The notes under the pieces were generated by a model. The model was given only the letters and a program-made list of their open reading frames with translations. It was not told where the DNA came from and searched no databases. This document shows, piece after piece, positions 1 through 64,000 of a stretch of 64,000 nucleotides of DNA (positions are counted from its first letter, which is position 1; each line of letters starts with the position of its first letter). The DNA comes from Chitinophagales bacterium. Lineage in GTDB: Bacteria > Bacteroidota > Bacteroidia > Chitinophagales > JADIYW01. A program made the translations under genes and the position numbers. The DNA lies in the NCBI GenBank assembly GCA_019694955.1, contig JAIBAX010000021.1:989-64988 (forward strand), given 5' to 3'.

Positions 1-1016
1 CTCACCCAATCAGATTTGAATAAATACCCACCAAAACCAATCGCCAATTTTTTTTCCTTTTGTCTTGCCAATAATGTGTGTAAGCCTGAAACCAATTTCT
101 CTTTATTTAGGTTAACAATTTCAATACTTTTACCCACATCATTCATATCCTCAGAAGCATCTGCAAAAACTATATCCCCAGCAATACAATAGCATTCCTT
201 TCTAATTTTTTCAATAGAAACATCAGGATTTATGTATGGCACATCTTCTCTTGTAATATCAAATAAAGTATTGAATTTGGTATGTATATCTCCATAATGT
301 ATATTTTTTACCATTCCATTTTCATAATTCAAATATTCTCTTGCGAATGAATTTGTTACTTTAAAATCATAAACATCTCCAACAGTTTCATTAATCCAAT
401 CTCCATCATTCTCAGATCCCTTAAACCGCAACTTCGGCACTTTCTCGCCTTCTTTTGGAAAAAGGTTTTGCATCAAGCCTTTTTTGTGGTCTTTGAGAAG
501 CTCCAACTTTTGTCTGTGGGCTTCAATTACTTCGTCTAAAGATGATAGGCAGGAGGCGATTTTTTGCTGTTCTTTCAGAATGGGAAACGGAAGTTTTAAC
601 TTTTGATATTCCGAAATGTAATATCGTTTATGCTGTACTGCATTAAAATCAATTTGAGAAATAAGCTCGTAGGCAAACCTCAAATCATCTTTCTTCTTAG
701 GTGTAAGAATCTTAATTGCGGAAGATTTAACTTTAAATGGGAAATCCACAAGTTTGCTATCAACTGTAAAGTCGTCAAAAATTATTGCGGGCAGTTTCTT
801 ATAAATGCCGAAATCTTCATTCGTGTATCCTAAAATAAAACTCTTATTAGCTGTTAATACAGGCGTTCCTTCATTTTGATAATTCGTGTCAGAAACGATA
901 TACTTGTCTGGTCGTTCATAGTCAAGAGCATCCTCTAACGCTTTAAATTCCCATTCCCCTTCATTTTTAAATTCAGGAAAACGCAATTCGGGTATTGGTT
1001 TATTCGTCTTACTCAT
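1..1016 (-). CDS. hsdS: Type I restriction-modification specificity subunit HsdS (3' end beyond window edge)
   Basis: Minus-strand frame is open from the ATG at 1016-1014 to position 1. It is absent from the ORF track because there is no stop inside the window. My translation is MSKTNKPIPELRFPEFKNEGEWEF... The central conserved spacer ILKEQQKIASCLSSLDEVIEAHRQKLELLKDHKKGLMQNLFP is followed by a second variable domain ending ..GLHTLLARQKEKKLAIGFGGYLFKSDWV, the typical HsdS layout. It lies downstream of hsdR. Confidence 0.85.
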   Translation of the reverse strand, partial: MSKTNKPIPELRFPEFKNEGEWEFKALEDALDYERPDKYIVSDTNYQNEGTPVLTANKSFILGYTNEDFGIYKKLPAIIFDDFTVDSKLVDFPFKVKSSAIKILTPKKKDDLRFAYELISQIDFNAVQHKRYYISEYQKLKLPFPILKEQQKIASCLSSLDEVIEAHRQKLELLKDHKKGLMQNLFPKEGEKVPKLRFKGSENDGDWINETVGDVYDFKVTNSFAREYLNYENGMVKNIHYGDIHTKFNTLFDITREDVPYINPDVSIEKIRKECYCIAGDIVFADASEDMNDVGKSIEIVNLNKEKLVSGLHTLLARQKEKKLAIGFGGYLFKSDWV

Positions 1017-1035
1017 ACGCTGCTAATTGTCTGAA

Positions 1036-1455
1036 CTATGATTTGTTTGACTTTTGTGATTGATTTGATTTATACTTTTTATTGGATAATCTTTTAAATT
1101 TTAAACTTGTTTCACCAAAATTAATAAGTAACCCAATTTCCAAATTATACGCTTCTAAATAATTTATAGCTTGTGCAAAATGTACATCTTCTAATTTGGT
1201 AATTGCTTTCAATTCAACAGAAATAACACCTTCCACCAAAAAATCAACTCTGCGGGTACCAATTTGTTGCTCACGGTAAAATATAGGCATCTCAAATTCA
1301 CGATTTAGAGAAATTCCTATTTCTTTCATTTCTATCTCTAATGCTCGTTGATAAATCACTTCTTGAAAACCATTTCCTAAAGATTTATGCACTGTCATTG
1401 CACAACCAATAATTTTGGATGTCAAATCAGAATATTTGTATTGCTCATTTATCAT
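1036..1455 (-). CDS. GxxExxY family protein (PD-(D/E)XK nuclease-like) embedded in the R-M operon
   Basis: 139 aa. The signature G-F-Q-E-V-I-Y matches GxxExxY. RVDFLVEGVISVELKA gives a D...E.K nuclease-like motif. It lies between hsdR and hsdS on the same strand. Confidence 0.8.
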   Translation of the reverse strand: MINEQYKYSDLTSKIIGCAMTVHKSLGNGFQEVIYQRALEIEMKEIGISLNREFEMPIFYREQQIGTRRVDFLVEGVISVELKAITKLEDVHFAQAINYLEAYNLEIGLLINFGETSLKFKRLSNKKYKSNQSQKSNKS

Positions 1456-1492
1456 AAAATCATATTAATCACAAAAATCACAGTTCAGACAA

Positions 1493-4400
1493 TTATTCAT
1501 AAGCAGCTAACCCACTTATCTCTCTTTCTCCTGCCAATTTCTTTAATTGTGGCACTACGTCTTCCATCAATGCCAATTCTTTTACTCTGCGTTCTTTCCA
1601 ATTTAAATCTAAAGGAGCTAGCAAGTCAGTCAATTTTTCACCGTCAAAAATCATTCGGCTCATTATTTTTTCTATAAAATTTTTCAGGTCTGCCGTTTGC
1701 AAACCATGTTGGTGGGCAATTGCCGCTATTTCTTTGTTATACTTATCTTCAATAAATTGCTCAAAGTTGCGTTTTAATTCTACTTCCGTTTGACCAACTG
1801 TCCAGTCAAGTTGGTCAATAAATTCAGACATATCTTCCTCTTGTTCCATTAAATTGGAATTCGATTTTAGCAAGCTCTTTACCTGTTCCTTGGTCATTTT
1901 TTGCTTACTCGGCTTTTTTCCTAAGTTTTCAGAAGTAAGCTTCATGATATAATCGTAATCAATCACGGCAGAAGCAAACAAAACAAATTCAAAATCCAGT
2001 TGCTGAATTTCGGGTGGTGCATTTTCACCTTCTTTTTGCTGTATTTCCCGTAATTGCTTCGCTGTTTCTAGGTATGAACTTCGGAACTCTTGCAAGGTAT
2101 CGTCAGGCAAAATGGCTTTGATTGTAGCTTTTTGTTGTTCGTCCAAGTCGGTGTATTGGTCCAATTGTGTTTTGAGGCGTTGTACTTCCTTAAAGTTTTG
2201 TACAAAAGCAATTCTTGCTGCATCTCCTTTTAAATTATAAACTTCTTGTGGCTCGCTAACCAAATTATGCTTCTGCATAAATACCCCTAATTTCTCAACG
2301 GCTTCTTTGTACTTTTCAATCATTACAGGGGCAGGGTCAACCAACCAAATTTCTCTTGCCTTTCCGTTATCTTCTCCTGAAAAAAGTGCAATCGCTTGGT
2401 TCACGGTTTCTTGTTGAGAACGGAAATCCAAAATATTGCCGTAAGGTTTGGTGTCGTTTAATACACGATTGGTGCGTGAAAACGCCTGAATCAATCCGTG
2501 AAATTTCAGATTTTTGTCTACATACAAGGTGTTCAGGTATTTGCTGTCAAAACCTGTGAGCAACATATCTACAACTATGGTAATATCAATCTTGTTTTCG
2601 TGCGGATAATCCTTGTTGCTGTATTGTTGGTCTTTTATTCGTCTTTGAACATCCTGATAGTACAAATCAAATTCGTTGATGCTAAGATTGGTATTGAATT
2701 GCTTGTTGTAATCGTCAATAATTTCAGTCAGTGCTTTTTTCTTTTCTTCTGGATTTTGTTTGTTATCCTCGCGTTCCTGTGTCAAATCTTCCTGCAATTG
2801 TTTGATGTCAGCTGCATTTTTCTGATCCCGATAGCCATCGGGATGGTTTCCATTTCCCATCAATTGAGACGGTGGTGAAAACACACAAGCAATGTTTAAA
2901 GGGGTGTATTCCGCATTTTCCTTTTGTTTTTTCTTTTGTAATTCTTTGAAAAGTTCATAGTACTCAATAGCATTATTGATAGAAGCCGTTGCCAAAACAG
3001 CATTGAATCTTCTTGAATTGGTGGCTGCATTGTGTTTTTCCAAGATAGCTTCCACTACGGCTTGTTGGGCAATTTGCTCGCCTGGTTTTGCCTGATGTGT
3101 CCCTTTCCCTTTGAAATAATCTATGTGAAAACGCAGTACATTTCTGTCGTCAATAGCATGGGTGATGGTGTATGCGTGTAGCCTTTTTTGAAAGATGTCT
3201 TCCGTCGTTTTGTATGTGGCAATTTCTCCTTCTCTGATGCTGTAGGTGGCATTTTCATCAAAAATAGGTGTACCCGTAAAACCAAATAATTGAGCATTAG
3301 GAAAAAATGCTTTAATCGCTTGGTGATTATCACCAAATTGTGAACGGTGGCATTCATCAAAAATGAAAACTATACGTTTATCTTTTAATGGTTTTAGTCG
3401 CTCCTTATAAGTCTGAACTCCTTTGTCTGCTTTCTTTTTGTTTCGCGTACTGTTTTCATCTAATGCCAAGCCTAATTTTTGAATGGTAGTCACAATCACT
3501 TTATCGGCATAATCCGTAGAAAGTAAACGCCTTACCAGGGTTTCAGTATTGGTATTTTCTTCAACACTTCCTTCTTGAAATTTATTGAATTCCTCTCGGG
3601 TTTGTCGGTCAAGGTCTTTTCGGTCAACTACAAATAGACATTTTTCAATATCGGGGTTGTCTTTTAAAAGCGTAGATGCTTTGAAAGAGGTCAAAGTTTT
3701 ACCGCTACCTGTGGTGTGCCAAATATAACCGTTTCCTCTATTTTGCTTTACGCATTCTTCAATTGCCTTTACAGCATAAATTTGATAAGGTCGCATTACA
3801 AGCAGTTTCTGTTCGCTTTCTACTAAAACCATATACTTGCTTATCATTTCACCAAGCGTGCACTTACTTAGAAATTTTTCAGTGAATGAATCAAGATGCG
3901 TAATTTTCTTGTTGCTTTCGTCTGCTAATTGGTAAATTGGCAGAAAACGTTCGTCTGCATTAAATTGAAAATGCTGAATCTTGTTGTTGGCAAAATAATA
4001 AGTGTTGGTTCGGTTGCTTACAATAAATAACTGCATAAAGCAAAGCAATGAATTTCCGTAACCGTTTCCCGGTTCATTTTTGTAATCCACGATTTGTTGC
4101 ATTGCTTTTCGTGGTGAGATGTCGAGTTTCTTTAACTCGATTTGAACTACTGGCAAACCATTTATCAATAATATGATGTCGTAGCGTTGATGGCTATTTT
4201 CGGTGTTGATGCGTAACTGACTAATCACTTCAAAGTCATTTTTGCACCAATCTTTGATGTTTACCAAAGTGTAATGCAATGGCGTCCCGTCCTCACGTTG
4301 AAAATATTGTCTTTCACGCAATTTTTTAGAAACAACAAATACATCAGCGTTTATAATTTCCTCTCTAAGTCTTAAAAACTCATTATCAGACAAGTGTACG

Positions 4401-4534
4401 CGGTTGAGTTCTTCAAATTTGGTTTTAAAGTTTTGCTCAAGCGTTTTCCTGTCAACTATGTCGGGTCGGTAAATATATTTCAGCCCTTTAAGTTGCTCTA
4501 TAAGGTATAGTTCTATTTGATTCTCTTTGCTCAT
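1493..4534 (-). CDS. hsdR: Type I restriction endonuclease R subunit HsdR
   Basis: 1013 aa. It has an N-terminal nuclease region, SF2 helicase motifs (HTTGSGKT Walker A, FDECHRSQ DEAD/H box) and a long helical C-terminus, and is adjacent to hsdS. Confidence 0.95.
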   Translation of the reverse strand: MSKENQIELYLIEQLKGLKYIYRPDIVDRKTLEQNFKTKFEELNRVHLSDNEFLRLREEIINADVFVVSKKLRERQYFQREDGTPLHYTLVNIKDWCKNDFEVISQLRINTENSHQRYDIILLINGLPVVQIELKKLDISPRKAMQQIVDYKNEPGNGYGNSLLCFMQLFIVSNRTNTYYFANNKIQHFQFNADERFLPIYQLADESNKKITHLDSFTEKFLSKCTLGEMISKYMVLVESEQKLLVMRPYQIYAVKAIEECVKQNRGNGYIWHTTGSGKTLTSFKASTLLKDNPDIEKCLFVVDRKDLDRQTREEFNKFQEGSVEENTNTETLVRRLLSTDYADKVIVTTIQKLGLALDENSTRNKKKADKGVQTYKERLKPLKDKRIVFIFDECHRSQFGDNHQAIKAFFPNAQLFGFTGTPIFDENATYSIREGEIATYKTTEDIFQKRLHAYTITHAIDDRNVLRFHIDYFKGKGTHQAKPGEQIAQQAVVEAILEKHNAATNSRRFNAVLATASINNAIEYYELFKELQKKKQKENAEYTPLNIACVFSPPSQLMGNGNHPDGYRDQKNAADIKQLQEDLTQEREDNKQNPEEKKKALTEIIDDYNKQFNTNLSINEFDLYYQDVQRRIKDQQYSNKDYPHENKIDITIVVDMLLTGFDSKYLNTLYVDKNLKFHGLIQAFSRTNRVLNDTKPYGNILDFRSQQETVNQAIALFSGEDNGKAREIWLVDPAPVMIEKYKEAVEKLGVFMQKHNLVSEPQEVYNLKGDAARIAFVQNFKEVQRLKTQLDQYTDLDEQQKATIKAILPDDTLQEFRSSYLETAKQLREIQQKEGENAPPEIQQLDFEFVLFASAVIDYDYIMKLTSENLGKKPSKQKMTKEQVKSLLKSNSNLMEQEEDMSEFIDQLDWTVGQTEVELKRNFEQFIEDKYNKEIAAIAHQHGLQTADLKNFIEKIMSRMIFDGEKLTDLLAPLDLNWKERRVKELALMEDVVPQLKKLAGEREISGLAAYE

Positions 4535-4719
4535 TCTTCTTTTAATAAATCTTTGGAGTTAACGTCCAAAATTTTTGCAATTTGGTACAAGTCTTCAATG
4601 ATCGGCTATCTCACATTGCGTGCATACTCGTTTATGGTGTTATAACTCTTGTCCAACTTCTTGGCAAGCCAAATCTGTGAGATGCCTTTTTCCTTCAGTA
4701 CTTCTTTAATTCGATCCAT
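4531..4719 (-). pseudogene. XRE-family HTH regulator (putative R-M controller) interrupted by an in-frame TAG at codon 38
   Basis: Hand translation gives MDRIKEVLKEKGISQIWLAKKLDKSYNTINEYARNVR*PIIEDLYQIAKILDVNSKDLLKEE*. The TAG is at 4608-4606. Both halves together form a standard ~62-aa XRE HTH. The TGA stop overlaps the hsdR ATG as ATGA (4531-4534). Confidence 0.7.
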
Positions 4720-4749
4720 TGAAGCCTATTTAATTCTTATAAAATAGGT

Positions 4750-4757
4750 CAAATATA
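4750..4757 (-). promoter_or_regulatory. Putative Bacteroidota -7 promoter box (TATATTTG = TAnnTTTG) for the HTH-hsdR operon
   Basis: The minus strand reads TATATTTG about 30 nt upstream of the HTH ATG at 4719. Confidence 0.4.
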
Positions 4758-4759
4758 GT

Positions 4760-4787
4760 AAAACTACACTTCTATAAGTGTAATTTT
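4760..4787. promoter_or_regulatory. Inverted repeat (12-nt arms, 1 mismatch, 4-nt spacer); candidate operator
   Basis: AAAACTACACTT-CTAT-AAGTGTAATTTT lies immediately upstream of the -7 box. Confidence 0.45.
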
Positions 4788-4878
4788 ACACAATATTATC
4801 AAGGGTTGACAGTAAGTAACAATCATTAAATCAAGGGGCTTCGTTTCCTCGCCAACACTTTTGTTTATCATCAAAAAA

Positions 4879-5763
4879 TCACCATTCAAAAAAACCAAAA
4901 AGTCGCTTTTTTTTACCGGAACACCGTGATATTAGTTCTTTCTTGGATATTCCTTTTGACTTATACTCAAACCGCTTTACTTCGGGAAAATGTTCTATAT
5001 ACTTTTTTTCCTGATACAACTTCGTGAGTTTGGCATTGGAGTATTCATTAAAGAAGCTGTCTTCAATATCATATTGCACAATCCTTCCATCTTCCGGAGA
5101 CAGGTAATAATGTATCAGTGTAGCTTCCCGATTGGTCATTTCTACGGCAATATTTATTCTTGCCTTATCCGTAATATTGGGTTGTGACGCATGAATGATT
5201 CTACTATTGAAAAACAAAGCCTGCCCCGGTTGTAGCGGGAAATATTGTATCTCGGAAGATAACTCCATCGCATAGTCATGAAAAGGCACTTGATAGATGG
5301 GCAAAGGTGTTGCCCGAATATTATCCAGAACGTTGTGCGAATTGGGAATAAAACCCAATGTCCCATTATCATTGGTGGAAGGTGTGATGGCTATCCAAAG
5401 GTTATAGGATTGATGGATGGCTTCATCTACAAACGACCAATCCTGATGGGGTGGAATGAGGCTGTTTTGATGGGCTTCTTTTACGGCAAATCGCGGAGAA
5501 ATAAACTTATAGTCAGCGAAATACTCATCTGTAAATGGCAGAATGGCGTCTCTGATATATTGTGCAATTTGTCCAATTTTTTCCGAAGAAGTCAAATCTA
5601 ACGTGACGTGAAACCCAAATGCTTCTTTCTTTGCATTGGGCATAGACTGATAATAATCCAATAATTGCGCAACGATATTCTTGGGTAAAATATCTAACAC
5701 TACAAACCCTTTCTCATCGAGTTCGCTTTGTAAGTGTTTATATTTTTCTTGAAATATGTTCAT
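4879..5763 (-). CDS. Phytanoyl-CoA dioxygenase (PhyH) family Fe(II)/2OG oxygenase
   Basis: 294 aa. It has the PPHQDWSFVDE (HxD) motif and the distal IIHASQPN His. The start overlaps the upstream stop by 4 nt. Confidence 0.85.
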   Translation of the reverse strand: MNIFQEKYKHLQSELDEKGFVVLDILPKNIVAQLLDYYQSMPNAKKEAFGFHVTLDLTSSEKIGQIAQYIRDAILPFTDEYFADYKFISPRFAVKEAHQNSLIPPHQDWSFVDEAIHQSYNLWIAITPSTNDNGTLGFIPNSHNVLDNIRATPLPIYQVPFHDYAMELSSEIQYFPLQPGQALFFNSRIIHASQPNITDKARINIAVEMTNREATLIHYYLSPEDGRIVQYDIEDSFFNEYSNAKLTKLYQEKKYIEHFPEVKRFEYKSKGISKKELISRCSGKKKRLFGFFEW

Positions 5764-7580
5764 GATACCAACCGCTTCGCCAGTCTTATTGGATTGATGC
5801 TATGCGCAAAACTCCATATCTTTTCTTTGATGCCGTTTTTCATCTGCCCACCGAATAATTTCATCATGTGTTGTGTAAGTATTTTATTATAAGTGTTTCC
5901 CGCTGCCACTACCCGTTTGTTCAACTCATCTTTACTCAAATCTTGCCACTGAAATTTAAGTTCCTCTTCCAATGAATAGTCTTCGATTACTTTTCCGGCA
6001 TCATACATTCTGGAGAGTGTTCCGTTATCATATTTCATGAAAAATTGTGGGTCGATTTTATACTTCAACAACGTATCTTTTGTACCCGGTTTGAGGTAAT
6101 AATGTGTGAGTTCAGCAGCTTTCTGCGTAAAACTCAACCCTACGGCCAGCCGAGGCATTTGTGTAATATTGGGTGGCGAAGCATGGAATGTTCTATTGTC
6201 AAAAATCAACGCTTCTCCGGCTTTCATTGGCAGTAACTCAAAGTATGGGAATAATGAGAACATATGTTTTGCCAAGGGCGATGGCACTTGTGGCGATGGT
6301 GATGGACGCACGCTGTTAAAAAATTTATGGCTTCCTTTAATGACGCCCATACATCCATTTTCCATATCTGTATCTACCAATGCTATCCAACACGTAACGG
6401 AACAATGCCTATTTTCATCTTCGACAAATGTCCAATCCTGATGGGGCGGTACTACGCCTTTCGGGTTGGGGTCTTTTATGACAAAGCTGGCAGTGATGAG
6501 TTGATAATCCTGAAGATAAGGTGCAACTTTTGGCATGGCAACTTTCTCTACTGTTTCCATCATCTTTGACACCAATGTTTTATCCTCGTGGTCCATGCCA
6601 ACATAAAAACCGTAATCCGTTTCCTTTTTTATGCCGGATTGAAACAAAAAGTCTTTGAGGGTGGCAATGTCATGTTGGTCTAAAGCAGGAAGTTTTATAT
6701 ATCCATTTTTTTCAAAAAATGACTGATGTTCGGGATTGCTGAATAATGGTTCCATAGTGGATGTTTGAATGTTATGCTCAAAAATGGCTTGCTTAAACTG
6801 TTCTTCGGAGAATTTTCCGGGATGATATTTCTCTGAAGAGATGTGTTGACCGATTTTTGGTTCTTGGATAATCTCAGGATATCTTAGGAATAAATCATCC
6901 GGCATGGCATATTTATGTAAAGTTTGCTTAGTGGCATCGTAGTAAAGCATGAACATATCGGCATCTTTTGGAACTACACCAATGGTTAACGCCAATCTTT
7001 CCTCAGTACTATGGTTAGGCCAAGAGGCATGCATGAGCTTCTGGTTAAACACAAATGCTTCTCCGGTTTTTAGGTTCAGTGTTTTAAGGTATTGGTTGAA
7101 TTTTGTGCGGTCTTGCTCAAATGCGACGGGCAAAGAGGGTGCTCTAAGGTTGTTCTCCAAACAATGGCTTCCATCGATGACCCTGATAGCGCCATTTTTT
7201 TCGTAGGTGTCTTGCAAGGGTATCCATAGGGTGAAAGAACCATAGCGCTCTTCATCTGTAACTGTCCAGTCTTGATGCAGGGGTAGTGGGTTGTTGTCGT
7301 TAGCCTTCTTTTTCAGAAAAGACGTTCCCAGAATCTTGTAATCTGTGAACAATTCCTCCAGTCTATTACCCACGATTGCAAGGATTTCTTCATTGACAGC
7401 CCTCTTCAATGCCAAGTCAGGATGGAAAGAAGTGGAGTAAAAGGAGGTTTCCTGATCTGAGAAGTATTTGTGGTAAACCTGTTTCAGCTGCGTTGCGGTC
7501 GCTCCATCAAGAAAATTTGTCGTAAAATATCCTTTTACGTTCAGCAATTTCTGTTGATATGCATCTCTAACTTGTAGCAT
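5760..7580 (-). CDS. Tandem double-domain PhyH family Fe(II)/2OG oxygenase
   Basis: 606 aa with two complete copies: LHQDWTVTDE...LMHASWPN and PPHQDWTFVEDE...TFHASPPN. It has a 1-nt TAATG overlap with the upstream gene. Confidence 0.85.
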   Translation of the reverse strand: MLQVRDAYQQKLLNVKGYFTTNFLDGATATQLKQVYHKYFSDQETSFYSTSFHPDLALKRAVNEEILAIVGNRLEELFTDYKILGTSFLKKKANDNNPLPLHQDWTVTDEERYGSFTLWIPLQDTYEKNGAIRVIDGSHCLENNLRAPSLPVAFEQDRTKFNQYLKTLNLKTGEAFVFNQKLMHASWPNHSTEERLALTIGVVPKDADMFMLYYDATKQTLHKYAMPDDLFLRYPEIIQEPKIGQHISSEKYHPGKFSEEQFKQAIFEHNIQTSTMEPLFSNPEHQSFFEKNGYIKLPALDQHDIATLKDFLFQSGIKKETDYGFYVGMDHEDKTLVSKMMETVEKVAMPKVAPYLQDYQLITASFVIKDPNPKGVVPPHQDWTFVEDENRHCSVTCWIALVDTDMENGCMGVIKGSHKFFNSVRPSPSPQVPSPLAKHMFSLFPYFELLPMKAGEALIFDNRTFHASPPNITQMPRLAVGLSFTQKAAELTHYYLKPGTKDTLLKYKIDPQFFMKYDNGTLSRMYDAGKVIEDYSLEEELKFQWQDLSKDELNKRVVAAGNTYNKILTQHMMKLFGGQMKNGIKEKIWSFAHSINPIRLAKRLVS

Positions 7581-8500
7581 TATGAGAATACTGCTTTAAG
7601 TTTACTTAGAAAAGATTTTTTCTCCTCATAACCCATCTCATCAAACCGCTTACCGTATATTGTTTTTTTAAAATCATCATATGTCATATCATAGGGTTTA
7701 TACTTAAATGTTTTGATGACTTTTGAGTTGCCGGATTTCTCCCATGGGTTGAATTTCATATAAAATTCTTTATCTACTTCTAGCATTTGCACAGTAGAAG
7801 GACTTTTTTCCGGATTCATGTGGTAGTGTATAGATGGCAGTTCCTCCGGAATAAGGATGAGTTGTATGGCCAACCGCAATTCATTGGTATGGTTTTCTGC
7901 GGAGTAATGGACGATGCTATCGTCTAGGATTACTGCATCTCCGGCTTTTGTCTCCAAGGGAATCAGGTCGTTTGCTACGATGGGTTGCTTAAGGTTTTTT
8001 AATTCCCAATGTATCATGGGGCCTCTGATTTCGCCACAGCGCTTATGTGTTCCCGGGACTACTTGCAGCGTGCCATTTTCAATGGTTCCATCTACCAACG
8101 GACACCAGATGGAAACTGATGTTGCTTTCCGCTCATCGATGAAAGCCCAATTCTGGTGCAATGGCACTTCCCCGGTTTCTGTTTTTTTGCGAATAAAATT
8201 GGCAATAATGGGTTTATACCCTTTTAGGTAATGCTTGTAGTGTTTTTCAAATGCCTGCGTAATGATTTCAAACACTTTACGCTTGTAGTCGATGTTTTTG
8301 TCAATGAATGTAAAGTCATAGGTAATCATTTCTTTCAGGTTTTTCTCTTCTGCAGAAATTAAACCGCCACTTTCCGGTAAAGCGTCAAAATAAGCATTTT
8401 TCAATGACACTACCTCTTCTTCACTCAGGAAAGGCACTTTTACATATCCTTCTTTTTGAAAACGTTCTTCCAAAATAGGATCATTCAATACTGGTCGCAT
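7580..8500 (-). CDS. PhyH family oxygenase paralogue with an HxN variant metal motif
   Basis: 306 aa. It reads PLHQNWAFIDE (Asn codon AAT at 8152-8150) with distal IVHYSAEN, and shows the same fold signature as its neighbours. Confidence 0.8.
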   Translation of the reverse strand: MRPVLNDPILEERFQKEGYVKVPFLSEEEVVSLKNAYFDALPESGGLISAEEKNLKEMITYDFTFIDKNIDYKRKVFEIITQAFEKHYKHYLKGYKPIIANFIRKKTETGEVPLHQNWAFIDERKATSVSIWCPLVDGTIENGTLQVVPGTHKRCGEIRGPMIHWELKNLKQPIVANDLIPLETKAGDAVILDDSIVHYSAENHTNELRLAIQLILIPEELPSIHYHMNPEKSPSTVQMLEVDKEFYMKFNPWEKSGNSKVIKTFKYKPYDMTYDDFKKTIYGKRFDEMGYEEKKSFLSKLKAVFS

Positions 8501-8601
8501 GTATAATTTTTTCTATAACTTAAATTTACAAAATATCTATGAAAAGATGTTGAAACGGAATCAAAGTTACCTAAATATATGAAGAAATCATAAAATTAGG
8601 T

Positions 8602-8680
8602 AGCGTTTATTTAACGCTTAGAGGGTTTGAAATCCTCCAAGCGTTTAGACCTAACAGGTTTTGAAAACCTGTCAGGTCTA
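8602..8680. repeat. Three abutting or overlapping hairpins in the divergent intergenic region
   Basis: Hairpin 1 is AGCGTT/AACGCT (8602-8618). Hairpin 2 is AACGCTTAGAGG-gtttgaaat-CCTCCAAGCGTT (8613-8645). Hairpin 3 is TAGACCTAACAGGTTTT-g-AAAACCTGTCAGGTCTA (8646-8680). Confidence 0.5.
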
Positions 8681-8731
8681 TAAATCGGCTGAATGAATTG
8701 TCTTTTCAGAAGAATATCCTAACTTTAAACC

Positions 8732-9625
8732 ATGAACTTATTCAACATATTTAGGCAGAAGAGCAAATCGTATGTTTCTGAGGATGTCGGCAGGTTTTAT
8801 GATGAACACTATGAGGCTTTTAATAAAGTTTATGGGGAGGTTATCCAAGCATTCCGAACCAATGACTTAAGCAAGATTTTAGATTATCAGATTGCTCAGA
8901 TTGGCATAGAACCACACCATACTATTTTGGATGCTGGTTGTGGTGTATGTGGCCCGGCGAGGTATTTTGCCAAACATACTCAAGCAAATATTCATGCAGT
9001 AACCATTTCGCAAGTGCAGTATGAGGTGGCAAAAGGTAAAATAGAAACGGAAGGGCTTGCCGACAGATTACAAGTACACCGTCAGGATTATCATCAATTG
9101 AGGAAGCGGTTTGCTAAGGACTTCTTTGATAGGATTTATTTTTTAGAGTCTTTCGGTCATTCTAATGATAAGGAGCGATTGCTAAAAGAATGTTGGAAGG
9201 TGCTAAAACCGGGAGGAGAAATCTATATCAAAGATTTGTTTATCAGGAAAGTTGCCAACGCCGGAACACAGGCAAAAATTGATCGTGAGATTGTAAAAAT
9301 CAATAACGCCTACCATTATGATGTGGCTGACTTAAATGCGTTCTTAGACATTGTCAGAAACTTAGGTTATGTTATTAGCTTTGTCAAAACTATTGATATC
9401 AGCTTGGAGGATTTTGAAAACCTCGCTATCTCGAATGAGTGGCAGGAACTCACCGGCATAGCCACCATTGACAACTGGACAAATTATGTTTTCCCTATCG
9501 ATTTTTTCGAAGTTAAACTGTATAAACCTGAGTATGATACCAGCAAAGGAGTACATCGCTATTTTATCCAGAATCTCTTCCAGCTTAAAGTGAATCACGT
9601 TGACGAAAATGATTTAGATGCTTAA
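8732..9625 (+). CDS. Class I SAM-dependent methyltransferase (tocopherol/sterol/cyclopropane-FA MT-like)
   Basis: 297 aa. Motif I is ILDAGCGVCGP, followed by AVTISQVQYEVAK and post-II FLESFGH...LKPGGEIYIKD. Confidence 0.85.
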   Translation: MNLFNIFRQKSKSYVSEDVGRFYDEHYEAFNKVYGEVIQAFRTNDLSKILDYQIAQIGIEPHHTILDAGCGVCGPARYFAKHTQANIHAVTISQVQYEVAKGKIETEGLADRLQVHRQDYHQLRKRFAKDFFDRIYFLESFGHSNDKERLLKECWKVLKPGGEIYIKDLFIRKVANAGTQAKIDREIVKINNAYHYDVADLNAFLDIVRNLGYVISFVKTIDISLEDFENLAISNEWQELTGIATIDNWTNYVFPIDFFEVKLYKPEYDTSKGVHRYFIQNLFQLKVNHVDENDLDA

Positions 9626-10622
9626 CAGATGGCTAAAGAATAGGATTTATATCACCTTAGTACATAAGTTTAGCTTATTATTTTCACTTTTGTATTTTAC
9701 CATTTTCTATTTTGACATCCCGTTAACCTTGTTATTTAAGCATCTTTCGGCATCACTGATGCTATGTATCGGTATTGCCGGAATCGGTTATTTATTCAAT
9801 GATTATAATGATATTGAACAAGATAAACTTGCCCGTAAACACAATATATTTCTACAATTGAGCAAAAGTAAGGTATATATCCTCAGCTTTCTATGCTTAA
9901 TTTTCGCAATCTTGCCATGGTTTATTTTGCCTTTTGACAGGATTTCTTTGTGTTTGGTGCTTGTAGAATTCTTCTTGTTTTATGCGTATGCATTTCAGCC
10001 GTTTCGTTGGAAAGAAAAGGCTTGGCTGGGCGTACTTGCCGATGCCGGATATGCGCATGTCATTCCTGCTGTCTTAGCTATTTATACTTTTAGTCAAATT
10101 CCGAATGAACTAGGTTCATTTAACCATCCGATTTGCCTACTGATCATCTTTGGAGTTTGGCTGGTAGCAAATGGTATCAGAAATATATTATTGCATCAGA
10201 TAGAAGATTATGAACATGATAAAAAGGCCGCAACGAAAACATGGATTCAGACCATCGGAATGGGGAGAATGAAAAAATATATCCTCCGTTTTCTGATTCC
10301 TTTAGAGTGGTTATGTTTCTTGTCTCTGCCCATTATTCTTGGGTTTAGTTATAAATGGCTTTTACTGCCCTACATCCTATATTTTCTGCTATACTTCCTG
10401 AAGAAATGGATGATAAATCATTATCCATTCTTCCGAAAATCTGCACTTGAAAATGAGCAGTTATTTTTATTTTATAATGGGAATATGCTGAACGAGTACT
10501 ATGAAAAATATTTACCCCTTGTGTTGATTATTTTTTTTAGCTTTTTTGATGTCAACTATCTTTTCCTACTGGGTATTCATCTGTTAATTTTCCTTCCTAT
10601 TTATTTCAACAAATCAACTTAA
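9618..10622 (+). CDS. UbiA family prenyltransferase (polytopic membrane protein)
   Basis: 334 aa and very hydrophobic. It has the Asp-rich motifs NDYNDIEQD and EDYEHD. The start overlaps the methyltransferase stop by 8 nt. Confidence 0.85.
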   Translation: MLNRWLKNRIYITLVHKFSLLFSLLYFTIFYFDIPLTLLFKHLSASLMLCIGIAGIGYLFNDYNDIEQDKLARKHNIFLQLSKSKVYILSFLCLIFAILPWFILPFDRISLCLVLVEFFLFYAYAFQPFRWKEKAWLGVLADAGYAHVIPAVLAIYTFSQIPNELGSFNHPICLLIIFGVWLVANGIRNILLHQIEDYEHDKKAATKTWIQTIGMGRMKKYILRFLIPLEWLCFLSLPIILGFSYKWLLLPYILYFLLYFLKKWMINHYPFFRKSALENEQLFLFYNGNMLNEYYEKYLPLVLIIFFSFFDVNYLFLLGIHLLIFLPIYFNKST

Positions 10623-11340
10623 AATACTTATTCCTGAAGTCCTCATTCACAAAATAAAATAAACCTGCATAAAAAAGAATGGCATATGCTGCTCCGCAAG
10701 TAGCACTTAAGATTATGTGATCAAAGAAAAAAGAGTGTTCTCTAAAAATGAAGAAACTGATACTGCTTGCAATCAACCCTATGATTACTGGAAATGGTAA
10801 GGACGTAGTATTGATACTACTAATTTGCAAGTTACACATACTGCCGGGCAATAGTCGAAAAAAGAGGTATAGTCCCCATAATGAAAATATCAACTGCGGA
10901 ATATACAATAGTATTATATCAAATACTTTTCCTTCTTTACTATAATAATCCATGTGAAAGACATTCGTTATAACAATGTAATTATTATAATGTGTAATCA
11001 GGTCTAGACCAAGATGTACAAATATTCCTACTATTAAAGACCACAAGATTACAGATTTGCTATTATTGGGTGGGATATGCGCTTCTTCGATATTAAAATA
11101 GTGAAAGATGGGCTTTTTGAGAAAATGCCTCCATATATAATATAGAAGAACTGACAAAGGAATCAGAACAAATAATATACATGTCCAAGTAAAGCTAAAC
11201 ATATGAAATCTACTCCCTGTTAGCACAATATCTAAATCAGGTACTACTGAAGCAACACAGAGTGCTTCTACATCAACATGTTTTTTCAGCAGTCTTTTTA
11301 TGGGTTTAGAAAACCCAATATGAGCAACGGTGAACGGCAT
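10606..11340 (-). CDS. DUF4184-like membrane protein (putative metal-dependent hydrolase fold)
   Basis: 244 aa. It has the N-terminal MPFTVAH, multiple TM segments and HLGLDLITH. Its 3' end overlaps the convergent UbiA gene by 17 nt. Confidence 0.55.
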   Translation of the reverse strand: MPFTVAHIGFSKPIKRLLKKHVDVEALCVASVVPDLDIVLTGSRFHMFSFTWTCILFVLIPLSVLLYYIWRHFLKKPIFHYFNIEEAHIPPNNSKSVILWSLIVGIFVHLGLDLITHYNNYIVITNVFHMDYYSKEGKVFDIILLYIPQLIFSLWGLYLFFRLLPGSMCNLQISSINTTSLPFPVIIGLIASSISFFIFREHSFFFDHIILSATCGAAYAILFYAGLFYFVNEDFRNKYFKLIC

Positions 11341-11346
11341 TCAAGG

Positions 11347-12198
11347 TTAATGATCTGTTCTATTTTTTAATTCTAGCAATGCCCACAATCCATAAATATT
11401 TGTATAAGGATCTGGTTCAGCGAATTCATTTCCAGACATAGCACCATATCCGTTTTTCAGATATAATTTTAGTTCTTTTGTCCAATCCATCAAGGGTATT
11501 TTATTGTCTCCGGTAGCATACAAATATGCTGCCATGGAAATCACTCTGATGGCCCATCCATCTTTTATATCCAATTCTTCCTTTGGCAAATTCAGGTTCT
11601 CAATAACTTTCGATTTGAAATAAGCTAAGCGGTTTGTAACTGCCGTATCTTTTTGATTTAATGATAAATTTTTAAATGCCAGCAATCCTTTTGCTTGCAT
11701 GACAGGAGTAGTGTCATAATAATGCTTCATCGATTCCAGCGCATTAATAGGCATGGGGTATTTTCCTGCATATTCTGACCATACAGAAATGGTCACATCA
11801 TTATTGACATAATCATCAAAATTATTGCGTTTCAGTACATCTAAATTTTGCTCTATCACCTCATTCGGAGGAAGTGCTCCTGTAAGTTTTCCATACAGCT
11901 TTAGAACGTAGTTATTATTGCCCCTAGATTCACTTATCTTATCTTCATCCGCAATCGTCTTTCCTAAATTAAAATGATGATCAAGTAGTACTATCAAATA
12001 AACAATTTCTAAATTGCGCTCATACTTGTAATGCGTTGAAACATACAAATCACTGATGTCAATTGCCTTATTAATTTCTTTCCTTACACTATCTTTCTGT
12101 GCATCCGTGAGCATAGTGACCTGATCTTCAAAATTTGCTTGTTGACCATAAGCGGTTACAAATAAAATGCTTAAAAATAAACTGTACAGAATCTTCAT
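11347..12198 (-). CDS. Secreted hypothetical protein
   Basis: The ORF track gives 11347..12234. I prefer the Met at 12198 because it starts a signal peptide (MKILYSLFLSILFVTAYGQQ). No family was recognised. Confidence 0.55.
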   Translation of the reverse strand: MKILYSLFLSILFVTAYGQQANFEDQVTMLTDAQKDSVRKEINKAIDISDLYVSTHYKYERNLEIVYLIVLLDHHFNLGKTIADEDKISESRGNNNYVLKLYGKLTGALPPNEVIEQNLDVLKRNNFDDYVNNDVTISVWSEYAGKYPMPINALESMKHYYDTTPVMQAKGLLAFKNLSLNQKDTAVTNRLAYFKSKVIENLNLPKEELDIKDGWAIRVISMAAYLYATGDNKIPLMDWTKELKLYLKNGYGAMSGNEFAEPDPYTNIYGLWALLELKNRTDH

Positions 12199-12380
12199 CT
12201 TTATCCTTTTAAAAGTTACTATTGAAAAAAGCATGCCAATGATTCATTGGCAACTAAAATATATTCAAATTTATACTTAATAACATTTCTATCCAAATTA
12301 CAATAGAAAAAAATGGTTAATAGCACCAAAAATTACAGAAATCTTGAGAATTAGCGTACCTTGTACGCTCAATTTATACT

Positions 12381-12896
12381 ATGCAGATTAACAAAAACAA
12401 AGTAGTGTCTGTACACTACACACTTATGGTTGAGCAAGATGGACAACAAGTCATTGCCGACCAGTCGAAGGAAGGAAACCCGCTATTGTTTCTTTTTGGG
12501 GCAGGTATGTTGCTCCCAGATTTTGAGGACAATCTTTTAGGAAAATCTAAAGATGATACTTTTGATTTCTTTATCAGCCCTGAGAATGGATACGGTGTCA
12601 GCGACCCACAGCAGATGGTGAGAATCCCTATTGATGCCTTCAAAAATGAGCAAGGCGAGATTGACAGAACCATGCTTGTGGTTGGCAATGTACTTCCTAT
12701 GATGGATCAAAATGGACAACACTTTAATGGCATTGTTGCAGAAGTTGGTCTTGATTATGTTGTGATGGATTTCAATCATCCTTTGGCAGATAAGGAATTG
12801 CATTTCACCGGATATGTCGTAGAGGTGCGAGAAGCTACCGAAGAGGAAATCGCTCACGGTCATGTACACGGCCCGGGTGGTCACCACCATCATTAA
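12381..12896 (+). CDS. slyD: FKBP-type peptidyl-prolyl isomerase SlyD
   Basis: 171 aa. It has an FKBP core with an inserted flap and the His-rich tail HGHVHGPGGHHHH. Confidence 0.9.
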   Translation: MQINKNKVVSVHYTLMVEQDGQQVIADQSKEGNPLLFLFGAGMLLPDFEDNLLGKSKDDTFDFFISPENGYGVSDPQQMVRIPIDAFKNEQGEIDRTMLVVGNVLPMMDQNGQHFNGIVAEVGLDYVVMDFNHPLADKELHFTGYVVEVREATEEEIAHGHVHGPGGHHHH

Positions 12897-12926
12897 GATG
12901 CGTTAAGGTTGGCAAGATTAAATTAA

Positions 12927-12959
12927 AATGCGTTGATGTAAAAATCAGCGCATTTTTTT
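12927..12959 (+). terminator. Rho-independent terminator of slyD
   Basis: The stem AATGCGTTGAT/ATCAGCGCATT has one wobble and is followed by TTTTT. Confidence 0.6.
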
Positions 12960-12976
12960 ATGCCCATTTTCTAATG

Positions 12977-13081
12977 TAATAACGGGATTTTTAAAGGTAG
13001 TCCACTCTTGTTCTCGTGTCTTCACGAGAACAAGGGATTAGGTTTTATTAATCGGCAATTTTATAATTACTTTTGTGATAA
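12977..13081 (+). repeat. Dispersed repeat family B, copy B1 (hairpin element)
   Basis: About 105 nt containing a perfect 12-bp hairpin, CTTGTTCTCGTG-tctt-CACGAGAACAAG (13007-13034). It aligns end to end with the reverse complement of 23780-23885. Confidence 0.7.
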
Positions 13082-13209
13082 CCTAAGAAAACATTAGAAA
13101 TTACTGCAAGAAAATTCTACTTCATATCTATTTCTGTACTCATTTTTCTATACTCATGGCTATTTTGTAAATTTCCTTTCGTCACAAAGTCTTATGCTTT
13201 TTCTGGGTT
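13080..13209 (+). mobile_element. MITE-like repeat family A, copy A1 (short variant)
   Basis: It shares the core GAAATTACTGCAAGAAAATTCTACTTCATATCTATTTCTGTACTCATTTTTCT with 28081-28135. The right end ...GCTTTTTCTGGGTT matches the TIR. It lacks about 45 nt that are present in A2. Confidence 0.6.
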
Positions 13210-13220
13210 TAAGTATCGTT

Positions 13221-13251
13221 AAAATAAAAAATCCCGACCATCCGGTCGGGA
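13221..13251 (-). terminator. Rho-independent terminator of the 13287..13889 gene
   Basis: The stem TCCCGACC/GGTCGGGA is followed by a T-run on the minus strand. Confidence 0.7.
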
Positions 13252-13286
13252 CTCTTTATTCGGCCTTTCGAATTTTTGTTGTGTGA

Positions 13287-13889
13287 TTACGCTTCTGCAG
13301 GCGTAACAGTTTCTTTTACTTCAGCAGCAACTTTCTTTGCTCTTGAAGTAGCAGCTTTTGCTTTAGTTTCTGCTTTAGCAACAGTTTTCTTTGCAGTAGC
13401 TGTAGTTTCTTTTACTGCTTTCTTCGCTGTTCTGGTAGTTTTCTTAACTTCTTTTTCCAGTTCTTTTTCAGCTTTGTCAACAGCAGTTTGTGCTTTCTTC
13501 ACAGTTTTGTTAGCAGTAGCTCTTGCAGTTTTTACAGCTTTCTCAGCTTTGTCCATAACATCTTTAGCTGCTTTTTCTACTCTTTTTTCTCCTGTATTGA
13601 TTTGCTCATAAACGAAGTCGAATACTCTGTCGATACGTACTTTTACTTCATCCAAGAAGTTTTCTGTTTCAGCCAAAACATTTGTTTTGATCTGATCAAC
13701 ATTTACTAATTCGTTTAAACGACTAGCAATTTTTTCTTGGTACTCAGACAAGTTTTCTTTTTGTCCTTCTACTTGTGTACGTAAGTCTTGAGTTAAGTTT
13801 TGGATGTTCTCCTTTACTTCTTCAATTCTTGCATTTACATCATTCATCAATGATTCGAAAGCGGCCTGTAACTTTTCGTTCTGTTTCAT
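13287..13889 (-). CDS. Coiled-coil protein with a Lys/Ala-rich histone-H1-like C-terminal tail
   Basis: 200 aa. The N-terminus has heptad-like helices. The C-terminus carries degenerate KKAVKETTATAKKTVAKAETKAKAA repeats. Confidence 0.65.
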   Translation of the reverse strand: MKQNEKLQAAFESLMNDVNARIEEVKENIQNLTQDLRTQVEGQKENLSEYQEKIASRLNELVNVDQIKTNVLAETENFLDEVKVRIDRVFDFVYEQINTGEKRVEKAAKDVMDKAEKAVKTARATANKTVKKAQTAVDKAEKELEKEVKKTTRTAKKAVKETTATAKKTVAKAETKAKAATSRAKKVAAEVKETVTPAEA

Positions 13890-14219
13890 TTTAAATAATT
13901 TTTTTGTTTTAAATTATGATGCAAAGGTAGGACAGATGTATTAATTCACTGTTATTGCGCTTTTAAGAAAAATTGATTTAAAAATGTTTTATTTATCAAT
14001 TCTGTGTGAACTAATTTTTACCACCGTTATTAGAATGATGATAATTTTATCAAAAGTTATATTATATAAGGCTTTCAACTTGTTATGTAAACAAATCTTA
14101 TTAATATTGATTTAAGAAAAGAAATTGCACTCCAAATATTAGGTTGCATTTATTGCGTAACATAAAATGCGGAACGGCAAAAAATATACATACACTTTCT
14201 CTTATACATTATCTGTTGC

Positions 14220-16826
14220 TTATTTTTCTAAAGCATCTTTTATCAGGAACAAGATATATTTTCTATGCGCACTTGTTGTTGCATCACCTGTCGGAATTTC
14301 CATCCATTTTTTAATTTTATTCAACTCCGCCAATACTTGTGATTTTACTGCGGGCATGGTGTTACCTTCTGTAATAAAAAGTTTCAATAATCTATTGGTA
14401 TATTCTATTTGCAAATTTTGTCTTTTTATAGATATATTAGATGTGAGGTCTTCTTTAAAAATACCCTCAGTCAAGTCGCTCAGCATTTCGGATAAAACAT
14501 ATTTATTGCCATAAGTTTCTGAGTCAACGATTCTATCTAAAACTTCTCCATTCAAAACATGGTCAAACACTCCTTTTTGTATATTTAGTGTGCGTTCCAA
14601 TATCTGTGGATCTTGTGGTCCTTGCCCCAAAGAGAATCCTCTTCTCTGCATTTGCAGATAATTTGCCAAGTCACCGGGAACATTCAAAGCATTTTTTGAA
14701 AATGCCAAATCAATTACTGTTTTCATGGCGTTCTTTTGATCCGCATATGCTACCGGTGTAAAAGGTTTGGTAGTGCTTTTCTGTTCAGGAAAAGATCTGT
14801 CCATATATACACCACCAATTTGTTTTGAAATAATGGTCAATGCTCTTCCTTGCGTGCCTGTCAAAATCAGGTATGCATTCCTTAGTGCTTGATAGGACTG
14901 ACCGTCTTTTATCATTTTTGTTTTTAGTACATTCATCACGCTGTCGGCCATTTTAAACTGCATGGTAGCATAAGCAACAGGATTGCTAGAGTGGTCGAAT
15001 AACATAATGCGGGGATCCATACCTTTACCAGGAGAACGCATGTCGTCGGCATCATTAAAGAAACGCAATTCAGGTTGTGTTGATTTCATCAACAACTGAT
15101 TTAATCCCTGTTTTTCTGCATCCAGGTTATCAAAGTTGAGATAACCATATTGGATAGCCCATATATCATAAGGGCCGGGACGAACATCATAAAACAATCC
15201 CTGCTTATTTTTGTCGGAAGAAATATTGGTTGGCTTATAATCCATCACGGAAGCACTCAGCCCAACACGGCGACCTAATGCTTCGTCTTGTACTTGCTCC
15301 ATATTATTCATCATACTAGCGATGAAATTATGATTCAACCCAAATGTATGTCCTACCTCATGCATCACTAACTCAAACAGTGTTTGTTTCAGAAACTCAT
15401 CCTTCTCTAATTGAGAAAAATCATATGCCTCTAATACTGCATTACCATACAGAAGATTCTGATGCATGACTTCACCCATCTGACAAAAGTGTGCATCTTC
15501 AATAGTATTATAATCTTCAAAATGATCTAAGGCTACCAAATCAAATAACTCCTGCTGACGCAAGCGGTTGGTAAAATAAACATATTCCAACATGATATCA
15601 GCGCCGAGTATTTGTCCGGTAAGCGGATTCGCCAACGAGGGACCATATCCGCCAAAAGGAGGTTGTGGTGAGGATGTCCATCTAATGACATTATAGCGAA
15701 TATCCCCAGCGTCCCAATCTGCTGTATCCGGTTGTTCATAACATACGACTGCGTTTTTAAACCCTGCTTGTTCAAAAGCAATATTCCATGACTCAACAGC
15801 CTCTTTTATAATCGGTCTGAATGCTATAGGAGTGGTATTCTCCATCCACCATACGATGGGTTCAACTGGTTCTGAAATCGCTAATTCGGGGTTCTTTTTC
15901 ACCAAATGCCATCTATCGATTACATCTCGATAAGGTACTGCGCTGGTGGTGGTCATATCTGTTATCTGTTCCGTAAAATATCCCACACGAGGATCTTCAA
16001 AGCGAGGTTTGAAATCATTCTCCGGAACAGCAATGATACTGTGTTGTATCTTCACACTTACTGACCTCGGGTCTGTAACATCTTCTCCACCAGAAAAGGA
16101 AGGATACTTGTTGTCATAAACATACTCTACGAATACGTCTGTATTTTGAGGATAGTTTTTTATGGATGAGTATTTTGTTTTTTCTACACTTAAAGCACCA
16201 AGATTGAAAGCATTAAAGGGCGTTTCACCTTGTCTGGAAGAAGGTTTTATTTGCGATAATGTTTCCTGCAAAAACACCTTGTCAGCATCCACCAAATATC
16301 TTTTCGCTTTTGCACCGGAAGTGTCTTGTGTCATTCCACTGATGGTTAAAGTGGTTATGATGGCATTGTTGATATTTGCATTGGCGGCCTTGCTCAAAGC
16401 ATTCTCTGGATCATAGTAATAGGCTGTATTCTGAATAGAAAATTCTAGCTTATCAAAATACTTATTTATCTTCAATATCTTGGTGTCGCGATATGCTCCT
16501 CTAAAGAACCCCGTTGTAAGTACACCATCGGAAACTGATTTAAAATAAATGTATAATTTACCTAATTTATCCTCGCTTATTTCTATGAATGATTTTCCCG
16601 TAACGGTATCTTGATAAATAGGAAATAGACCATCTATTTTTTTACATTTTTTGGTCACTTCTGCAATAGGTTTGAAAGCAGGTTCTTCTTTTTTTGGAGT
16701 GGGTGCTACAACCGTAGGAACGGTATCTTTTTTCACTGCTTCGTTCTTTTTTCCTTTATCATTTGTGTTAGCAGGTGTTGTCGTAACAACACAAAAAATG
16801 AACAGTGATAATAATAAATGCTTCAT
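14220..16826 (-). CDS. Secreted zinc-dependent metalloprotease (large Bacteroidota family)
   Basis: 868 aa with a signal peptide and the HExxH motif VMHEVGHTFGLNHNF. Confidence 0.85.
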   Translation of the reverse strand: MKHLLLSLFIFCVVTTTPANTNDKGKKNEAVKKDTVPTVVAPTPKKEEPAFKPIAEVTKKCKKIDGLFPIYQDTVTGKSFIEISEDKLGKLYIYFKSVSDGVLTTGFFRGAYRDTKILKINKYFDKLEFSIQNTAYYYDPENALSKAANANINNAIITTLTISGMTQDTSGAKAKRYLVDADKVFLQETLSQIKPSSRQGETPFNAFNLGALSVEKTKYSSIKNYPQNTDVFVEYVYDNKYPSFSGGEDVTDPRSVSVKIQHSIIAVPENDFKPRFEDPRVGYFTEQITDMTTTSAVPYRDVIDRWHLVKKNPELAISEPVEPIVWWMENTTPIAFRPIIKEAVESWNIAFEQAGFKNAVVCYEQPDTADWDAGDIRYNVIRWTSSPQPPFGGYGPSLANPLTGQILGADIMLEYVYFTNRLRQQELFDLVALDHFEDYNTIEDAHFCQMGEVMHQNLLYGNAVLEAYDFSQLEKDEFLKQTLFELVMHEVGHTFGLNHNFIASMMNNMEQVQDEALGRRVGLSASVMDYKPTNISSDKNKQGLFYDVRPGPYDIWAIQYGYLNFDNLDAEKQGLNQLLMKSTQPELRFFNDADDMRSPGKGMDPRIMLFDHSSNPVAYATMQFKMADSVMNVLKTKMIKDGQSYQALRNAYLILTGTQGRALTIISKQIGGVYMDRSFPEQKSTTKPFTPVAYADQKNAMKTVIDLAFSKNALNVPGDLANYLQMQRRGFSLGQGPQDPQILERTLNIQKGVFDHVLNGEVLDRIVDSETYGNKYVLSEMLSDLTEGIFKEDLTSNISIKRQNLQIEYTNRLLKLFITEGNTMPAVKSQVLAELNKIKKWMEIPTGDATTSAHRKYILFLIKDALEK

Positions 16827-16844
16827 TCTTGAAATTTAAATAAC

Positions 16845-16870
16845 AAAGGTAGCCAAAATTGACTACCTTT
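16845..16870 (-). terminator. Candidate terminator after the Cys-rich gene
   Basis: The stem AAAGGTAG/CTACCTTT has T-rich sequence following on the minus strand. Confidence 0.4.
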
Positions 16871-16892
16871 TATATGTTAAAAACTGTAAAAA

Positions 16893-17303
16893 TTACCCTT
16901 GTCGCTGTTTCAAGTCCATACCACAAGTAGGGCATTTCCCTGGGGCATCGGAATAGCCTCCTTCACATTTCATTGGACAAAAATAATTGGCTGTAGAAAA
17001 AGGATCTTCGGACGTTGTTTTAACGGAAGAGGATGCGCCTAAATCTTGTTTAGTGGTATCCACTGCATCTGCTTTAGTAGAATCTTTTTGGCAGCAGGCA
17101 TCTTCACTTCCTGCTCCATCACAAGATTTTTTACAGCAATCCTCTCCACACTGTTCTCCCCCGCAACATTTTTCTTTACAGCATTCTTTCGTACATGTGC
17201 ATTTTTCTTTACATTCTTTGTTTTTGCATGCTACAAAAACGATTGCAGACATCAACACCATTGACATTACTGCTAATAAATTTCTAATTCTCATGATTTT
17301 CAT
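16893..17303 (-). CDS. Cysteine-rich lipoprotein with a C-terminal heavy-metal-binding domain (HMBD)
   Basis: 136 aa. It has the lipobox FVAC and the Cys-dense stretch CKEKCTCTKECCKEKCCGGEQCGEDCCKKSCDG..ACC. The C-terminal YFCPMKCEGGYSDAPGKCPTCGMDL matches the YxCPMH...GxCPxCGMxL type motif. Confidence 0.75.
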   Translation of the reverse strand: MKIMRIRNLLAVMSMVLMSAIVFVACKNKECKEKCTCTKECCKEKCCGGEQCGEDCCKKSCDGAGSEDACCQKDSTKADAVDTTKQDLGASSSVKTTSEDPFSTANYFCPMKCEGGYSDAPGKCPTCGMDLKQRQG

Positions 17304-17313
17304 TTTAAAAATT

Positions 17314-19542
17314 TTAATTCAATTTAAACCTAATTCCTCCGTAGGCAATGGCGCCATTTATGGGACCCCACACCTGTGTTGCATCAAACATAGTTCCGAA
17401 TGGTGCTTCACTATGCAAAATTGGCATTTTTTGTCTAAAATTGGTAAGATTATCTGCCCCAAAATAAAATTCCCAAGATTTTATGGTCTTCTTTACCTGA
17501 ACATTCATCTGAAAGTATATGGGTGAGAATTTTTGAACATAATCTATCTCATGTGTAATGGGATTGTGTATTTCCTCCAATGCCAACCGATGCTTTCCAT
17601 GTAGAATATTTATAAGGTTAAATTCCCATCCTTTGTCCGCGATTTTATAGGAGGTTGTCCAAACGCCTTTATGTCGTTGTAACATAAATTTTGGCAATAG
17701 GACGCCATGCATATCGGATTGGACATCCTCCAACCTGTAAGCAAATTTCCATTCTAAATTCTTTACCGGTTCAAATTTTAACTCGAACATAAAGCTATTG
17801 GAAAATGACTTTCCCTTCAAATTATAGACATGTATTTTATTATCTCCTTGATCTACATCTGCAATGGTTTGTTGCGTAAAATCTGTTCTAAAATACTCTG
17901 CATTAATATAGCCACTTTTGCCGCGAATGGCAAAATCCTGAATGATACCAAAGCCATAATTCCAACCTGCTTCCTTTCCAACCTGCTCATCGATACTGAA
18001 GGTTTTAGCACTTGTAAGTAGTGCGCTATTTTCCATCAACGGATTGCTGATTCGCCACCCACGACCTGCGTTCATTCGAATGGTTGTATTTTCAATAGGG
18101 GCATACCGTACATGCAGTCTTGGTGAAGCGATGAATTTAAAATCTTTTTGATAGTCAACCCTACACCCTAGCATCAACGTAAGTTTGTCCAGATACTTAT
18201 AGGTATATTCTGCAAACACTCCCGGATTAACATTCAAACGACTTATCTTAAAGGTGTCAATGCTTTCATCTATCTGGTCATACACCGTAGAAAAACCTGC
18301 TGCCATCTTATGATTGGTGGTTTTGATGATGTTTTCATACACAATGTTAAGGTTTACGTTTGTTTGTTTTCCTTCATATTGCTGTAAACCATAAAAGGAA
18401 AGGGTGTTATGATAGGCGGAACTAAGTTGTATACCCAAGCTTTGGAATTCTTTATCGCCAATGAAGATGCCATTTTTTATGAATGCCTCCATACGATTTG
18501 TTTTCGATCCAAACCCATACTGCTCTGTGGTGCCTTTGTGTTCCCTCATATCAAAAGCCATCTCGCCTCCTAACCTGTCCTCAAACAAGTATTTTATGCC
18601 GATTTGTAACTCTGTCTTCTTACTCCTAAAATTGTACCTATCCATCACACTGAACATCGAAGTAAGTGGGTTGTCTAAAAATCCATCTTGATTTTTATCC
18701 CATCTGGCACGGTTGAAGCTTCCATTCAGAAAAACGACGTTTCCATTTTTCTCATTTATCTTTTGTCCTGATGTAATAAATAACTCAGCTCTCCCCTGAT
18801 GGTTGAGAAATAAGTCGACGAACAATTTTTCTGCTTCAAAAGGTTCTTTGTATTTCACATTAATCGCTCCGGTTAAACCTTCATATCCATTTCTAACAGG
18901 TGAAATTCCTTTTGATACGGAAACGCTTTCCATCCAGGGTGCTTGAATATATTCTAAACCGTTTGTTTGCACTAACCCACGAAATAACGGAAGATTTTCT
19001 ACCAACATATTGACATATACACCGTCTAAACCTAGCATGGTAATTTCTTTAGCACCGGTCACAGCATCACTATAACCAACATCAACAGTCGCATTTGTTT
19101 GGAAACTTTCAGAGAGATTGCAACAGGCTGCTTTACGAAATTCATCTCCCGTAATGACTTCCGTTTTTATAGGATTCAAGTATTGAATAAATCCTGCATC
19201 CCTTTGTGCTTTGATTTCTACCTCACTCAATGTATTATCAGGAAGTAGAAAAACATACTGTGGTATTTCATGGTTTACAACAGTAATGGTATCGGTGTGA
19301 TACCCAATGAATGCGACAATCAACCGTGCCGGATATTCTCCAATACATGGCAACTCCGCCCATCCCTGTTCGTTGGCGATTGCACCCACCTGATTTTTCT
19401 CCCAATATACTGCTGCACCGGGAAGCGCTAAGGTATCTTCATTAATTTGTTCACCTACAAATATCTGGACAAACTCATTCGCTCGTATCGAACGATACCC
19501 ACTTAGGAGAAAGAAAAATAATAGAAATTTATATTTATACAT
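17314..19542 (-). CDS. TonB-dependent receptor
   Basis: 742 aa. It has a signal peptide, a carboxypeptidase-regulatory-like N-terminal domain, a plug, a beta-barrel and a terminal aromatic residue. Confidence 0.9.
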   Translation of the reverse strand: MYKYKFLLFFFLLSGYRSIRANEFVQIFVGEQINEDTLALPGAAVYWEKNQVGAIANEQGWAELPCIGEYPARLIVAFIGYHTDTITVVNHEIPQYVFLLPDNTLSEVEIKAQRDAGFIQYLNPIKTEVITGDEFRKAACCNLSESFQTNATVDVGYSDAVTGAKEITMLGLDGVYVNMLVENLPLFRGLVQTNGLEYIQAPWMESVSVSKGISPVRNGYEGLTGAINVKYKEPFEAEKLFVDLFLNHQGRAELFITSGQKINEKNGNVVFLNGSFNRARWDKNQDGFLDNPLTSMFSVMDRYNFRSKKTELQIGIKYLFEDRLGGEMAFDMREHKGTTEQYGFGSKTNRMEAFIKNGIFIGDKEFQSLGIQLSSAYHNTLSFYGLQQYEGKQTNVNLNIVYENIIKTTNHKMAAGFSTVYDQIDESIDTFKISRLNVNPGVFAEYTYKYLDKLTLMLGCRVDYQKDFKFIASPRLHVRYAPIENTTIRMNAGRGWRISNPLMENSALLTSAKTFSIDEQVGKEAGWNYGFGIIQDFAIRGKSGYINAEYFRTDFTQQTIADVDQGDNKIHVYNLKGKSFSNSFMFELKFEPVKNLEWKFAYRLEDVQSDMHGVLLPKFMLQRHKGVWTTSYKIADKGWEFNLINILHGKHRLALEEIHNPITHEIDYVQKFSPIYFQMNVQVKKTIKSWEFYFGADNLTNFRQKMPILHSEAPFGTMFDATQVWGPINGAIAYGGIRFKLN

Positions 19543-19593
19543 ATATATAATTGTTAATAATGAATAATAGAATCGAATTTCTACTATTTACTA

Positions 19594-19992
19594 CTAACAC
19601 AAGAATGAATCCAGCAATATCCTCAGTGGAGGGTCATTACCAGATTCAGGTGGACTATAGTAATTGAAAGATAAAATCCAAGTAATTGGCTTATTTACTT
19701 CTTGAAACAATATATGCTTGAAAATAAGGACAATAGGGGTAAATATTTTTGCAGACTCCAAGAAATGAGTCGTTTCAAATAAATCTGTAATCTTGAAAGT
19801 TACCGTCTGAGTGGTGCAACAAGAAACATCAGACTGTTCATCACAACATTTCTGATTGTCATCGCTACAGCTGCTTGCGAGCATTTTACCATCCATGGAG
19901 CAATGATGCACCTGCATAATCATTCCGTTGGTATAGACTAATGTCAATACCGTTAGAAATATGCCAAATGCCTTCTTTACTGTTGTGAACAT
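19594..19992 (-). CDS. HYC_CC_PP-like small membrane-anchored protein
   Basis: 132 aa. It has an N-terminal TM segment, VHHCSMDG, CC pairs and a C-terminal SPP..DPP. It is the first gene upstream of the TonB-dependent receptor. Confidence 0.5.
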   Translation of the reverse strand: MFTTVKKAFGIFLTVLTLVYTNGMIMQVHHCSMDGKMLASSCSDDNQKCCDEQSDVSCCTTQTVTFKITDLFETTHFLESAKIFTPIVLIFKHILFQEVNKPITWILSFNYYSPPESGNDPPLRILLDSFLC

Positions 19993-20215
19993 AATTACAA
20001 AATTAGTATAGAATTATTAAACTTTCGGAATCATACTACCATTTTCAATAAAAATAACTTTTTGCTGTTTTTGTTGCAAATAAAAAAACATACTTAAGTA
20101 ACTCATTATAAACCCATTAATGCAATGAACTGGCAAATATTCATCACATACACATCAACTGTGCCTTGCGGGTATCTTCGATATATTATTGTTTTGTATC
20201 ATAAAATTTAAAACA

Positions 20216-21595
20216 ATGAAGAAGAGCCAATTAATTTTCATGTTTTCAGTTTTGGTTTGCTTTCAAGCGGAAGCACAAATAAACTGGGATTTAGGTGGCA
20301 GAATAAAAAATGCCGTAGAACGAAAGGTTGATCAAGGTATTGACCGCAGTATTGACAAAGGTGTAAATGAAGCCGAGGAGGGCATCCGTAAAGGTGGCAA
20401 GGAAGCTACTGAAAAGGATGAAAAAAACAATTCAAAGAGTAATTCGGGTAATAATAACACCGGAAACAATTCTGGAAGCAATGCTAATTCTGGAAATGAT
20501 AATAACACCCAAAATTCTCCTACTTCAAATCAAAGTACTTACAAAACGTATTCAAAGTTCGATTTTGTTCCCGGAGAGAAAGTGGTTGCCATAGAAGATT
20601 TCTCTCAAGATGCTATTGGCGATTTCCCAGCAAGATGGAATACCAATGCCGCTGGTGAAATTGTCAATGTTGAAGGGAAACCGGGAAAATACTTCCAACT
20701 TACTTCAGAAGGGGTATCTTATCCGGAGTTCATCACGGATCTCCCAGAAAACTTCACCTTTGAGTTCGACATGATTTGCAATCCGGGATACAGTTATTAT
20801 TCCTCTTCGATGATGGTCAATTTCACAGCACTTGCCAATGACAAACACTACACTTTTTGGAAATTGTATGCAGGTTCTTACGATGTAAAGATTAATGGAG
20901 TACGTTTAGGGTTCAATCCTACAAATGCAGGTAACAATGCAGGTATTTCTTTCTATGAATGTTGGGAAAATGGAGAAGTGGTACTCAAAAACAATAATGA
21001 AAATGTAAGTCAGTTTAATGGACAAAATGGAAAGAACATTGTTCATATATCTATCTGGCGACAAAAACAACGTATGCGGGTGTATGTCAACGAAGAGAAG
21101 GTTTGGGATATACCTAAAGCTTTTCAAACGGGTGTAAAATACAACAAGGTATTATTCACCATTGGTGGATACCATAATGAGGAAGATAAATTTTCCATTG
21201 GCAATCTTCGTTTAGCCGTAGGTGCCCCTGACACAAGAAACAAACTTCTCACAGAAGGTAAATTTGTGACAAATGGTATTCTGTTCGATGTAAATAGTGA
21301 TAAAATAAAACCCGAATCTTATGGTGCTATTAAAGATATCGCAAATGTTCTCAATGAAAATCCGGATGTAAAAGTTAAAATCATCGGACATACCGACAGT
21401 GATGGTGAAGATGCGAAGAATTTAGAACTTTCTAAGAAAAGATCTGAGGCTGTAAAGAATTTCTTAATCAAAGAATTTGCTATTAGCGCAGATAGGTTAC
21501 AAACCGATGGCAAAGGTGAGTCTCAACCTTTAGGCGATAACGCTACTATTGAAGGAAAAGCGAACAACAGAAGAGTAGAATTTATTAAAATGTAA
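20216..21595 (+). CDS. OmpA-family protein with an N/S/G-rich linker and an unknown N-terminal domain
   Basis: The C-terminal OmpA-like domain reads GHTDSDGEDAKNLELSKKRSEAVKNFL...NNRRVEF. I prefer the ATG at 20216 (MKKSQLIF signal peptide) to the track start at 20189. Confidence 0.85.
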   Translation: MKKSQLIFMFSVLVCFQAEAQINWDLGGRIKNAVERKVDQGIDRSIDKGVNEAEEGIRKGGKEATEKDEKNNSKSNSGNNNTGNNSGSNANSGNDNNTQNSPTSNQSTYKTYSKFDFVPGEKVVAIEDFSQDAIGDFPARWNTNAAGEIVNVEGKPGKYFQLTSEGVSYPEFITDLPENFTFEFDMICNPGYSYYSSSMMVNFTALANDKHYTFWKLYAGSYDVKINGVRLGFNPTNAGNNAGISFYECWENGEVVLKNNNENVSQFNGQNGKNIVHISIWRQKQRMRVYVNEEKVWDIPKAFQTGVKYNKVLFTIGGYHNEEDKFSIGNLRLAVGAPDTRNKLLTEGKFVTNGILFDVNSDKIKPESYGAIKDIANVLNENPDVKVKIIGHTDSDGEDAKNLELSKKRSEAVKNFLIKEFAISADRLQTDGKGESQPLGDNATIEGKANNRRVEFIKM

Positions 21596-21613
21596 CCATT
21601 AATCAAAAATATA

Positions 21614-22249
21614 ATGACAACTAAAGTATTTAAATTATGCCTCTTCATCGTTTGCATCTCTGTTATGGGTTGTAAAAAAGAATCTGGAAATGATGGTCCA
21701 GACAACCTTGATAACTATTATGTAGATGTAACCTTTGAGGGAGCAACACGCCATTGTAAACAATTTAACTCCTCGACCAGTGACGAAGGGACGCTTATAG
21801 GTGGTTGTGTTTTTTATGGAGACAATATGGCTATCACATTTGGTGGCACCAACTACTTAGACGCCACCAAAACCAACGGCTTTAATGGTGCCTTTGCTGT
21901 TGGGGATGTTACACATGCCGGGGTTTATAGCTTCAGAGAAGCAGAACTTGACATTAATAATGAAACATCTCTTGTACAAAGATTCAAGGCGGGGTCTTCG
22001 TTAGACTCTTGGGAAATTTGGGATAACGACGAGAATTTAAGAAGGTATGAAAGTGGTGGATCTTGTAGAGATGAGGATTTAGCAGTAGGTGTACAAGAGA
22101 TAGATATCACAAAATATAGCAGTGAAAATGGTGGTATTATCGAAGGTACATTTTACATGACTGTCTATGAAACTCCGGATGGGTGTTTTAACGACATACC
22201 TCATATCATTACAGGGGTTTTTAGGTGTAAAAGAATTAATATTGAATAA
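21614..22249 (+). CDS. Hypothetical lipoprotein
   Basis: 211 aa with the lipobox VMGC. No family was recognised. Confidence 0.55.
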   Translation: MTTKVFKLCLFIVCISVMGCKKESGNDGPDNLDNYYVDVTFEGATRHCKQFNSSTSDEGTLIGGCVFYGDNMAITFGGTNYLDATKTNGFNGAFAVGDVTHAGVYSFREAELDINNETSLVQRFKAGSSLDSWEIWDNDENLRRYESGGSCRDEDLAVGVQEIDITKYSSENGGIIEGTFYMTVYETPDGCFNDIPHIITGVFRCKRINIE

Positions 22250-22269
22250 TCAATAAAATTGTTACTAAA

Positions 22270-23658
22270 ATGAAAAAGTTTATCTATTTATTTTCTGTCA
22301 TAATAGCATTTATGACATTTGGTTGTAAAAAAGACAAAGGTGATCCCGTTGTGTCTCTACCTGAAGCTCAGTTGAGCAAGGTAGTTTCAAATGGCACATC
22401 CAAGACCTTAGGTTATTTTGAGAAAATCAAAGAACTTCCCAATGGACATATAATTGTGGGTGGTTACGCATACGATAGTTTATATATTAATGGTGTGCGG
22501 TATAGCCTTACTCAAGCAGATTTGTTCTTTATCGAGTATACCAAATCTGGAGAAATCGTTAAGAGTAAAGTCCTTAATCTTAGTGGTAATCAGTACTTGA
22601 AGGATTTTGATATCGGAACGGATGGTTCAATTTATGTGCTAACGGAATTTAATGGAAGTATTGATCTTGGAACAGGTACATTAGTTGCCAATGGCTATGA
22701 CGACTGTATTTTTAAGATGAATAGCGCTCTTTCTGTAACGAATGCTTTTGCATTTGGAAATGAAAGTTATGCATTTTGTAATAAGCTTACAGTAGATAGA
22801 GAGAACAATCCAATCGTTTTAGGCACTTTTTATGATAATTTCATGTTGCATGGCGTTGAGGTTACAACAACCTCTGGAAGGAGTACACTACTAGTGGCTA
22901 AATTTAATAATACACTTACTAGCAGCACTTTTCGTTCTTTCTACGGGGATGGTAGCACTTATTTATATCCAAATTGCATTACTACTGATAATAATTCGAA
23001 TATTTACTTCGGTGGTGAGTTTGTTGGAAAGGTGTTTTTTACATTTTCTGCACTATATGCTGAAGATTATCATGCTTTCTTTGTAAAAATGAATAGCTCT
23101 TTAGAACCACAATGGGATAAAGGTGGCAGCGGATTAGATGGGAATACAAATCTTCGTGGGTTGGGAACAGATGCAGATGGCAATGTGTACACAGTTACCA
23201 ATGTGGAAGGCACACCTATGTGGAATGGCGCTACTTACGATTTCCCTACAAAAGGTGGCTTACTACAAAAATTCCAAACTGATGGAACGTTAAGCTGGAG
23301 CAAAAGCATAAAAGGGGTTTATAACTATTCGTTTGGCATGGATGTCCACCAAGGTAGAATCGTTCTCTATCCAGGCAAAAATGAAGGAACACTTACCATA
23401 AACCGTGGAGGTCCTCCATATTCGGAAGTATTGGTTTTCGATTATTTTGGAAATACCATTTGGAGGAAAAATTTCCAACCCACAGGGGCTTCATTTAATA
23501 GTTTTTATATCTATAATGCGATTGTAGATAGCGAAAAACGAATTTGGTTATCAGGATTACTGAGAGGCAATATTGATTTGAACAACAATGGCAGTAATCT
23601 TTCTGATGGCACTGTAAACACAGGCGATAAAGAAAATGCCTTAATTTTAAGATACTAA
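22270..23658 (+). CDS. Hypothetical lipoprotein, beta-propeller-like repeats
   Basis: 462 aa with the lipobox TFGC. It has repeated motifs of the type DG.IY..G.F.G. Confidence 0.55.
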   Translation: MKKFIYLFSVIIAFMTFGCKKDKGDPVVSLPEAQLSKVVSNGTSKTLGYFEKIKELPNGHIIVGGYAYDSLYINGVRYSLTQADLFFIEYTKSGEIVKSKVLNLSGNQYLKDFDIGTDGSIYVLTEFNGSIDLGTGTLVANGYDDCIFKMNSALSVTNAFAFGNESYAFCNKLTVDRENNPIVLGTFYDNFMLHGVEVTTTSGRSTLLVAKFNNTLTSSTFRSFYGDGSTYLYPNCITTDNNSNIYFGGEFVGKVFFTFSALYAEDYHAFFVKMNSSLEPQWDKGGSGLDGNTNLRGLGTDADGNVYTVTNVEGTPMWNGATYDFPTKGGLLQKFQTDGTLSWSKSIKGVYNYSFGMDVHQGRIVLYPGKNEGTLTINRGGPPYSEVLVFDYFGNTIWRKNFQPTGASFNSFYIYNAIVDSEKRIWLSGLLRGNIDLNNNGSNLSDGTVNTGDKENALILRY

Positions 23659-23702
23659 GCAGCTATAAATAATAAAATAAGAAGTCTTATGGCTCTTTTT
23701 CG

Positions 23703-23728
23703 GCCTCCGGAATCCGGAGGCTTTTTTT
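23703..23728 (+). terminator. Rho-independent terminator
   Basis: GCCTCCGG-aat-CCGGAGGC is followed by TTTTTTT. Confidence 0.7.
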
Positions 23729-23779
23729 ATCCCGGAATCAGTATGAACGCTCAATTGTATAATTTACAAAAATAATTTC

Positions 23780-23885
23780 TTATCAGAAAAGTAATTATAA
23801 ATAGTCCCTAAATGAAATTCAATTCCCTGTTCTCGTATCGACACGAAAACCTGGGTGGACTAGTTTATAAATCATTCTGTTATTA
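23780..23885 (-). repeat. Repeat family B, copy B3
   Basis: Its reverse complement aligns over the full length with B1 (TAATAACAGAATGATTTATAAACTAGTCCAC...TTATAATTACTTTTCTGATAA). Confidence 0.7.
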
Positions 23886-23950
23886 AACTTCTTGTAAAAA
23901 GAGCCGATACGCAAAGCGATAGCTTAATTATGTAATTGAGAAAGTTTTTG

Positions 23951-24025
23951 TCGGGGTGGCAGGATTCGAACCTGCGACCACCTGGTCCCAAACCAGGTAC
24001 GCTAACCGGACTGCGCTACACCCCG
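23951..24025 (-). tRNA. tRNA-Pro (anticodon UGG)
   Basis: The reverse complement is CGGGGTGTAGCGCAGTCCGGTTAGCGTACCTGGTTTGGGACCAGGTGGTCGCAGGTTCGAATCCTGCCACCCCGA. It forms a cloverleaf with a 7-bp acceptor stem, a TTCGAAT T-loop and the anticodon loop TT-TGG-GA. Confidence 0.95.
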
Positions 24026-24070
24026 AATATTTTATATGCTGTTGCACAGCATTAAAATGTTTAAGTTTGT

Positions 24071-24157
24071 GCGGTGAGACCGGGATTCGAACCCGGGGTA
24101 CAGTTTCCCGTACGACAGTTTAGCAAACTGTTGGTTTCAGCCACTCACCCATCTCAC
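24071..24157 (-). tRNA. tRNA-Ser (anticodon GCU), long variable arm
   Basis: The reverse complement is GGTGAGATGGGTGAGTGGCTGAAACCAACAGTTTGCTAAACTGTCGTACGGGAAACTGTACCCCGGGTTCGAATCCCGGTCTCACCG. The anticodon loop is TT-GCT-AA. Confidence 0.92.
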
Positions 24158-24251
24158 CTAGAACTTCCTCCTTTGAAATTTATTCAATAGCAATTTTCAA
24201 AAGCGGCACAAAAATAGGACTTTCTGATTAATTTCCAAATCTTTTTGGCAA

Positions 24252-25688
24252 TTATATGGAAAGCTGTATTCTTTTCTTTAATTCCTCAACAGACTCTCTA
24301 AATTCTTCATCTGTATCCATGAGGTTCCTCACTGCCTGACAGCTATGTATCACTGTACTATGATCTCTACCACCAAAATGTGAGCCAATTGCTTTCAATG
24401 ACTGGTTGGTATATTCTTTTGCAAAATACATAGACAATTGTCTTGCCTGAACAACATGGCGTTTTCTGGTTTGCTCACGCAATTTATCTACTTGCACTTC
24501 AAAATAGTCACAAACTGTTTTTTGAATGGTTTCCATGGAGATTTCTTTAGAAACACTCTTAACGAAACTCATCACTGTTTTCTTAGCCAGCTCCAGATTG
24601 ATTTCGTGTCTGTTCAAGGAAGACTGAGCTAGTAATGAAATTAACACCCCTTCTAATTCTCTAATATTGCTCTTAATATTATAAGCAACAAATTCTACCA
24701 CTTCTTTTGGCATCTCAATACCATCTGCTTTCATCTTATTGTGTAGGATGGCAATTCTAGTATCAAAATCCGGGATTTGCAAATCTGCTGAAAGACCCCA
24801 CTTGAACCTGGATAATAGCCTTTCTTCCATGCCTTCCAAATCCTTTGGTGCACGATCGGAAGTTAATATTAATTGCTTTCCTGTTTGATGAAGGTGATTG
24901 AAGATATGAAAGAAAATGTCTTGTGTTCTTGATTTTCCACCAAAGAACTGTATATCATCAATAATCAACACATCTATCATCTGATAGAAATGAATAAAGT
25001 CATTGACATTATTGTTCTTCAGGTATTCTACGAACTGATTGGTAAATTTCTCTGAAGAAACGTAAAGAACAGATTTATTGGGAGTATTTGTTTTTACGAA
25101 ATTTCCGATAGCTTGTGCCAGATGCGTTTTTCCTAAGCCAACACCACCATATAATACAAGTGGATTGAAAGCTGTCGCTCCCGGTGCTTTTGCTACGGCC
25201 ATTCCGGCAGAACGTGCCAAACGGTTACAATCACCTTCTACAAAGTTCTCGAATGTGTAATTTGGATTCAGCTGCGAATCGACATTTATCTTTTTTAAGC
25301 CTGGAATTACAAAAGGATTTTTTACCATGGGAGAGGAAAATATGCCGGGCATATTCATCTCATTCATATAATTGCTACTTTCCCGACTATTGGGATAGCT
25401 TACCGTTGCAGGATTAGTGGAGTTGGTGTTCTCCATAAGGATCCTGTACTCTAATTTTGCATCATCACCTAATTCCCTTTTAATCGTTTTTCTTAACAAG
25501 GTAACATAATGCTCTTCCAACCACTCATAAAAGAATTGTGAAGGTACTTGGATGGTTAATACGTTGTTCTCTAGACCTACGGGTTTAATTGGTTCAAACC
25601 ATGTTTTGTAACTCTGTATATTGATATTGTCTTTAATTACTTTCAGACAATTTTCCCACACAAGTTCCCACTTGCTTTTCATAGGCAC
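24252..25688 (-). CDS. dnaA: Chromosomal replication initiator DnaA
   Basis: 478 aa. It has the AAA+ Walker A GGVGLGKTHL, the box VII region and the C-terminal DNA-binding domain (GGRDHSTVIHS). Confidence 0.97.
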   Translation of the reverse strand: MPMKSKWELVWENCLKVIKDNINIQSYKTWFEPIKPVGLENNVLTIQVPSQFFYEWLEEHYVTLLRKTIKRELGDDAKLEYRILMENTNSTNPATVSYPNSRESSNYMNEMNMPGIFSSPMVKNPFVIPGLKKINVDSQLNPNYTFENFVEGDCNRLARSAGMAVAKAPGATAFNPLVLYGGVGLGKTHLAQAIGNFVKTNTPNKSVLYVSSEKFTNQFVEYLKNNNVNDFIHFYQMIDVLIIDDIQFFGGKSRTQDIFFHIFNHLHQTGKQLILTSDRAPKDLEGMEERLLSRFKWGLSADLQIPDFDTRIAILHNKMKADGIEMPKEVVEFVAYNIKSNIRELEGVLISLLAQSSLNRHEINLELAKKTVMSFVKSVSKEISMETIQKTVCDYFEVQVDKLREQTRKRHVVQARQLSMYFAKEYTNQSLKAIGSHFGGRDHSTVIHSCQAVRNLMDTDEEFRESVEELKKRIQLSI

Positions 25689-25749
25689 TTTAACTTTAAT
25701 TGTTAGTAAATGTTTTAAAGGGATTGTAAAGATGTGGGAAAAAATCTTA

Positions 25750-26697
25750 TTAAAAAAATCGATTGCCTATTGCATTTTTATCCACAATAACAGTATTGCC
25801 AAAAGCCGTGTTTTTTTTCAAATTTTTTTCAAAAAAAATGTCTAGTCGCCCAATGTTAACTCCGGCCCATCCAACCTGATTTATCAACACTTTTCGGTCT
25901 TCCAAATTCCTGTGTACAGTAGGTTTGTCGAGGAAAGTGTGGGTATGTCCTCCTATGAAAACATCAATGTTTTTAGTGGTTTCAGCAAGATAGATATCTG
26001 AAATTTTCTGATTATCATCATACTTATATCCCAGATGACTTAAGCAAATCACGAGGTGACATTTCTCCTCGTGTCGTAAAAAATCCGCTACTTTCTGAAG
26101 TTTTTCAACAGGATTATTGTACACAATTCCTTCATAATTCTGATCGGGTACCAAGCCGGATAGTTGTATGCCAACACCTGTTATGCCAATCTTAATTCTT
26201 CCCTTTTGTATGATTTTATAAGATGCAATTTTGCCGTTTAGCGCTGAGTTTGTAAAATCATAGTTGCAATTAACAAATGGGAAAAGGGCATGTGGCATTT
26301 GCTTAACCAAGTTCTCGACACCTAAGTCAAAATCATGATTTCCCAATGTCGAAGCATCAAAACCCATTTGGCTCATGAGCTTAAACTCTATTTCTCCCCC
26401 AAAGAAATTAAAATAGGGCGTTCCCTGAAAGATATCTCCGGCATCTAGCAATAATACATTTTTTTCTTCTTCACGTATCTTATTGATTATAGCCGCCCGA
26501 ACAGCAGCCCCACCCATACCGGGAAATGTCTTATGGTCGTCAGGGAAAGGTTCTATTTGACTATGTACGTCATTGGTATGTAGAATGGTCAACTTTTCGA
26601 CACGTTCATTGCCCAGAACATCTAAAGGCAACCCCGTCAAACCAATTGCCATACTGCCCAGCGCAGCTTTGCCGATAAAATCACGTCTATTGAGCAT
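25750..26697 (-). CDS. Metallophosphoesterase (5'-nucleotidase catalytic half), Tat signal
   Basis: It has HTNDVHS, GDIFQG and GNHDFD motifs. I prefer the start MLNRRDFIGKAALGS (twin-arginine) at 26697 to the track start at 26760. Confidence 0.85.
   Translation of the reverse strand: MLNRRDFIGKAALGSMAIGLTGLPLDVLGNERVEKLTILHTNDVHSQIEPFPDDHKTFPGMGGAAVRAAIINKIREEEKNVLLLDAGDIFQGTPYFNFFGGEIEFKLMSQMGFDASTLGNHDFDLGVENLVKQMPHALFPFVNCNYDFTNSALNGKIASYKIIQKGRIKIGITGVGIQLSGLVPDQNYEGIVYNNPVEKLQKVADFLRHEEKCHLVICLSHLGYKYDDNQKISDIYLAETTKNIDVFIGGHTHTFLDKPTVHRNLEDRKVLINQVGWAGVNIGRLDIFFEKNLKKNTAFGNTVIVDKNAIGNRFF
25778..25786. promoter_or_regulatory. Consensus DnaA box TTATCCACA upstream of dnaA
   Basis: This is an exact 9-mer about 90 nt upstream of the dnaA start, inside the 3' end of the upstream gene. 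Confidence 0.5.
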
Positions 26698-27463
26698 TTT
26701 GCACCCTCCCATCTTTAATGACTGAAATATTCCTCCCAGCAGCCGTTTCTTCCTTAACATATTCTATCAGGGCATCCCGGAAGAGTACGCCGGAGTTTTT
26801 TTGCGGTTTCCCTTTCAGGAATTCAAACTTATCACCACCATTGGCTAAATAATCTACCATCGCTACCTGATAATTCCTGCTAGGATCGAAAGGTTTTCCA
26901 TCGATAAGAATTTCTATTGGTTTATTGTCTTTTATCTTAAAGCGGATACCTTCCACCGGCCATCCCCCTTCTGACGCAAGTTTTTCTATTACCGTCTGCG
27001 TAGTTGCACCATCTAACTCAACAATGACAACATAGTTGTCAAAAGGCATTAATTTGTAAATATCTTCTACTTTAATAACACCTTTATTCATGGATGGAAT
27101 GCGGATGCCGCCATAATTGACAATGGAAAAATCAGGTTTAATTCCTAAGTATTTTTCGGCACGATTATACATCACATGTGCACAAAAATTGCCGAGTGTG
27201 GATTCGGGTTTTTCCTTGGTGAGATCCGTTGCCAATTCGCCGATGGCAATCTTCATTTTGCCGTCCAGAATTTCCTTATAAGGTTGATACATTAGCAAAA
27301 TGGAAGAATCTGCACTTATCTTCTGAACTTTTACCAATGTTGGATTTTCTTCAGCAATGGAATAAGTCTTGCAAGCATTGTTCAATAAAAGCAACATACT
27401 GCCCCATAATAGTAGCAACACATTTTTATTAAAAATCCTATGTTTAGAAAAGGTGCTTAACAT
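26687..27463 (-). CDS. 5'-nucleotidase C-terminal (substrate-binding) domain lipoprotein
   Basis: 258 aa with the lipobox NNAC. NYGGIR and YLANGGD motifs are typical of the 5_nucleotid_C domain. It overlaps the downstream metallophosphatase start by 11 nt. Confidence 0.8.
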   Translation of the reverse strand: MLSTFSKHRIFNKNVLLLLWGSMLLLLNNACKTYSIAEENPTLVKVQKISADSSILLMYQPYKEILDGKMKIAIGELATDLTKEKPESTLGNFCAHVMYNRAEKYLGIKPDFSIVNYGGIRIPSMNKGVIKVEDIYKLMPFDNYVVIVELDGATTQTVIEKLASEGGWPVEGIRFKIKDNKPIEILIDGKPFDPSRNYQVAMVDYLANGGDKFEFLKGKPQKNSGVLFRDALIEYVKEETAAGRNISVIKDGRVQNAQ

Positions 27464-27980
27464 CTTCTTTCAAGAAATTGATGGCTAATTGGGAAGGGAA
27501 TTCCTGATTCGTAGATACGAAGTAATCAAAAAGCGTCTTGGTGAGTTCAATGCTATTCGTTTCGCTGGGAACTTTCGCCGCAATAAGGTTGATGAGTTTC
27601 AGCATTTCTTCTTTAGCAGTATTAACCATCAGCCAGGATTCTTTACTGATATATATTTGCTGGGAAATATTGTACTCAAATTCTTCTCTGATGCTCCTGA
27701 TGAGTGCAAGGTGTAACTCGCCGCTATTCATATCTGCCGTTCTCACCCGTTGAATCAGCGAAGTGGGGTGAATGCGTTCCATGAGCATTACCATACGTTC
27801 GTAAGCCTGTAGGCGCAGAGGCAGTGATATTTTTGAGTGCTCTCTGACCAACTCCTGGCGCAAAGAAAATTCTCTTTTCTTGTCCTCCTGATTAAAAAAC
27901 TCGCCTAATAAAAAATACATACCCATCATCACGATTACAGAAGGGACAGTAAATTTTAGTATTTCTAAGAAAGTATCCAT
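27444..27980 (-). CDS. Hypothetical membrane-anchored protein
   Basis: 178 aa with one N-terminal TM helix. No family was recognised. Confidence 0.5.
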   Translation of the reverse strand: MDTFLEILKFTVPSVIVMMGMYFLLGEFFNQEDKKREFSLRQELVREHSKISLPLRLQAYERMVMLMERIHPTSLIQRVRTADMNSGELHLALIRSIREEFEYNISQQIYISKESWLMVNTAKEEMLKLINLIAAKVPSETNSIELTKTLFDYFVSTNQEFPSQLAINFLKEDVKHLF

Positions 27981-28062
27981 TGTTAAAGTATTGTTGTTAC
28001 AAAAATACGTATTTGAAGTCAGGATATTATAAAAAGTAAGAAAAAAAGGTTGATAAGGGTTA

Positions 28063-28238
28063 AACCCAGAAAAAGCGTTCGAAATTTACTGCAAGAAAAT
28101 TCTACTTCATATCTATTTCTGTACTCATTTTTCTGTCCTCAACGTAGTTATACTATGTCTGCGGGAGAAAAATTCCGTGCCTCATAGCTATTTTGTATAA
28201 TTTCCTTTCGTCACAAAGTCCAACGCTTATTCTGGGTT
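28063..28238 (+). mobile_element. MITE-like repeat family A, copy A2 (longest, with both TIRs)
   Basis: The left end is AACCCAGAAAAAGCGTT. The right end is AACGCTTATTCTGGGTT. The two ends match as inverted repeats at 16 of 17 positions. A 67-nt core is identical to the reverse complement of 54146-54212. Confidence 0.65.
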
Positions 28239-28321
28239 AAATGTCAACCTCGAGGGTTGTTTTGTGTCTCACTTTGATTAACCTCGTAGGTTAAATTTTA
28301 TCATTTGAACCAAAATTCTAT

Positions 28322-28329
28322 TATTTTTG
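28322..28329 (+). promoter_or_regulatory. Putative -7 box TATTTTTG
   Basis: A TAnnTTTG match lies about 22 nt upstream of the ATG at 28351. Confidence 0.35.
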
Positions 28330-28350
28330 TTCTGTAATAAAATAGTATTT

Positions 28351-28695
28351 ATGTCTGAAGTCATCAATATACCTGTTAGTGTCACCCTTTCAGCAGTGGA
28401 AGAAATCAGGAACTTAAGAACAAATATGCAAGTGCCTGAGCATGTGCATTTGCGCATTGGCGTGAAAGGCGGCGGTTGTGCGGGATTTTCGTATATCCTT
28501 GGTTTTGACGAAGCAAAAGAGAACGACCACCAATTTGAGGTAGAAGGCTTGAATATCATCGTCGATAAATCTCAAGAGATATATTTATATGGTACAGAGT
28601 TGGATTTTAAAAGTGGCTTAGAAAATCGAGGGTTTATTTTTAACAATCCAAATGCCGAAGAAACTTGTGGATGTGGCAGTTCATTCAAGGCGTAA
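28351..28695 (+). CDS. IscA/HesB-family iron-sulfur cluster insertion protein
   Basis: It has GGGCAGFSY and C-terminal CGCGSSF. The ATG at 28351 (MSEVINIP) is preferred. Confidence 0.9.
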   Translation: MSEVINIPVSVTLSAVEEIRNLRTNMQVPEHVHLRIGVKGGGCAGFSYILGFDEAKENDHQFEVEGLNIIVDKSQEIYLYGTELDFKSGLENRGFIFNNPNAEETCGCGSSFKA

Positions 28696-28717
28696 AATAT
28701 GCCAAGAAAAATGACAA

Positions 28718-29605
28718 CTACTTCCGAATGATGGTAAATTGTCCAAACATCGGTCTGTGATCGGAAAGCCATTCGCCGTTTAGCAAAAATTTTTCGGTTG
28801 GCAACTCAAAATCTGTAAGCATGAGTTCATAATCCTCTGTGCTTCTGTAAAATATCTTATCAACCACCTCACAGTCCGAACCATTGCCACTGCCTTCCTC
28901 ACATAGCAGGCTAATATCATTAAGTTCCGGAAGTATGCCATTTCTTTCATGTTGAACCCAAGCATCTTTAAAGCCTCTATCCAATATAATACGTATGGTA
29001 TCATCGGTTCTGGTATATCTACTATTAAAGTCGCCCATAATTATGACGGGATTCTCGCCTGAATGGGTGTCTACATATTCCATGAGTTGCGCTAGGTTCT
29101 TTCTTCTTGCCCTCATCTCTATCAGCTCACTTCCGGCATTGGCATGCACGTTATAGAAATCGACTAAAAAATTGCCTTTAAAATTAATTCTGGAAAATGT
29201 AAACCCTTTAGGTGTCAGACAGTCTGCAGCGGTACAGTCGTTCCATTGAATCCTTTTGAGGTCGAGGATTTCGTAGTTGGAGAGTGTGTTTAGTCCGTCA
29301 GCAAAAGGCACAGATATAGCTTTTGTAGGCGTTTCATAAGGGTGATTGTCGTGCTTTACGAGGAGCTTGTGATAATTAAAATCCTCTTGAACATGTACAA
29401 TATCATAATCATTGATGCGTTGTCCAATATAAGGTGTGTTTTTTAAAGGGTGTGAACTGGAGAGTCCTTCCGGAAGCCCTGCAATATTATAAGTGAGGAC
29501 AGAAAAAGATAGGGAATCCACCTGCTGGCTATTTCTGGAGGTTTCTTCTTTCTTACAACTTAATAGTGATAGTATTACAATAATAGAAAATACGCTTATT
29601 TTCAT
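28718..29605 (-). CDS. Endonuclease/exonuclease/phosphatase (EEP) family lipoprotein
   Basis: It has VLTYNIAGLP, GDFNSRY and SDHRPM motifs and the lipobox LLSC. The Met at 29605 is preferred. Confidence 0.8.
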   Translation of the reverse strand: MKISVFSIIVILSLLSCKKEETSRNSQQVDSLSFSVLTYNIAGLPEGLSSSHPLKNTPYIGQRINDYDIVHVQEDFNYHKLLVKHDNHPYETPTKAISVPFADGLNTLSNYEILDLKRIQWNDCTAADCLTPKGFTFSRINFKGNFLVDFYNVHANAGSELIEMRARRKNLAQLMEYVDTHSGENPVIIMGDFNSRYTRTDDTIRIILDRGFKDAWVQHERNGILPELNDISLLCEEGSGNGSDCEVVDKIFYRSTEDYELMLTDFELPTEKFLLNGEWLSDHRPMFGQFTIIRK

Positions 29606-29646
29606 AACAGGCACTTTTTTATAAAGATAGAAGAAAAACAAATCCG

Positions 29647-29663
29647 TTTCGCATTTTGCGAAA
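29647..29663 (-). terminator. Weak hairpin after the FkbH-like gene
   Basis: TTTCGCA-ttt-TGCGAAA. Confidence 0.3.
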
Positions 29664-29706
29664 TTAATTTAGCATACGGCGCTCCATTAAGAAAAATGGA
29701 TGGCTA

Positions 29707-31437
29707 TTATTTCCGCAGAATATAATGTTTCTTTGGGAGATAATCGCTTACTGTTAACTTCCATTGTTCCCCCAATGCAGAAAACCCTAATCCTTCATAG
29801 TGATCTTTTACCATACCGTTTTTTGCTGTTGGCAGGTATTCTCCAATTATGGTGTCTACACCTTGCTCTTTCGCCAAATCGACAATTGCATTTAAAACAA
29901 AGTTTTCTACATTGCGCTTCAGGACACGGCAACTCATGATCCATGTATTGATGAAGAATTGCGTATTTTGCTTCTCTAAAAAGATGACAGAAATAAGGCC
30001 ATAGTCGCCATATTTATCTTTTAATGTGAAGGTGAGGCTAAACATATTTTGGTTTTCAACAACATTTCGCTGAACATCTTCCTCAGCATAACGTATCGTT
30101 CTCAGGTTAAACTGATTGGAGCGTTGTGTGAGTTGTGCTACACGTGGTAAAGAAAATTTTGTAACAGGCTCTACGATACATTCCATCTCTAGGTTTTCCA
30201 GAAACTCTTCTTCGTTTGTAAATTTTTGTTGTAAAATGGCTCTTCCGGCTTCTTCCTGGTATTGTTTGGTGCGTTGGTTGTCTTCTTCTGTGAAAGAGAT
30301 CGTCTCAAAAAGATTCAGTGTCCTAAGGTATGGAAGGTATTCGGCGGGATCTTCCGGCAATTCCGGCACAGTAATTTCCGGAATATTCTGTCTTACAATA
30401 TTTCGCTCAAATGGGTTGTCATCTAAAAATACCATCGAATCAAATCCAATATTGAGAATTGATTGAATGTACCGGATATTATCTGCCTTGTTTTCCCAGT
30501 TCGCCACAAAAACGGCAATATCATCTAATCGCAACACCATATCAGGGTGTTTTTCGAAAGGCTCTTTTGCGATATATTCTGTATTCTTACTACACACCGC
30601 CAGAATAATACCTCTTTCTTTAAGTTGTTTTACCCAAAGTTGCAACTCCGTAAAGGCCTTGCCAATGCCAAGGTCGCCAATTTGGATATTTTCAATGCCA
30701 TCATCACCAATAATTCCGCCCCAAGTAGTATTGTCTAAATCAAGGATGATGCATTTTTTAAACCTGCCCAAAAATGGCAAAATGATATCAATAACCATTC
30801 GGGCTACATGTGGAATGAAGTCTATGGAAAAGATAGTATCTGCGGTAATATAAATCTTAGGGTCTGTTATCTGATATCTGCCAAACATTGCCTGGATGTG
30901 ATTGACATCAGCAATAAATAGATTTTTGATCTTTTGTGCCAACAACATCAAATGATAATTGATGGTTCTCAGCTGGAACGGGAAAGAAAAAGATGTCTTA
31001 TTAGCAAAATGCCCAAAAACACTGTCATCCGTTTCCGGGAAGTTGAAAAGGATAATGTTAGTTTTTATATTTTCATTTAAAACCCCTAAAAAATATTCTA
31101 ACTCCGAAAGCCAATTTTGCGCAAATTCCGGCTTCTTCTCTAATGACTTCTTATAGAAAGACTTGTTTAACTTCTGATGAGAATGAAAGATAATGACAAA
31201 TTCAGGCTGAAAATGATAAAGTTCAGAGTCTGTGTCAAGAATTTCTTGTTTTATCTGGTCATATTCGGCCTCATATAAATCTATGGAAAGATTTTCTTGC
31301 AAAGCCATTCCCTTCAGGGCTGTATTCAGGAATTGGGTAGCACTATCTCCCAACAAGGCTATTTTAATTTTCTTAGTGTCGGTTTGGATATTTTTGATGT
31401 TTCTTTTCAATTCTAAAAAAGAAGGTATAGTTCGCAT
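29707..31437 (-). CDS. FkbH-like HAD-IIIC phosphatase domain protein with a C-terminal GNAT-like domain
   Basis: 576 aa. It has the signature ILDLDNTTWGGIIGDDG and CSKN. Confidence 0.85.
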   Translation of the reverse strand: MRTIPSFLELKRNIKNIQTDTKKIKIALLGDSATQFLNTALKGMALQENLSIDLYEAEYDQIKQEILDTDSELYHFQPEFVIIFHSHQKLNKSFYKKSLEKKPEFAQNWLSELEYFLGVLNENIKTNIILFNFPETDDSVFGHFANKTSFSFPFQLRTINYHLMLLAQKIKNLFIADVNHIQAMFGRYQITDPKIYITADTIFSIDFIPHVARMVIDIILPFLGRFKKCIILDLDNTTWGGIIGDDGIENIQIGDLGIGKAFTELQLWVKQLKERGIILAVCSKNTEYIAKEPFEKHPDMVLRLDDIAVFVANWENKADNIRYIQSILNIGFDSMVFLDDNPFERNIVRQNIPEITVPELPEDPAEYLPYLRTLNLFETISFTEEDNQRTKQYQEEAGRAILQQKFTNEEEFLENLEMECIVEPVTKFSLPRVAQLTQRSNQFNLRTIRYAEEDVQRNVVENQNMFSLTFTLKDKYGDYGLISVIFLEKQNTQFFINTWIMSCRVLKRNVENFVLNAIVDLAKEQGVDTIIGEYLPTAKNGMVKDHYEGLGFSALGEQWKLTVSDYLPKKHYILRK

Positions 31438-31603
31438 TAGCTATGTAATATTTGTGGTAAAATTAATGTTTTTTTATGTTTTACCATGACAAGAATAACA
31501 GGATAATTTCCCCAATGAGCCTTTTTTAGAGGCATATTTAAAAAATAATATGTTTAAAACCGCTTTATTAAATCAGGATATTTTTTTGAACTGATTCTAT
31601 TAT

Positions 31604-31611
31604 TACCTTTG
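31604..31611 (+). promoter_or_regulatory. Putative -7 box TACCTTTG
   Basis: A TAnnTTTG match lies about 22 nt upstream of the MBOAT ATG. Confidence 0.35.
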
Positions 31612-31633
31612 TAGCTTAAAGGGAAAACTATTA

Positions 31634-33103
31634 ATGCTTTTTAACACCATTAATTATATATTATTTCTGCCCGTAGTATGTCTATTTTACTACATTATGC
31701 CTGCAAAGATGAGATGGTATGTTCTTCTGGCAGCGAGCATATTTTTCTATTCGTTCTTTGGCTGGGAAAATCTTTTATTATTGATTGGCGTTGGTGGCAT
31801 AAGCTTTTTTACCGGTAAATGGATAGAGAACGCCAAAAAGAAGGAAATTCCTTTGGTGCTTTCTCTATTGCTTTTTTTGGGTTATCTGTTTTTATTTAAG
31901 TATTTCAACTTTTTCAATATTATGATAGCGCGGATATTGGGTTTTGTTGAAATGAAAAACCCTATTCCATTATTGCATTTACTTATGCCGGTAGGGATTT
32001 CCTACTATATTTTTCAAGCGATTGGTTATCATGTCGATATATATTATGGCAAAATAAAGCCTGAAACAAATCCCCTCAAGCTTCAACTGTTTTTCCTGTT
32101 TTTCCCAAAGATATTACAAGGTCCCGTTGAGCGTTCCAGAAACATAATACCACAGTTTGATGAGGCGCACACTTTTTCCTATGAGTCCTTTGTTGACGGC
32201 ATAAGAAGAATCATTTGGGGTATATTTCAGAAAGTAGTTGTTGCAGACAGGATTGCCGTTTTGGTAAGCAATGTATATGTTATGCCATCAGATTTTAAAG
32301 GATTCTCCTTAACGCTTGCGGCAGTTTTATTTACCTTTCAGCTATACTTCGACTTCATGGGATATACGGATATTGCTATTGGAACGGCGAGATTATTTGG
32401 CATAACCATCATGGAAAACTTTAATAAGCCTTTTAGTGCAAAAAACATAACAGAATATTGGAGGCGTTGGCATATTTCTCTATCCACATGGCTCAATGAA
32501 TATCTATTCAATCCGATGGTGATTTCTCTCCGTAACTGGGGAATGTGGGGAACCATTTTTGCAGTATTCTTCACTTTTGTGTTAGCAGGGTTATGGCATG
32601 GCGCCGGAATGACCTTCTTATTCTATGGAGCGTTGCATGGACTGGCTTTGGCGTATGAGATCCTTACAAAAAAACAACGGAAAAAATGGTCTAAGAAAAT
32701 CCCTTCCGCGATTTACAATAATGCTTCTACCTTATTGACATTTATGTATGCCAGTTTCTCTTTGATTCTTTTCAGGGCAAAAGATTTGGCGGAAGTTCGC
32801 TACATTTTCTCTACTATATTTAAGAGTTGGAGCAGCGATTTACACGCCATTTTTCAAGGTGGCATGGACAGTGACAGAGGAAATGTATTGTATTTATATG
32901 CAGGTCAGGATTCATTCTTTATAGTAGTCGGGTTAATCTTTATGATGATGGTGATTGAGCGCATCATAAAAGGCCCTTCTTATAAAATTTTGGCTTTCCC
33001 AAATATCTATGTAAGATGGGCAATATATTTTATTACGCTAGCAATAATTATTACCTTTGGAGTGTTTCATTCAGAAGCCGAATTTATTTATGTCAATTTT
33101 TAA
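31634..33103 (+). CDS. MBOAT family O-acyltransferase (AlgI/DltB-like)
   Basis: 489 aa and polytopic. It has the signature EYWRRWHISLSTWLNEYLFNP and the conserved His in WHGAG. Confidence 0.9.
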   Translation: MLFNTINYILFLPVVCLFYYIMPAKMRWYVLLAASIFFYSFFGWENLLLLIGVGGISFFTGKWIENAKKKEIPLVLSLLLFLGYLFLFKYFNFFNIMIARILGFVEMKNPIPLLHLLMPVGISYYIFQAIGYHVDIYYGKIKPETNPLKLQLFFLFFPKILQGPVERSRNIIPQFDEAHTFSYESFVDGIRRIIWGIFQKVVVADRIAVLVSNVYVMPSDFKGFSLTLAAVLFTFQLYFDFMGYTDIAIGTARLFGITIMENFNKPFSAKNITEYWRRWHISLSTWLNEYLFNPMVISLRNWGMWGTIFAVFFTFVLAGLWHGAGMTFLFYGALHGLALAYEILTKKQRKKWSKKIPSAIYNNASTLLTFMYASFSLILFRAKDLAEVRYIFSTIFKSWSSDLHAIFQGGMDSDRGNVLYLYAGQDSFFIVVGLIFMMMVIERIIKGPSYKILAFPNIYVRWAIYFITLAIIITFGVFHSEAEFIYVNF

Positions 33104-33106
33104 ATA

Positions 33107-34054
33107 ATGAAAAGGCTGTTTATAAAGATTTTTATCGTTCTCAGCATCTTATATGTTGTAGGGTTTTTCTTTCAGCGGTATTGCGATAATTTTTATGCAA
33201 CGCATCTCAATCAGTGTTTTAAACCTTATTGGGTGATGAGTAAAAAAAATCAGCATTATAACTATGGAATAATCGGCTCATCCAGGGCATTGAATATTGT
33301 CAATGTAAAAACTACTGAATTATATGGAAAGAAAGGCGGTATTAACCTCGCTGCCTCCGGCACCGGAATAGCAGAATGCTTCTTAATCTTCTCGGAATTT
33401 ATTGAAAATGGCAATAAACTAGATACATTATTCATTCAAATGGACATATATACATTAAATGCTTCCATCTCTTTCAATAGCCCCTTTCATCCATTCTTAT
33501 ACTTCCCCTTCTTAAATGAAAAAGATGTCCAAGAAGTATATAAGGACAATGTGAGTAAAATGGACTTCTTCATGTGGAAATATATCCCTTATTTTAAGTA
33601 CGCCGAGTTCAATAATTATTATCCTATCTACAAAATGAAGCTGGTAGACAAAATGTGTCCTGTCAGTCCATATGAAGAATATGAAGGTTCAGAGATATTA
33701 ACAGACGAAGATTATGTAGGATTTAAACCCATGCAGAAGAAGTATCATACCGTAAACCCTATGGATAAAAAATATATAGAAAAGTTAGTACAACTCGCCC
33801 AAAAACAAGGCACTGAGGTTATTTTCTTTACCTCACCGGAATTTGCAGAAATAAAACAATTTCAACAAAACCGCGAACAGATGTATGTTGAGATACGAAA
33901 AATTGCAGAAAAATATCATGTTGATTATTATGACTTTACCAATTATAAAGATTTTACCGACAAGTCTTTATTTGGTGATTACCTGCATTTAAATCCCAGA
34001 GGTGTTGAGAAATTCTCTGAATTCTTTGCGGATACCTTACTACAATCTAATTAG
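33107..34054 (+). CDS. DltD/AlgX-like SGNH-fold partner of the MBOAT (putative)
   Basis: 315 aa with an N-terminal TM anchor. It has GIIGSSRA (candidate nucleophile block) and a C-terminal GDYLHLN (DxxH block). It starts 4 nt after the MBOAT gene. Confidence 0.5.
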   Translation: MKRLFIKIFIVLSILYVVGFFFQRYCDNFYATHLNQCFKPYWVMSKKNQHYNYGIIGSSRALNIVNVKTTELYGKKGGINLAASGTGIAECFLIFSEFIENGNKLDTLFIQMDIYTLNASISFNSPFHPFLYFPFLNEKDVQEVYKDNVSKMDFFMWKYIPYFKYAEFNNYYPIYKMKLVDKMCPVSPYEEYEGSEILTDEDYVGFKPMQKKYHTVNPMDKKYIEKLVQLAQKQGTEVIFFTSPEFAEIKQFQQNREQMYVEIRKIAEKYHVDYYDFTNYKDFTDKSLFGDYLHLNPRGVEKFSEFFADTLLQSN

Positions 34055-34064
34055 AGACATATAG

Positions 34065-35210
34065 ATGGCTTCCAATAAAGTTCATTTCAAAGGATTTAAT
34101 GCTATGCGTGCCGTCGCAGCTTTGGCGGTGGTGGTAGTACATACATTTGAATTCAGACATTTAATTGGATTCCCTAAAGAGGAGATGTTTTTGTTTACAA
34201 ACTTAGAGCACCTTTCGTTTCTTGCAGTGGTATTTTTCTTTGCACTGAGCGGATTCTTAATCACTTACCTCCTTTTGGTAGAAAAAGAAAAATACAACAC
34301 CGTAGCTGTAAAGCAGTTCTACCTTCGTAGGGTATTGCGCATTTGGCCGCTGTATTACTTCCTGCTTGTTTTCACCTTTGTCATCATTCCATTCATTCCG
34401 GGCATGGTTCCGGAACAAAAAAACCTCCCATTACAACTGCTATTATATGGTACTTTTTTCGCCAATTTGGCTTATATCCTAGGTTTATTCACCAGCACTA
34501 TCGCCGTAACTTGGTCGGTGGCTGTTGAAGAACAGTTTTACCTCATCTGGCCTCTGTTGTCAAAATTTACTACCAATTTCTATAGAATGGCGGTATCGGT
34601 GATTTTCTTTTATATCGGTATAAAATTTTCCTTGTTTGCCACTGAAAGGTTTATTTTTCCAAAGAGTTATTTTTGGGAAATCCTCTTTCAATTTGTAGAA
34701 ATTACCAAGATAGATTGTATGGCAATAGGCGCATTAGGTGCCATATATCTCTATAAAAATGGTACAGAAAGGTTAAAACGCATCAATAAAGTATTTGTAA
34801 TATCTTTTCTGATATTTGCTCTCCTGATATGTATTCTTGATATAAGAACATTGCTAAATAAGGTTTATTTGGGACAGTTGTATAACGAAATTTATGCAGT
34901 AATCTTTACCATAGTTTTATTATTAATCAGTTCGAGAGAACGGCTTGCGAACTTATTGGAGAACAAGGTTACCATATTTCTGGGGAATATATCATACGGT
35001 ATATACATGTTACACATGATTGTCGTCGTTTTATTAGCTCATTTAGTCAAAGAATATATTCATCTACAAGCGAGTTTCATGAATTTTGTCCTTTTTGAAA
35101 TGGCTGTATGCATCGTTACCATTTTTGTATCTTGGCTGTCATATGAGTATTTTGAAAAGAAATTCTTAGCCCTTAAAAAGCGATTCACCAAAATTCAAAG
35201 CGGTTATTAA
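34065..35210 (+). CDS. Acyltransferase family 3 (OafA/YrhL-like) membrane O-acyltransferase
   Basis: 381 aa with about 10 TM segments. It has FKGFNAMRAVAALAVVVVH and the WSVAVEEQFY motif. Confidence 0.85.
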   Translation: MASNKVHFKGFNAMRAVAALAVVVVHTFEFRHLIGFPKEEMFLFTNLEHLSFLAVVFFFALSGFLITYLLLVEKEKYNTVAVKQFYLRRVLRIWPLYYFLLVFTFVIIPFIPGMVPEQKNLPLQLLLYGTFFANLAYILGLFTSTIAVTWSVAVEEQFYLIWPLLSKFTTNFYRMAVSVIFFYIGIKFSLFATERFIFPKSYFWEILFQFVEITKIDCMAIGALGAIYLYKNGTERLKRINKVFVISFLIFALLICILDIRTLLNKVYLGQLYNEIYAVIFTIVLLLISSRERLANLLENKVTIFLGNISYGIYMLHMIVVVLLAHLVKEYIHLQASFMNFVLFEMAVCIVTIFVSWLSYEYFEKKFLALKKRFTKIQSGY

Positions 35211-36451
35211 TGGAACGTCCTTCTGTATTGTTTGTTAGTATTGCTTTTCCACCTAAGTTTGATTCGGAAGGATTGCAAGTAGCTAAGTATTTCCGTTATT
35301 TTTCGCCTGCCTGTGCCGACTGCATGGATATTGACGTTGTTACCTCTGCAATACCCACCTTATTTATGCCTTACGATGCTTCTCTGGAAATAGAGAAGAA
35401 TAGCTTTCGCCAAAAGATAGACATTCCTATTTTTGAAAACAAGTATGTAAACTTTCTACTTAGGAAGATATTGCCACATAAATTGGATGCACCAGATTCC
35501 AAACTAACCTTCCACTGGCAATGGAAGAAGGTGGTGCGGCAGCTAAAGCACAAACCTGCCGTTATTTATTCCCGGTCTTTCCCGGCAAGCTCGGCAGTGA
35601 TGGCTATGAAATTAAAAAAGTACTACCAAGTACCCTGGATTCTACACTTGAGTGACCCTTGGGTGGACTCTCCGGTAAATGTGATGAAAGGAAAAGTAAG
35701 GGTGGTAAATGAGCATTTTGAACAGGAATGTTTTGCGCTAGCCGATAAGATAAGCCTTACTTCTCATGAAACCATCGATTTTTATAAAAATAAATATCCG
35801 ACTTATCAGCATAAATTTTGCTATTACCCAAATGTATACGACCCGGAAGATATCCCTGCCCAAAATAACCATCCTAAAAACGGAAAATTAAAATTTGTAT
35901 ATACAGGCGGCATGGCAGGCACCCGCTCCCCGGAACCTTTTCTAAAAGCCTTCTCAACACTACCAAAAGTTATTCAAGATAATATAGAAGTGGTCTTCTC
36001 CGGATGGGCAGACAGAGCAAATGCCACATATTTTCAGCAATATACGGCTTCATGCGTTCGATATATTGGGCATTTAGCCACCTACAAGGAAGCGATTGCC
36101 TTACAAAATAGTGCCGATGTTTTGCTATTAATAGATTTCCCTATTGCAGAACCCAATAAACGCATGTATTTCCTGTCGAAAGTATTAGACTATATGATTA
36201 CCGGAAAATATGTTCTGGCAACCACCGGAAAAGGCAGCACATGCGAGAGAATTATCCAAGACAAAATGGGCGCTTGTTATGAAGAAATAGATATCGAAGG
36301 CCTCAAAAATAAGATTATTTGGCTAGTGGAACAATTTAAACAGGGTAACGACCCCATCTTTTTCAGAAACAATGTAAATCCTGAGTTTGATGCAAAAGAA
36401 AATGCCGTTCGATTGAGAGATGAATTATTAGCATTAACATCCTGCACATGA
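35210..36451 (+). CDS. Putative GT-B fold glycosyltransferase
   Basis: 413 aa. The start overlaps the previous stop (TAATG). Its general layout is GT4-like. This is a weak call made by eye. Confidence 0.45.
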   Translation: MERPSVLFVSIAFPPKFDSEGLQVAKYFRYFSPACADCMDIDVVTSAIPTLFMPYDASLEIEKNSFRQKIDIPIFENKYVNFLLRKILPHKLDAPDSKLTFHWQWKKVVRQLKHKPAVIYSRSFPASSAVMAMKLKKYYQVPWILHLSDPWVDSPVNVMKGKVRVVNEHFEQECFALADKISLTSHETIDFYKNKYPTYQHKFCYYPNVYDPEDIPAQNNHPKNGKLKFVYTGGMAGTRSPEPFLKAFSTLPKVIQDNIEVVFSGWADRANATYFQQYTASCVRYIGHLATYKEAIALQNSADVLLLIDFPIAEPNKRMYFLSKVLDYMITGKYVLATTGKGSTCERIIQDKMGACYEEIDIEGLKNKIIWLVEQFKQGNDPIFFRNNVNPEFDAKENAVRLRDELLALTSCT

Positions 36452-37671
36452 AACAGAAAAAAATTGCCGTATTTCTCTATAACAGCTTCAAAGACCCCGT
36501 CATACAGTCCAACCTGTTTTTATACCTCAAACATACCGGGCAACATTCCGATAAGTATCATTTCCATATTATCAGCTTCGAGCAGACAGCCTTCAGCATT
36601 GAAGCCAATGAAAAGTCTGCTATATTATCTGAAATGGAAACAATGCATATGAATTGGACACCCTTATCTTTTACACCTGGTGGTATCGTTAATAAAGTAA
36701 AAGACTTCATTAAATTGGTGGGCGTACTTGTCAGACTTCGTTTGCAAGGATATAAATATTTGATTACCCTTAATTCTGTTGCTGGCGCAATCGGTTATTT
36801 ATTTGCGCTTTGCTTGGGAATGCGTTTATACATGTATCAATACGAACCACATAGCGAATATGGTTTAGATGCCAAGCTTTGGGATGAGAAAAGCATAAGA
36901 TTTAAGATATTACACAAGCTAGAATATTTGTCGGCAAAATTTGCTACCGTTATCAGCAGTGGTACTGTTTATATGATGGACAGACTAAAAGATTGGAACG
37001 TACAAGCACAAGTGTTTAAAATTCCAAGTGTTGTAAATGAGGAGCGATTTATGTTTACAACGGTAGGCAGACAGCAAATAAGAGAAAAGTTCAACATTCC
37101 CCAAAATGCTCCCTTGGTACTTTATCCGGGAAAGTTTGGCGACTTGTATTATTCCATACAGGAAGTAACAACCGTCTTTTCTGTTATCCATCAGCATATT
37201 CCGGAAGCCAGGTTCATGGTGCTTACGATGAATGATTTAACAGAGGTAAAAACCGTCATGGTTGACGCAGGACTTACAGAAGAATTACTCACCATTACCC
37301 GTGCTGCCTATGAGGAGATGCCATCCTTTCTTTCTGCTGCCGACTTGGGCGTAGTAGCCGTTCCGCCCGATCCTTCCAAAAAGTTTTGTTCCAATATTAA
37401 AGTAGGAGAATTTTTATGTACCGGATTGCCTTATCTGATATGTGAAGGCGTTTCTGAAGACGATATTGTGGCACGTAAGTTTAATGTTGGTATTCCCGTA
37501 AAGGATTTTTCTATAACTTCCATCAACGACGCTATTCCACAGATGAATGCACTCTTTTCAGAAGAGAAGTCGACCGTTGTAAATAGGTGTCGCCCCGCAG
37601 GAAGCGACTATCGTGGTTTTAATAAGCTGATTATCGAATTTGGGAAAGCATTGGATGCGCTGACGAAATAA
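36448..37671 (+). CDS. Putative GT-B fold glycosyltransferase
   Basis: 407 aa with an ATGA overlap with the previous gene. The C-terminal KVGEFLCTGLPYLICEG resembles a nucleotide-sugar binding region. Confidence 0.45.
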   Translation: MKQKKIAVFLYNSFKDPVIQSNLFLYLKHTGQHSDKYHFHIISFEQTAFSIEANEKSAILSEMETMHMNWTPLSFTPGGIVNKVKDFIKLVGVLVRLRLQGYKYLITLNSVAGAIGYLFALCLGMRLYMYQYEPHSEYGLDAKLWDEKSIRFKILHKLEYLSAKFATVISSGTVYMMDRLKDWNVQAQVFKIPSVVNEERFMFTTVGRQQIREKFNIPQNAPLVLYPGKFGDLYYSIQEVTTVFSVIHQHIPEARFMVLTMNDLTEVKTVMVDAGLTEELLTITRAAYEEMPSFLSAADLGVVAVPPDPSKKFCSNIKVGEFLCTGLPYLICEGVSEDDIVARKFNVGIPVKDFSITSINDAIPQMNALFSEEKSTVVNRCRPAGSDYRGFNKLIIEFGKALDALTK

Positions 37672-37681
37672 TACTCTCTTA

Positions 37682-38947
37682 TCACCCACCAGCACTCAAT
37701 ATCCGCGAACTATCCAATTTTACGGCGATGGCAATCATAACCGAAAAGGATAATAAAGAAGATCCTCCATAACTAATAAAGGGCAACGGTATGCCGATAA
37801 CGGGTAAAAGACCTATCGTCATACCGATATTGATCATAAGGTGCATGAAAATGATGGCTACAACAGAATACATATATACCCTATTGAAAGTATTGTTCTG
37901 TCGCTCCGCCAAAGTGATGAGCTTCTGCAAGAGCAATACAAATAAAACGATGAGTATGAAGGATCCAACAAAGCCAAATTCTTCTCCAATCACACAAAAG
38001 ATAAAGTCTGTGCTGAGTGCCGGAACGAAATCATAACGTGTTTGCGTCCCTTTGAGATACCCTTTGCCGATAATGCCTCCTGAACCGATGGCAATCTTCG
38101 ATTGATTTAAATTGTATGCAGCACCCGAATTGTCGTTTACCTTTCCTAAGATAACGTTGATACGACTTTGCTGATGCGGCTCCAAGACATTATTGAAGAT
38201 ATAATTAACCGATGTAGCATATATCATCGTACCAATCATCGCTATAAAAAGTATCTTCACCCATGTTTTTTGTACCCATTTGTATAGGATGGCTAAGGTA
38301 AAAAATCCAGCAATGATTCCTAATAGAACAAACTTGTTGAGCAGTAGCGCCAATAAGGAAATCATGATAGCATAAATGCCTAAGAAGATGAAACCATCCG
38401 GAAATCCTTCCCGGTTGAGCACGAAAACAAAGCCGACATATACCACAAATGAACCAGCATCTCCCTGTGCTAATACCATCAAGGCAGGGATGCCGATAAT
38501 CGCAAAACATATAAACTTATCTCTTGGGTTGGCAAATTTTATCCCCGGCATGCTGAGGAATTTTGCCAAAGCAAGGGCAGTACCCATTTTTGCAAACTCC
38601 GAAGGCTGCAACTTAAAAAGACCCAAATCTATCCAGGCAGCATCGCCTTGCACAGACCTACCGATTGCTAGCACTACTGCCAAAAGTGCCAATGTTACTA
38701 AGTAGAAAGGATACGGAATAATCGTTAGTATTCTTTTACTGGAAACTAGAATGGCAATGAAGATAAAACTGCTGACACCAATAAAAAGTAGCTGCTTGCC
38801 ATAGTTCTTTGATAAGTCGAATATCTTAAAGCCTTCACCATCATATTGGGAAGCAAATATCGACAACCACCCTATCGTTACCAAAAGGAAATAATACAAA
38901 ATAATCTCCATATCCACCGGACCATATAACTGACTTTTCGAGCGCAT
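37682..38947 (-). CDS. rodA: Rod shape-determining protein RodA (SEDS family)
   Basis: 421 aa and polytopic. It shows FtsW/RodA/SpoVE motifs (PSEFAK, TDFIF, GGSS) and lies downstream of mrdA. Confidence 0.92.
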   Translation of the reverse strand: MRSKSQLYGPVDMEIILYYFLLVTIGWLSIFASQYDGEGFKIFDLSKNYGKQLLFIGVSSFIFIAILVSSKRILTIIPYPFYLVTLALLAVVLAIGRSVQGDAAWIDLGLFKLQPSEFAKMGTALALAKFLSMPGIKFANPRDKFICFAIIGIPALMVLAQGDAGSFVVYVGFVFVLNREGFPDGFIFLGIYAIMISLLALLLNKFVLLGIIAGFFTLAILYKWVQKTWVKILFIAMIGTMIYATSVNYIFNNVLEPHQQSRINVILGKVNDNSGAAYNLNQSKIAIGSGGIIGKGYLKGTQTRYDFVPALSTDFIFCVIGEEFGFVGSFILIVLFVLLLQKLITLAERQNNTFNRVYMYSVVAIIFMHLMINIGMTIGLLPVIGIPLPFISYGGSSLLSFSVMIAIAVKLDSSRILSAGG

Positions 38948-40861
38948 CTAATCTTGTTTTGGTTTAATGGCAACTAATTTAGGAAGCGTATCTTTCTTTG
39001 GTGGGAGGCTATCATTCTTAGGTTTTGGCTCTTCCTTATATATGAGTTTTGCGTCCAACATTCTTTTTTCAAGCGGTTTCCTTTTCTTGGCGATGGTGTC
39101 GTTCATGTATTTTTCTATCATGAGGGAAGCAATAGGCGCAGCATAGGTAGCACCAAAGCCTGCATTCTCCACTATTACCGCAATGGCAATTTTGGGGTTT
39201 TCTTTTGGAGCAAATGCTACAAACATGGAGTGGTCTTTACCATGCGGATTTTGTGCCGTACCCGTCTTTCCACACATCCTCAATTCCTCCATATTCACTC
39301 TTGCTGCGGTTCCTTTTTTAACAACTAATTCCATCCCATCAATAACAGGTTCAAACCACTTTTTATCAACGTCAACTACTGTTTTTTCATATTTGAGCTT
39401 ATATAAAGTATCATTGGTAACGAACCCTCTTACCAGATGTGGAACATAATAATACCCTCTGTTTGCAATCATTGCCACCTCATTGGCCATTTGCAATGGT
39501 GTTGCGGTTACCTCACCCTGTCCAATAGCGATGGATATGACGGTTGTTGCTTTCCAGTTTTTCTTTCCATATCTCTTATTGTAAAAATCTGCTGATGGAA
39601 GAATTCCTTTGTTTTCGGATTTCATGTCTATCCCAAGTTTATGACCGAATCCGAAGGAGTACATATAATCATACCATGCTCTGTATGCGTTCTCCACACT
39701 ACCATAAATGCTGTCGTTGCTAATCATGTCTTTAAAGATTTGGCAATAATAAGCATTGCAACTGTAGGATATAGCCTGCATACCGTCCGTAAGATATGGA
39801 TGTCTGTGACAATTGATAGTATGTCCGCCCAATCTAAATCCACCTCCACAAGAGTACCCTTTCTCCGGTGGACGTGTACCTGTTTCAAAAGCAATCAAGG
39901 ACCCCGCCAATTTAAAGGTAGAACCCGGAGGATAAGTAGCCATTACCGGTCTGTTGAAGAGCGGTTTGTATTTATCCGCATTTAAAACCTTATAATTATG
40001 TCTGAAATATCTTCCCGAAAGTACGTTAGGGTCGAAAGTGGGTGCACTGATATAGGCTAGTATCTCACCTGTTTTAGGGTCGATGGCTACCACGGAGCCA
40101 CATTTGTTTTGCATCAAGTCTTCACCATATTTCTGCAATGCTGCATCAATACCTATGGACATGTCTTTTCCGGCAACAGGCAATACATCTTCTTTTCCTT
40201 CTTTATATGAACCTTTAGGACGATTCAAGTTGTCGACAAGTTGAAAGGAAACTCCTTTAACCCCTCTGAGTTCCTCTTCATAATAGGCTTCCAATCCCGT
40301 TTTTCCGGCATAGTCGCCCAATTCATAATAACCCTTCGAGTCATCAATTTTCTGCTGATCTACTTCTGCCAAGTATCCATATAACATACCCCCGGAATGA
40401 AAGGGGAAGCGCCGCATCTCGGCACGTTTATAAGAAAACCCTGAAAACTGATACAAGTGTTCCTGAAATCTTGCAAAGTCAACAGGCGTGAGTTGTTTTA
40501 GAAATATGGTAGGTTTAAGCGGTGTACTCTTTTTTATTTCCTTCATCTTTTTCTGATACTCCTCTAAAGTGATATTCAAGAGTGTACACAATTTAAGGGA
40601 GTCTATATCTGGCTTTATTCGGTTGGTTTGGACATAAATATCGTAAAATGCTTCATTATATACGAGCACTTTATTATTTCTGTCTAAGATAAGTCCTCTG
40701 GAAGGATAAATGGTTTGCTTTTTTATCACATTACTGGTAGCTTGATCTTTATAGGAAGGACTTGTCACCTGAAGTATGAAAAGACGAATGAGGTAAACTA
40801 CTGCAATAATATATATGGCAGGTCTTAACAAACTACTATTTCCTTCTTTAAACAGCGACAT
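38948..40861 (-). CDS. mrdA: Penicillin-binding protein 2
   Basis: The transpeptidase motifs STFK, SCN and KTGT are present. I prefer the ATG at 40861 (TAATG coupling to mreD). The track start at 40909 is possible. Confidence 0.92.
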   Translation of the reverse strand: MSLFKEGNSSLLRPAIYIIAVVYLIRLFILQVTSPSYKDQATSNVIKKQTIYPSRGLILDRNNKVLVYNEAFYDIYVQTNRIKPDIDSLKLCTLLNITLEEYQKKMKEIKKSTPLKPTIFLKQLTPVDFARFQEHLYQFSGFSYKRAEMRRFPFHSGGMLYGYLAEVDQQKIDDSKGYYELGDYAGKTGLEAYYEEELRGVKGVSFQLVDNLNRPKGSYKEGKEDVLPVAGKDMSIGIDAALQKYGEDLMQNKCGSVVAIDPKTGEILAYISAPTFDPNVLSGRYFRHNYKVLNADKYKPLFNRPVMATYPPGSTFKLAGSLIAFETGTRPPEKGYSCGGGFRLGGHTINCHRHPYLTDGMQAISYSCNAYYCQIFKDMISNDSIYGSVENAYRAWYDYMYSFGFGHKLGIDMKSENKGILPSADFYNKRYGKKNWKATTVISIAIGQGEVTATPLQMANEVAMIANRGYYYVPHLVRGFVTNDTLYKLKYEKTVVDVDKKWFEPVIDGMELVVKKGTAARVNMEELRMCGKTGTAQNPHGKDHSMFVAFAPKENPKIAIAVIVENAGFGATYAAPIASLMIEKYMNDTIAKKRKPLEKRMLDAKLIYKEEPKPKNDSLPPKKDTLPKLVAIKPKQD

Positions 40862-41385
40862 TATCTCATTTTTTTCCTTTGTGGCAATGCCGCCAAGCTG
40901 ATGATCCAAAAAAGACTAAAAGAAACTATCCCACTCAGAAAGGTTCTGACGAGTGTTTTCCCAAAATGGTGGAATGAAAATGACTCCAATAAGAAATAAG
41001 AGAAATGATGTATAAAGAGTAGTATCCCAGCATATATCATAAACCAGCCAAATCCCTGATCTTTAAACGTAGGGAGCTCATCTTTCTCATAACCGGATTG
41101 TGGCATTAATTGCATCAAGAGTGGCTTTCTTAAAAAACCCATTAATGTGAGGCTAGCAGCATGGATCCCGCCTGTATTCGTGAAGAAATCTACTGTTAAA
41201 CCAGCAAGAAATCCAGCCATAATGACGATTGAGGAAGGAACACCGATGGGTAATAGTATAATCAAAAATGGATATACCAATGGCGCTGCCCATCCAAATA
41301 AATTAACATGATTCAATACAAAAATTTGTGCCAAAAGCACTAAAATAAATCGGATGGTATTGGGAACAATATATCTACCTGTCAT
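40861..41385 (-). CDS. mreD: Rod shape-determining protein MreD
   Basis: 174 aa, polytopic, located between mreC and mrdA. Confidence 0.8.
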   Translation of the reverse strand: MTGRYIVPNTIRFILVLLAQIFVLNHVNLFGWAAPLVYPFLIILLPIGVPSSIVIMAGFLAGLTVDFFTNTGGIHAASLTLMGFLRKPLLMQLMPQSGYEKDELPTFKDQGFGWFMIYAGILLFIHHFSYFLLESFSFHHFGKTLVRTFLSGIVSFSLFWIISLAALPQRKKMR

Positions 41386-42217
41386 TTTCCACCTCCAAAT
41401 CTATGTTGTTTTCCAATGAATCCACTTCGTATTTGTTATTCCTTTGTTGGACATATACATATTCTATCTTGTTTAAATCGGTAGTCGGTTTTATTTCTAC
41501 ATATTGAAATCCGCTTCCTGCTGTATTCTTTACTTTTTTAACGATGCCTACAGGGAAATCTGGTGGGAATATCGTGGAATATCCTGATGTAATGATGGTA
41601 TCGCCTTTCTTCATAAATGCGGTTTTGCTGATATCCTCAACAATTAACGTAGTAGGATCATAGCCTGGCCACTTAAGGTTACCGAATGCATTGGATTTTT
41701 TATGTTTTACACTGATGGAAGAATTTGTATTCAACACCGACATCACCAAAGCATAATTATCGGATACCTGAACGATGATTCCCACGATTCCTTTGGGATC
41801 CATAACACCCATATCTGTTACCAATCCATCTTTCTTACCTTTATTGAGGGTGATATAGTTATGGGTTTTGTAAACTGTATTATTGATTACTTTGGCAGTA
41901 ATATAGTTATAGCTGTAAAGCGAATCTCCTTTGGGGAGACTGGAATCCCCTTTGGGATAGAATGTTTGATACTTGATTTGTTGTCGCAATCGGGCATTTT
42001 CTTCTAAGAGTGCGATATTGGCTCTCTTTAACCCAAAATATTGATGAAAGCCCTCCGTAAAATTATATACATTGCCAATAAACTTATCGCTAGAGTTGGT
42101 AATTGCAACATGCTGATAGGAGTTGACCTTAGAAATAAGTGAAAAGGCGATTATCTCAAGGATAATGAACAACAACAAAGCATGAACCTTGGATAAGATG
42201 AATAAAATATTGCGCAT
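41375..42217 (-). CDS. mreC: Rod shape-determining protein MreC
   Basis: 280 aa with an N-terminal TM segment, a coiled coil and beta domains. It follows mreB. Confidence 0.88.
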   Translation of the reverse strand: MRNILFILSKVHALLLFIILEIIAFSLISKVNSYQHVAITNSSDKFIGNVYNFTEGFHQYFGLKRANIALLEENARLRQQIKYQTFYPKGDSSLPKGDSLYSYNYITAKVINNTVYKTHNYITLNKGKKDGLVTDMGVMDPKGIVGIIVQVSDNYALVMSVLNTNSSISVKHKKSNAFGNLKWPGYDPTTLIVEDISKTAFMKKGDTIITSGYSTIFPPDFPVGIVKKVKNTAGSGFQYVEIKPTTDLNKIEYVYVQQRNNKYEVDSLENNIDLEVENDR

Positions 42218-42221
42218 AGGT

Positions 42222-43244
42222 CTAACTCATCAGGAAGGAGTATTTGTCTCTGTTTTTTAGCGCCAATCCAGTGCCTCTTACAACTGCTCTCAGTGGATCT
42301 TCTGCTACCTGAACGGGAAGTTTGGTTTTTGCTGCCAATCGCATATCCAACCCTCTCAACAAGGCACCTCCACCTGTCAGGTACAATCCCTTCCTGTAAA
42401 TATCTGATGCTAATTCAGGTGGTGTGGTCTCCAATGCTTTAAGCACAGCTTCTTCAATCTTGGAGATGGATTTATCCAAAGCACCGGCAATTTCCTGATA
42501 AGTAACGGTAATCTGTTTAGGAATACCTGTTAATAAGTCTCTTCCATGAACGGCATATTCATCGGGTGGGTTAGGAAGGTCTTGTATCGCTGCACCCACA
42601 TTTATCTTGATTGCCTCGGCTGTTCTTTCACCAATCAACATATTATGTTGTCTTTTGATGTATTCAACAATATCCTGCGTAAACTCATCTCCGGCTACCC
42701 GTATGGATTGATCTGTAACAATACCGGAAAGGGCAATTACGGCAATCTCTGTCGTACCACCTCCAATATCAATAATCATATTCCCTTCCGGTTGTTCAAC
42801 ATCTAATCCGATACCGAGGGCTGCTGCCATTGGTTCATGAATAAGATATCTTTCTCTGGCATTGGCATGCTCAGCAGAGTCAAAAACAGCTCTCTTCTCT
42901 ACCTCTGTAATCCCGGAAGGAATGCAGATAACCATGGTCAATTGCGGCTTAAACCAGCTGTTTTTTTCATTCATCATGGCAATGAAACCACGTATCATTG
43001 CCTCGGCAGCCTGGAAGTTTGCAATTACACCATCTTTCAACGGTCTAATCGTTTCAATATCGGCATGTGTTTTTTCATGCATCATCATTGCCTTTTTTCC
43101 TACTGCAATGACGCTTTTATTTCTTTTATCTATTGCTACTATCGAAGGTTCATCCACTACTACCTGATCTTTAAAAATGATAAGTGTATTGGCTGTACCT
43201 AAGTCGATGGCGATTTCTTTATTGAAAAAGCTAAAAAGTCCCAT
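42222..43244 (-). CDS. mreB: Rod shape-determining protein MreB
   Basis: 340 aa with an actin-like ATPase signature (IDLGTANT, DIGGGTTE). Confidence 0.97.
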   Translation of the reverse strand: MGLFSFFNKEIAIDLGTANTLIIFKDQVVVDEPSIVAIDKRNKSVIAVGKKAMMMHEKTHADIETIRPLKDGVIANFQAAEAMIRGFIAMMNEKNSWFKPQLTMVICIPSGITEVEKRAVFDSAEHANARERYLIHEPMAAALGIGLDVEQPEGNMIIDIGGGTTEIAVIALSGIVTDQSIRVAGDEFTQDIVEYIKRQHNMLIGERTAEAIKINVGAAIQDLPNPPDEYAVHGRDLLTGIPKQITVTYQEIAGALDKSISKIEEAVLKALETTPPELASDIYRKGLYLTGGGALLRGLDMRLAAKTKLPVQVAEDPLRAVVRGTGLALKNRDKYSFLMS

Positions 43245-43269
43245 ATATATTTTTTGTTAATTTGTAAAG

Positions 43270-44787
43270 TTAATGTTTAAAATGTCTAGTTCCTGTTAAA
43301 ACCATTGAAATATTGTTTTTTTCACAGAAATTAATAGATTCCTGATCTTTAATGGAACCGCCCGGCTGAACAACAGATTTTATACCTGCATTATAAGCGA
43401 TTTCAACACAATCAGGGAAGGGAAAAAAGGCATCGCTCGCCATAACAGAACCTTCTAGATCGAAACCAAAAGAATTGGCTTTTTCAATAGCTTGGCGTGT
43501 AGCATCCACTCTTGAGGTCTGTCCACAGCCCATTCCTAATAACTGTTTGTTCTTTGCAAAAACAATGGTATTAGATTTTAAATGTTTAGCAATCTTATTG
43601 GCAAACACTAGGTCTGCGGTTTCTCTATCGGAGGGTTTTCTGGATGTAACCAATGTGAAATTGGTCTCCGTTTCAGTTGTATAATCTGTGTCCTGAACGA
43701 TTACACCATTCAGCAAGGTTTTAAATTGGGTTTTGCTAAAATTGAACAATTTTTGCTTTAAGAGTATCCTATTTTTTTTCGTGCTAAGCAATGCTACCGC
43801 TTCCTTGGTAAAATCCGGCGCAACCAAAACCTCGAAGAATAAACTATTCATCGCTTCGGCGGTTTTTTCATCAACCATTGAATTGGTTACAAGCACGCCA
43901 CCAAATGCAGATACAGGGTCGCCGGCAAGGGCGTCATTCCAGGCATCCAATAAATTATCTCTAGAAGCTACCCCACACGGATTGGTGTGCTTCAAAACAA
44001 CAAAAGTAGGTTCGTTAAATTCTGCTATGAGATGAACGCCTGCATCAATGTCTACTAAGTTATTATAGGAAAGTTCTTTACCGTTCAGTTTATCAAAAAC
44101 GTCCTCTAATGCACCATAGAATACGCCATTTTGGTGCGGATTTTCGCCATATCTTAAAACCTGCCCTTTATGCTCACTGATCTTTAAATACGGAAATAAG
44201 AAATCTTTATTAAAATAATTAAAAATTGCGGCGTCGTAATGACTGCTTACTGCAAACGCTTCAACAGCAAGTTTTTTCCTCTGTTCTAAGGATGTCTGAC
44301 CTTGTTGGCTATCTAAAAGCTCGTTAAACGCAACGTATTGGTGCTTAGAAGAAATGATGACTACGTCATTAAAGTTTTTTGCCGCAGCACGAATCAAAGA
44401 AATTCCACCAATGTCAATTTTTTCTATAATTTCACTTTCATCATCCGTTTTAGCAATAGTTTCTTCAAAAGGATATAAATCAACAATGACCAAATCAATT
44501 TCCGGGATTTCATAACCCGACATTTGTTCAATATCTGTTGGGTGGTCTCTTCTGCCGAGAATCCCACCAAAAATCTTAGGGTGCAGCGTTTTTACACGAC
44601 CACCTAAAATTGAAGGATATTCCGTTAAATCTTCTACAGGAATTACATCGATACCTAAAGATTCAATATAGCTTTGCGTACCGCCTGTGGAATATATGAT
44701 AACACCATGATTATCAAGTGTTTTAACCAAAACATCCAGTCCATCTTTATAGAAAACTGAAATTAACGCAGAATGAATCTTTCTCAA
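43270..44787 (-). CDS. purH: Bifunctional AICAR formyltransferase / IMP cyclohydrolase
   Basis: 505 aa with an MGS-like N-terminus (ALISVFYKDG) and the AICARFT domain. It has an apparent TTG start. Confidence 0.97.
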   Translation of the reverse strand: MRKIHSALISVFYKDGLDVLVKTLDNHGVIIYSTGGTQSYIESLGIDVIPVEDLTEYPSILGGRVKTLHPKIFGGILGRRDHPTDIEQMSGYEIPEIDLVIVDLYPFEETIAKTDDESEIIEKIDIGGISLIRAAAKNFNDVVIISSKHQYVAFNELLDSQQGQTSLEQRKKLAVEAFAVSSHYDAAIFNYFNKDFLFPYLKISEHKGQVLRYGENPHQNGVFYGALEDVFDKLNGKELSYNNLVDIDAGVHLIAEFNEPTFVVLKHTNPCGVASRDNLLDAWNDALAGDPVSAFGGVLVTNSMVDEKTAEAMNSLFFEVLVAPDFTKEAVALLSTKKNRILLKQKLFNFSKTQFKTLLNGVIVQDTDYTTETETNFTLVTSRKPSDRETADLVFANKIAKHLKSNTIVFAKNKQLLGMGCGQTSRVDATRQAIEKANSFGFDLEGSVMASDAFFPFPDCVEIAYNAGIKSVVQPGGSIKDQESINFCEKNNISMVLTGTRHFKH

Positions 44788-44894
44788 CTAAAACGATTAT
44801 TTAAAAAATAATGCGAAAATACTGCTTTTACAGCAAGTTATGGAAATTTATTTGTGTTTTTATATGTTAAAATTAGGTTTATTTTTTATACCCT

Positions 44895-45479
44895 TTAAGT
44901 GAACTTGTGAAAACAATACGCTTCTATTATAGGTGCGAAGTTTTTATGTTCTAAAATGAGCACTTTTGCGGCAATTTCCGCTGCCGTATCTTCCGGGTGA
45001 ACCATACATTTTTCTTGAAATAAGATCGCCCCTTCATCATAATGTTCGTTCACCAGGTGAATGGTCATACCACTTTCTGCGTCTCCGGCGGCTTTAACTG
45101 CTTCATGTACAAAATGCCCATACATTCCTTTGCCCCCATATTTTGGTAGCAATGCCGGGTGTATATTTATTATCCTATCGGGAAAAGAGACAATTAGATT
45201 CTCCGGAATTTTCAGTAAAAACCCGGCGAGAATGATGAGGTCAATAGCATGGTATTGCACGAAATCCAATACCTTATTGGTATGGTTCAATTCTTTAGAA
45301 GTAAAGATTAACAAAGCTTTATGATGCGCTTCGGCCAACTTTACAACCCCTGAATCAGGCCGATTAGTGAGATAAGCTACTACTTCAATGGACTCATGTT
45401 GTTGAAAATAGCGTTGTATTGCCATAGCATTTGACCCGCCACCAGAAGCAAAAACCGCTAACTTTATCTTTTTATTCAT
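44895..45479 (-). CDS. purN: Phosphoribosylglycinamide formyltransferase
   Basis: It has LAVFASGGGSN and NIHPALLP motifs. The ATG at 45479 is preferred. Confidence 0.93.
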   Translation of the reverse strand: MNKKIKLAVFASGGGSNAMAIQRYFQQHESIEVVAYLTNRPDSGVVKLAEAHHKALLIFTSKELNHTNKVLDFVQYHAIDLIILAGFLLKIPENLIVSFPDRIINIHPALLPKYGGKGMYGHFVHEAVKAAGDAESGMTIHLVNEHYDEGAILFQEKCMVHPEDTAAEIAAKVLILEHKNFAPIIEAYCFHKFT

Positions 45480-45521
45480 GCAAATAAGGTAAAATACTGC
45501 AAAAAAAACCAAATTGTTGCT

Positions 45522-45529
45522 TAATTTTG
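45522..45529 (+). promoter_or_regulatory. Putative -7 box TAATTTTG
   Basis: A TAnnTTTG match lies about 20 nt upstream of the gmd ATG. Confidence 0.35.
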
Positions 45530-45549
45530 CACCTTAATTAATTTTTTAC

Positions 45550-46662
45550 ATGAAGAAAGCTTTAATAACTGGTATTACGGGACAAGATGGTGCGTATTTG
45601 GCTGATTTGTTATTGTCAAAAGGCTATGAGGTTCACGGAATAAAAAGAAGGAGTTCCTTGTTTAATACTGACCGGATTGATCATATTTATCAAGACCCCC
45701 ATATCGACAATGTAAGGTTTAAGTTGCATTTCGGAGATCTCTCCGATTCTACTAACCTCATTCGTATCATTCAAGAAGTCCAACCGGATGAAATATACAA
45801 TTTAGGCGCCATGTCTCATGTGAAAGTTAGTTTTGACACACCGGAATACACTGCAAATGTGGATGCCGTTGGTTCATTAAGGCTATTAGAAGCGATACGT
45901 TTATTAGGTTTGGTGAATAAAACTAAATTGTATCAAGCTTCTACTTCTGAGTTGTATGGTAAAGTACAAGAAATTCCGCAATCAGAAAAAACACCTTTTT
46001 ATCCAAGATCGCCGTATGCGGTAGCGAAAATGTACGGCTACTGGATAACAGTCAACTACCGTGAAGCATATGGCATTTATGCTTGCAATGGCATTCTATT
46101 CAACCATGAAAGTCCTCTAAGGGGAGAGACATTCGTAACCAGAAAAATTACCAGAGGCGTTTCTAAAATAGCTTTGGGGCTACAAGAAAAATTGTATTTG
46201 GGCAATTTAAATGCAAAACGCGACTGGGGACATGCAAAAGACTATGTAGAAGCCATGTACTTAATCCTACAACAACCTGAACCGGAAGATTATGTTATTG
46301 CTACCGGCGTTACTACCGAAGTACGCGATTTTGTTAGAATGTCCTTTCAGGAAGTAGGCATAGAAATTGAGTTCAAAGGCTCAGGAGTAGATGAAAAAGG
46401 ATATATTAAAGCATGTAATAACCCTAAGTATCAGGTTGAAATAGGGAAAGAAGTGGTTGCTATCGACCCGAGATATTTCCGCCCAACGGAAGTGGATTTG
46501 TTGATAGGTGACCCGACAAAATCAAAAACAAAATTGGGGTGGGAACCAAAATACGACTTGAAAGCATTGGTGCAAGACATGATGGCAGCAGATATTCAAC
46601 TCTTTGAAAGAGATAAGTACCTCAAAGAAGGTGGCCACCAAGTCTTCCAATATCACGAATAA
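45550..46662 (+). CDS. gmd: GDP-mannose 4,6-dehydratase
   Basis: 370 aa with [10 protein letters not shown] and the SDR catalytic YAVAK. Confidence 0.97.
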
Positions 46663-46683
46663 TCAACATTCAAATTTTTGCTC

Positions 46684-47634
46684 ATGCAAAAAAACGCTAA
46701 AATATATATTGCCGGACACAAAGGAATGGTCGGCTCCGCTATTCTTCGAAATTTAGAACGAGAAGGATTTACAAACATCATTACACGCAACTCTAAAGAA
46801 CTCAACCTGATCAACCAACAGGATGTACATGACTTCTTCAGAGAAGAAAAACCAGATTATGTATTTCTCGCTGCTGCCAAGGTTGGAGGTATCCATGCTA
46901 ACAATACTTTCAGGGCCGAATTTTTATATAATAACCTCATGATGGAGTGCAATGTGATACATGCCGCTTACCTGAGTGGCGTGAAGAAGCTCCTCTTTTT
47001 GGGCAGCACTTGTATTTATCCAAAGTTGGCACCCCAACCATTAAAAGAAGAATATCTGCTTACCGGAACATTAGAGCAAACCAATGAACCTTATGCTATT
47101 GCAAAAATTGCCGGTATTAAACTCTGTGAATCTTATCGCCGACAATATAATTGCGACTATATCTCTGTCATGCCTACCAATTTATACGGACCTAATGACA
47201 ACTATGATTTGAACAACTCTCATGTGTTGCCGGCATTGATACGCAAATTCCATGAAGCTAAAATCCAAAACCTACCTTCTGTAACCATTTGGGGTTCAGG
47301 AACACCGCTGAGGGAATTCTTACATGTCGATGATTTAGCAGCAGCCTGTATTTTCCTTATGGAAACTTATTCAGATGAAGGCCTTGTAAACATTGGTGTT
47401 GGAGATGACATCACCATCAAAGACCTCGCACTACTGATAAAAGATATTGTGGGATATACCGGAGACCTGACTTTTGATGCGACAAAACCGGATGGCACAC
47501 CCAGAAAACTGGTGGATGTCAGTAGATTGCATAGCCTAGGTTTTATAGCAAAGATTGGATTAAGGGAAGGTATCACATCCGTTTACAAGGACTTTTCTAG
47601 AGATTATGATAAGATAGCCGCAGGAATCCGTTAA
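46684..47634 (+). CDS. fcl: GDP-L-fucose synthase
   Basis: It has [11 protein letters not shown] and YAIAK motifs and follows gmd. Confidence 0.95.
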
Positions 47635-47636
47635 TT

Positions 47637-47936
47637 ATGGCATTCAAATATAGTCCGCATACATTAAAAAAAATAGAAACCATCTTCCAACAATTAAATT
47701 ATATCGTTCGCTATGAAAAAGGGCGGTTTAATTCAGGTTTTTGTGTCTTAGAAGACAAAAGAGTGGTCGTCGTCAATAAATTCTTCGATGTTGAAGCCAG
47801 AATAAATACATTGATTGAGATTCTTAATCAGATAGAAATAGATGTTTCAGGACTAGATGATAAAAACCTGAAATTTTACAAAGAACTCACTAAGTCAGAT
47901 GATACTCAGATGGCATTAGAACTACCATCAGAATAA
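47637..47936 (+). CDS. Hypothetical small protein
   Basis: 99 aa, tightly packed between fcl and the MBL gene. No family was recognised. Confidence 0.45.
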   Translation: MAFKYSPHTLKKIETIFQQLNYIVRYEKGRFNSGFCVLEDKRVVVVNKFFDVEARINTLIEILNQIEIDVSGLDDKNLKFYKELTKSDDTQMALELPSE

Positions 47937-47943
47937 TTTTACC

Positions 47944-48711
47944 ATGACTAAAATAACTATTCTTGGCAGTGGCACATCTACAGGCGTTCCTGTAATAACG
48001 TGCAAATGTAATGCCTGTGTCTCAACTGACAGCAGAGATAAGCGAACAAGGGTTTCCGTGTTAATAGAAACGAATAATCAAACCATTGTTATCGATACCG
48101 GGCCGGATTTCAGGCAGCAGATGTTGCGGGAAGATGTTCAGGATTTAGATGCAGTTTTAATAACACATGCCCATAAAGACCATATTGCAGGGTTGGACGA
48201 TATCCGCCCATTCAATTACTTAAAAAACAAACACATTGATGTCTATTGTGAGCCTTCTGTAGAAGCAGCGCTCAGGAGGGAATTTCCATATATCTTTGAA
48301 GAAAAAGACCCTTACCCCGGTGTTCCGAAACTTTCTATACAAACTATCGGTGAGGAAAAATTCTTTATTGGTGATGCCTGCTTTATCCCAATAAGGGCTA
48401 TACACCATAAGATGCCCGTTCTAGGATTTAGAATGGGCGATTTCACTTATATTACAGATGCCAATTTTATCGATGACGCCAATTTAGCTAAAATCAAGGG
48501 ATCGGAAACTTTAGTCATCAACGGTATACGTTGGGAAGCCCACTACTCGCACTATAATGTAGCGCAGGCGATAGAGGTAATTGAAAAGGTGGGGGTGAAA
48601 CGTGCATTTCTGACACATATCTCGCATAATCTCGGTCCACATGCTGAAGCAGAACAGAAACTGCCTTCCCACATTAGCATTGCCTATGATGGAATGGTAT
48701 TAGAAGTTTAA
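47944..48711 (+). CDS. MBL-fold metallo-hydrolase
   Basis: It has the HAHKDH (HxHxDH) motif and is 255 aa. Confidence 0.85.
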   Translation: MTKITILGSGTSTGVPVITCKCNACVSTDSRDKRTRVSVLIETNNQTIVIDTGPDFRQQMLREDVQDLDAVLITHAHKDHIAGLDDIRPFNYLKNKHIDVYCEPSVEAALRREFPYIFEEKDPYPGVPKLSIQTIGEEKFFIGDACFIPIRAIHHKMPVLGFRMGDFTYITDANFIDDANLAKIKGSETLVINGIRWEAHYSHYNVAQAIEVIEKVGVKRAFLTHISHNLGPHAEAEQKLPSHISIAYDGMVLEV

Positions 48712-49466
48712 TCTATACACATCTCTTTTAATTCCTTCATGGAGCCTTTGAAAACATTATAATCCGTTTTGGCTTCGATACCGTTCACATTTCCCCTGTC
48801 ATTGTGTTGCCAAAACACCCATCTATTTGAATGAATGCGGGGTTTTCGTGTGTAGTAGTGTGCTACCCAGATGGGGTATTTTTCAAAACCTTCTTCAAAA
48901 TATTTATGATAATAATCTGCGTTGCAATATAAAATAGGCGTTGTATGATATTCCTCCTGCCAAAGGGCTAAAATCTTGCGCACACGTTCACGGAGTGCAC
49001 TTTTTGATAAACCACCGTGTTCCTCAACATCCAAAACTGGCGGAAGATCTCCAGAAGCAAGCTTGGCATAATTGATAAAGTTTTTAGCTTGTTTTGTAAC
49101 ATCAACATTTGGCTCAAAATAATGGTACGCTCCCTTTATAATACCTGCATTCTTCGCACGCTTGCTATTTATTTTATATGTCCAATCCTTGTAATACCTC
49201 CCTTGGGTTGCCTTTATAAAAGCAAAAGAAATTTGTACATGTCCCGTTTTCATTTCAGCCACTTCTTTCCAATTGATATTGCCATTGTGGTGGGAAACAT
49301 CAATACCATGTACAGTATAGTCCTTAGGAACAGCAATTCCAAGAGACGGATAATAAATAGAAGCAGGGAATGCTAACCAGTATGCAATATATAATGCTGG
49401 TACAGCCAGTATTATGGCTGTCCATTTTAGAAATTGTGGTAGTATTCTTCGCATAAAACTAGCCAC
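48708..49466 (-). CDS. GH25 family muramidase (lysozyme), membrane-anchored
   Basis: It has GIDVSHHNGNINW and an N-terminal TM segment. The start is either the GTG at 49466 or the ATG at 49454. Confidence 0.85.
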   Translation of the reverse strand: MASFMRRILPQFLKWTAIILAVPALYIAYWLAFPASIYYPSLGIAVPKDYTVHGIDVSHHNGNINWKEVAEMKTGHVQISFAFIKATQGRYYKDWTYKINSKRAKNAGIIKGAYHYFEPNVDVTKQAKNFINYAKLASGDLPPVLDVEEHGGLSKSALRERVRKILALWQEEYHTTPILYCNADYYHKYFEEGFEKYPIWVAHYYTRKPRIHSNRWVFWQHNDRGNVNGIEAKTDYNVFKGSMKELKEMCID

Positions 49467-49505
49467 AAATTAAGGTTATTTCTCGAATAATAGCGGCATT
49501 TAATA

Positions 49506-49847
49506 TTACATCCAAGCTGGAACTTCCTGAGGAAATCTGATACGCAACCCATTGATGTCCTCACTAATTTTTATCTGACAAGTCAACCTACACAGCCCAT
49601 TATAGCAGGGCAATGTTTCTAACATAGCCATTTCTTCATCTTGCGGTTCAAGGATGCAGGTATCTTTTGCGTTGAGCACTTCCACTCTACAAGTAGCACA
49701 AAGTGCCATTCCACCGCAAGTAGCTTCGATGGGATACCCTTCTCCTTTTAACACTTCCATCAGCGACATGCTTACGCCTAGAGGAATTTCCATTTCAGTT
49801 TCTATTCCGGGTTCTTTCTCAATGTATATTTTAATACTTTCCAACAT
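49506..49847 (-). CDS. 2Fe-2S ferredoxin (adrenodoxin-type)
   Basis: It has CGGMALCATCRV plus a distal Cys. The ATG at 49847 sits 1 nt after the FNR stop. Confidence 0.85.
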   Translation of the reverse strand: MLESIKIYIEKEPGIETEMEIPLGVSMSLMEVLKGEGYPIEATCGGMALCATCRVEVLNAKDTCILEPQDEEMAMLETLPCYNGLCRLTCQIKISEDINGLRIRFPQEVPAWM

Positions 49848-49848
49848 A

Positions 49849-50862
49849 TTAGAAACTTTCAATTCCGTTAACAGTAGTATATTTCATGGTATATTTCTTG
49901 TTGGGGAAGATAATTTTGTAAGCGGCGTGTGCCATCAGTGCCGCCTCATGGAATCCACAAAGAATTAATTTGAGTTTATTCTCATAGGTGTTGATATCGC
50001 CAATGGCAAAAATTCCCGGAACGTTGGTAGAATAATCTTTTGTATCTACCTCTATGGCAATTTTATCGACATTTAATCCCCAGTTAGCGATAGGCCCTAA
50101 TTTGGGACTTAAACCGAAAAGTGGGAGGAAATAATCTACTTCAACAGTAGTTTTTTCTCCTTCTAATGTTTCAACCACTACACTTTTCAATGTTTCATCG
50201 CCACTAATTTCTGTGACATTGGCTTTCAGATGGAGTTTCAGTTTACCTTCTTCATCTAGTTTCTTTACTTTATCAGCAGAATCCGGAGCACCACGGAAGG
50301 TTTCTCCGCGATGTACCAGATGTAATTCCTTGGCAACGTCCGCCAAAAATATAGACCAGTCCAATGCTGAATCGCCACCACCTGAGATAACTACTTTCTT
50401 GTCTCTAAATTTTTCAGGATCCAAAACCATGTAGTCGATACCTTTATTTTCAAAGGCTTCCAGATTAGCAATCGCTGGCTTTCTTGGCTCAAAACAGCCC
50501 AATCCTCCCGCTATGGCTACCACCTTACAGGCTACTGTTGTACCGAGATGTGTCGTAACAATAAAACTACCATCTTCTTGTTTGTCAACAGTTTCCACAC
50601 GTTCGCCGAGTGTAAATGTCGGATTAAAGGGTTCTGCCTGTTTCATAAGATTATCTACCAATTCCTGCGCGCCCACGATAGGATATCCCGGTATATCATA
50701 AATAGGTTTTTTAGGATAAATCTCGGATAATTGTCCCCCAACCTGTGGAAGATAATCGATGAGGTGGCAACGCAACTTTAGTAAGCCTGCTTCAAATATG
50801 GCAAACAAACCAACGGGTCCCGCACCGATGATACATATATCTGTATGAATAGTCTTTGACAT
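49849..50862 (-). CDS. Ferredoxin-NADP reductase, thioredoxin-reductase-like type
   Basis: It has IIGAGPVG (FAD) and GGGDSALD (NADPH) motifs. The Met at 50862 is preferred. Confidence 0.9.
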   Translation of the reverse strand: MSKTIHTDICIIGAGPVGLFAIFEAGLLKLRCHLIDYLPQVGGQLSEIYPKKPIYDIPGYPIVGAQELVDNLMKQAEPFNPTFTLGERVETVDKQEDGSFIVTTHLGTTVACKVVAIAGGLGCFEPRKPAIANLEAFENKGIDYMVLDPEKFRDKKVVISGGGDSALDWSIFLADVAKELHLVHRGETFRGAPDSADKVKKLDEEGKLKLHLKANVTEISGDETLKSVVVETLEGEKTTVEVDYFLPLFGLSPKLGPIANWGLNVDKIAIEVDTKDYSTNVPGIFAIGDINTYENKLKLILCGFHEAALMAHAAYKIIFPNKKYTMKYTTVNGIESF

Positions 50863-51008
50863 AACAACGAATTGAACACGTAAAAATATTAACTTACCAA
50901 TGAAAACCATTTAACTAAAGATTAATAATTAGTTATTTAAAATGTGCCAAAAAATGTTTTTCATCGCAGAATTATAAACTTTTTACCTATTTTAGTGAAA
51001 AAATAAAC

Positions 51009-51986
51009 ATGGAAACAAAATACGGCTTCACCTTATTTTCAATTGAAGAATTTGAACAATGGATTAAAAATCTCAATGTTGCCAGAACGATATTATTCGT
51101 TCAGGAACACCATACTTATAGTCCAAGCTATGTTCACTTTAATGGTGCCAATCATTTAGACCTGCAAAAACGCATGAAAAACTTTCATGTAAACGAAAGA
51201 GGTTGGAATGATATCGGTCAACATTTTACGACCTTCCCTGATGGCAAGATTGCTACTGGCAGAAGTTTGGAAAACTCTCCAGCATGTATTTCTTATAGAA
51301 ACTCTAATGCGATATGTATTGAGAACCTTGGAAATTTTGATGCCGGTGGTGATGCCATGAAAGACCTTCAGAAAAATACCATCGTTAGGATGACCGCAGC
51401 GTTGTGTAAGAAATTTAATGTTCCTGTTGATGTAAATCATGTTGTTTACCATCATTGGTTTGATCTCGGTACAGGATCTAGGATAAATCCTAAATCGACA
51501 AAATCATGCCCCGGCACTGCCTTTTTCGGTGGGAATACAGAAGCAGCAGCTATTTCCGGATTTTATCCCTTGGTAAAAGCCGCTATTAGTGGCGCCTCGT
51601 CTGGGCAACCGCTGCCTTCGATGATAAAATATGGTATGGTAAATGCAGACACTTTAAATATCAGAAGCACACCCAACGCACAAGCAACCAAATTAGGCAC
51701 TGCATCCATGGGTGCAATTTTAAGGATTTATGAAATGAAAGAAGGTTGGTATAGAATTTCTAATACCAAACAAGAATGGGTAAATGGAAACTATGTTAAA
51801 GATGTGTTCCGCGCAAAAGTGAATGCTGATATTTTAAACATTAGAACGGGGCCTGATGCCACCTATAATAAAATTGGTACGCTTGAAAAAGGGGCAGAAG
51901 TATTCATTCTGAAAGAAGAAAACGGGTGGTCGCAAATAAGCTTAGAAGAAAAATGGGTGGCTTCTAAATATTTAGATCGCCAATAA
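51009..51986 (+). CDS. N-acetylmuramoyl-L-alanine amidase (amidase_2/PGRP) with two SH3b-like domains
   Basis: The N-terminal amidase_2-like region reads EHHTYSP..H.....CPG. The C-terminus has two repeats of the type LNIR..P......IG...... Confidence 0.8.
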   Translation: METKYGFTLFSIEEFEQWIKNLNVARTILFVQEHHTYSPSYVHFNGANHLDLQKRMKNFHVNERGWNDIGQHFTTFPDGKIATGRSLENSPACISYRNSNAICIENLGNFDAGGDAMKDLQKNTIVRMTAALCKKFNVPVDVNHVVYHHWFDLGTGSRINPKSTKSCPGTAFFGGNTEAAAISGFYPLVKAAISGASSGQPLPSMIKYGMVNADTLNIRSTPNAQATKLGTASMGAILRIYEMKEGWYRISNTKQEWVNGNYVKDVFRAKVNADILNIRTGPDATYNKIGTLEKGAEVFILKEENGWSQISLEEKWVASKYLDRQ

Positions 51987-52046
51987 TTTGACTAACTCGT
52001 TACATTACATTTGGTGTCGTAATCACTTAAATTTTTTAATATCAAA

Positions 52047-52075
52047 GAAGGTGTCTTGTCGACAAAGACACCTTC
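52047..52075. terminator. Strong hairpin between convergent genes (bidirectional terminator candidate)
   Basis: GAAGGTGTCTT-gtcgaca-AAGACACCTTC. Confidence 0.6.
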
Positions 52076-52130
52076 ATGAAATAGTATATCAATGTTATTC
52101 GGTCGTCTTTTTGGCTGGTTTAGATGTTAT

Positions 52131-52361
52131 TTACACTCTTTTCCAGTGTCCTTCCACCCATACATACCTGTTCAAACGAGGACTCCAATCATAGTGACCT
52201 TCTATCCAGATAAAATCAGGCCCTGGTCTATCCGGTTTAACTACTACAACATGTGTTGGAGCAGGTCTTCCAATACAAACTTTTACTCTTGCCCCTCCGG
52301 CATACGAATGTGCCATATTTAACAAGAAGAGTAAGGATAATAATAATGACACTTTTTTCAT
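52131..52361 (-). CDS. Small secreted YXWGXW-repeat-like protein
   Basis: 76 aa with a signal peptide. It has two FIWIEGHYDW / YVWVEGHW repeats. Confidence 0.55.
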   Translation of the reverse strand: MKKVSLLLSLLFLLNMAHSYAGGARVKVCIGRPAPTHVVVVKPDRPGPDFIWIEGHYDWSPRLNRYVWVEGHWKRV

Positions 52362-52515
52362 AATAATGTATTTTATTGTTCAACCATTGTATGATGATTT
52401 GACCATTGAAAAGAAAAATGGTTTAATCGAAAAAAAAAAATTTATAAACGCTTGTACTTTTAAAATTATCATATACTTTTACCGTTGAAATCAGGGAATC
52501 TAAAAAACAATTATC

Positions 52516-52920
52516 GTGATAAAGAAAAGAGTAATAGTTGATTACAAAAACGTACCGGACGAGGTACTTCAGGCGTTATCAGAAAAGTATCCGCATGGAT
52601 ATACAAAAGCCATCGTTAAATTCACCAATGCTAAAAATGAGGTGGTGTCCGCAGTTCCTATTGAGATTGGAGATACCGCTTATATGGTGAAAGTAAGTAC
52701 ACAACTACAGAAGATGGTCGACAATTTTGACGCTGATGATGATTTCGATCCTTTAGCAGATGTAGGACTGGATGATTTGGGCGATTCCTTGAAAGATGTT
52801 GAGGACGATTTAGGTGATGATGATGATGTAGCTGATGATGGCTCAGATGGGTTTGATGAAGCTTTAGATGGCGAAGAAGACTATGATGATGACGATGAAG
52901 GAGACGAGGAAGATTACTAG
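52516..52920 (+). CDS. Hypothetical protein with an extremely acidic D/E-rich C-terminal tail
   Basis: 134 aa with a GTG start. The C-terminal ~60 aa are mostly D/E/G. Confidence 0.5.
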   Translation: MIKKRVIVDYKNVPDEVLQALSEKYPHGYTKAIVKFTNAKNEVVSAVPIEIGDTAYMVKVSTQLQKMVDNFDADDDFDPLADVGLDDLGDSLKDVEDDLGDDDDVADDGSDGFDEALDGEEDYDDDDEGDEEDY

Positions 52921-52944
52921 TTAAAGTAACAATAATAAGAATAT

Positions 52945-52973
52945 AATGGGGCAATCTTTACAGATGCCCCATT
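52945..52973 (+). terminator. Hairpin terminator candidate overlapping the 3' end of the convergent gene
   Basis: AATGGGGCA-11 nt-TGCCCCATT is followed by a T-rich run. Confidence 0.45.
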
Positions 52974-53413
52974 ATTATTTTAAAGATTTTGATGCTGGCA
53001 AAGATTATCAAAGCAAACATCAATAGAAACGCAATAAATATTACCCCCAAAATACCCCACGCACTACCTTGATGTTTTCCTTCATGGAAATGTTCATGCA
53101 TGAGTTGTACATTTCTAGTATTTGATTTATAAAACAAATCAAAAAGATCGCCCAACAGAGGAATTTCTCCAACCGTAGTATCCAATATAATATTGCCCAA
53201 CATTTTAGCAACTACCTTACCAGATGCCCCTTCTTTGATCATAAAGACAATCAATCCTGAAGAAATTATCATAGATGCTAAATCGCCCAATCCAGGAATG
53301 AGACCAATTATTGAATCTAACCCGAAGCGTATTTGAGTTCCCGGTATGCGAAACTTGCTGTCTAAAAGTCTGGCAACTTTATCAATTCTGACAAGATTTG
53401 GCTTCCTTGTCAT
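52958..53413 (-). CDS. DUF4112 domain membrane protein
   Basis: The signature is LLDSKFRIPGTQIRFGLDSIIGLIPGLGDLAS. Confidence 0.8.
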   Translation of the reverse strand: MTRKPNLVRIDKVARLLDSKFRIPGTQIRFGLDSIIGLIPGLGDLASMIISSGLIVFMIKEGASGKVVAKMLGNIILDTTVGEIPLLGDLFDLFYKSNTRNVQLMHEHFHEGKHQGSAWGILGVIFIAFLLMFALIIFASIKIFKIIMGHL

Positions 53414-53418
53414 AATAA

Positions 53419-53883
53419 TTAATCTTCAAAAACAATCATTGGCAAGTCTACCAAATTGGCTTCCTCCTCTGATTCATCAAAAATACCTAATATACCTCCA
53501 GAAGAATTGGCTACTCCAACAGCTAAAGATTTTAGATTCTTTATCAACATACTAGCGAATCTTTTGTCTAATTTTGGTAAGATGTCGTTAAGCTTGCTGA
53601 GTTCAGCACTTACTTTCATAATTACCTCATTTGTATCGCCGGCGTATCTCTCCTCTACCGATTGCAATACATTATCAAAGGTCTTGTACACCTCTTTAAA
53701 ATAATCAAATAGCAGGGCATCTCCATTTGTTTGGCGAAACTTCATGGCATTTCTTGCACGTTCCCTTTCACTATTGTTGAAATTACCATCTGCTTTTCCA
53801 ATTAATAAGGCAACCAATGCCGGAGCTTCCAAACAAAGGGTTCTCTCTTCTTCTGTTAAATGACTTAATCTTTCCACGCTCAT
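53419..53883 (-). CDS. Hypothetical protein (TerB-like helical fold suspected)
   Basis: 154 aa. The suspicion rests only on IGKADGNFNNSERE-type motifs, so this is a weak call. Confidence 0.45.
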   Translation of the reverse strand: MSVERLSHLTEEERTLCLEAPALVALLIGKADGNFNNSERERARNAMKFRQTNGDALLFDYFKEVYKTFDNVLQSVEERYAGDTNEVIMKVSAELSKLNDILPKLDKRFASMLIKNLKSLAVGVANSSGGILGIFDESEEEANLVDLPMIVFED

Positions 53884-54124
53884 TTTATCACAATTTATGC
53901 TCCAAAAGTAAAAAAATTATATGATTTGGAGTTTTAAAGTAATGTAATCTATTTCTAATCATGAATTATACATCGTAATAATACTAAAAAACCAACAATT
54001 ATAATCCGATTTTAACTTTAAATTGTCTTTGACAAAGAAAAATCTTTAACGCATCTTTACATCATCAATTCAATCACGACCTCAGTTACCCCCCTTTTCA
54101 GCAGCGGGCTTCAGTAAAATGAAG

Positions 54125-54228
54125 CCCGCTGTCGTAGTAATAACTACGTTGAGGACAGAAAAATGAGTACAGAAATAGATATGAAGTAGAATTTTCTTGC
54201 AGTAAATTTCTAATGCTTTTTCTGGGTT
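54125..54228 (-). mobile_element. MITE-like repeat family A, copy A3 (one TIR end plus core)
   Basis: Its reverse complement starts AACCCAGAAAAAGCATTAGAAATTTACTGCAAG... A 67-nt core is identical to A2. The far end is replaced by a GC-rich hairpin at 54102-54131. Confidence 0.6.
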
Positions 54229-54283
54229 TATATTATTCCATCATCCATTTGGGAATCAATATTGAATATTCTATGTTTGTGTC

Positions 54284-54907
54284 ATGAACAAAATTATAAT
54301 ACCCCCAACTATTGATACATTAATCTTTGATTTGGGGAATGTAATCCTGCAACTCACCGACGATAAATATTGGGAACAGGAAATTTTTGGGAAACTTTTC
54401 TATCAAGAAGATTTAAAATCTCTTAGAACGCAGCATTTTTTTGAGCATTTTGAATGTGGCAAAATTACTGAACAGGTTTTTTTGAATACATTGAAAGAAA
54501 AGCTTATTGAACCCATGGAAGACGAAACATTGATACAAGCCTGGAACTTGCGTATTTCATACTGCCCAAAGGAAAATATCGAGCAGTTGCAAGCTTTGAA
54601 AGACAGGTACTCATTATTCCTTCTGAGCAATACCAATATTATTCATGAAAGATATTTCTTGCATATTTTAGAAAATGAATTTGGATATCCGGTATTTGAT
54701 GAGGTTTTTGAACAGTGCTTTTATTCGCATCATATGGGTATGCGCAAGCCCAATAAAGAGATTTATACTGGTGTGTTAAATGCAACAGGAAAGCTTCCGG
54801 AGAAATGTTGCTTCTTTGATGATATGCCGGAGAATTTGCTTGCTCCTGCTGAATTAGGGCTGGAGGTTGTGCTGATAACCTCTACAAAGGATATTTTAAG
54901 TATTTAA
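54284..54907 (+). CDS. HAD family hydrolase
   Basis: It has LIFDLGNVIL (motif I variant), LLSNTN and a FFDDMPEN motif. Confidence 0.8.
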   Translation: MNKIIIPPTIDTLIFDLGNVILQLTDDKYWEQEIFGKLFYQEDLKSLRTQHFFEHFECGKITEQVFLNTLKEKLIEPMEDETLIQAWNLRISYCPKENIEQLQALKDRYSLFLLSNTNIIHERYFLHILENEFGYPVFDEVFEQCFYSHHMGMRKPNKEIYTGVLNATGKLPEKCCFFDDMPENLLAPAELGLEVVLITSTKDILSI

Positions 54908-54913
54908 TATAAA

Positions 54914-54950
54914 ATATCCCTTGAAGGGTTCTCAACCCTTCAAGGGATAT
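54914..54950. terminator. Bidirectional terminator (17-bp perfect stem)
   Basis: ATATCCCTTGAAGGGTT-ctc-AACCCTTCAAGGGATAT lies between the convergent HAD and hsp20 genes. Confidence 0.75.
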
Positions 54951-54957
54951 AACATCA

Positions 54958-55407
54958 TTACGCAATAGCGATTGTCTTGTTTTTCTTTTCGACTTGAACA
55001 ATTTTTTTAGGGATACTGACATGTAAAATACCATTTTCATATTTGGCTTCTATATTATCGGTATCGATGGATTTTTCGTTCAGTGTGAAAGAGCGCTTAA
55101 ATGTACTGTAGTGAAATTCCTTCCTTACATAGTTTTCTTTCTCCGCTTTTTCTTCTTTTTCTTCTTTTTTGGACGAGGAAATGGTAAGGATATTATTTTC
55201 TACATTTACCTCAAAATCCTCTTTTGAAAACCCCGGAACCGCCATTTCAAGTGAAAATTCCTTTTCAGTCTCTTTGATATTAACTGATGGTGCCCAAGAT
55301 GCTCTTTGATACACATTCAAGTCATCAAAAAGATCTCTGCTTAAGAAATCATCAAAAAAACCTGCAAATGTGGGGTTTGTGCCGTGCTTAAATTTAATAA
55401 GTCCCAT
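54958..55407 (-). CDS. Hsp20/alpha-crystallin small heat-shock protein
   Basis: The alpha-crystallin domain includes VNIKETEKEFSLEMAVPGF...GILHVSIPK. The Met at 55407 is preferred. Confidence 0.9.
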   Translation of the reverse strand: MGLIKFKHGTNPTFAGFFDDFLSRDLFDDLNVYQRASWAPSVNIKETEKEFSLEMAVPGFSKEDFEVNVENNILTISSSKKEEKEEKAEKENYVRKEFHYSTFKRSFTLNEKSIDTDNIEAKYENGILHVSIPKKIVQVEKKNKTIAIA

Positions 55408-55622
55408 AATTATATATTTTTTGTTAGTAAATAATTTTGATGTATCATATTCAAAGTTTATTCCAACAAGCTTTTTCGTACATTTTGACAAGAAACAATA
55501 TCAAAATGCGCCATTATGTCTTTTTTGTATTGAAACATAAGACATTTTGTCCGAATTCAGTTTTTTAAAGTAGAATAATGAAAAAGTGAAGGAATCTTTG
55601 TAAACTTGTTCTACTTTTTATT

Positions 55623-56645
55623 ATGCTCGTTAATTACTATTATCCTTACTCATTATCTCCACAGCGTTTGGATAAACACTTGGCATCAGGGTGGTTTAGA
55701 AATGGAAATATGTTGTTCACAACGAAGGTTCTTTGTTTGGATGGAGAGATGTATAATGTTATCAACGCCAGATTGGATTTACAACATCATACTGCATACG
55801 CTGGAAGTCTTCGCAAAATGTATCGTAGGAATTTTGACCGCTTTCAGTTTAACATTCAACGCGCTACTATTACCGAAGAAAAAGAAAACCTTTACCTCAA
55901 CCATCAGAAGAAATTCAAAGGGTTTGTATACAATTCTATATATAAGTTCCTTTATGGAGAGAACGTTTCAAGGTTGCCAATATTCGATACTTGGGAAGTA
56001 AATGTATATGACGGGGATAAATTGGTGGCATTCAGTTATTTTGATATGGGGCACAACAGCCTTGCAAGCATTTTAGGAATTTATCATGGCGATTATGCCA
56101 AATATAGCCTTGGGTTATTCACCATGATGCTAGAGGTAGAATATGGCAAAAAGCAAGGCATTAAATACTATTATCCGGGTTATGTTTTGGATAAACCTTC
56201 CTCATTTGATTATAAGTTAAAACTTGGCGTCTATGATTTTTACCAAGATGGTAAATGGAAGCCGTATGCGCAATTGACTATTGAAAAACTCTCTGGCAGG
56301 CAGATTATTGCGAGACTCAAAGATTTTGAGCAAGTGCTGATTAAAGAAAATATTGTTCACGAATGGAGATATTATCCATATTTCTCATTAGGTTATTTTC
56401 AAGATGTTGCCCACCCTTTTGTCAAAAGTCCCATTCATTTAGTATTGAAAGATCAAAGCTCAGATGACCGCTATCGCATTGTAGAATATGATGTTGAGAA
56501 AGAGCAATACCTAATACAGGAAGTGATTGAATGTCCGGAATACGATTTTATCCTACACAAACAAGATAAAACAAGCGATGGGTTTCATGCGAAGCAGTGG
56601 CAGCGTGTACTACGCTATGAAAACAAAACAAAAGATGCGTCTTAG
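55623..56645 (+). CDS. Arginyl/leucyl-tRNA--protein transferase (ATE/Bpt)-like protein
   Basis: 340 aa. It has LASGWFRNG near the N-terminus and a YYYPGYV motif. This is a moderate call by eye. Confidence 0.5.
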   Translation: MLVNYYYPYSLSPQRLDKHLASGWFRNGNMLFTTKVLCLDGEMYNVINARLDLQHHTAYAGSLRKMYRRNFDRFQFNIQRATITEEKENLYLNHQKKFKGFVYNSIYKFLYGENVSRLPIFDTWEVNVYDGDKLVAFSYFDMGHNSLASILGIYHGDYAKYSLGLFTMMLEVEYGKKQGIKYYYPGYVLDKPSSFDYKLKLGVYDFYQDGKWKPYAQLTIEKLSGRQIIARLKDFEQVLIKENIVHEWRYYPYFSLGYFQDVAHPFVKSPIHLVLKDQSSDDRYRIVEYDVEKEQYLIQEVIECPEYDFILHKQDKTSDGFHAKQWQRVLRYENKTKDAS

Positions 56646-56704
56646 AATAAACTTTCCCCTTAGAATCTTGATTCTTTTTTAAAATTGACTTACATTTGAT
56701 TTGT

Positions 56705-57790
56705 ATGCAAAGAATAATCGTTTTTTTATGCTTGTGGGTATTTTTATTTGGATGTAAAACACCACAAAATACTACTTCCACAACTGCTATAGAGGAACAT
56801 GTTGAGGAAGATACAGATACCCGTGGTGATATACGTTTTGTCAACTATAATATAGAAAACCTCTATGATACATATAATGACACTTTAAAGGACGATGAAG
56901 AATTTCTACCATGGGGCATGAAGGCTTGGACACAAGAGCGATATAATCAGAAACTTAAAAATATATACAAAGTTCTGGTCAATGTTGGTGGTTGGGAAAT
57001 GCCGGATATCATCACCTTAGAAGAAATAGAAAATAGAAGGGTATTAGAAGACCTCATTGAAAGAACACCGATGTCGCAATATAAATATGGTATTGTGCAT
57101 GAGGATTCTCCCGATGCACGCGGTGTTGACGTTGGTTTCATTTATAGAAGAGATAAGTTTACGCCATTGCAACATAGTGTAATACGAATAACTTTTCCAT
57201 TTGATACCGCTTCTAAGACTAGGGATGTATTGATGGTGAAAGGGCTGATTAATAAAATGAGGGATACTATGACCGTATTTGTATGTCACTTTCCTTCAAG
57301 ACGTGGTGGCGAAGTTGCTAGTGAGCCAAGACGGGTGTATGTTGCTGAACAGGTGCGAACAAAGATAGATTCTATTCTTGTCAGAGACCCAATGGCAAAA
57401 ATTATTGTTGTTGGAGATTTTAATGACGAACCGGACAATAAAAGTGTGTACGAAGTGCTTCGAGGCAAGGGTGACTTAGACAACCTTCAACCCGGCGATA
57501 TGTATAATTTTATGTACAATATGAAAATGAAAGAGGGTCTTGGAAGTTATAAGTTTCAGGAATTTTGGAACCTGATAGATCATTTTACTGTGTCTCAGGG
57601 TTTTTTTAGCACTTCTTCCATGTCATTCTTAAAACCGACATCAGCCCATATTTATAATAAAGATTGGCTGGTAATGCCGGACGATCAGGCACCAGGCGTA
57701 AAGCCTTTTAGAACATATAATGGCCCACAATATACCGGAGGTTATAGCGACCATCTACCCGTATATTTAGATATTTATTTCAAGAAATAA
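56705..57790 (+). CDS. Endonuclease/exonuclease/phosphatase family lipoprotein
   Basis: It has the lipobox LFGC and the motifs RFVNYNIENL, GDFNDEP and SDHLPV. Confidence 0.8.
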   Translation: MQRIIVFLCLWVFLFGCKTPQNTTSTTAIEEHVEEDTDTRGDIRFVNYNIENLYDTYNDTLKDDEEFLPWGMKAWTQERYNQKLKNIYKVLVNVGGWEMPDIITLEEIENRRVLEDLIERTPMSQYKYGIVHEDSPDARGVDVGFIYRRDKFTPLQHSVIRITFPFDTASKTRDVLMVKGLINKMRDTMTVFVCHFPSRRGGEVASEPRRVYVAEQVRTKIDSILVRDPMAKIIVVGDFNDEPDNKSVYEVLRGKGDLDNLQPGDMYNFMYNMKMKEGLGSYKFQEFWNLIDHFTVSQGFFSTSSMSFLKPTSAHIYNKDWLVMPDDQAPGVKPFRTYNGPQYTGGYSDHLPVYLDIYFKK

Positions 57791-57830
57791 TTTTACAATC
57801 GGGACGTTAATAATAAAAAACTGTACAATT

Positions 57831-59051
57831 ATGAGGCTTTTCACATGGATAACATTGCTTATCCCCTTTTTTGCGCAAGCACAGATTTCTGAGAAGAAAA
57901 TCGACAAAATAAATAAGTACTTAAAAGAAGACAAGTACGAACAAGCAGATGCCATTGCACAAGAATTGGTTTTGGAGGAACCAACAAACGAGGATGCATG
58001 GAGAATACTCATAGATGTTCGTGGCTTTTGGTATCAGTTTGCAAAAAAATCTGGGAGTCTATTCCAAAATTTTACCATAAAAGTAGAAGGTGAAGACAAG
58101 GATTCGCTGGCAAGTTCTCTGGAAAACTTGTTGAAGAATGTCGACCTTTCTGCTGATGAAAAAGACCTGTATATGGGTGCTTGTAGAGAGGCTACGCTCC
58201 TTTTTAAGGATAATTCACATGCAGAGGTTTTGCTGAGAACCAATCTCTTCGATGAGGAGTCTTTGTCTGAAAACAAGGAAGCACTCAAGCAATTTAACCT
58301 TGCCGAAGATAAGTTTGTTGAGGAAAGCTATAGTCTGGCAGCAAAATACTACAAAAAGGCCATAGAATTGGATTCTTCGTTCTTTAAGGCAAGATTGTAT
58401 TTAGGAGATGTTTATTTTATGATCAAGGAGTATGATTTGGCTATTAAGTCATTTTCCGAAGCGGTGCAATCTAATCCAAAAATGAATGATGCTATTAAAT
58501 TTTTAGGTGATGCCTATTTTAGGAATGGCGATTACGACCTTGCGCTGGCAACATATAGGCAGTCTTTGGCACTTTATCCGGAATCCCTCGTCAGAAATTA
58601 TTACGAAGATACTGGCGACAAGTTGGAAAAGCCGTGTTCTTTTGAGTGGGTTAAGAGAGGTTGTTTCCCAAATGTGGTGAACGATTCTTCAGATTATACG
58701 CCTGTAATTTTAAAGACCGCCGTCTCCAATTGGAAACATTATCAAACCGCAAAAACGAAGGTAGAAAAGTTTTGCTCCAATGATGGTATAATCAGCGATG
58801 ATAATGGTGTGACGAAAGAAAAGTATTTGGAAGTGTATAGCTGGAAATATATGTTAGAAAATTCATCTACAGGATTTTTACCCTATGTCAGAAAAATTGA
58901 TGCCGCCGGATACTTAGATTGCTATATTTTCATCAATCAATTCCATCACGACCTATTACCGCAGTTTCAGCATTTCGTTCAAAACAATGGTGAAAGAATA
59001 GATGCATATCTTCAATTTCTTACCACTTTAAATAATAATAAATCCAGATAA
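57831..59051 (+). CDS. TPR-repeat protein, secreted
   Basis: It has a signal peptide and several A..YY.KA...D / G..Y..G-type TPR units. Confidence 0.7.
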   Translation: MRLFTWITLLIPFFAQAQISEKKIDKINKYLKEDKYEQADAIAQELVLEEPTNEDAWRILIDVRGFWYQFAKKSGSLFQNFTIKVEGEDKDSLASSLENLLKNVDLSADEKDLYMGACREATLLFKDNSHAEVLLRTNLFDEESLSENKEALKQFNLAEDKFVEESYSLAAKYYKKAIELDSSFFKARLYLGDVYFMIKEYDLAIKSFSEAVQSNPKMNDAIKFLGDAYFRNGDYDLALATYRQSLALYPESLVRNYYEDTGDKLEKPCSFEWVKRGCFPNVVNDSSDYTPVILKTAVSNWKHYQTAKTKVEKFCSNDGIISDDNGVTKEKYLEVYSWKYMLENSSTGFLPYVRKIDAAGYLDCYIFINQFHHDLLPQFQHFVQNNGERIDAYLQFLTTLNNNKSR

Positions 59052-59060
59052 AAAAGCTCC

Positions 59061-59143
59061 GACTTTCCAGCGTTCTCGTATAAACAAGAGAACAAGGAAT
59101 TGGGTTATATTAATGGGCTATTTTATAATTACTTTTGTGATAA
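59061..59143 (+). repeat. Repeat family B, copy B2 (5'-truncated)
   Basis: GTTCTCGTATAAACAAGAGAACAAGGAATTGGGTTATATTAATGGGCTATTTTATAATTACTTTTGTGATAA aligns with the 3' two-thirds of B1. Confidence 0.65.
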
Positions 59144-59186
59144 TATATTGAAGTTCAAAACATATTCGAGTATTGGATAACAAAAT

Positions 59187-59227
59187 ATTTGTCTCTAACT
59201 GTATTTTTTATATAGTTAGAGACAAAT
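59187..59227. terminator. Bidirectional terminator (14-bp stem)
   Basis: ATTTGTCTCTAACT-13 nt T-rich loop-AGTTAGAGACAAAT lies between convergent genes. Confidence 0.7.
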
Positions 59228-59238
59228 ATATGTATAAA

Positions 59239-60807
59239 TTATAGGCTCTTACTTGTTTTTAACAACCTTATCATTTCTGATCGGAAACCATCTTCATCAT
59301 CGCCTTTAGCATCTTTTGCAAGTTCGAGTGCCATATCCCAATTCCCCTCGCCAATGTATTGGCTTTCTTTAAGTAACATTCCCCATAAAGCTACTGAAGA
59401 AGCAAATCTAAAGTCATTGGTTGTACGGTCTATTGCTTTTGGTCTGCCTTCTATAGTCCATTTCAGTTCATTGCTTTTATCAGACTGAACGGGTTTATAC
59501 CTTGTTTTGATGGTAGCTATTTCCTCGCCAAAATCCAGGGGTGTTTTTTCTACTTTCTGATATTTTAACTCATCTGGTAGATTCAAATCCTCCACTTTAG
59601 CACCCACCGGAACAATCTCATATAAGGCTGTCACGGTATGTCCGGCGCCCATTTCACCGGCATCCTTATGATCGTCTTTGAAATCTTCATCATTCAGGCG
59701 TCTGTTATCATAACCTACCAAACGATAGGCAAGTACTTTTGCAGGGTTAAACTCTATCTGTATTTTCACATCTTTCGCAATTGTAAACAAGGTTCCGCAT
59801 ATCTCATCACCAAATATCTTCTCAGCTTCCTGTTGGGTATCTATATATGCATAATTGCCATTTCCCTTGTCTGCAATGATTTCCAATTTGGCATCCTGAA
59901 GATTGCCCATGCCAAAACCAAGACACGACATAAAAACGCCCGTTTCTCGCTTTTCCTCAATTAGCTTAAGCATGTCCTCATCAGAAGATGGACCAACATT
60001 AAAATCTCCATCAGTAGCAAGAATCACACGATTATTGCCCTTTTTAATATAGTTGTCAGTAGCAATTTTATAGGCCAACTCCAAGCCTTCACCACCATTA
60101 GTGGAACCTCCTGCTTCTAAATTTTCAATAGCCTCTAATATTTTTTCTTGCTTTTTGGCAGACGTAGATGCCAACACCTCTCCAGCCGCCCCTGCATATA
60201 CAACGATAGCGATTCTATCTTCTGCTCTCAACTGCTTGACGAGTGTCTTCAAGGAAGATTTTACCAGTGGCAATTTATTTGGATCACTCATTGAACCGGA
60301 AACATCGATTAGAAAGACTAAATTATTGGGCGGTAAATCCTCTAGTGCTACCCTTTTACCTTGTAAACCAATTTGCAAGAGTTGATGTGTTTGATTCCAT
60401 GGGCACGTGGCATATTCATAATTTACGGTATATGGGTATTGGGTATCAGGCTCTTTATAATCATAGCTAAAATAATTGATCATTTCTTCAATCCTAACAG
60501 CATCTGCCGGAGGCTTCTGTCCCATATTTACCATTCTTCGTATATTGCTGTATGAAGCCCTGTCTACATCTATAGAAAATGTTGAGAGTGGGTTTGACTT
60601 CACCGATTTAAATCCCGATTCTTCCTGATGTGCATAAGATTCTGTCGGTTCGGGCGTCATTCCCACACAGTAATCCATCTCTACATTCGGTAGTGCGACA
60701 CACTCAGTGGCTTCTTCGGCTACTTCTGTAGTTTCTAATTGCTCTTTCTCTTTGCATCCCGCCAAAAGAATAGCGCATGTAATCATCCATAAAATGCTGT
60801 TTTTCAT
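59239..60807 (-). CDS. von Willebrand factor type A domain lipoprotein (YfbK-like)
   Basis: It has LSTFSIDVDRASYSNIRR (vWA N-terminal extension) and the MIDAS motif DVSGSMS. The lipobox is LAGC. Confidence 0.9.
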   Translation of the reverse strand: MKNSILWMITCAILLAGCKEKEQLETTEVAEEATECVALPNVEMDYCVGMTPEPTESYAHQEESGFKSVKSNPLSTFSIDVDRASYSNIRRMVNMGQKPPADAVRIEEMINYFSYDYKEPDTQYPYTVNYEYATCPWNQTHQLLQIGLQGKRVALEDLPPNNLVFLIDVSGSMSDPNKLPLVKSSLKTLVKQLRAEDRIAIVVYAGAAGEVLASTSAKKQEKILEAIENLEAGGSTNGGEGLELAYKIATDNYIKKGNNRVILATDGDFNVGPSSDEDMLKLIEEKRETGVFMSCLGFGMGNLQDAKLEIIADKGNGNYAYIDTQQEAEKIFGDEICGTLFTIAKDVKIQIEFNPAKVLAYRLVGYDNRRLNDEDFKDDHKDAGEMGAGHTVTALYEIVPVGAKVEDLNLPDELKYQKVEKTPLDFGEEIATIKTRYKPVQSDKSNELKWTIEGRPKAIDRTTNDFRFASSVALWGMLLKESQYIGEGNWDMALELAKDAKGDDEDGFRSEMIRLLKTSKSL

Positions 60808-60888
60808 TGTAGTATTTTACCCTTTATGCTAAAAACCACCAAGCGTAACCCACGTTAAGCAAACATTAAGAAATTTTAAGAATTTGCG

Positions 60889-60997
60889 ATAATCACAAGA
60901 GGAATGAATAAATAGTCTAATAATAAAATCCAAAATTCTTTGTTCTCGTGAAGACACGAAAACATGAGCAGATTACTTTATAAATCCTCCTGTTATA
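60889..60997 (-). repeat. Repeat family B, copy B4
   Basis: It has the same orientation and sequence pattern as B3 (..TTGTTCTCGTGAAGACACGAAAAC..TTTATAAATCCTCCTGTTATA). It is abutted at 60847-60880 by a fragment of the family A left end (AACCCACGTTAAGCAAACATTAAGAAATTT). Confidence 0.65.
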
Positions 60998-61029
60998 TGT
61001 TGAAGTTAAATTGGAAATATAAACGAAAC

Positions 61030-61986
61030 TTATTCCTGAACGACGGCACTTTTTCTTTTCTTTTCTTTACCGCCTAAACCAAAGGTTCTTGTCATATTAA
61101 AACCAAGGTGTATGTCTCCTTTAAAGAAATTTCCGCTGGTTTGTCGCATAAAGCCTTGTTCAAACATCGCCTGTGCATTGGTTATTTGCACCTGAAAAAC
61201 ATGGCCTCCAGTAAAGTAATCAAATCCTATGGCGAGGGCATCGTGCATGCCGTTATTTGGATTATCCTTGATTCGGGCATAATATTCGGCAGTAATACCC
61301 ATTCTTTCAATCACCCGAAACTTTGCACCCACACCCATTAAAAAAAGTGTGTTTTTATCTTCTATTGTTTCCACAAGGTTATAGTGAACCATCGTTGGTG
61401 CTACTTGCAGGGAAAACCAGTCACAGAATTTCCTGGAGAGTAGTAATTGTCCGGTATAAGATATTCTTTGTGAAAAATAGGTAGGTCTATTGTCGGGATA
61501 TAAGTCTTTCCTAGTGTCAAAGGCTATAGATGCGAAGGCTACTGCTGTGATGGGCATTCCGTGAACCTTTTGCTCCAGTAATTTTCCTTTTGCATACAAA
61601 TCAAATGTTTTCAGAAAAGTGCTTCTACCCACTCCTATGGACAATTGATCCAAGATTCCATATTGCAAACCAATCCTCATGGAGGCCTGATCTAACCCAA
61701 AAAATTCTCTCCACCCGCTATTTACACGACCGAATCGGTGGGCGATGTTAAATTCCAAAACTTTTTTATTCAACATTTCTGTGGACTGACCATTGATAAG
61801 TCTGTTGCCGATAAAGGTATTATAAACTTTTTCCTTCTTAGCTGAAGGAGATTCAACGGCGGTACTATCAACGCCTTCTTCCATTGCCTCTAAATCGTCT
61901 AATAAGCCCCCTTGTGCAAAACAATGACTTGATAATAGAACATTTGAAATTATACAAATCAACGTTGTAAAAAAACTCTTTCTCAT
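61030..61986 (-). CDS. DUF5777-like outer-membrane beta-barrel protein
   Basis: It has a signal peptide, an IAHRFG motif, and alternating beta-strand patterning ending in an aromatic-rich strand. The Met at 61986 is preferred. Confidence 0.55.
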   Translation of the reverse strand: MRKSFFTTLICIISNVLLSSHCFAQGGLLDDLEAMEEGVDSTAVESPSAKKEKVYNTFIGNRLINGQSTEMLNKKVLEFNIAHRFGRVNSGWREFFGLDQASMRIGLQYGILDQLSIGVGRSTFLKTFDLYAKGKLLEQKVHGMPITAVAFASIAFDTRKDLYPDNRPTYFSQRISYTGQLLLSRKFCDWFSLQVAPTMVHYNLVETIEDKNTLFLMGVGAKFRVIERMGITAEYYARIKDNPNNGMHDALAIGFDYFTGGHVFQVQITNAQAMFEQGFMRQTSGNFFKGDIHLGFNMTRTFGLGGKEKKRKSAVVQE

Positions 61987-61996
61987 AACATAATTT

Positions 61997-62386
61997 TTAA
62001 TTGTTTGGCATTGTATCATTCACCCAAACTTCAATTTTATTTAAAATGCAAATATCTAACTTTTTATCGCCTTTTGGCATAGGTGATACGCCGGAATTGT
62101 GTTGTAAGCTATTCAAAAAAACATTCGGTCGCAATTGTTCGAATGCCTTGATTTTTTCATAACTGCCTAAATTAATGCCATTCCCAGATACCATATAATT
62201 TTCTGTGCCATGACAATAATTGCATTTGGCATCAATAATTGGTTTAACATCTTTCTTAAAAGAAGCAGTATCTACCTCACAATCTCCAATATAATATTGA
62301 TATAATTCTTCCTCACTATCTGTATAACAAGCATTTAGTGAAGATATCACCACCAATAAAATCATTATTTTTATTACTATCTTCAT
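61997..62386 (-). CDS. Small lipoprotein with a c-type haem-binding motif (PSCyt1-like)
   Basis: It has the lipobox LNAC and the KPIIDAKCNYCHG CxxCH context. Confidence 0.6.
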   Translation of the reverse strand: MKIVIKIMILLVVISSLNACYTDSEEELYQYYIGDCEVDTASFKKDVKPIIDAKCNYCHGTENYMVSGNGINLGSYEKIKAFEQLRPNVFLNSLQHNSGVSPMPKGDKKLDICILNKIEVWVNDTMPNN

Positions 62387-62420
62387 TTGGTATTTTTTCT
62401 TTATAAAGAAATTGTGTCAA

Positions 62421-64000
62421 TTATTCTATGACAATTGTTTGAATATATCTTTCTCCTTTGTCATTTGTAATTGTAAGTAAATATACACCTTGTGGCATGT
62501 TATTTACATTTATAGGATTAATTAACTTACTATCAAACCATCTTTTTTCAAAGAACACTTCTTGACCTAAGGAATTATATAAATTCAGCGTATAAAAATC
62601 TGCTATATCAGCGACAATGGTAAAGACTCCAGTGTTTGGATTTGGGAACAATTTAAACTTAGATTTCAAAATATTATCTATACTTGTGAGGCAGGTATTG
62701 ATATAAATATCTTGATTATTAGGGATACCATCCACGCCATCTACTCTACTAATTACTCTAATTCTATATTTTTTGCTACTTGGAGAGCCTCCAGGAATAT
62801 GAGCATAAATTGGATTTGAATAAGCATAGCCAATAGTTGTTGGGTTGGTAGTAAAATTCCCTAATGTATCGGAGAGTTGGGCAATAAATGGCCCAGTCAA
62901 ATTGCCAATAGTTGTAAAATTTACTTCCACATCATATGTGGTATTGCTACAATATGGCCCATAGTTAATATCAGAAGTGCTGATTTCCTTGCAGGTATTA
63001 ATCCATATATAAGAATTGCCGGGATCTCCAATTGTCATTGGATTCTCATTGATAATGCGTACCTGATATCCAAAACCAAATGGTGTGTTTGAAGGAATAA
63101 CGCCATAAATAGGTGTTGTGATCCCCGTTCCAATTACGATAGGATTGGTAAAATCTCCATTTTTATCGGATAGTTGAGCTATGAATGAACCTACAAAACT
63201 ACCTGAATAACTAAATGGGATGGTTATATTATACGAGGTATTCTCACAAAAGGGACTATTTGGGATTTCTTGGGTTATAATGGCGTTGGGACAACTATAT
63301 GTTATTATCACTTCATCATAATTAGCGGGACAATTCATGTTACTGATAGTCCATCTTAAAATATTTTGCCCTGATTGGATATTTGTAATAATGGTTTGAG
63401 GATCTTCAGGATTCTCTATGGTACAATTACCACTGATTAATGTCCATAACCCTGTTCCAACAAGCGGAGTGTTTCCCTGCAAGGTTGTTGAATTGGAACA
63501 AATCAACATATTCTCTCCTGCATCTGCTAGCGTAGCCTCCGCAATTTTAGTAATATGTACCGTATCTGTACGACTACCACATCCATTACTAATACTCCAT
63601 ACAAATGTATTCAATCCATTGCTTAATCCATTAACTACTGTACTAGGTGAATGTTGGTCGGTAATAACTCCACTGCCATACTGCAAGGTCCATGTACCTA
63701 TCCCTATCTGTGGCACATTGCCCATTAGTAAAACTGTATTTAAACATACCGTCTGATCTAATCCTGCATTCGATGCACTCGGCATTGTTAATACTTCTAT
63801 ATCAACTGTGTCTCTATTCGTATTACATGGAGAATTACTCACTGACCACTCAAATCTATTTATACCCTCACTTAAATTCGTCACAGTCGTTGTCGGACTT
63901 GTTGGTGAACCCAATATGCCCGTCCCCTGCAAGGTTCGCCACATCCCCGAACCTACCTGTGGAATATTGCCCTCTATGGTTACACTTGTAGCACATATCT
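62421..64000 (-). CDS. Repeat-rich T9SS-secreted protein (5' end beyond window)
   Basis: The C-terminal T9SS sorting domain reads FKLFPNPNTGVFTI...GVYLLTITNDKGERYIQTIVIE. The frame stays open upstream of the track Met at 63944 to position 64000 (..CATSVTIEGNIPQVGSGMW..). There are internal ~75-aa and ~115-aa repeats. Confidence 0.85.
   Translation of the reverse strand, partial: ICATSVTIEGNIPQVGSGMWRTLQGTGILGSPTSPTTTVTNLSEGINRFEWSVSNSPCNTNRDTVDIEVLTMPSASNAGLDQTVCLNTVLLMGNVPQIGIGTWTLQYGSGVITDQHSPSTVVNGLSNGLNTFVWSISNGCGSRTDTVHITKIAEATLADAGENMLICSNSTTLQGNTPLVGTGLWTLISGNCTIENPEDPQTIITNIQSGQNILRWTISNMNCPANYDEVIITYSCPNAIITQEIPNSPFCENTSYNITIPFSYSGSFVGSFIAQLSDKNGDFTNPIVIGTGITTPIYGVIPSNTPFGFGYQVRIINENPMTIGDPGNSYIWINTCKEISTSDINYGPYCSNTTYDVEVNFTTIGNLTGPFIAQLSDTLGNFTTNPTTIGYAYSNPIYAHIPGGSPSSKKYRIRVISRVDGVDGIPNNQDIYINTCLTSIDNILKSKFKLFPNPNTGVFTIVADIADFYTLNLYNSLGQEVFFEKRWFDSKLINPINVNNMPQGVYLLTITNDKGERYIQTIVIE

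Follow-up and report, generated by a model that had tools for sequence, protein, structure and literature searches.

A compact oxygenase, methyltransferase and prenyltransferase locus of a Chitinophagales bacterium belongs to a widespread, unstudied gene cluster family of uncultured Bacteroidota

Between positions 4879 and 12234 of the window (the whole 64,000-nucleotide stretch of Chitinophagales DNA analyzed here), an operon for PhyH-type dioxygenases diverges from a methyltransferase (MT) gene and a gene for a UbiA-superfamily prenyltransferase. The question that this locus raises is whether the two operons serve one pathway and, if so, what that pathway makes. An earlier note had proposed an undescribed biosynthetic system without a polyketide synthase (PKS), nonribosomal peptide synthetase or classical terpene cyclase. 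Our analysis supported a genuine uncharacterized cluster of this kind, and no homologous cluster of characterized function was found.

All open reading frames were confirmed at the coordinates proposed earlier. Three minus-strand genes, PhyH3 (7580 to 8500, 306 amino acids), PhyH2 (5760 to 7580, 606 amino acids) and PhyH1 (4879 to 5763, 294 amino acids), encode four PhyH-type Fe(II)/2-oxoglutarate dioxygenase domains; PhyH3, which opens the operon, has a single domain, PhyH2 has two PF05721 stretches, and PhyH1 supplies the fourth domain. These genes are translationally coupled, by a TAATG overlap at 7580 and an ATGA overlap at 5760 to 5763, as are the plus-strand genes for the class I SAM MT (8732 to 9625, 297 amino acids) and UbiA (9618 to 10622, 334 amino acids), with the MT stop lying 8 nt inside the start of UbiA. 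Every Pfam score exceeded its gathering threshold (PhyH, 77 bits for PhyH1, 145 for PhyH2 and 70 for PhyH3 against 22; Methyltransf_11, 63 against 21; UbiA PF01040, 47 against 34; DUF4184, 71 against 25), and the MT also matched Methyltransf_25 and CMAS. UbiA is an integral membrane protein, the MT and PhyH proteins are soluble, and amphipathic C-terminal tails are tentatively suggested. The 231-bp divergent region (8501 to 8731), presumed to hold two promoters, is indeed rich in hairpins, with three inverted repeats (8559 to 8611, 8613 to 8645 and 8646 to 8680); no Rfam family or riboswitch was found in it. The 8646-to-8680 palindrome also occurs in unrelated contexts (metatranscriptome contigs) and is therefore a dispersed element. 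As a sign of expression, metatranscriptome contigs partly cover PhyH2 and PhyH3 at an identity of at least 95%.

On the other side of UbiA lie minus-strand genes for a DUF4184 membrane protein (10606 to 11340) and a 295-amino-acid protein with an N-terminal signal-like segment and no Pfam or NCBIfam match (11347 to 12234). The former has six hydrophobic segments and distantly resembles YdjM and Zn-dependent PLC, so that it is a putative membrane metal-hydrolase; its gene also adjoins the cluster in L002, L005, L011 and L012, and it is an occasional cluster partner. The 295-amino-acid protein, which had been counted as a secreted component of the locus, is probably outside the system: its homologues are confined to L002, L003 and L004, which are closely related, and each lies beside an FKBP gene, in plain synteny, and FKBP was rejected as a cluster member on the same grounds. 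Proximity to a restriction-modification island (HsdR, 1493 to 4534) had suggested accessory DNA. That status is not established: GC content is unremarkable, and the same gene order from MT through UbiA, DUF4184 and the hypothetical gene to FKBP is found near dnaA in a relative with 70% identity.

Co-localization in related genomes was checked, and the combination of PhyH, MT and UbiA genes recurred in many independent loci, so that the arrangement is not due to chance. It is found in dozens of metagenome-assembled genomes, mostly from Chitinophagales, Saprospiraceae and Flavobacteriales. This gene cluster, so far unstudied, is widespread in uncultured Bacteroidota of wastewater, and the copy in the window is a compact one. 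PhyH3 followed by the double PhyH gene diverges from MT-UbiA in L005 to L008, L010, L015, L019, L020, L036, L038 and L039, and this layout is repeated across orders with UbiA proteins only ~39% identical; L039 is a minimal four-gene cluster (UbiA and MT on one side, PhyH3 and double PhyH on the other) flanked by housekeeping genes. A Xanthomonadales genome carries orthologues of MT, PhyH3 and PhyH2 together. The unit proposed earlier, three PhyH genes with MT and UbiA, therefore has to be redrawn: the invariant core is MT, PhyH3 and the fused double PhyH, and UbiA stands outside it. The closest relative, L002 (UbiA 70% identical), has kept MT-UbiA and has no PhyH genes at the site, and the two halves of the cluster are therefore separable.

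The earlier description of the four dioxygenase domains, including their overlaps, metal motifs and shared C-terminal extension, was upheld by the reading frames, Pfam and alignments. The metal motif is HQDW...HAS in PhyH1 and in both halves of PhyH2 (residues ~1 to 285 and ~286 to 606, each with H-Q-D...H...R) and HQNW...HYS in PhyH3. The extension, HY[YH]...F..Y, is kept within each orthologous group and is modeled by AlphaFold as extra beta-strands and a helix following the jelly-roll. PhyH2 homologues are 47 to 72% identical and invariant for H, D, H and R in each half. PhyH1, with a canonical HQD...H, is an accessory paralogue whose orthologues are limited to some loci (L005, L015 and L020). 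Judged by its sequence, PhyH3 is an unusual iron-oxygenase variant in which H-x-N replaces the H-x-D iron ligand: its orthologues, which score 350 to 520 bits in most loci, have HQN or HEN in 15 of 15 cases and retain the distal His and the Arg, and H-x-N occurs in 57 of 256 domains of the wider family. PhyH3 is presumed to be catalytically active.

Foldseek matches to the AlphaFold2 model of PhyH2 (pLDDT 90.4, pTM 0.84) comprised SnoK/SnoN, MysH, SptF/AndA, EvdO2/AviO1/HygX, SyrB2 and TlxIJ; the PhyH fold comes closest to natural-product oxygenases that catalyze several steps, among them SptF, AndA and TlxIJ of meroterpenoid pathways. The PhyH proteins are not orthologues of ectoine or amino-acid hydroxylases; their best NCBIfam matches fell far under the cut-offs, and their fold neighbors are natural-product tailoring oxygenases. 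A natural triple fusion, P0283, joins PhyH3 to PhyH2 and supports a PhyH3-PhyH2 assembly. Heterodimeric or fused PhyH-type oxygenases are already known in TlxI-J and TalA (PMC11880133).

The MT, whose orthologues are 51 to 87% identical, had been likened to tocopherol methyltransferases, a label that its predicted structure does not favor. The best Foldseek matches of the model (pLDDT 84.6) were TleD, MitM, AtmM, SpnF, RebM and GPPMT (GPP C-methyltransferase), which places it in the RebM/MitM/TleD/GPPMT structural group, closest to the prenyl C-methyltransferase TleD. UbiA has eight hydrophobic segments and intact Asp-rich motifs (N61-D62-xx-D65-xxx-D69 and D197-xxx-D201), invariant among 19 homologues. 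It belongs to a rare, deep-branching subfamily, with relatives in only 42 protein clusters among 5.8 billion and, as its closest solved structure, chlorophyll synthase at an E value of only 1.6e-4. No NCBIfam equivalog model for MenA or UbiA matched it, and it is not a housekeeping copy of either.

The partners of the core were counted in 37 loci sampled through PhyH2. The core is statistically associated with the Wzm/Wzt ABC-2 exporter (Wzm in 27 loci, Wzt in 18), glycosyltransferases (GT2 in 18), UbiA-family domains (13, UbiA often being fused to a GT4) and a long-chain-type trans-polyprenyl-diphosphate synthase (7); KAS III and B12 radical-SAM enzymes are also among the commonest partners. 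Since exporters and glycosyltransferases predominate, the family looks like one for envelope lipid or glycolipid biosynthesis. The synthase, with A/S at −5/−4 before DDxxD, typical for medium- or long-chain products, implies a prenyl-diphosphate donor. Related loci also include UbiA-GT4 fusions (in several), tandem UbiA paralogues, a CrtI-like oxidase with GT87 (L040) and a fatty-acid-desaturase-family protein adjoining PhyH3 (L060). In about two-thirds of the sampled loci no UbiA lies within 10 kb, and the invariant triad of MT and PhyH proteins may thus have a nonisoprenoid moiety as its substrate.

We hold, with roughly even confidence, that the locus represents, in pared-down form, a large uncharacterized cluster family that makes and tailors a membrane-anchored, isoprenoid-based envelope lipid. 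Among the closest known systems are the DMOA-type meroterpenoid pathways of fungi (austinol, anditomin and talaromyolide), which likewise combine UbiA, a methyltransferase and PhyH-type alpha-ketoglutarate dioxygenases (AusE, AndA, SptF and TlxI-J). There too, paralogous dioxygenases perform serial oxidations, and some are partnered or fused, with one partner altered in its active site (TlxI-J and TalA). However, TlxI lacks the 2-oxoglutarate-binding Arg, whereas PhyH3 retains the Arg and both His, with Asp to Asn as its sole change. SptF, AndA and TlxIJ are structural neighbors of the PhyH proteins at an identity of only 13 to 21%, and the present cluster is bacterial, lacks an aromatic-acceptor PKS, a flavin epoxidase and a Pyr4-type cyclase, and has relatives tied to Wzm/Wzt export and glycosyltransferases.

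Sugar-acting enzymes among the closest structures of both the MT (RebM and AtmM) and the PhyH proteins (SnoK/N, EvdO2, AviO1 and HygX) speak against the envelope-lipid reading, and homology to characterized enzymes is remote throughout (13 to 24% identity). The sugar-acting enzymes lend weight to a rather unlikely alternative, in which UbiA joins an activated sugar phosphate to polyprenyl phosphate, as mycobacterial DPPR synthase does, and the MT (as a sugar O-methyltransferase) and PhyH enzymes modify the sugar, so that a lipid-linked donor or primer of unusual kind is made for a glycan that Wzm/Wzt exports. The core's commonest neighbors fit this reading, as do the best NCBIfam matches of the PhyH2 N-terminal domain ("sporadic carbohydrate cluster" 2-oxoglutarate oxygenases), and the DUF4184 protein, a possible membrane hydrolase, could be a phosphatase. 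The mycobacterial decaprenyl-phospho-arabinose/galactan locus and Xanthomonas LPS cassettes also unite a UbiA-family enzyme of the DPPR-synthase type, glycosyltransferases (GT2) and Wzm/Wzt, and PhyH-family genes are reported in the BXO8-type cassette. In relatives, the MT gene lies between wzm and a wzt with a Wzt_C carbohydrate-binding domain, recalling the chain-terminating methyltransferase of Escherichia coli O9a wzm-wzt-wbdD, although the 3 to 14 dioxygenase domains exceed the needs of a terminal cap. Against this, neither the window nor the minimal clusters have a DprE1/DprE2-type epimerase pair or GT-C arabinosyltransferase, and the cluster lacks GtrA. The prenyl synthase, where present, is of the trans type, which fits a diphosphate donor and not a cis-polyprenyl phosphate acceptor; UbiA has no detectable specific similarity to DPPR synthase, and its profile retrieved no DPPR-synthase structure at an E value of ≤10. 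Finally, the 64-kb window holds no Wzm/Wzt, and the cluster in it has no neighboring glycosyltransferase, which weighs against the envelope-lipid reading as well.

Less probable still is a noncanonical terpenoid pathway, in which the MT would C-methylate a prenyl diphosphate (like GPPMT, BezA or FPP methyltransferases), UbiA would act as a membrane terpene cyclase, and PhyH decoration would yield a polyoxygenated homoterpenoid. Such a pathway would need no acceptor in the minimal cluster, and the NCBIfam matches of the PhyH proteins include the PhyH-family terpenoid hydroxylase PtlH. The MT has GPPMT, TleD, C6-FPP methyltransferase and BezA among its sequence or fold neighbors, and its translational coupling to a prenyl-handling enzyme resembles methyltransferase pairs such as TleD (teleocidin) and GPPMT with 2-methylisoborneol synthase. 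Identity to these is, however, 13 to 24%, and where those pairs have a soluble class I cyclase as partner, the partner here is a membrane protein of the UbiA type. No evidence from sequence links the UbiA subfamily with known UbiA-type cyclases, and the UbiA-GT4 fusions, tandem paralogues and long-chain-type synthases better fit prenyl transfer and anchoring than C10-C20 cyclization.

The earlier note had favored a membrane-associated prenyl-lipid or prenylquinone-like product. A prenyl lipid is plausible, but we found no sign of a quinol, quinone or tocopherol-like acceptor, and we consider it distinctly improbable that UbiA prenylates an aromatic quinol precursor for ring methylation by the MT (as by gamma-TMT, MPBQ-MT or UbiE) and PhyH hydroxylation. 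A UbiA-fold prenyltransferase beside a class I MT does recall MenA/UbiA with UbiE/gamma-TMT, the UbiA fold and motifs also suit aromatic prenyltransferases, and the LESFGH motif of the MT, which we take to resemble that of the gamma-TMT/RebM group, would favor such a pathway. The MT matches to quinone methyltransferases in NCBIfam (UbiE, UbiG and MpqE) are nevertheless weak and far under the cut-offs (UbiE, 37 bits against 158), neither protein matches at equivalog level, no aromatic-precursor gene occurs in ~100 loci, and this rare UbiA subfamily has exporters, glycosyltransferases and radical-SAM enzymes as its neighbors rather than quinone genes. That two unrelated operons merely abut in the window is highly improbable, for while L002 has MT-UbiA alone and many PhyH/MT clusters lack UbiA, the divergent layout recurs across orders and L039 stands as an island amid housekeeping genes.

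The product is therefore most likely a methylated, heavily oxidized, isoprenoid-anchored envelope lipid, not a quinone. We infer the order of steps, the lipid nature of the substrate and the kind of acceptor; the locus encodes no enzyme that would form an acceptor, which counts against this reading. At the cytoplasmic side of the membrane, UbiA would take a prenyl diphosphate as donor and attach its prenyl or polyprenyl group to the acceptor, and the cotranslated MT would methylate either carbon (a prenyl double bond, as with TleD and GPPMT) or O/N (the head group). PhyH3 and the fused double PhyH2 would form a three-domain assembly for successive Fe(II)/2-oxoglutarate-dependent oxidations, with PhyH1 adding one more. 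In relatives, the product would then be glycosylated (by UbiA-fused GT4 and GT2), methylated by B12 radical-SAM enzymes and sometimes sulfated before export through Wzm/Wzt, while the locus in the window would carry out the core chemistry only.

The gene coordinates claimed in the earlier note were all reproduced by our ORF list and translations. On the minus strand, PhyH1 (4879-5763), PhyH2 (5760-7580; 606 aa) and PhyH3 (7580-8500) matched PF05721 with 77, 145 and 70 bits, respectively, against a gathering cut-off of 22; PhyH2, a fused double PhyH protein, gave two separate matches, one for its N domain and one for its C domain. On the plus strand, the class I SAM methyltransferase MT (8732-9625) matched Methyltransf_11, Methyltransf_25 and CMAS above the curated thresholds, and the prenyltransferase UbiA (9618-10622) matched PF01040 with 47.3 bits against a cut-off of 34.2. 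A convergent minus-strand gene (10606-11340) encodes a 244-aa DUF4184 protein whose Pfam score was also above the curated threshold. The junctions that had been proposed are present: the PhyH2 stop and PhyH1 start share an ATGA, the PhyH3 stop and PhyH2 start share a TAATG, and UbiA starts 8 nt inside the MT gene. The two divergent arms are separated by the predicted hairpin-rich spacer, which is 231 bp long and holds three inverted repeats. The metal motifs were also read correctly, being H-Q-D-W...H-A-S in PhyH1 and both PhyH2 halves and H-Q-N-W...H-Y-S in PhyH3, and the Asp-rich motifs of UbiA are intact (N61-D62-xx-D65-xxx-D69 and D197-xxx-D201) and invariant across 19 homologues. UbiA has eight hydrophobic segments, and MT and the PhyH proteins have none. 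The observation of this PhyH/MT/UbiA gene set is therefore confirmed.

The suggestion that the cluster is accessory DNA finds no clear support: the distribution of the family is patchy, but the MT-UbiA block is syntenic within the lineage. GC content across the cluster (0.34 to 0.41) resembles that of the remainder of the window. A PD-(D/E)XK nuclease gene lies at 1036-1455 and a type I restriction R subunit (HsdR) gene at 1493-4534. Between the latter and PhyH1, a small XRE-type helix-turn-helix gene (4531-4728, minus strand) is broken by an in-frame TAG (…EYARNVR*PIIEDLYQIAKILDV…) and is therefore either a pseudogene or read through.

Homologues of this UbiA are rare, with 42 protein clusters among 5.8 billion. 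We assembled the neighborhoods of these homologues together with 28 further loci from species-representative genomes, the scan of which rested on a UbiA alignment of 8 sequences, and searched the resulting loci with the proteins of the window. All of the UbiA-sampled loci come from MAGs, mostly of Chitinophagales, with some Saprospiraceae, one Flavobacterium and one Competibacteraceae. Among the 30 nonredundant loci, 22 carry PhyH genes (86 genes) and 21 carry MT. The exact layout of the window, with a PhyH3-type gene and then the double PhyH gene divergent from MT and then UbiA, recurs in L005-L008, L010, L015, L019, L020, L036, L038 and L039. The last of these is a four-gene island (UbiA<-MT, divergent from PhyH3->PhyH2) amid housekeeping genes on a 763-kb contig, and so the unit can be as small as four genes. 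At the nearest related locus (L002; UbiA 70% identical), MT, UbiA, DUF4184, a hypothetical gene and an FKBP gene are followed by dnaA, without PhyH genes at the site, and in a more distant one (L004; UbiA 56% identical) the PhyH3 orthologue adjoins MT. The DUF4184 gene also lies beside the cluster in L005, L011 and L012. The 295-aa protein and the FKBP protein were considered as pathway members and rejected, their homologues being confined to close relatives in plain synteny. In the Chitinophagales loci L007, L013 and L019, the first pair is directly followed by another, divergent UbiA paralogue and another MT (at ~11.0 to 12.9 kb in L007), which suggests two prenylation and methylation steps in these loci.

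We also collected 37 metagenome loci of at least 12 kb through the double PhyH protein, a sample that is unbiased as to UbiA. By domain comparison, the PhyH proteins fall into orthologous groups for PhyH3, PhyH2-N, PhyH2-C and, less often, PhyH1, plus a variable count of distant paralogues. Wzm (ABC-2 permease) was present in 27 of the 37 loci and a PhyH3-type gene in 26, followed by MT (19/37), GT2 and Wzt (18/37 each), a UbiA-family domain (13/37), KAS III (11/37), a B12 radical-SAM protein (10/37) and a trans-polyprenyl-PP synthase (7/37). The commonest gene order was Wzm>PhyH3>PhyH2>PhyH...>MT>Wzt, and Wzm/Wzt with a glycosyltransferase was found in most relatives. Six or seven of the UbiA domains form the N-terminal half of ~760- to 817-aa proteins that carry GT4 at the C terminus; in about two-thirds of the loci UbiA is absent within 10 kb. 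Further recurrent partners are AsnB-type amidotransferases, rSAM-SPASM proteins and sulfotransferases, along with SDR, P450, FdtA and a fatty-acid-desaturase-family protein, and certain loci hold 13 or 14 PhyH genes and a WelO5-type gene. In the radical-SAM proteins of several related clusters (L011:2-1276, L022:8647-9930 and relatives), the usual domain order is inverted, with SPASM ahead of the radical-SAM core. In a soil metagenome locus (L107:11988-13598), a tyrosinase-domain protein with DUF7868 comes straight after the double PhyH gene.

Between the window and other Chitinophagales, identity was ~70% for PhyH2, ~65% for MT and ~39% for UbiA, and a Xanthomonadales MAG carries MT, PhyH3 and PhyH2 together, with no UbiA seen there. 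Judged by such comparisons, the conserved core is MT, PhyH3 and the double PhyH2, with conservation well above that of UbiA. The double PhyH family, with 663 matches at E<1e-10, is broader than the UbiA subfamily, and the MT family gave 1148 matches at E<1e-20; among the matches listed for these two families, all source-given names were those of MAGs and none was of a cultured organism.

Orthologues of PhyH1, PhyH2-N and PhyH2-C keep the HQD motif, the distal His and the 2OG-binding Arg, and in those of MT the SAM motif DAGCGxCGP is invariant. PhyH3 lacks the Asp/Glu carboxylate of the facial triad, which PhyH1 and both PhyH2 domains possess: its orthologues have H-Q-N or H-E-N in place of H-x-D in 15 of 15 cases and keep the distal His and the 2OG-binding Arg. 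A search with PhyH3 against 1.84 billion representatives yielded 2987 relatives at E<1e-3 and 209 at E<1e-30, and H-x-N occurred in 57 of the 256 domains aligned from the best 150 matches. Both the distal His and the Arg are kept in 55 of these 57, one of the others ending before those positions and one (P0327) having lost them. That both His residues and the Arg are kept so strictly is an argument against a simple decay of PhyH3. Reading PhyH3 as a halogenase was rejected, its motif being H-x-N and not H-x-A/G, with WelO5-like genes only in some relatives. In one 984-aa protein representative (P0283), a PhyH3 orthologue (56% identity, HQN) and a PhyH2 orthologue (39%) are naturally fused. Together with the TAATG coupling, this fusion argues that PhyH3 and PhyH2 constitute one three-domain assembly. 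There is a fungal precedent in TlxI-J, where two α-KG oxygenase homologues, of which one is altered, form a heterodimer, and in its fused counterpart TalA (PMC11880133); the TlxIJ structure was among the fold matches of our PhyH2 model. We found no paper on an H-x-N motif in 2OG oxygenases in the limited literature collection searched.

The PhyH2 model (pLDDT 90.4, pTM 0.84) consists of two jelly-roll domains, with the shared extension of three strands and a helix after each, plus a C-terminal helix of low confidence. As candidate amphipathic membrane anchors, the C termini had a hydrophobic moment no higher than roughly the 99th percentile for windows of the same protein. The model has the double-stranded beta-helix fold, with a Foldseek probability of 1.00 to SnoK, MysH, SptF, SyrB2 and PHYHD1, and its neighbors as a whole were SnoK/SnoN, MysH, SptF/AndA, AviO1/EvdO2/HygX, SyrB2, TlxIJ and PHYHD1 (target-normalized TM-scores of 0.43 to 0.63, identity of 13 to 21%). 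These are natural-product tailoring enzymes that act on sugars or terpenoid moieties, not ectoine or amino-acid hydroxylases, and the NCBIfam model for ectoine hydroxylase gave the PhyH proteins only 17 to 27 bits against a cut-off of 336.

The closest folds to the MT model (pLDDT 84.6) were TleD, MitM, AtmM/RebM, SpnF, SDMT/PEAMT and a GPP C-methyltransferase, with Foldseek TM-scores of 0.6 to 0.77 to MitM, TleD and RebM. TleD is a prenyl C-methyltransferase, and AtmM and RebM are sugar O-methyltransferases. The earlier likening of MT to tocopherol or quinone methyltransferases was not borne out: UbiE, UbiG and MpqE scored 23 to 37 bits against cut-offs of 103 to 378, in libraries that may be without a gamma-TMT model, and no tocopherol, plastoquinol or ubiquinone ring methyltransferase was among the top PDB or Foldseek matches. 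For UbiA, the best solved relative in a profile search was chlorophyll synthase (E = 1.6e-4), a similarity that consists largely of generic superfamily motifs, and a chlorophyll-synthase-like function was rejected. Scores against the NCBIfam equivalogs were 20 bits for ChlG (cut-off, 313) and 20 bits for DGGGPS (cut-off, 353), the generic prenyltransferase model gave about 20 bits, and there was no MenA or UbiA match at an E value of ≤0.01. With no equivalog-level match, UbiA is not the housekeeping MenA or UbiA copy that the earlier note had named as a possible objection. We conclude that it represents a deep subfamily apart from the assigned UbiA families.

The cluster thus encodes an integral-membrane UbiA with intact catalytic motifs, a co-translated soluble MT and four dioxygenase domains (three canonical and one H-x-N), and these are coinherited. 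In the explanation we prefer, UbiA would attach a prenyl group, drawn from a diphosphate donor, to an acceptor, MT would methylate the product and the PhyH assembly would oxidize it repeatedly, yielding an isoprenoid-based envelope lipid. A diphosphate donor is favored because the dedicated prenyl synthase, in loci that have one, is of the trans-prenyl-PP synthase family and because its residues −5 and −4 relative to the first DDxxD are small (LLHGASLFHDDIID); by the established chain-length rule of the family, this points to products of medium or long chain. Judging from the UbiA-GT4 fusions and the Wzm/Wzt partners, relatives glycosylate the prenylated product and export it. No ABC-2 permease, ATPase or glycosyltransferases lie beside the cluster, and there is no Wzm/Wzt in the 64-kb window, so this organism would make an unglycosylated core lipid or rely on genes elsewhere.

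The main rival explanation is that UbiA makes a lipid-linked sugar, as a DPPR synthase does, and that MT and the PhyH enzymes tailor the sugar. The structural neighbors of MT and PhyH that act on sugars and the Wzm/Wzt context of relatives agree with this, as do Xanthomonas LPS cassettes, in which UbiA and PhyH occur along with wzm/wzt. Against it, the trans-prenyl-PP synthase fits poorly with a lipid-linked sugar, and neither the window nor the minimal cluster L039 has DprE1 (FAD), DprE2 (SDR) or GT-C genes, GT87 being found only in L040, together with a CrtI-like oxidase. Alternatively, the MT/PhyH triad may act on a non-isoprenoid part of the molecule, a reading that draws on the loci in which UbiA is missing within 10 kb. 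Because of the sugar alternative and the lack of UbiA in most PhyH2-sampled loci, we put the chances of prenyl transfer, methylation and serial oxidation to an envelope lipid, taken as a whole, at about even. A RiPP pathway, to which rSAM-SPASM, B12-rSAM, MT and oxygenases might point, was rejected, since the spacers of 0 to 230 bp leave no space for a precursor gene in the core and the partners (glycosyltransferase, Wzt_C, KAS III and polyprenyl synthase) indicate a lipid or glycan.

In the spacer between MT and PhyH3, we found no credible Rfam match to a riboswitch or other RNA element. A near-perfect palindrome with 17-nt arms (8646-8680) lies beside a similar one (8613-8645). Metatranscriptome contigs match the former over only ~35 nt with unrelated flanks, so that it resembles a dispersed, REP-like hairpin, and the role of an operator specific to the cluster was rejected; the palindrome core was not enriched in the window beyond chance. 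A scan for sigma-70 promoters found 36 against 29 expected, and the promoters of Bacteroidota are of another kind. Metatranscriptome contigs of at least 95% identity covered parts of PhyH2, PhyH3 and the FKBP gene and left MT and UbiA uncovered, a weak sign of cluster expression.

The DNA comes from wastewater or activated-sludge metagenomes, and the T9SS sorting domain and SusC-like receptors encoded in the window fit Bacteroidota. Relative to L002, the window has ~11 kb extra (12897-24251) between the FKBP gene and dnaA (24252-25688), encoding a 200-aa coiled-coil-like protein, a DUF4953 Met-zincin, a TonB-dependent receptor, an OmpA-family protein, two proteins of no known family, tRNA-Pro and tRNA-Ser. 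The genes preceding MT in L002 sit at 49.8 to 59 kb here, which means that the origin-proximal region is rearranged. A block at 29707-37671 encodes an FkbH_N-domain protein (576 aa), an MBOAT protein (489 aa), a weak GDSL-like protein (315 aa), an Acyl_transf_3 protein (381 aa), a weak GT4 (413 aa) and a 407-aa protein of no assigned family; from this content, the block may serve to acylate or glycosylate a surface polymer, and its sequences are not related to those of the PhyH cluster. The only nucleotide-sugar genes in the window, for GDP-mannose 4,6-dehydratase and a GDP-fucose-synthase-like epimerase (45550-47634), are ordinary and lie beside purine genes.

Among known systems, fungal meroterpenoid tailoring is the closest working likeness, having the same combination of UbiA, MT and serial PhyH oxygenases with partnered subunits, but the PKS aromatic acceptor, FMO and Pyr4-like gene of that pathway are absent from the window and the relatives examined. 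ABC-transporter-dependent lipid-linked glycan loci are alike in the genomic context of the relatives. By their defining features, the cluster belongs to none of the meroterpenoid, glycan-export and quinone pathways. No description of it was found in the literature searched, which yielded only the Xanthomonas LPS cassette and an unrelated Ubi-297 operon. The enzyme families are all known; their combination, an invariant triad (H-x-N PhyH, fused double PhyH and RebM/TleD-type MT) with a rare UbiA subfamily, Wzm/Wzt and long-chain prenyl synthases, is undescribed in that literature.

A bolder proposal, which we offer tentatively and consider unlikely, is that the H-x-N clade is a functionally distinct non-haem-iron subunit, or a noncatalytic but obligatory one, working with the double dioxygenase in a three-domain assembly, and that the cluster family makes new poly-oxygenated, methylated polyprenyl lipids or glycolipids of the Bacteroidota envelope. 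If true, the PhyH3 subunit would add a new variant to the 2-His-1-carboxylate paradigm; whatever the product, a large H-x-N PhyH clade that keeps the His and Arg and is naturally fused to canonical partners raises a testable question of metal ligation and subunit role in Fe/2OG enzymes. With its four-gene minimal form, the system lends itself to experiments. If the preferred explanation is right, the cluster would be a bacterial counterpart to fungal meroterpenoid-style multi-oxygenase chemistry, with a new UbiA subfamily in which fusion to GT4 is frequent, and the uncultured Chitinophagales, Saprospiraceae and Flavobacteriales that abound in activated sludge and other waters would carry a dedicated pathway for an oxidized isoprenoid envelope lipid, a new lipid class relevant to biomarkers and to cell-surface and floc properties.
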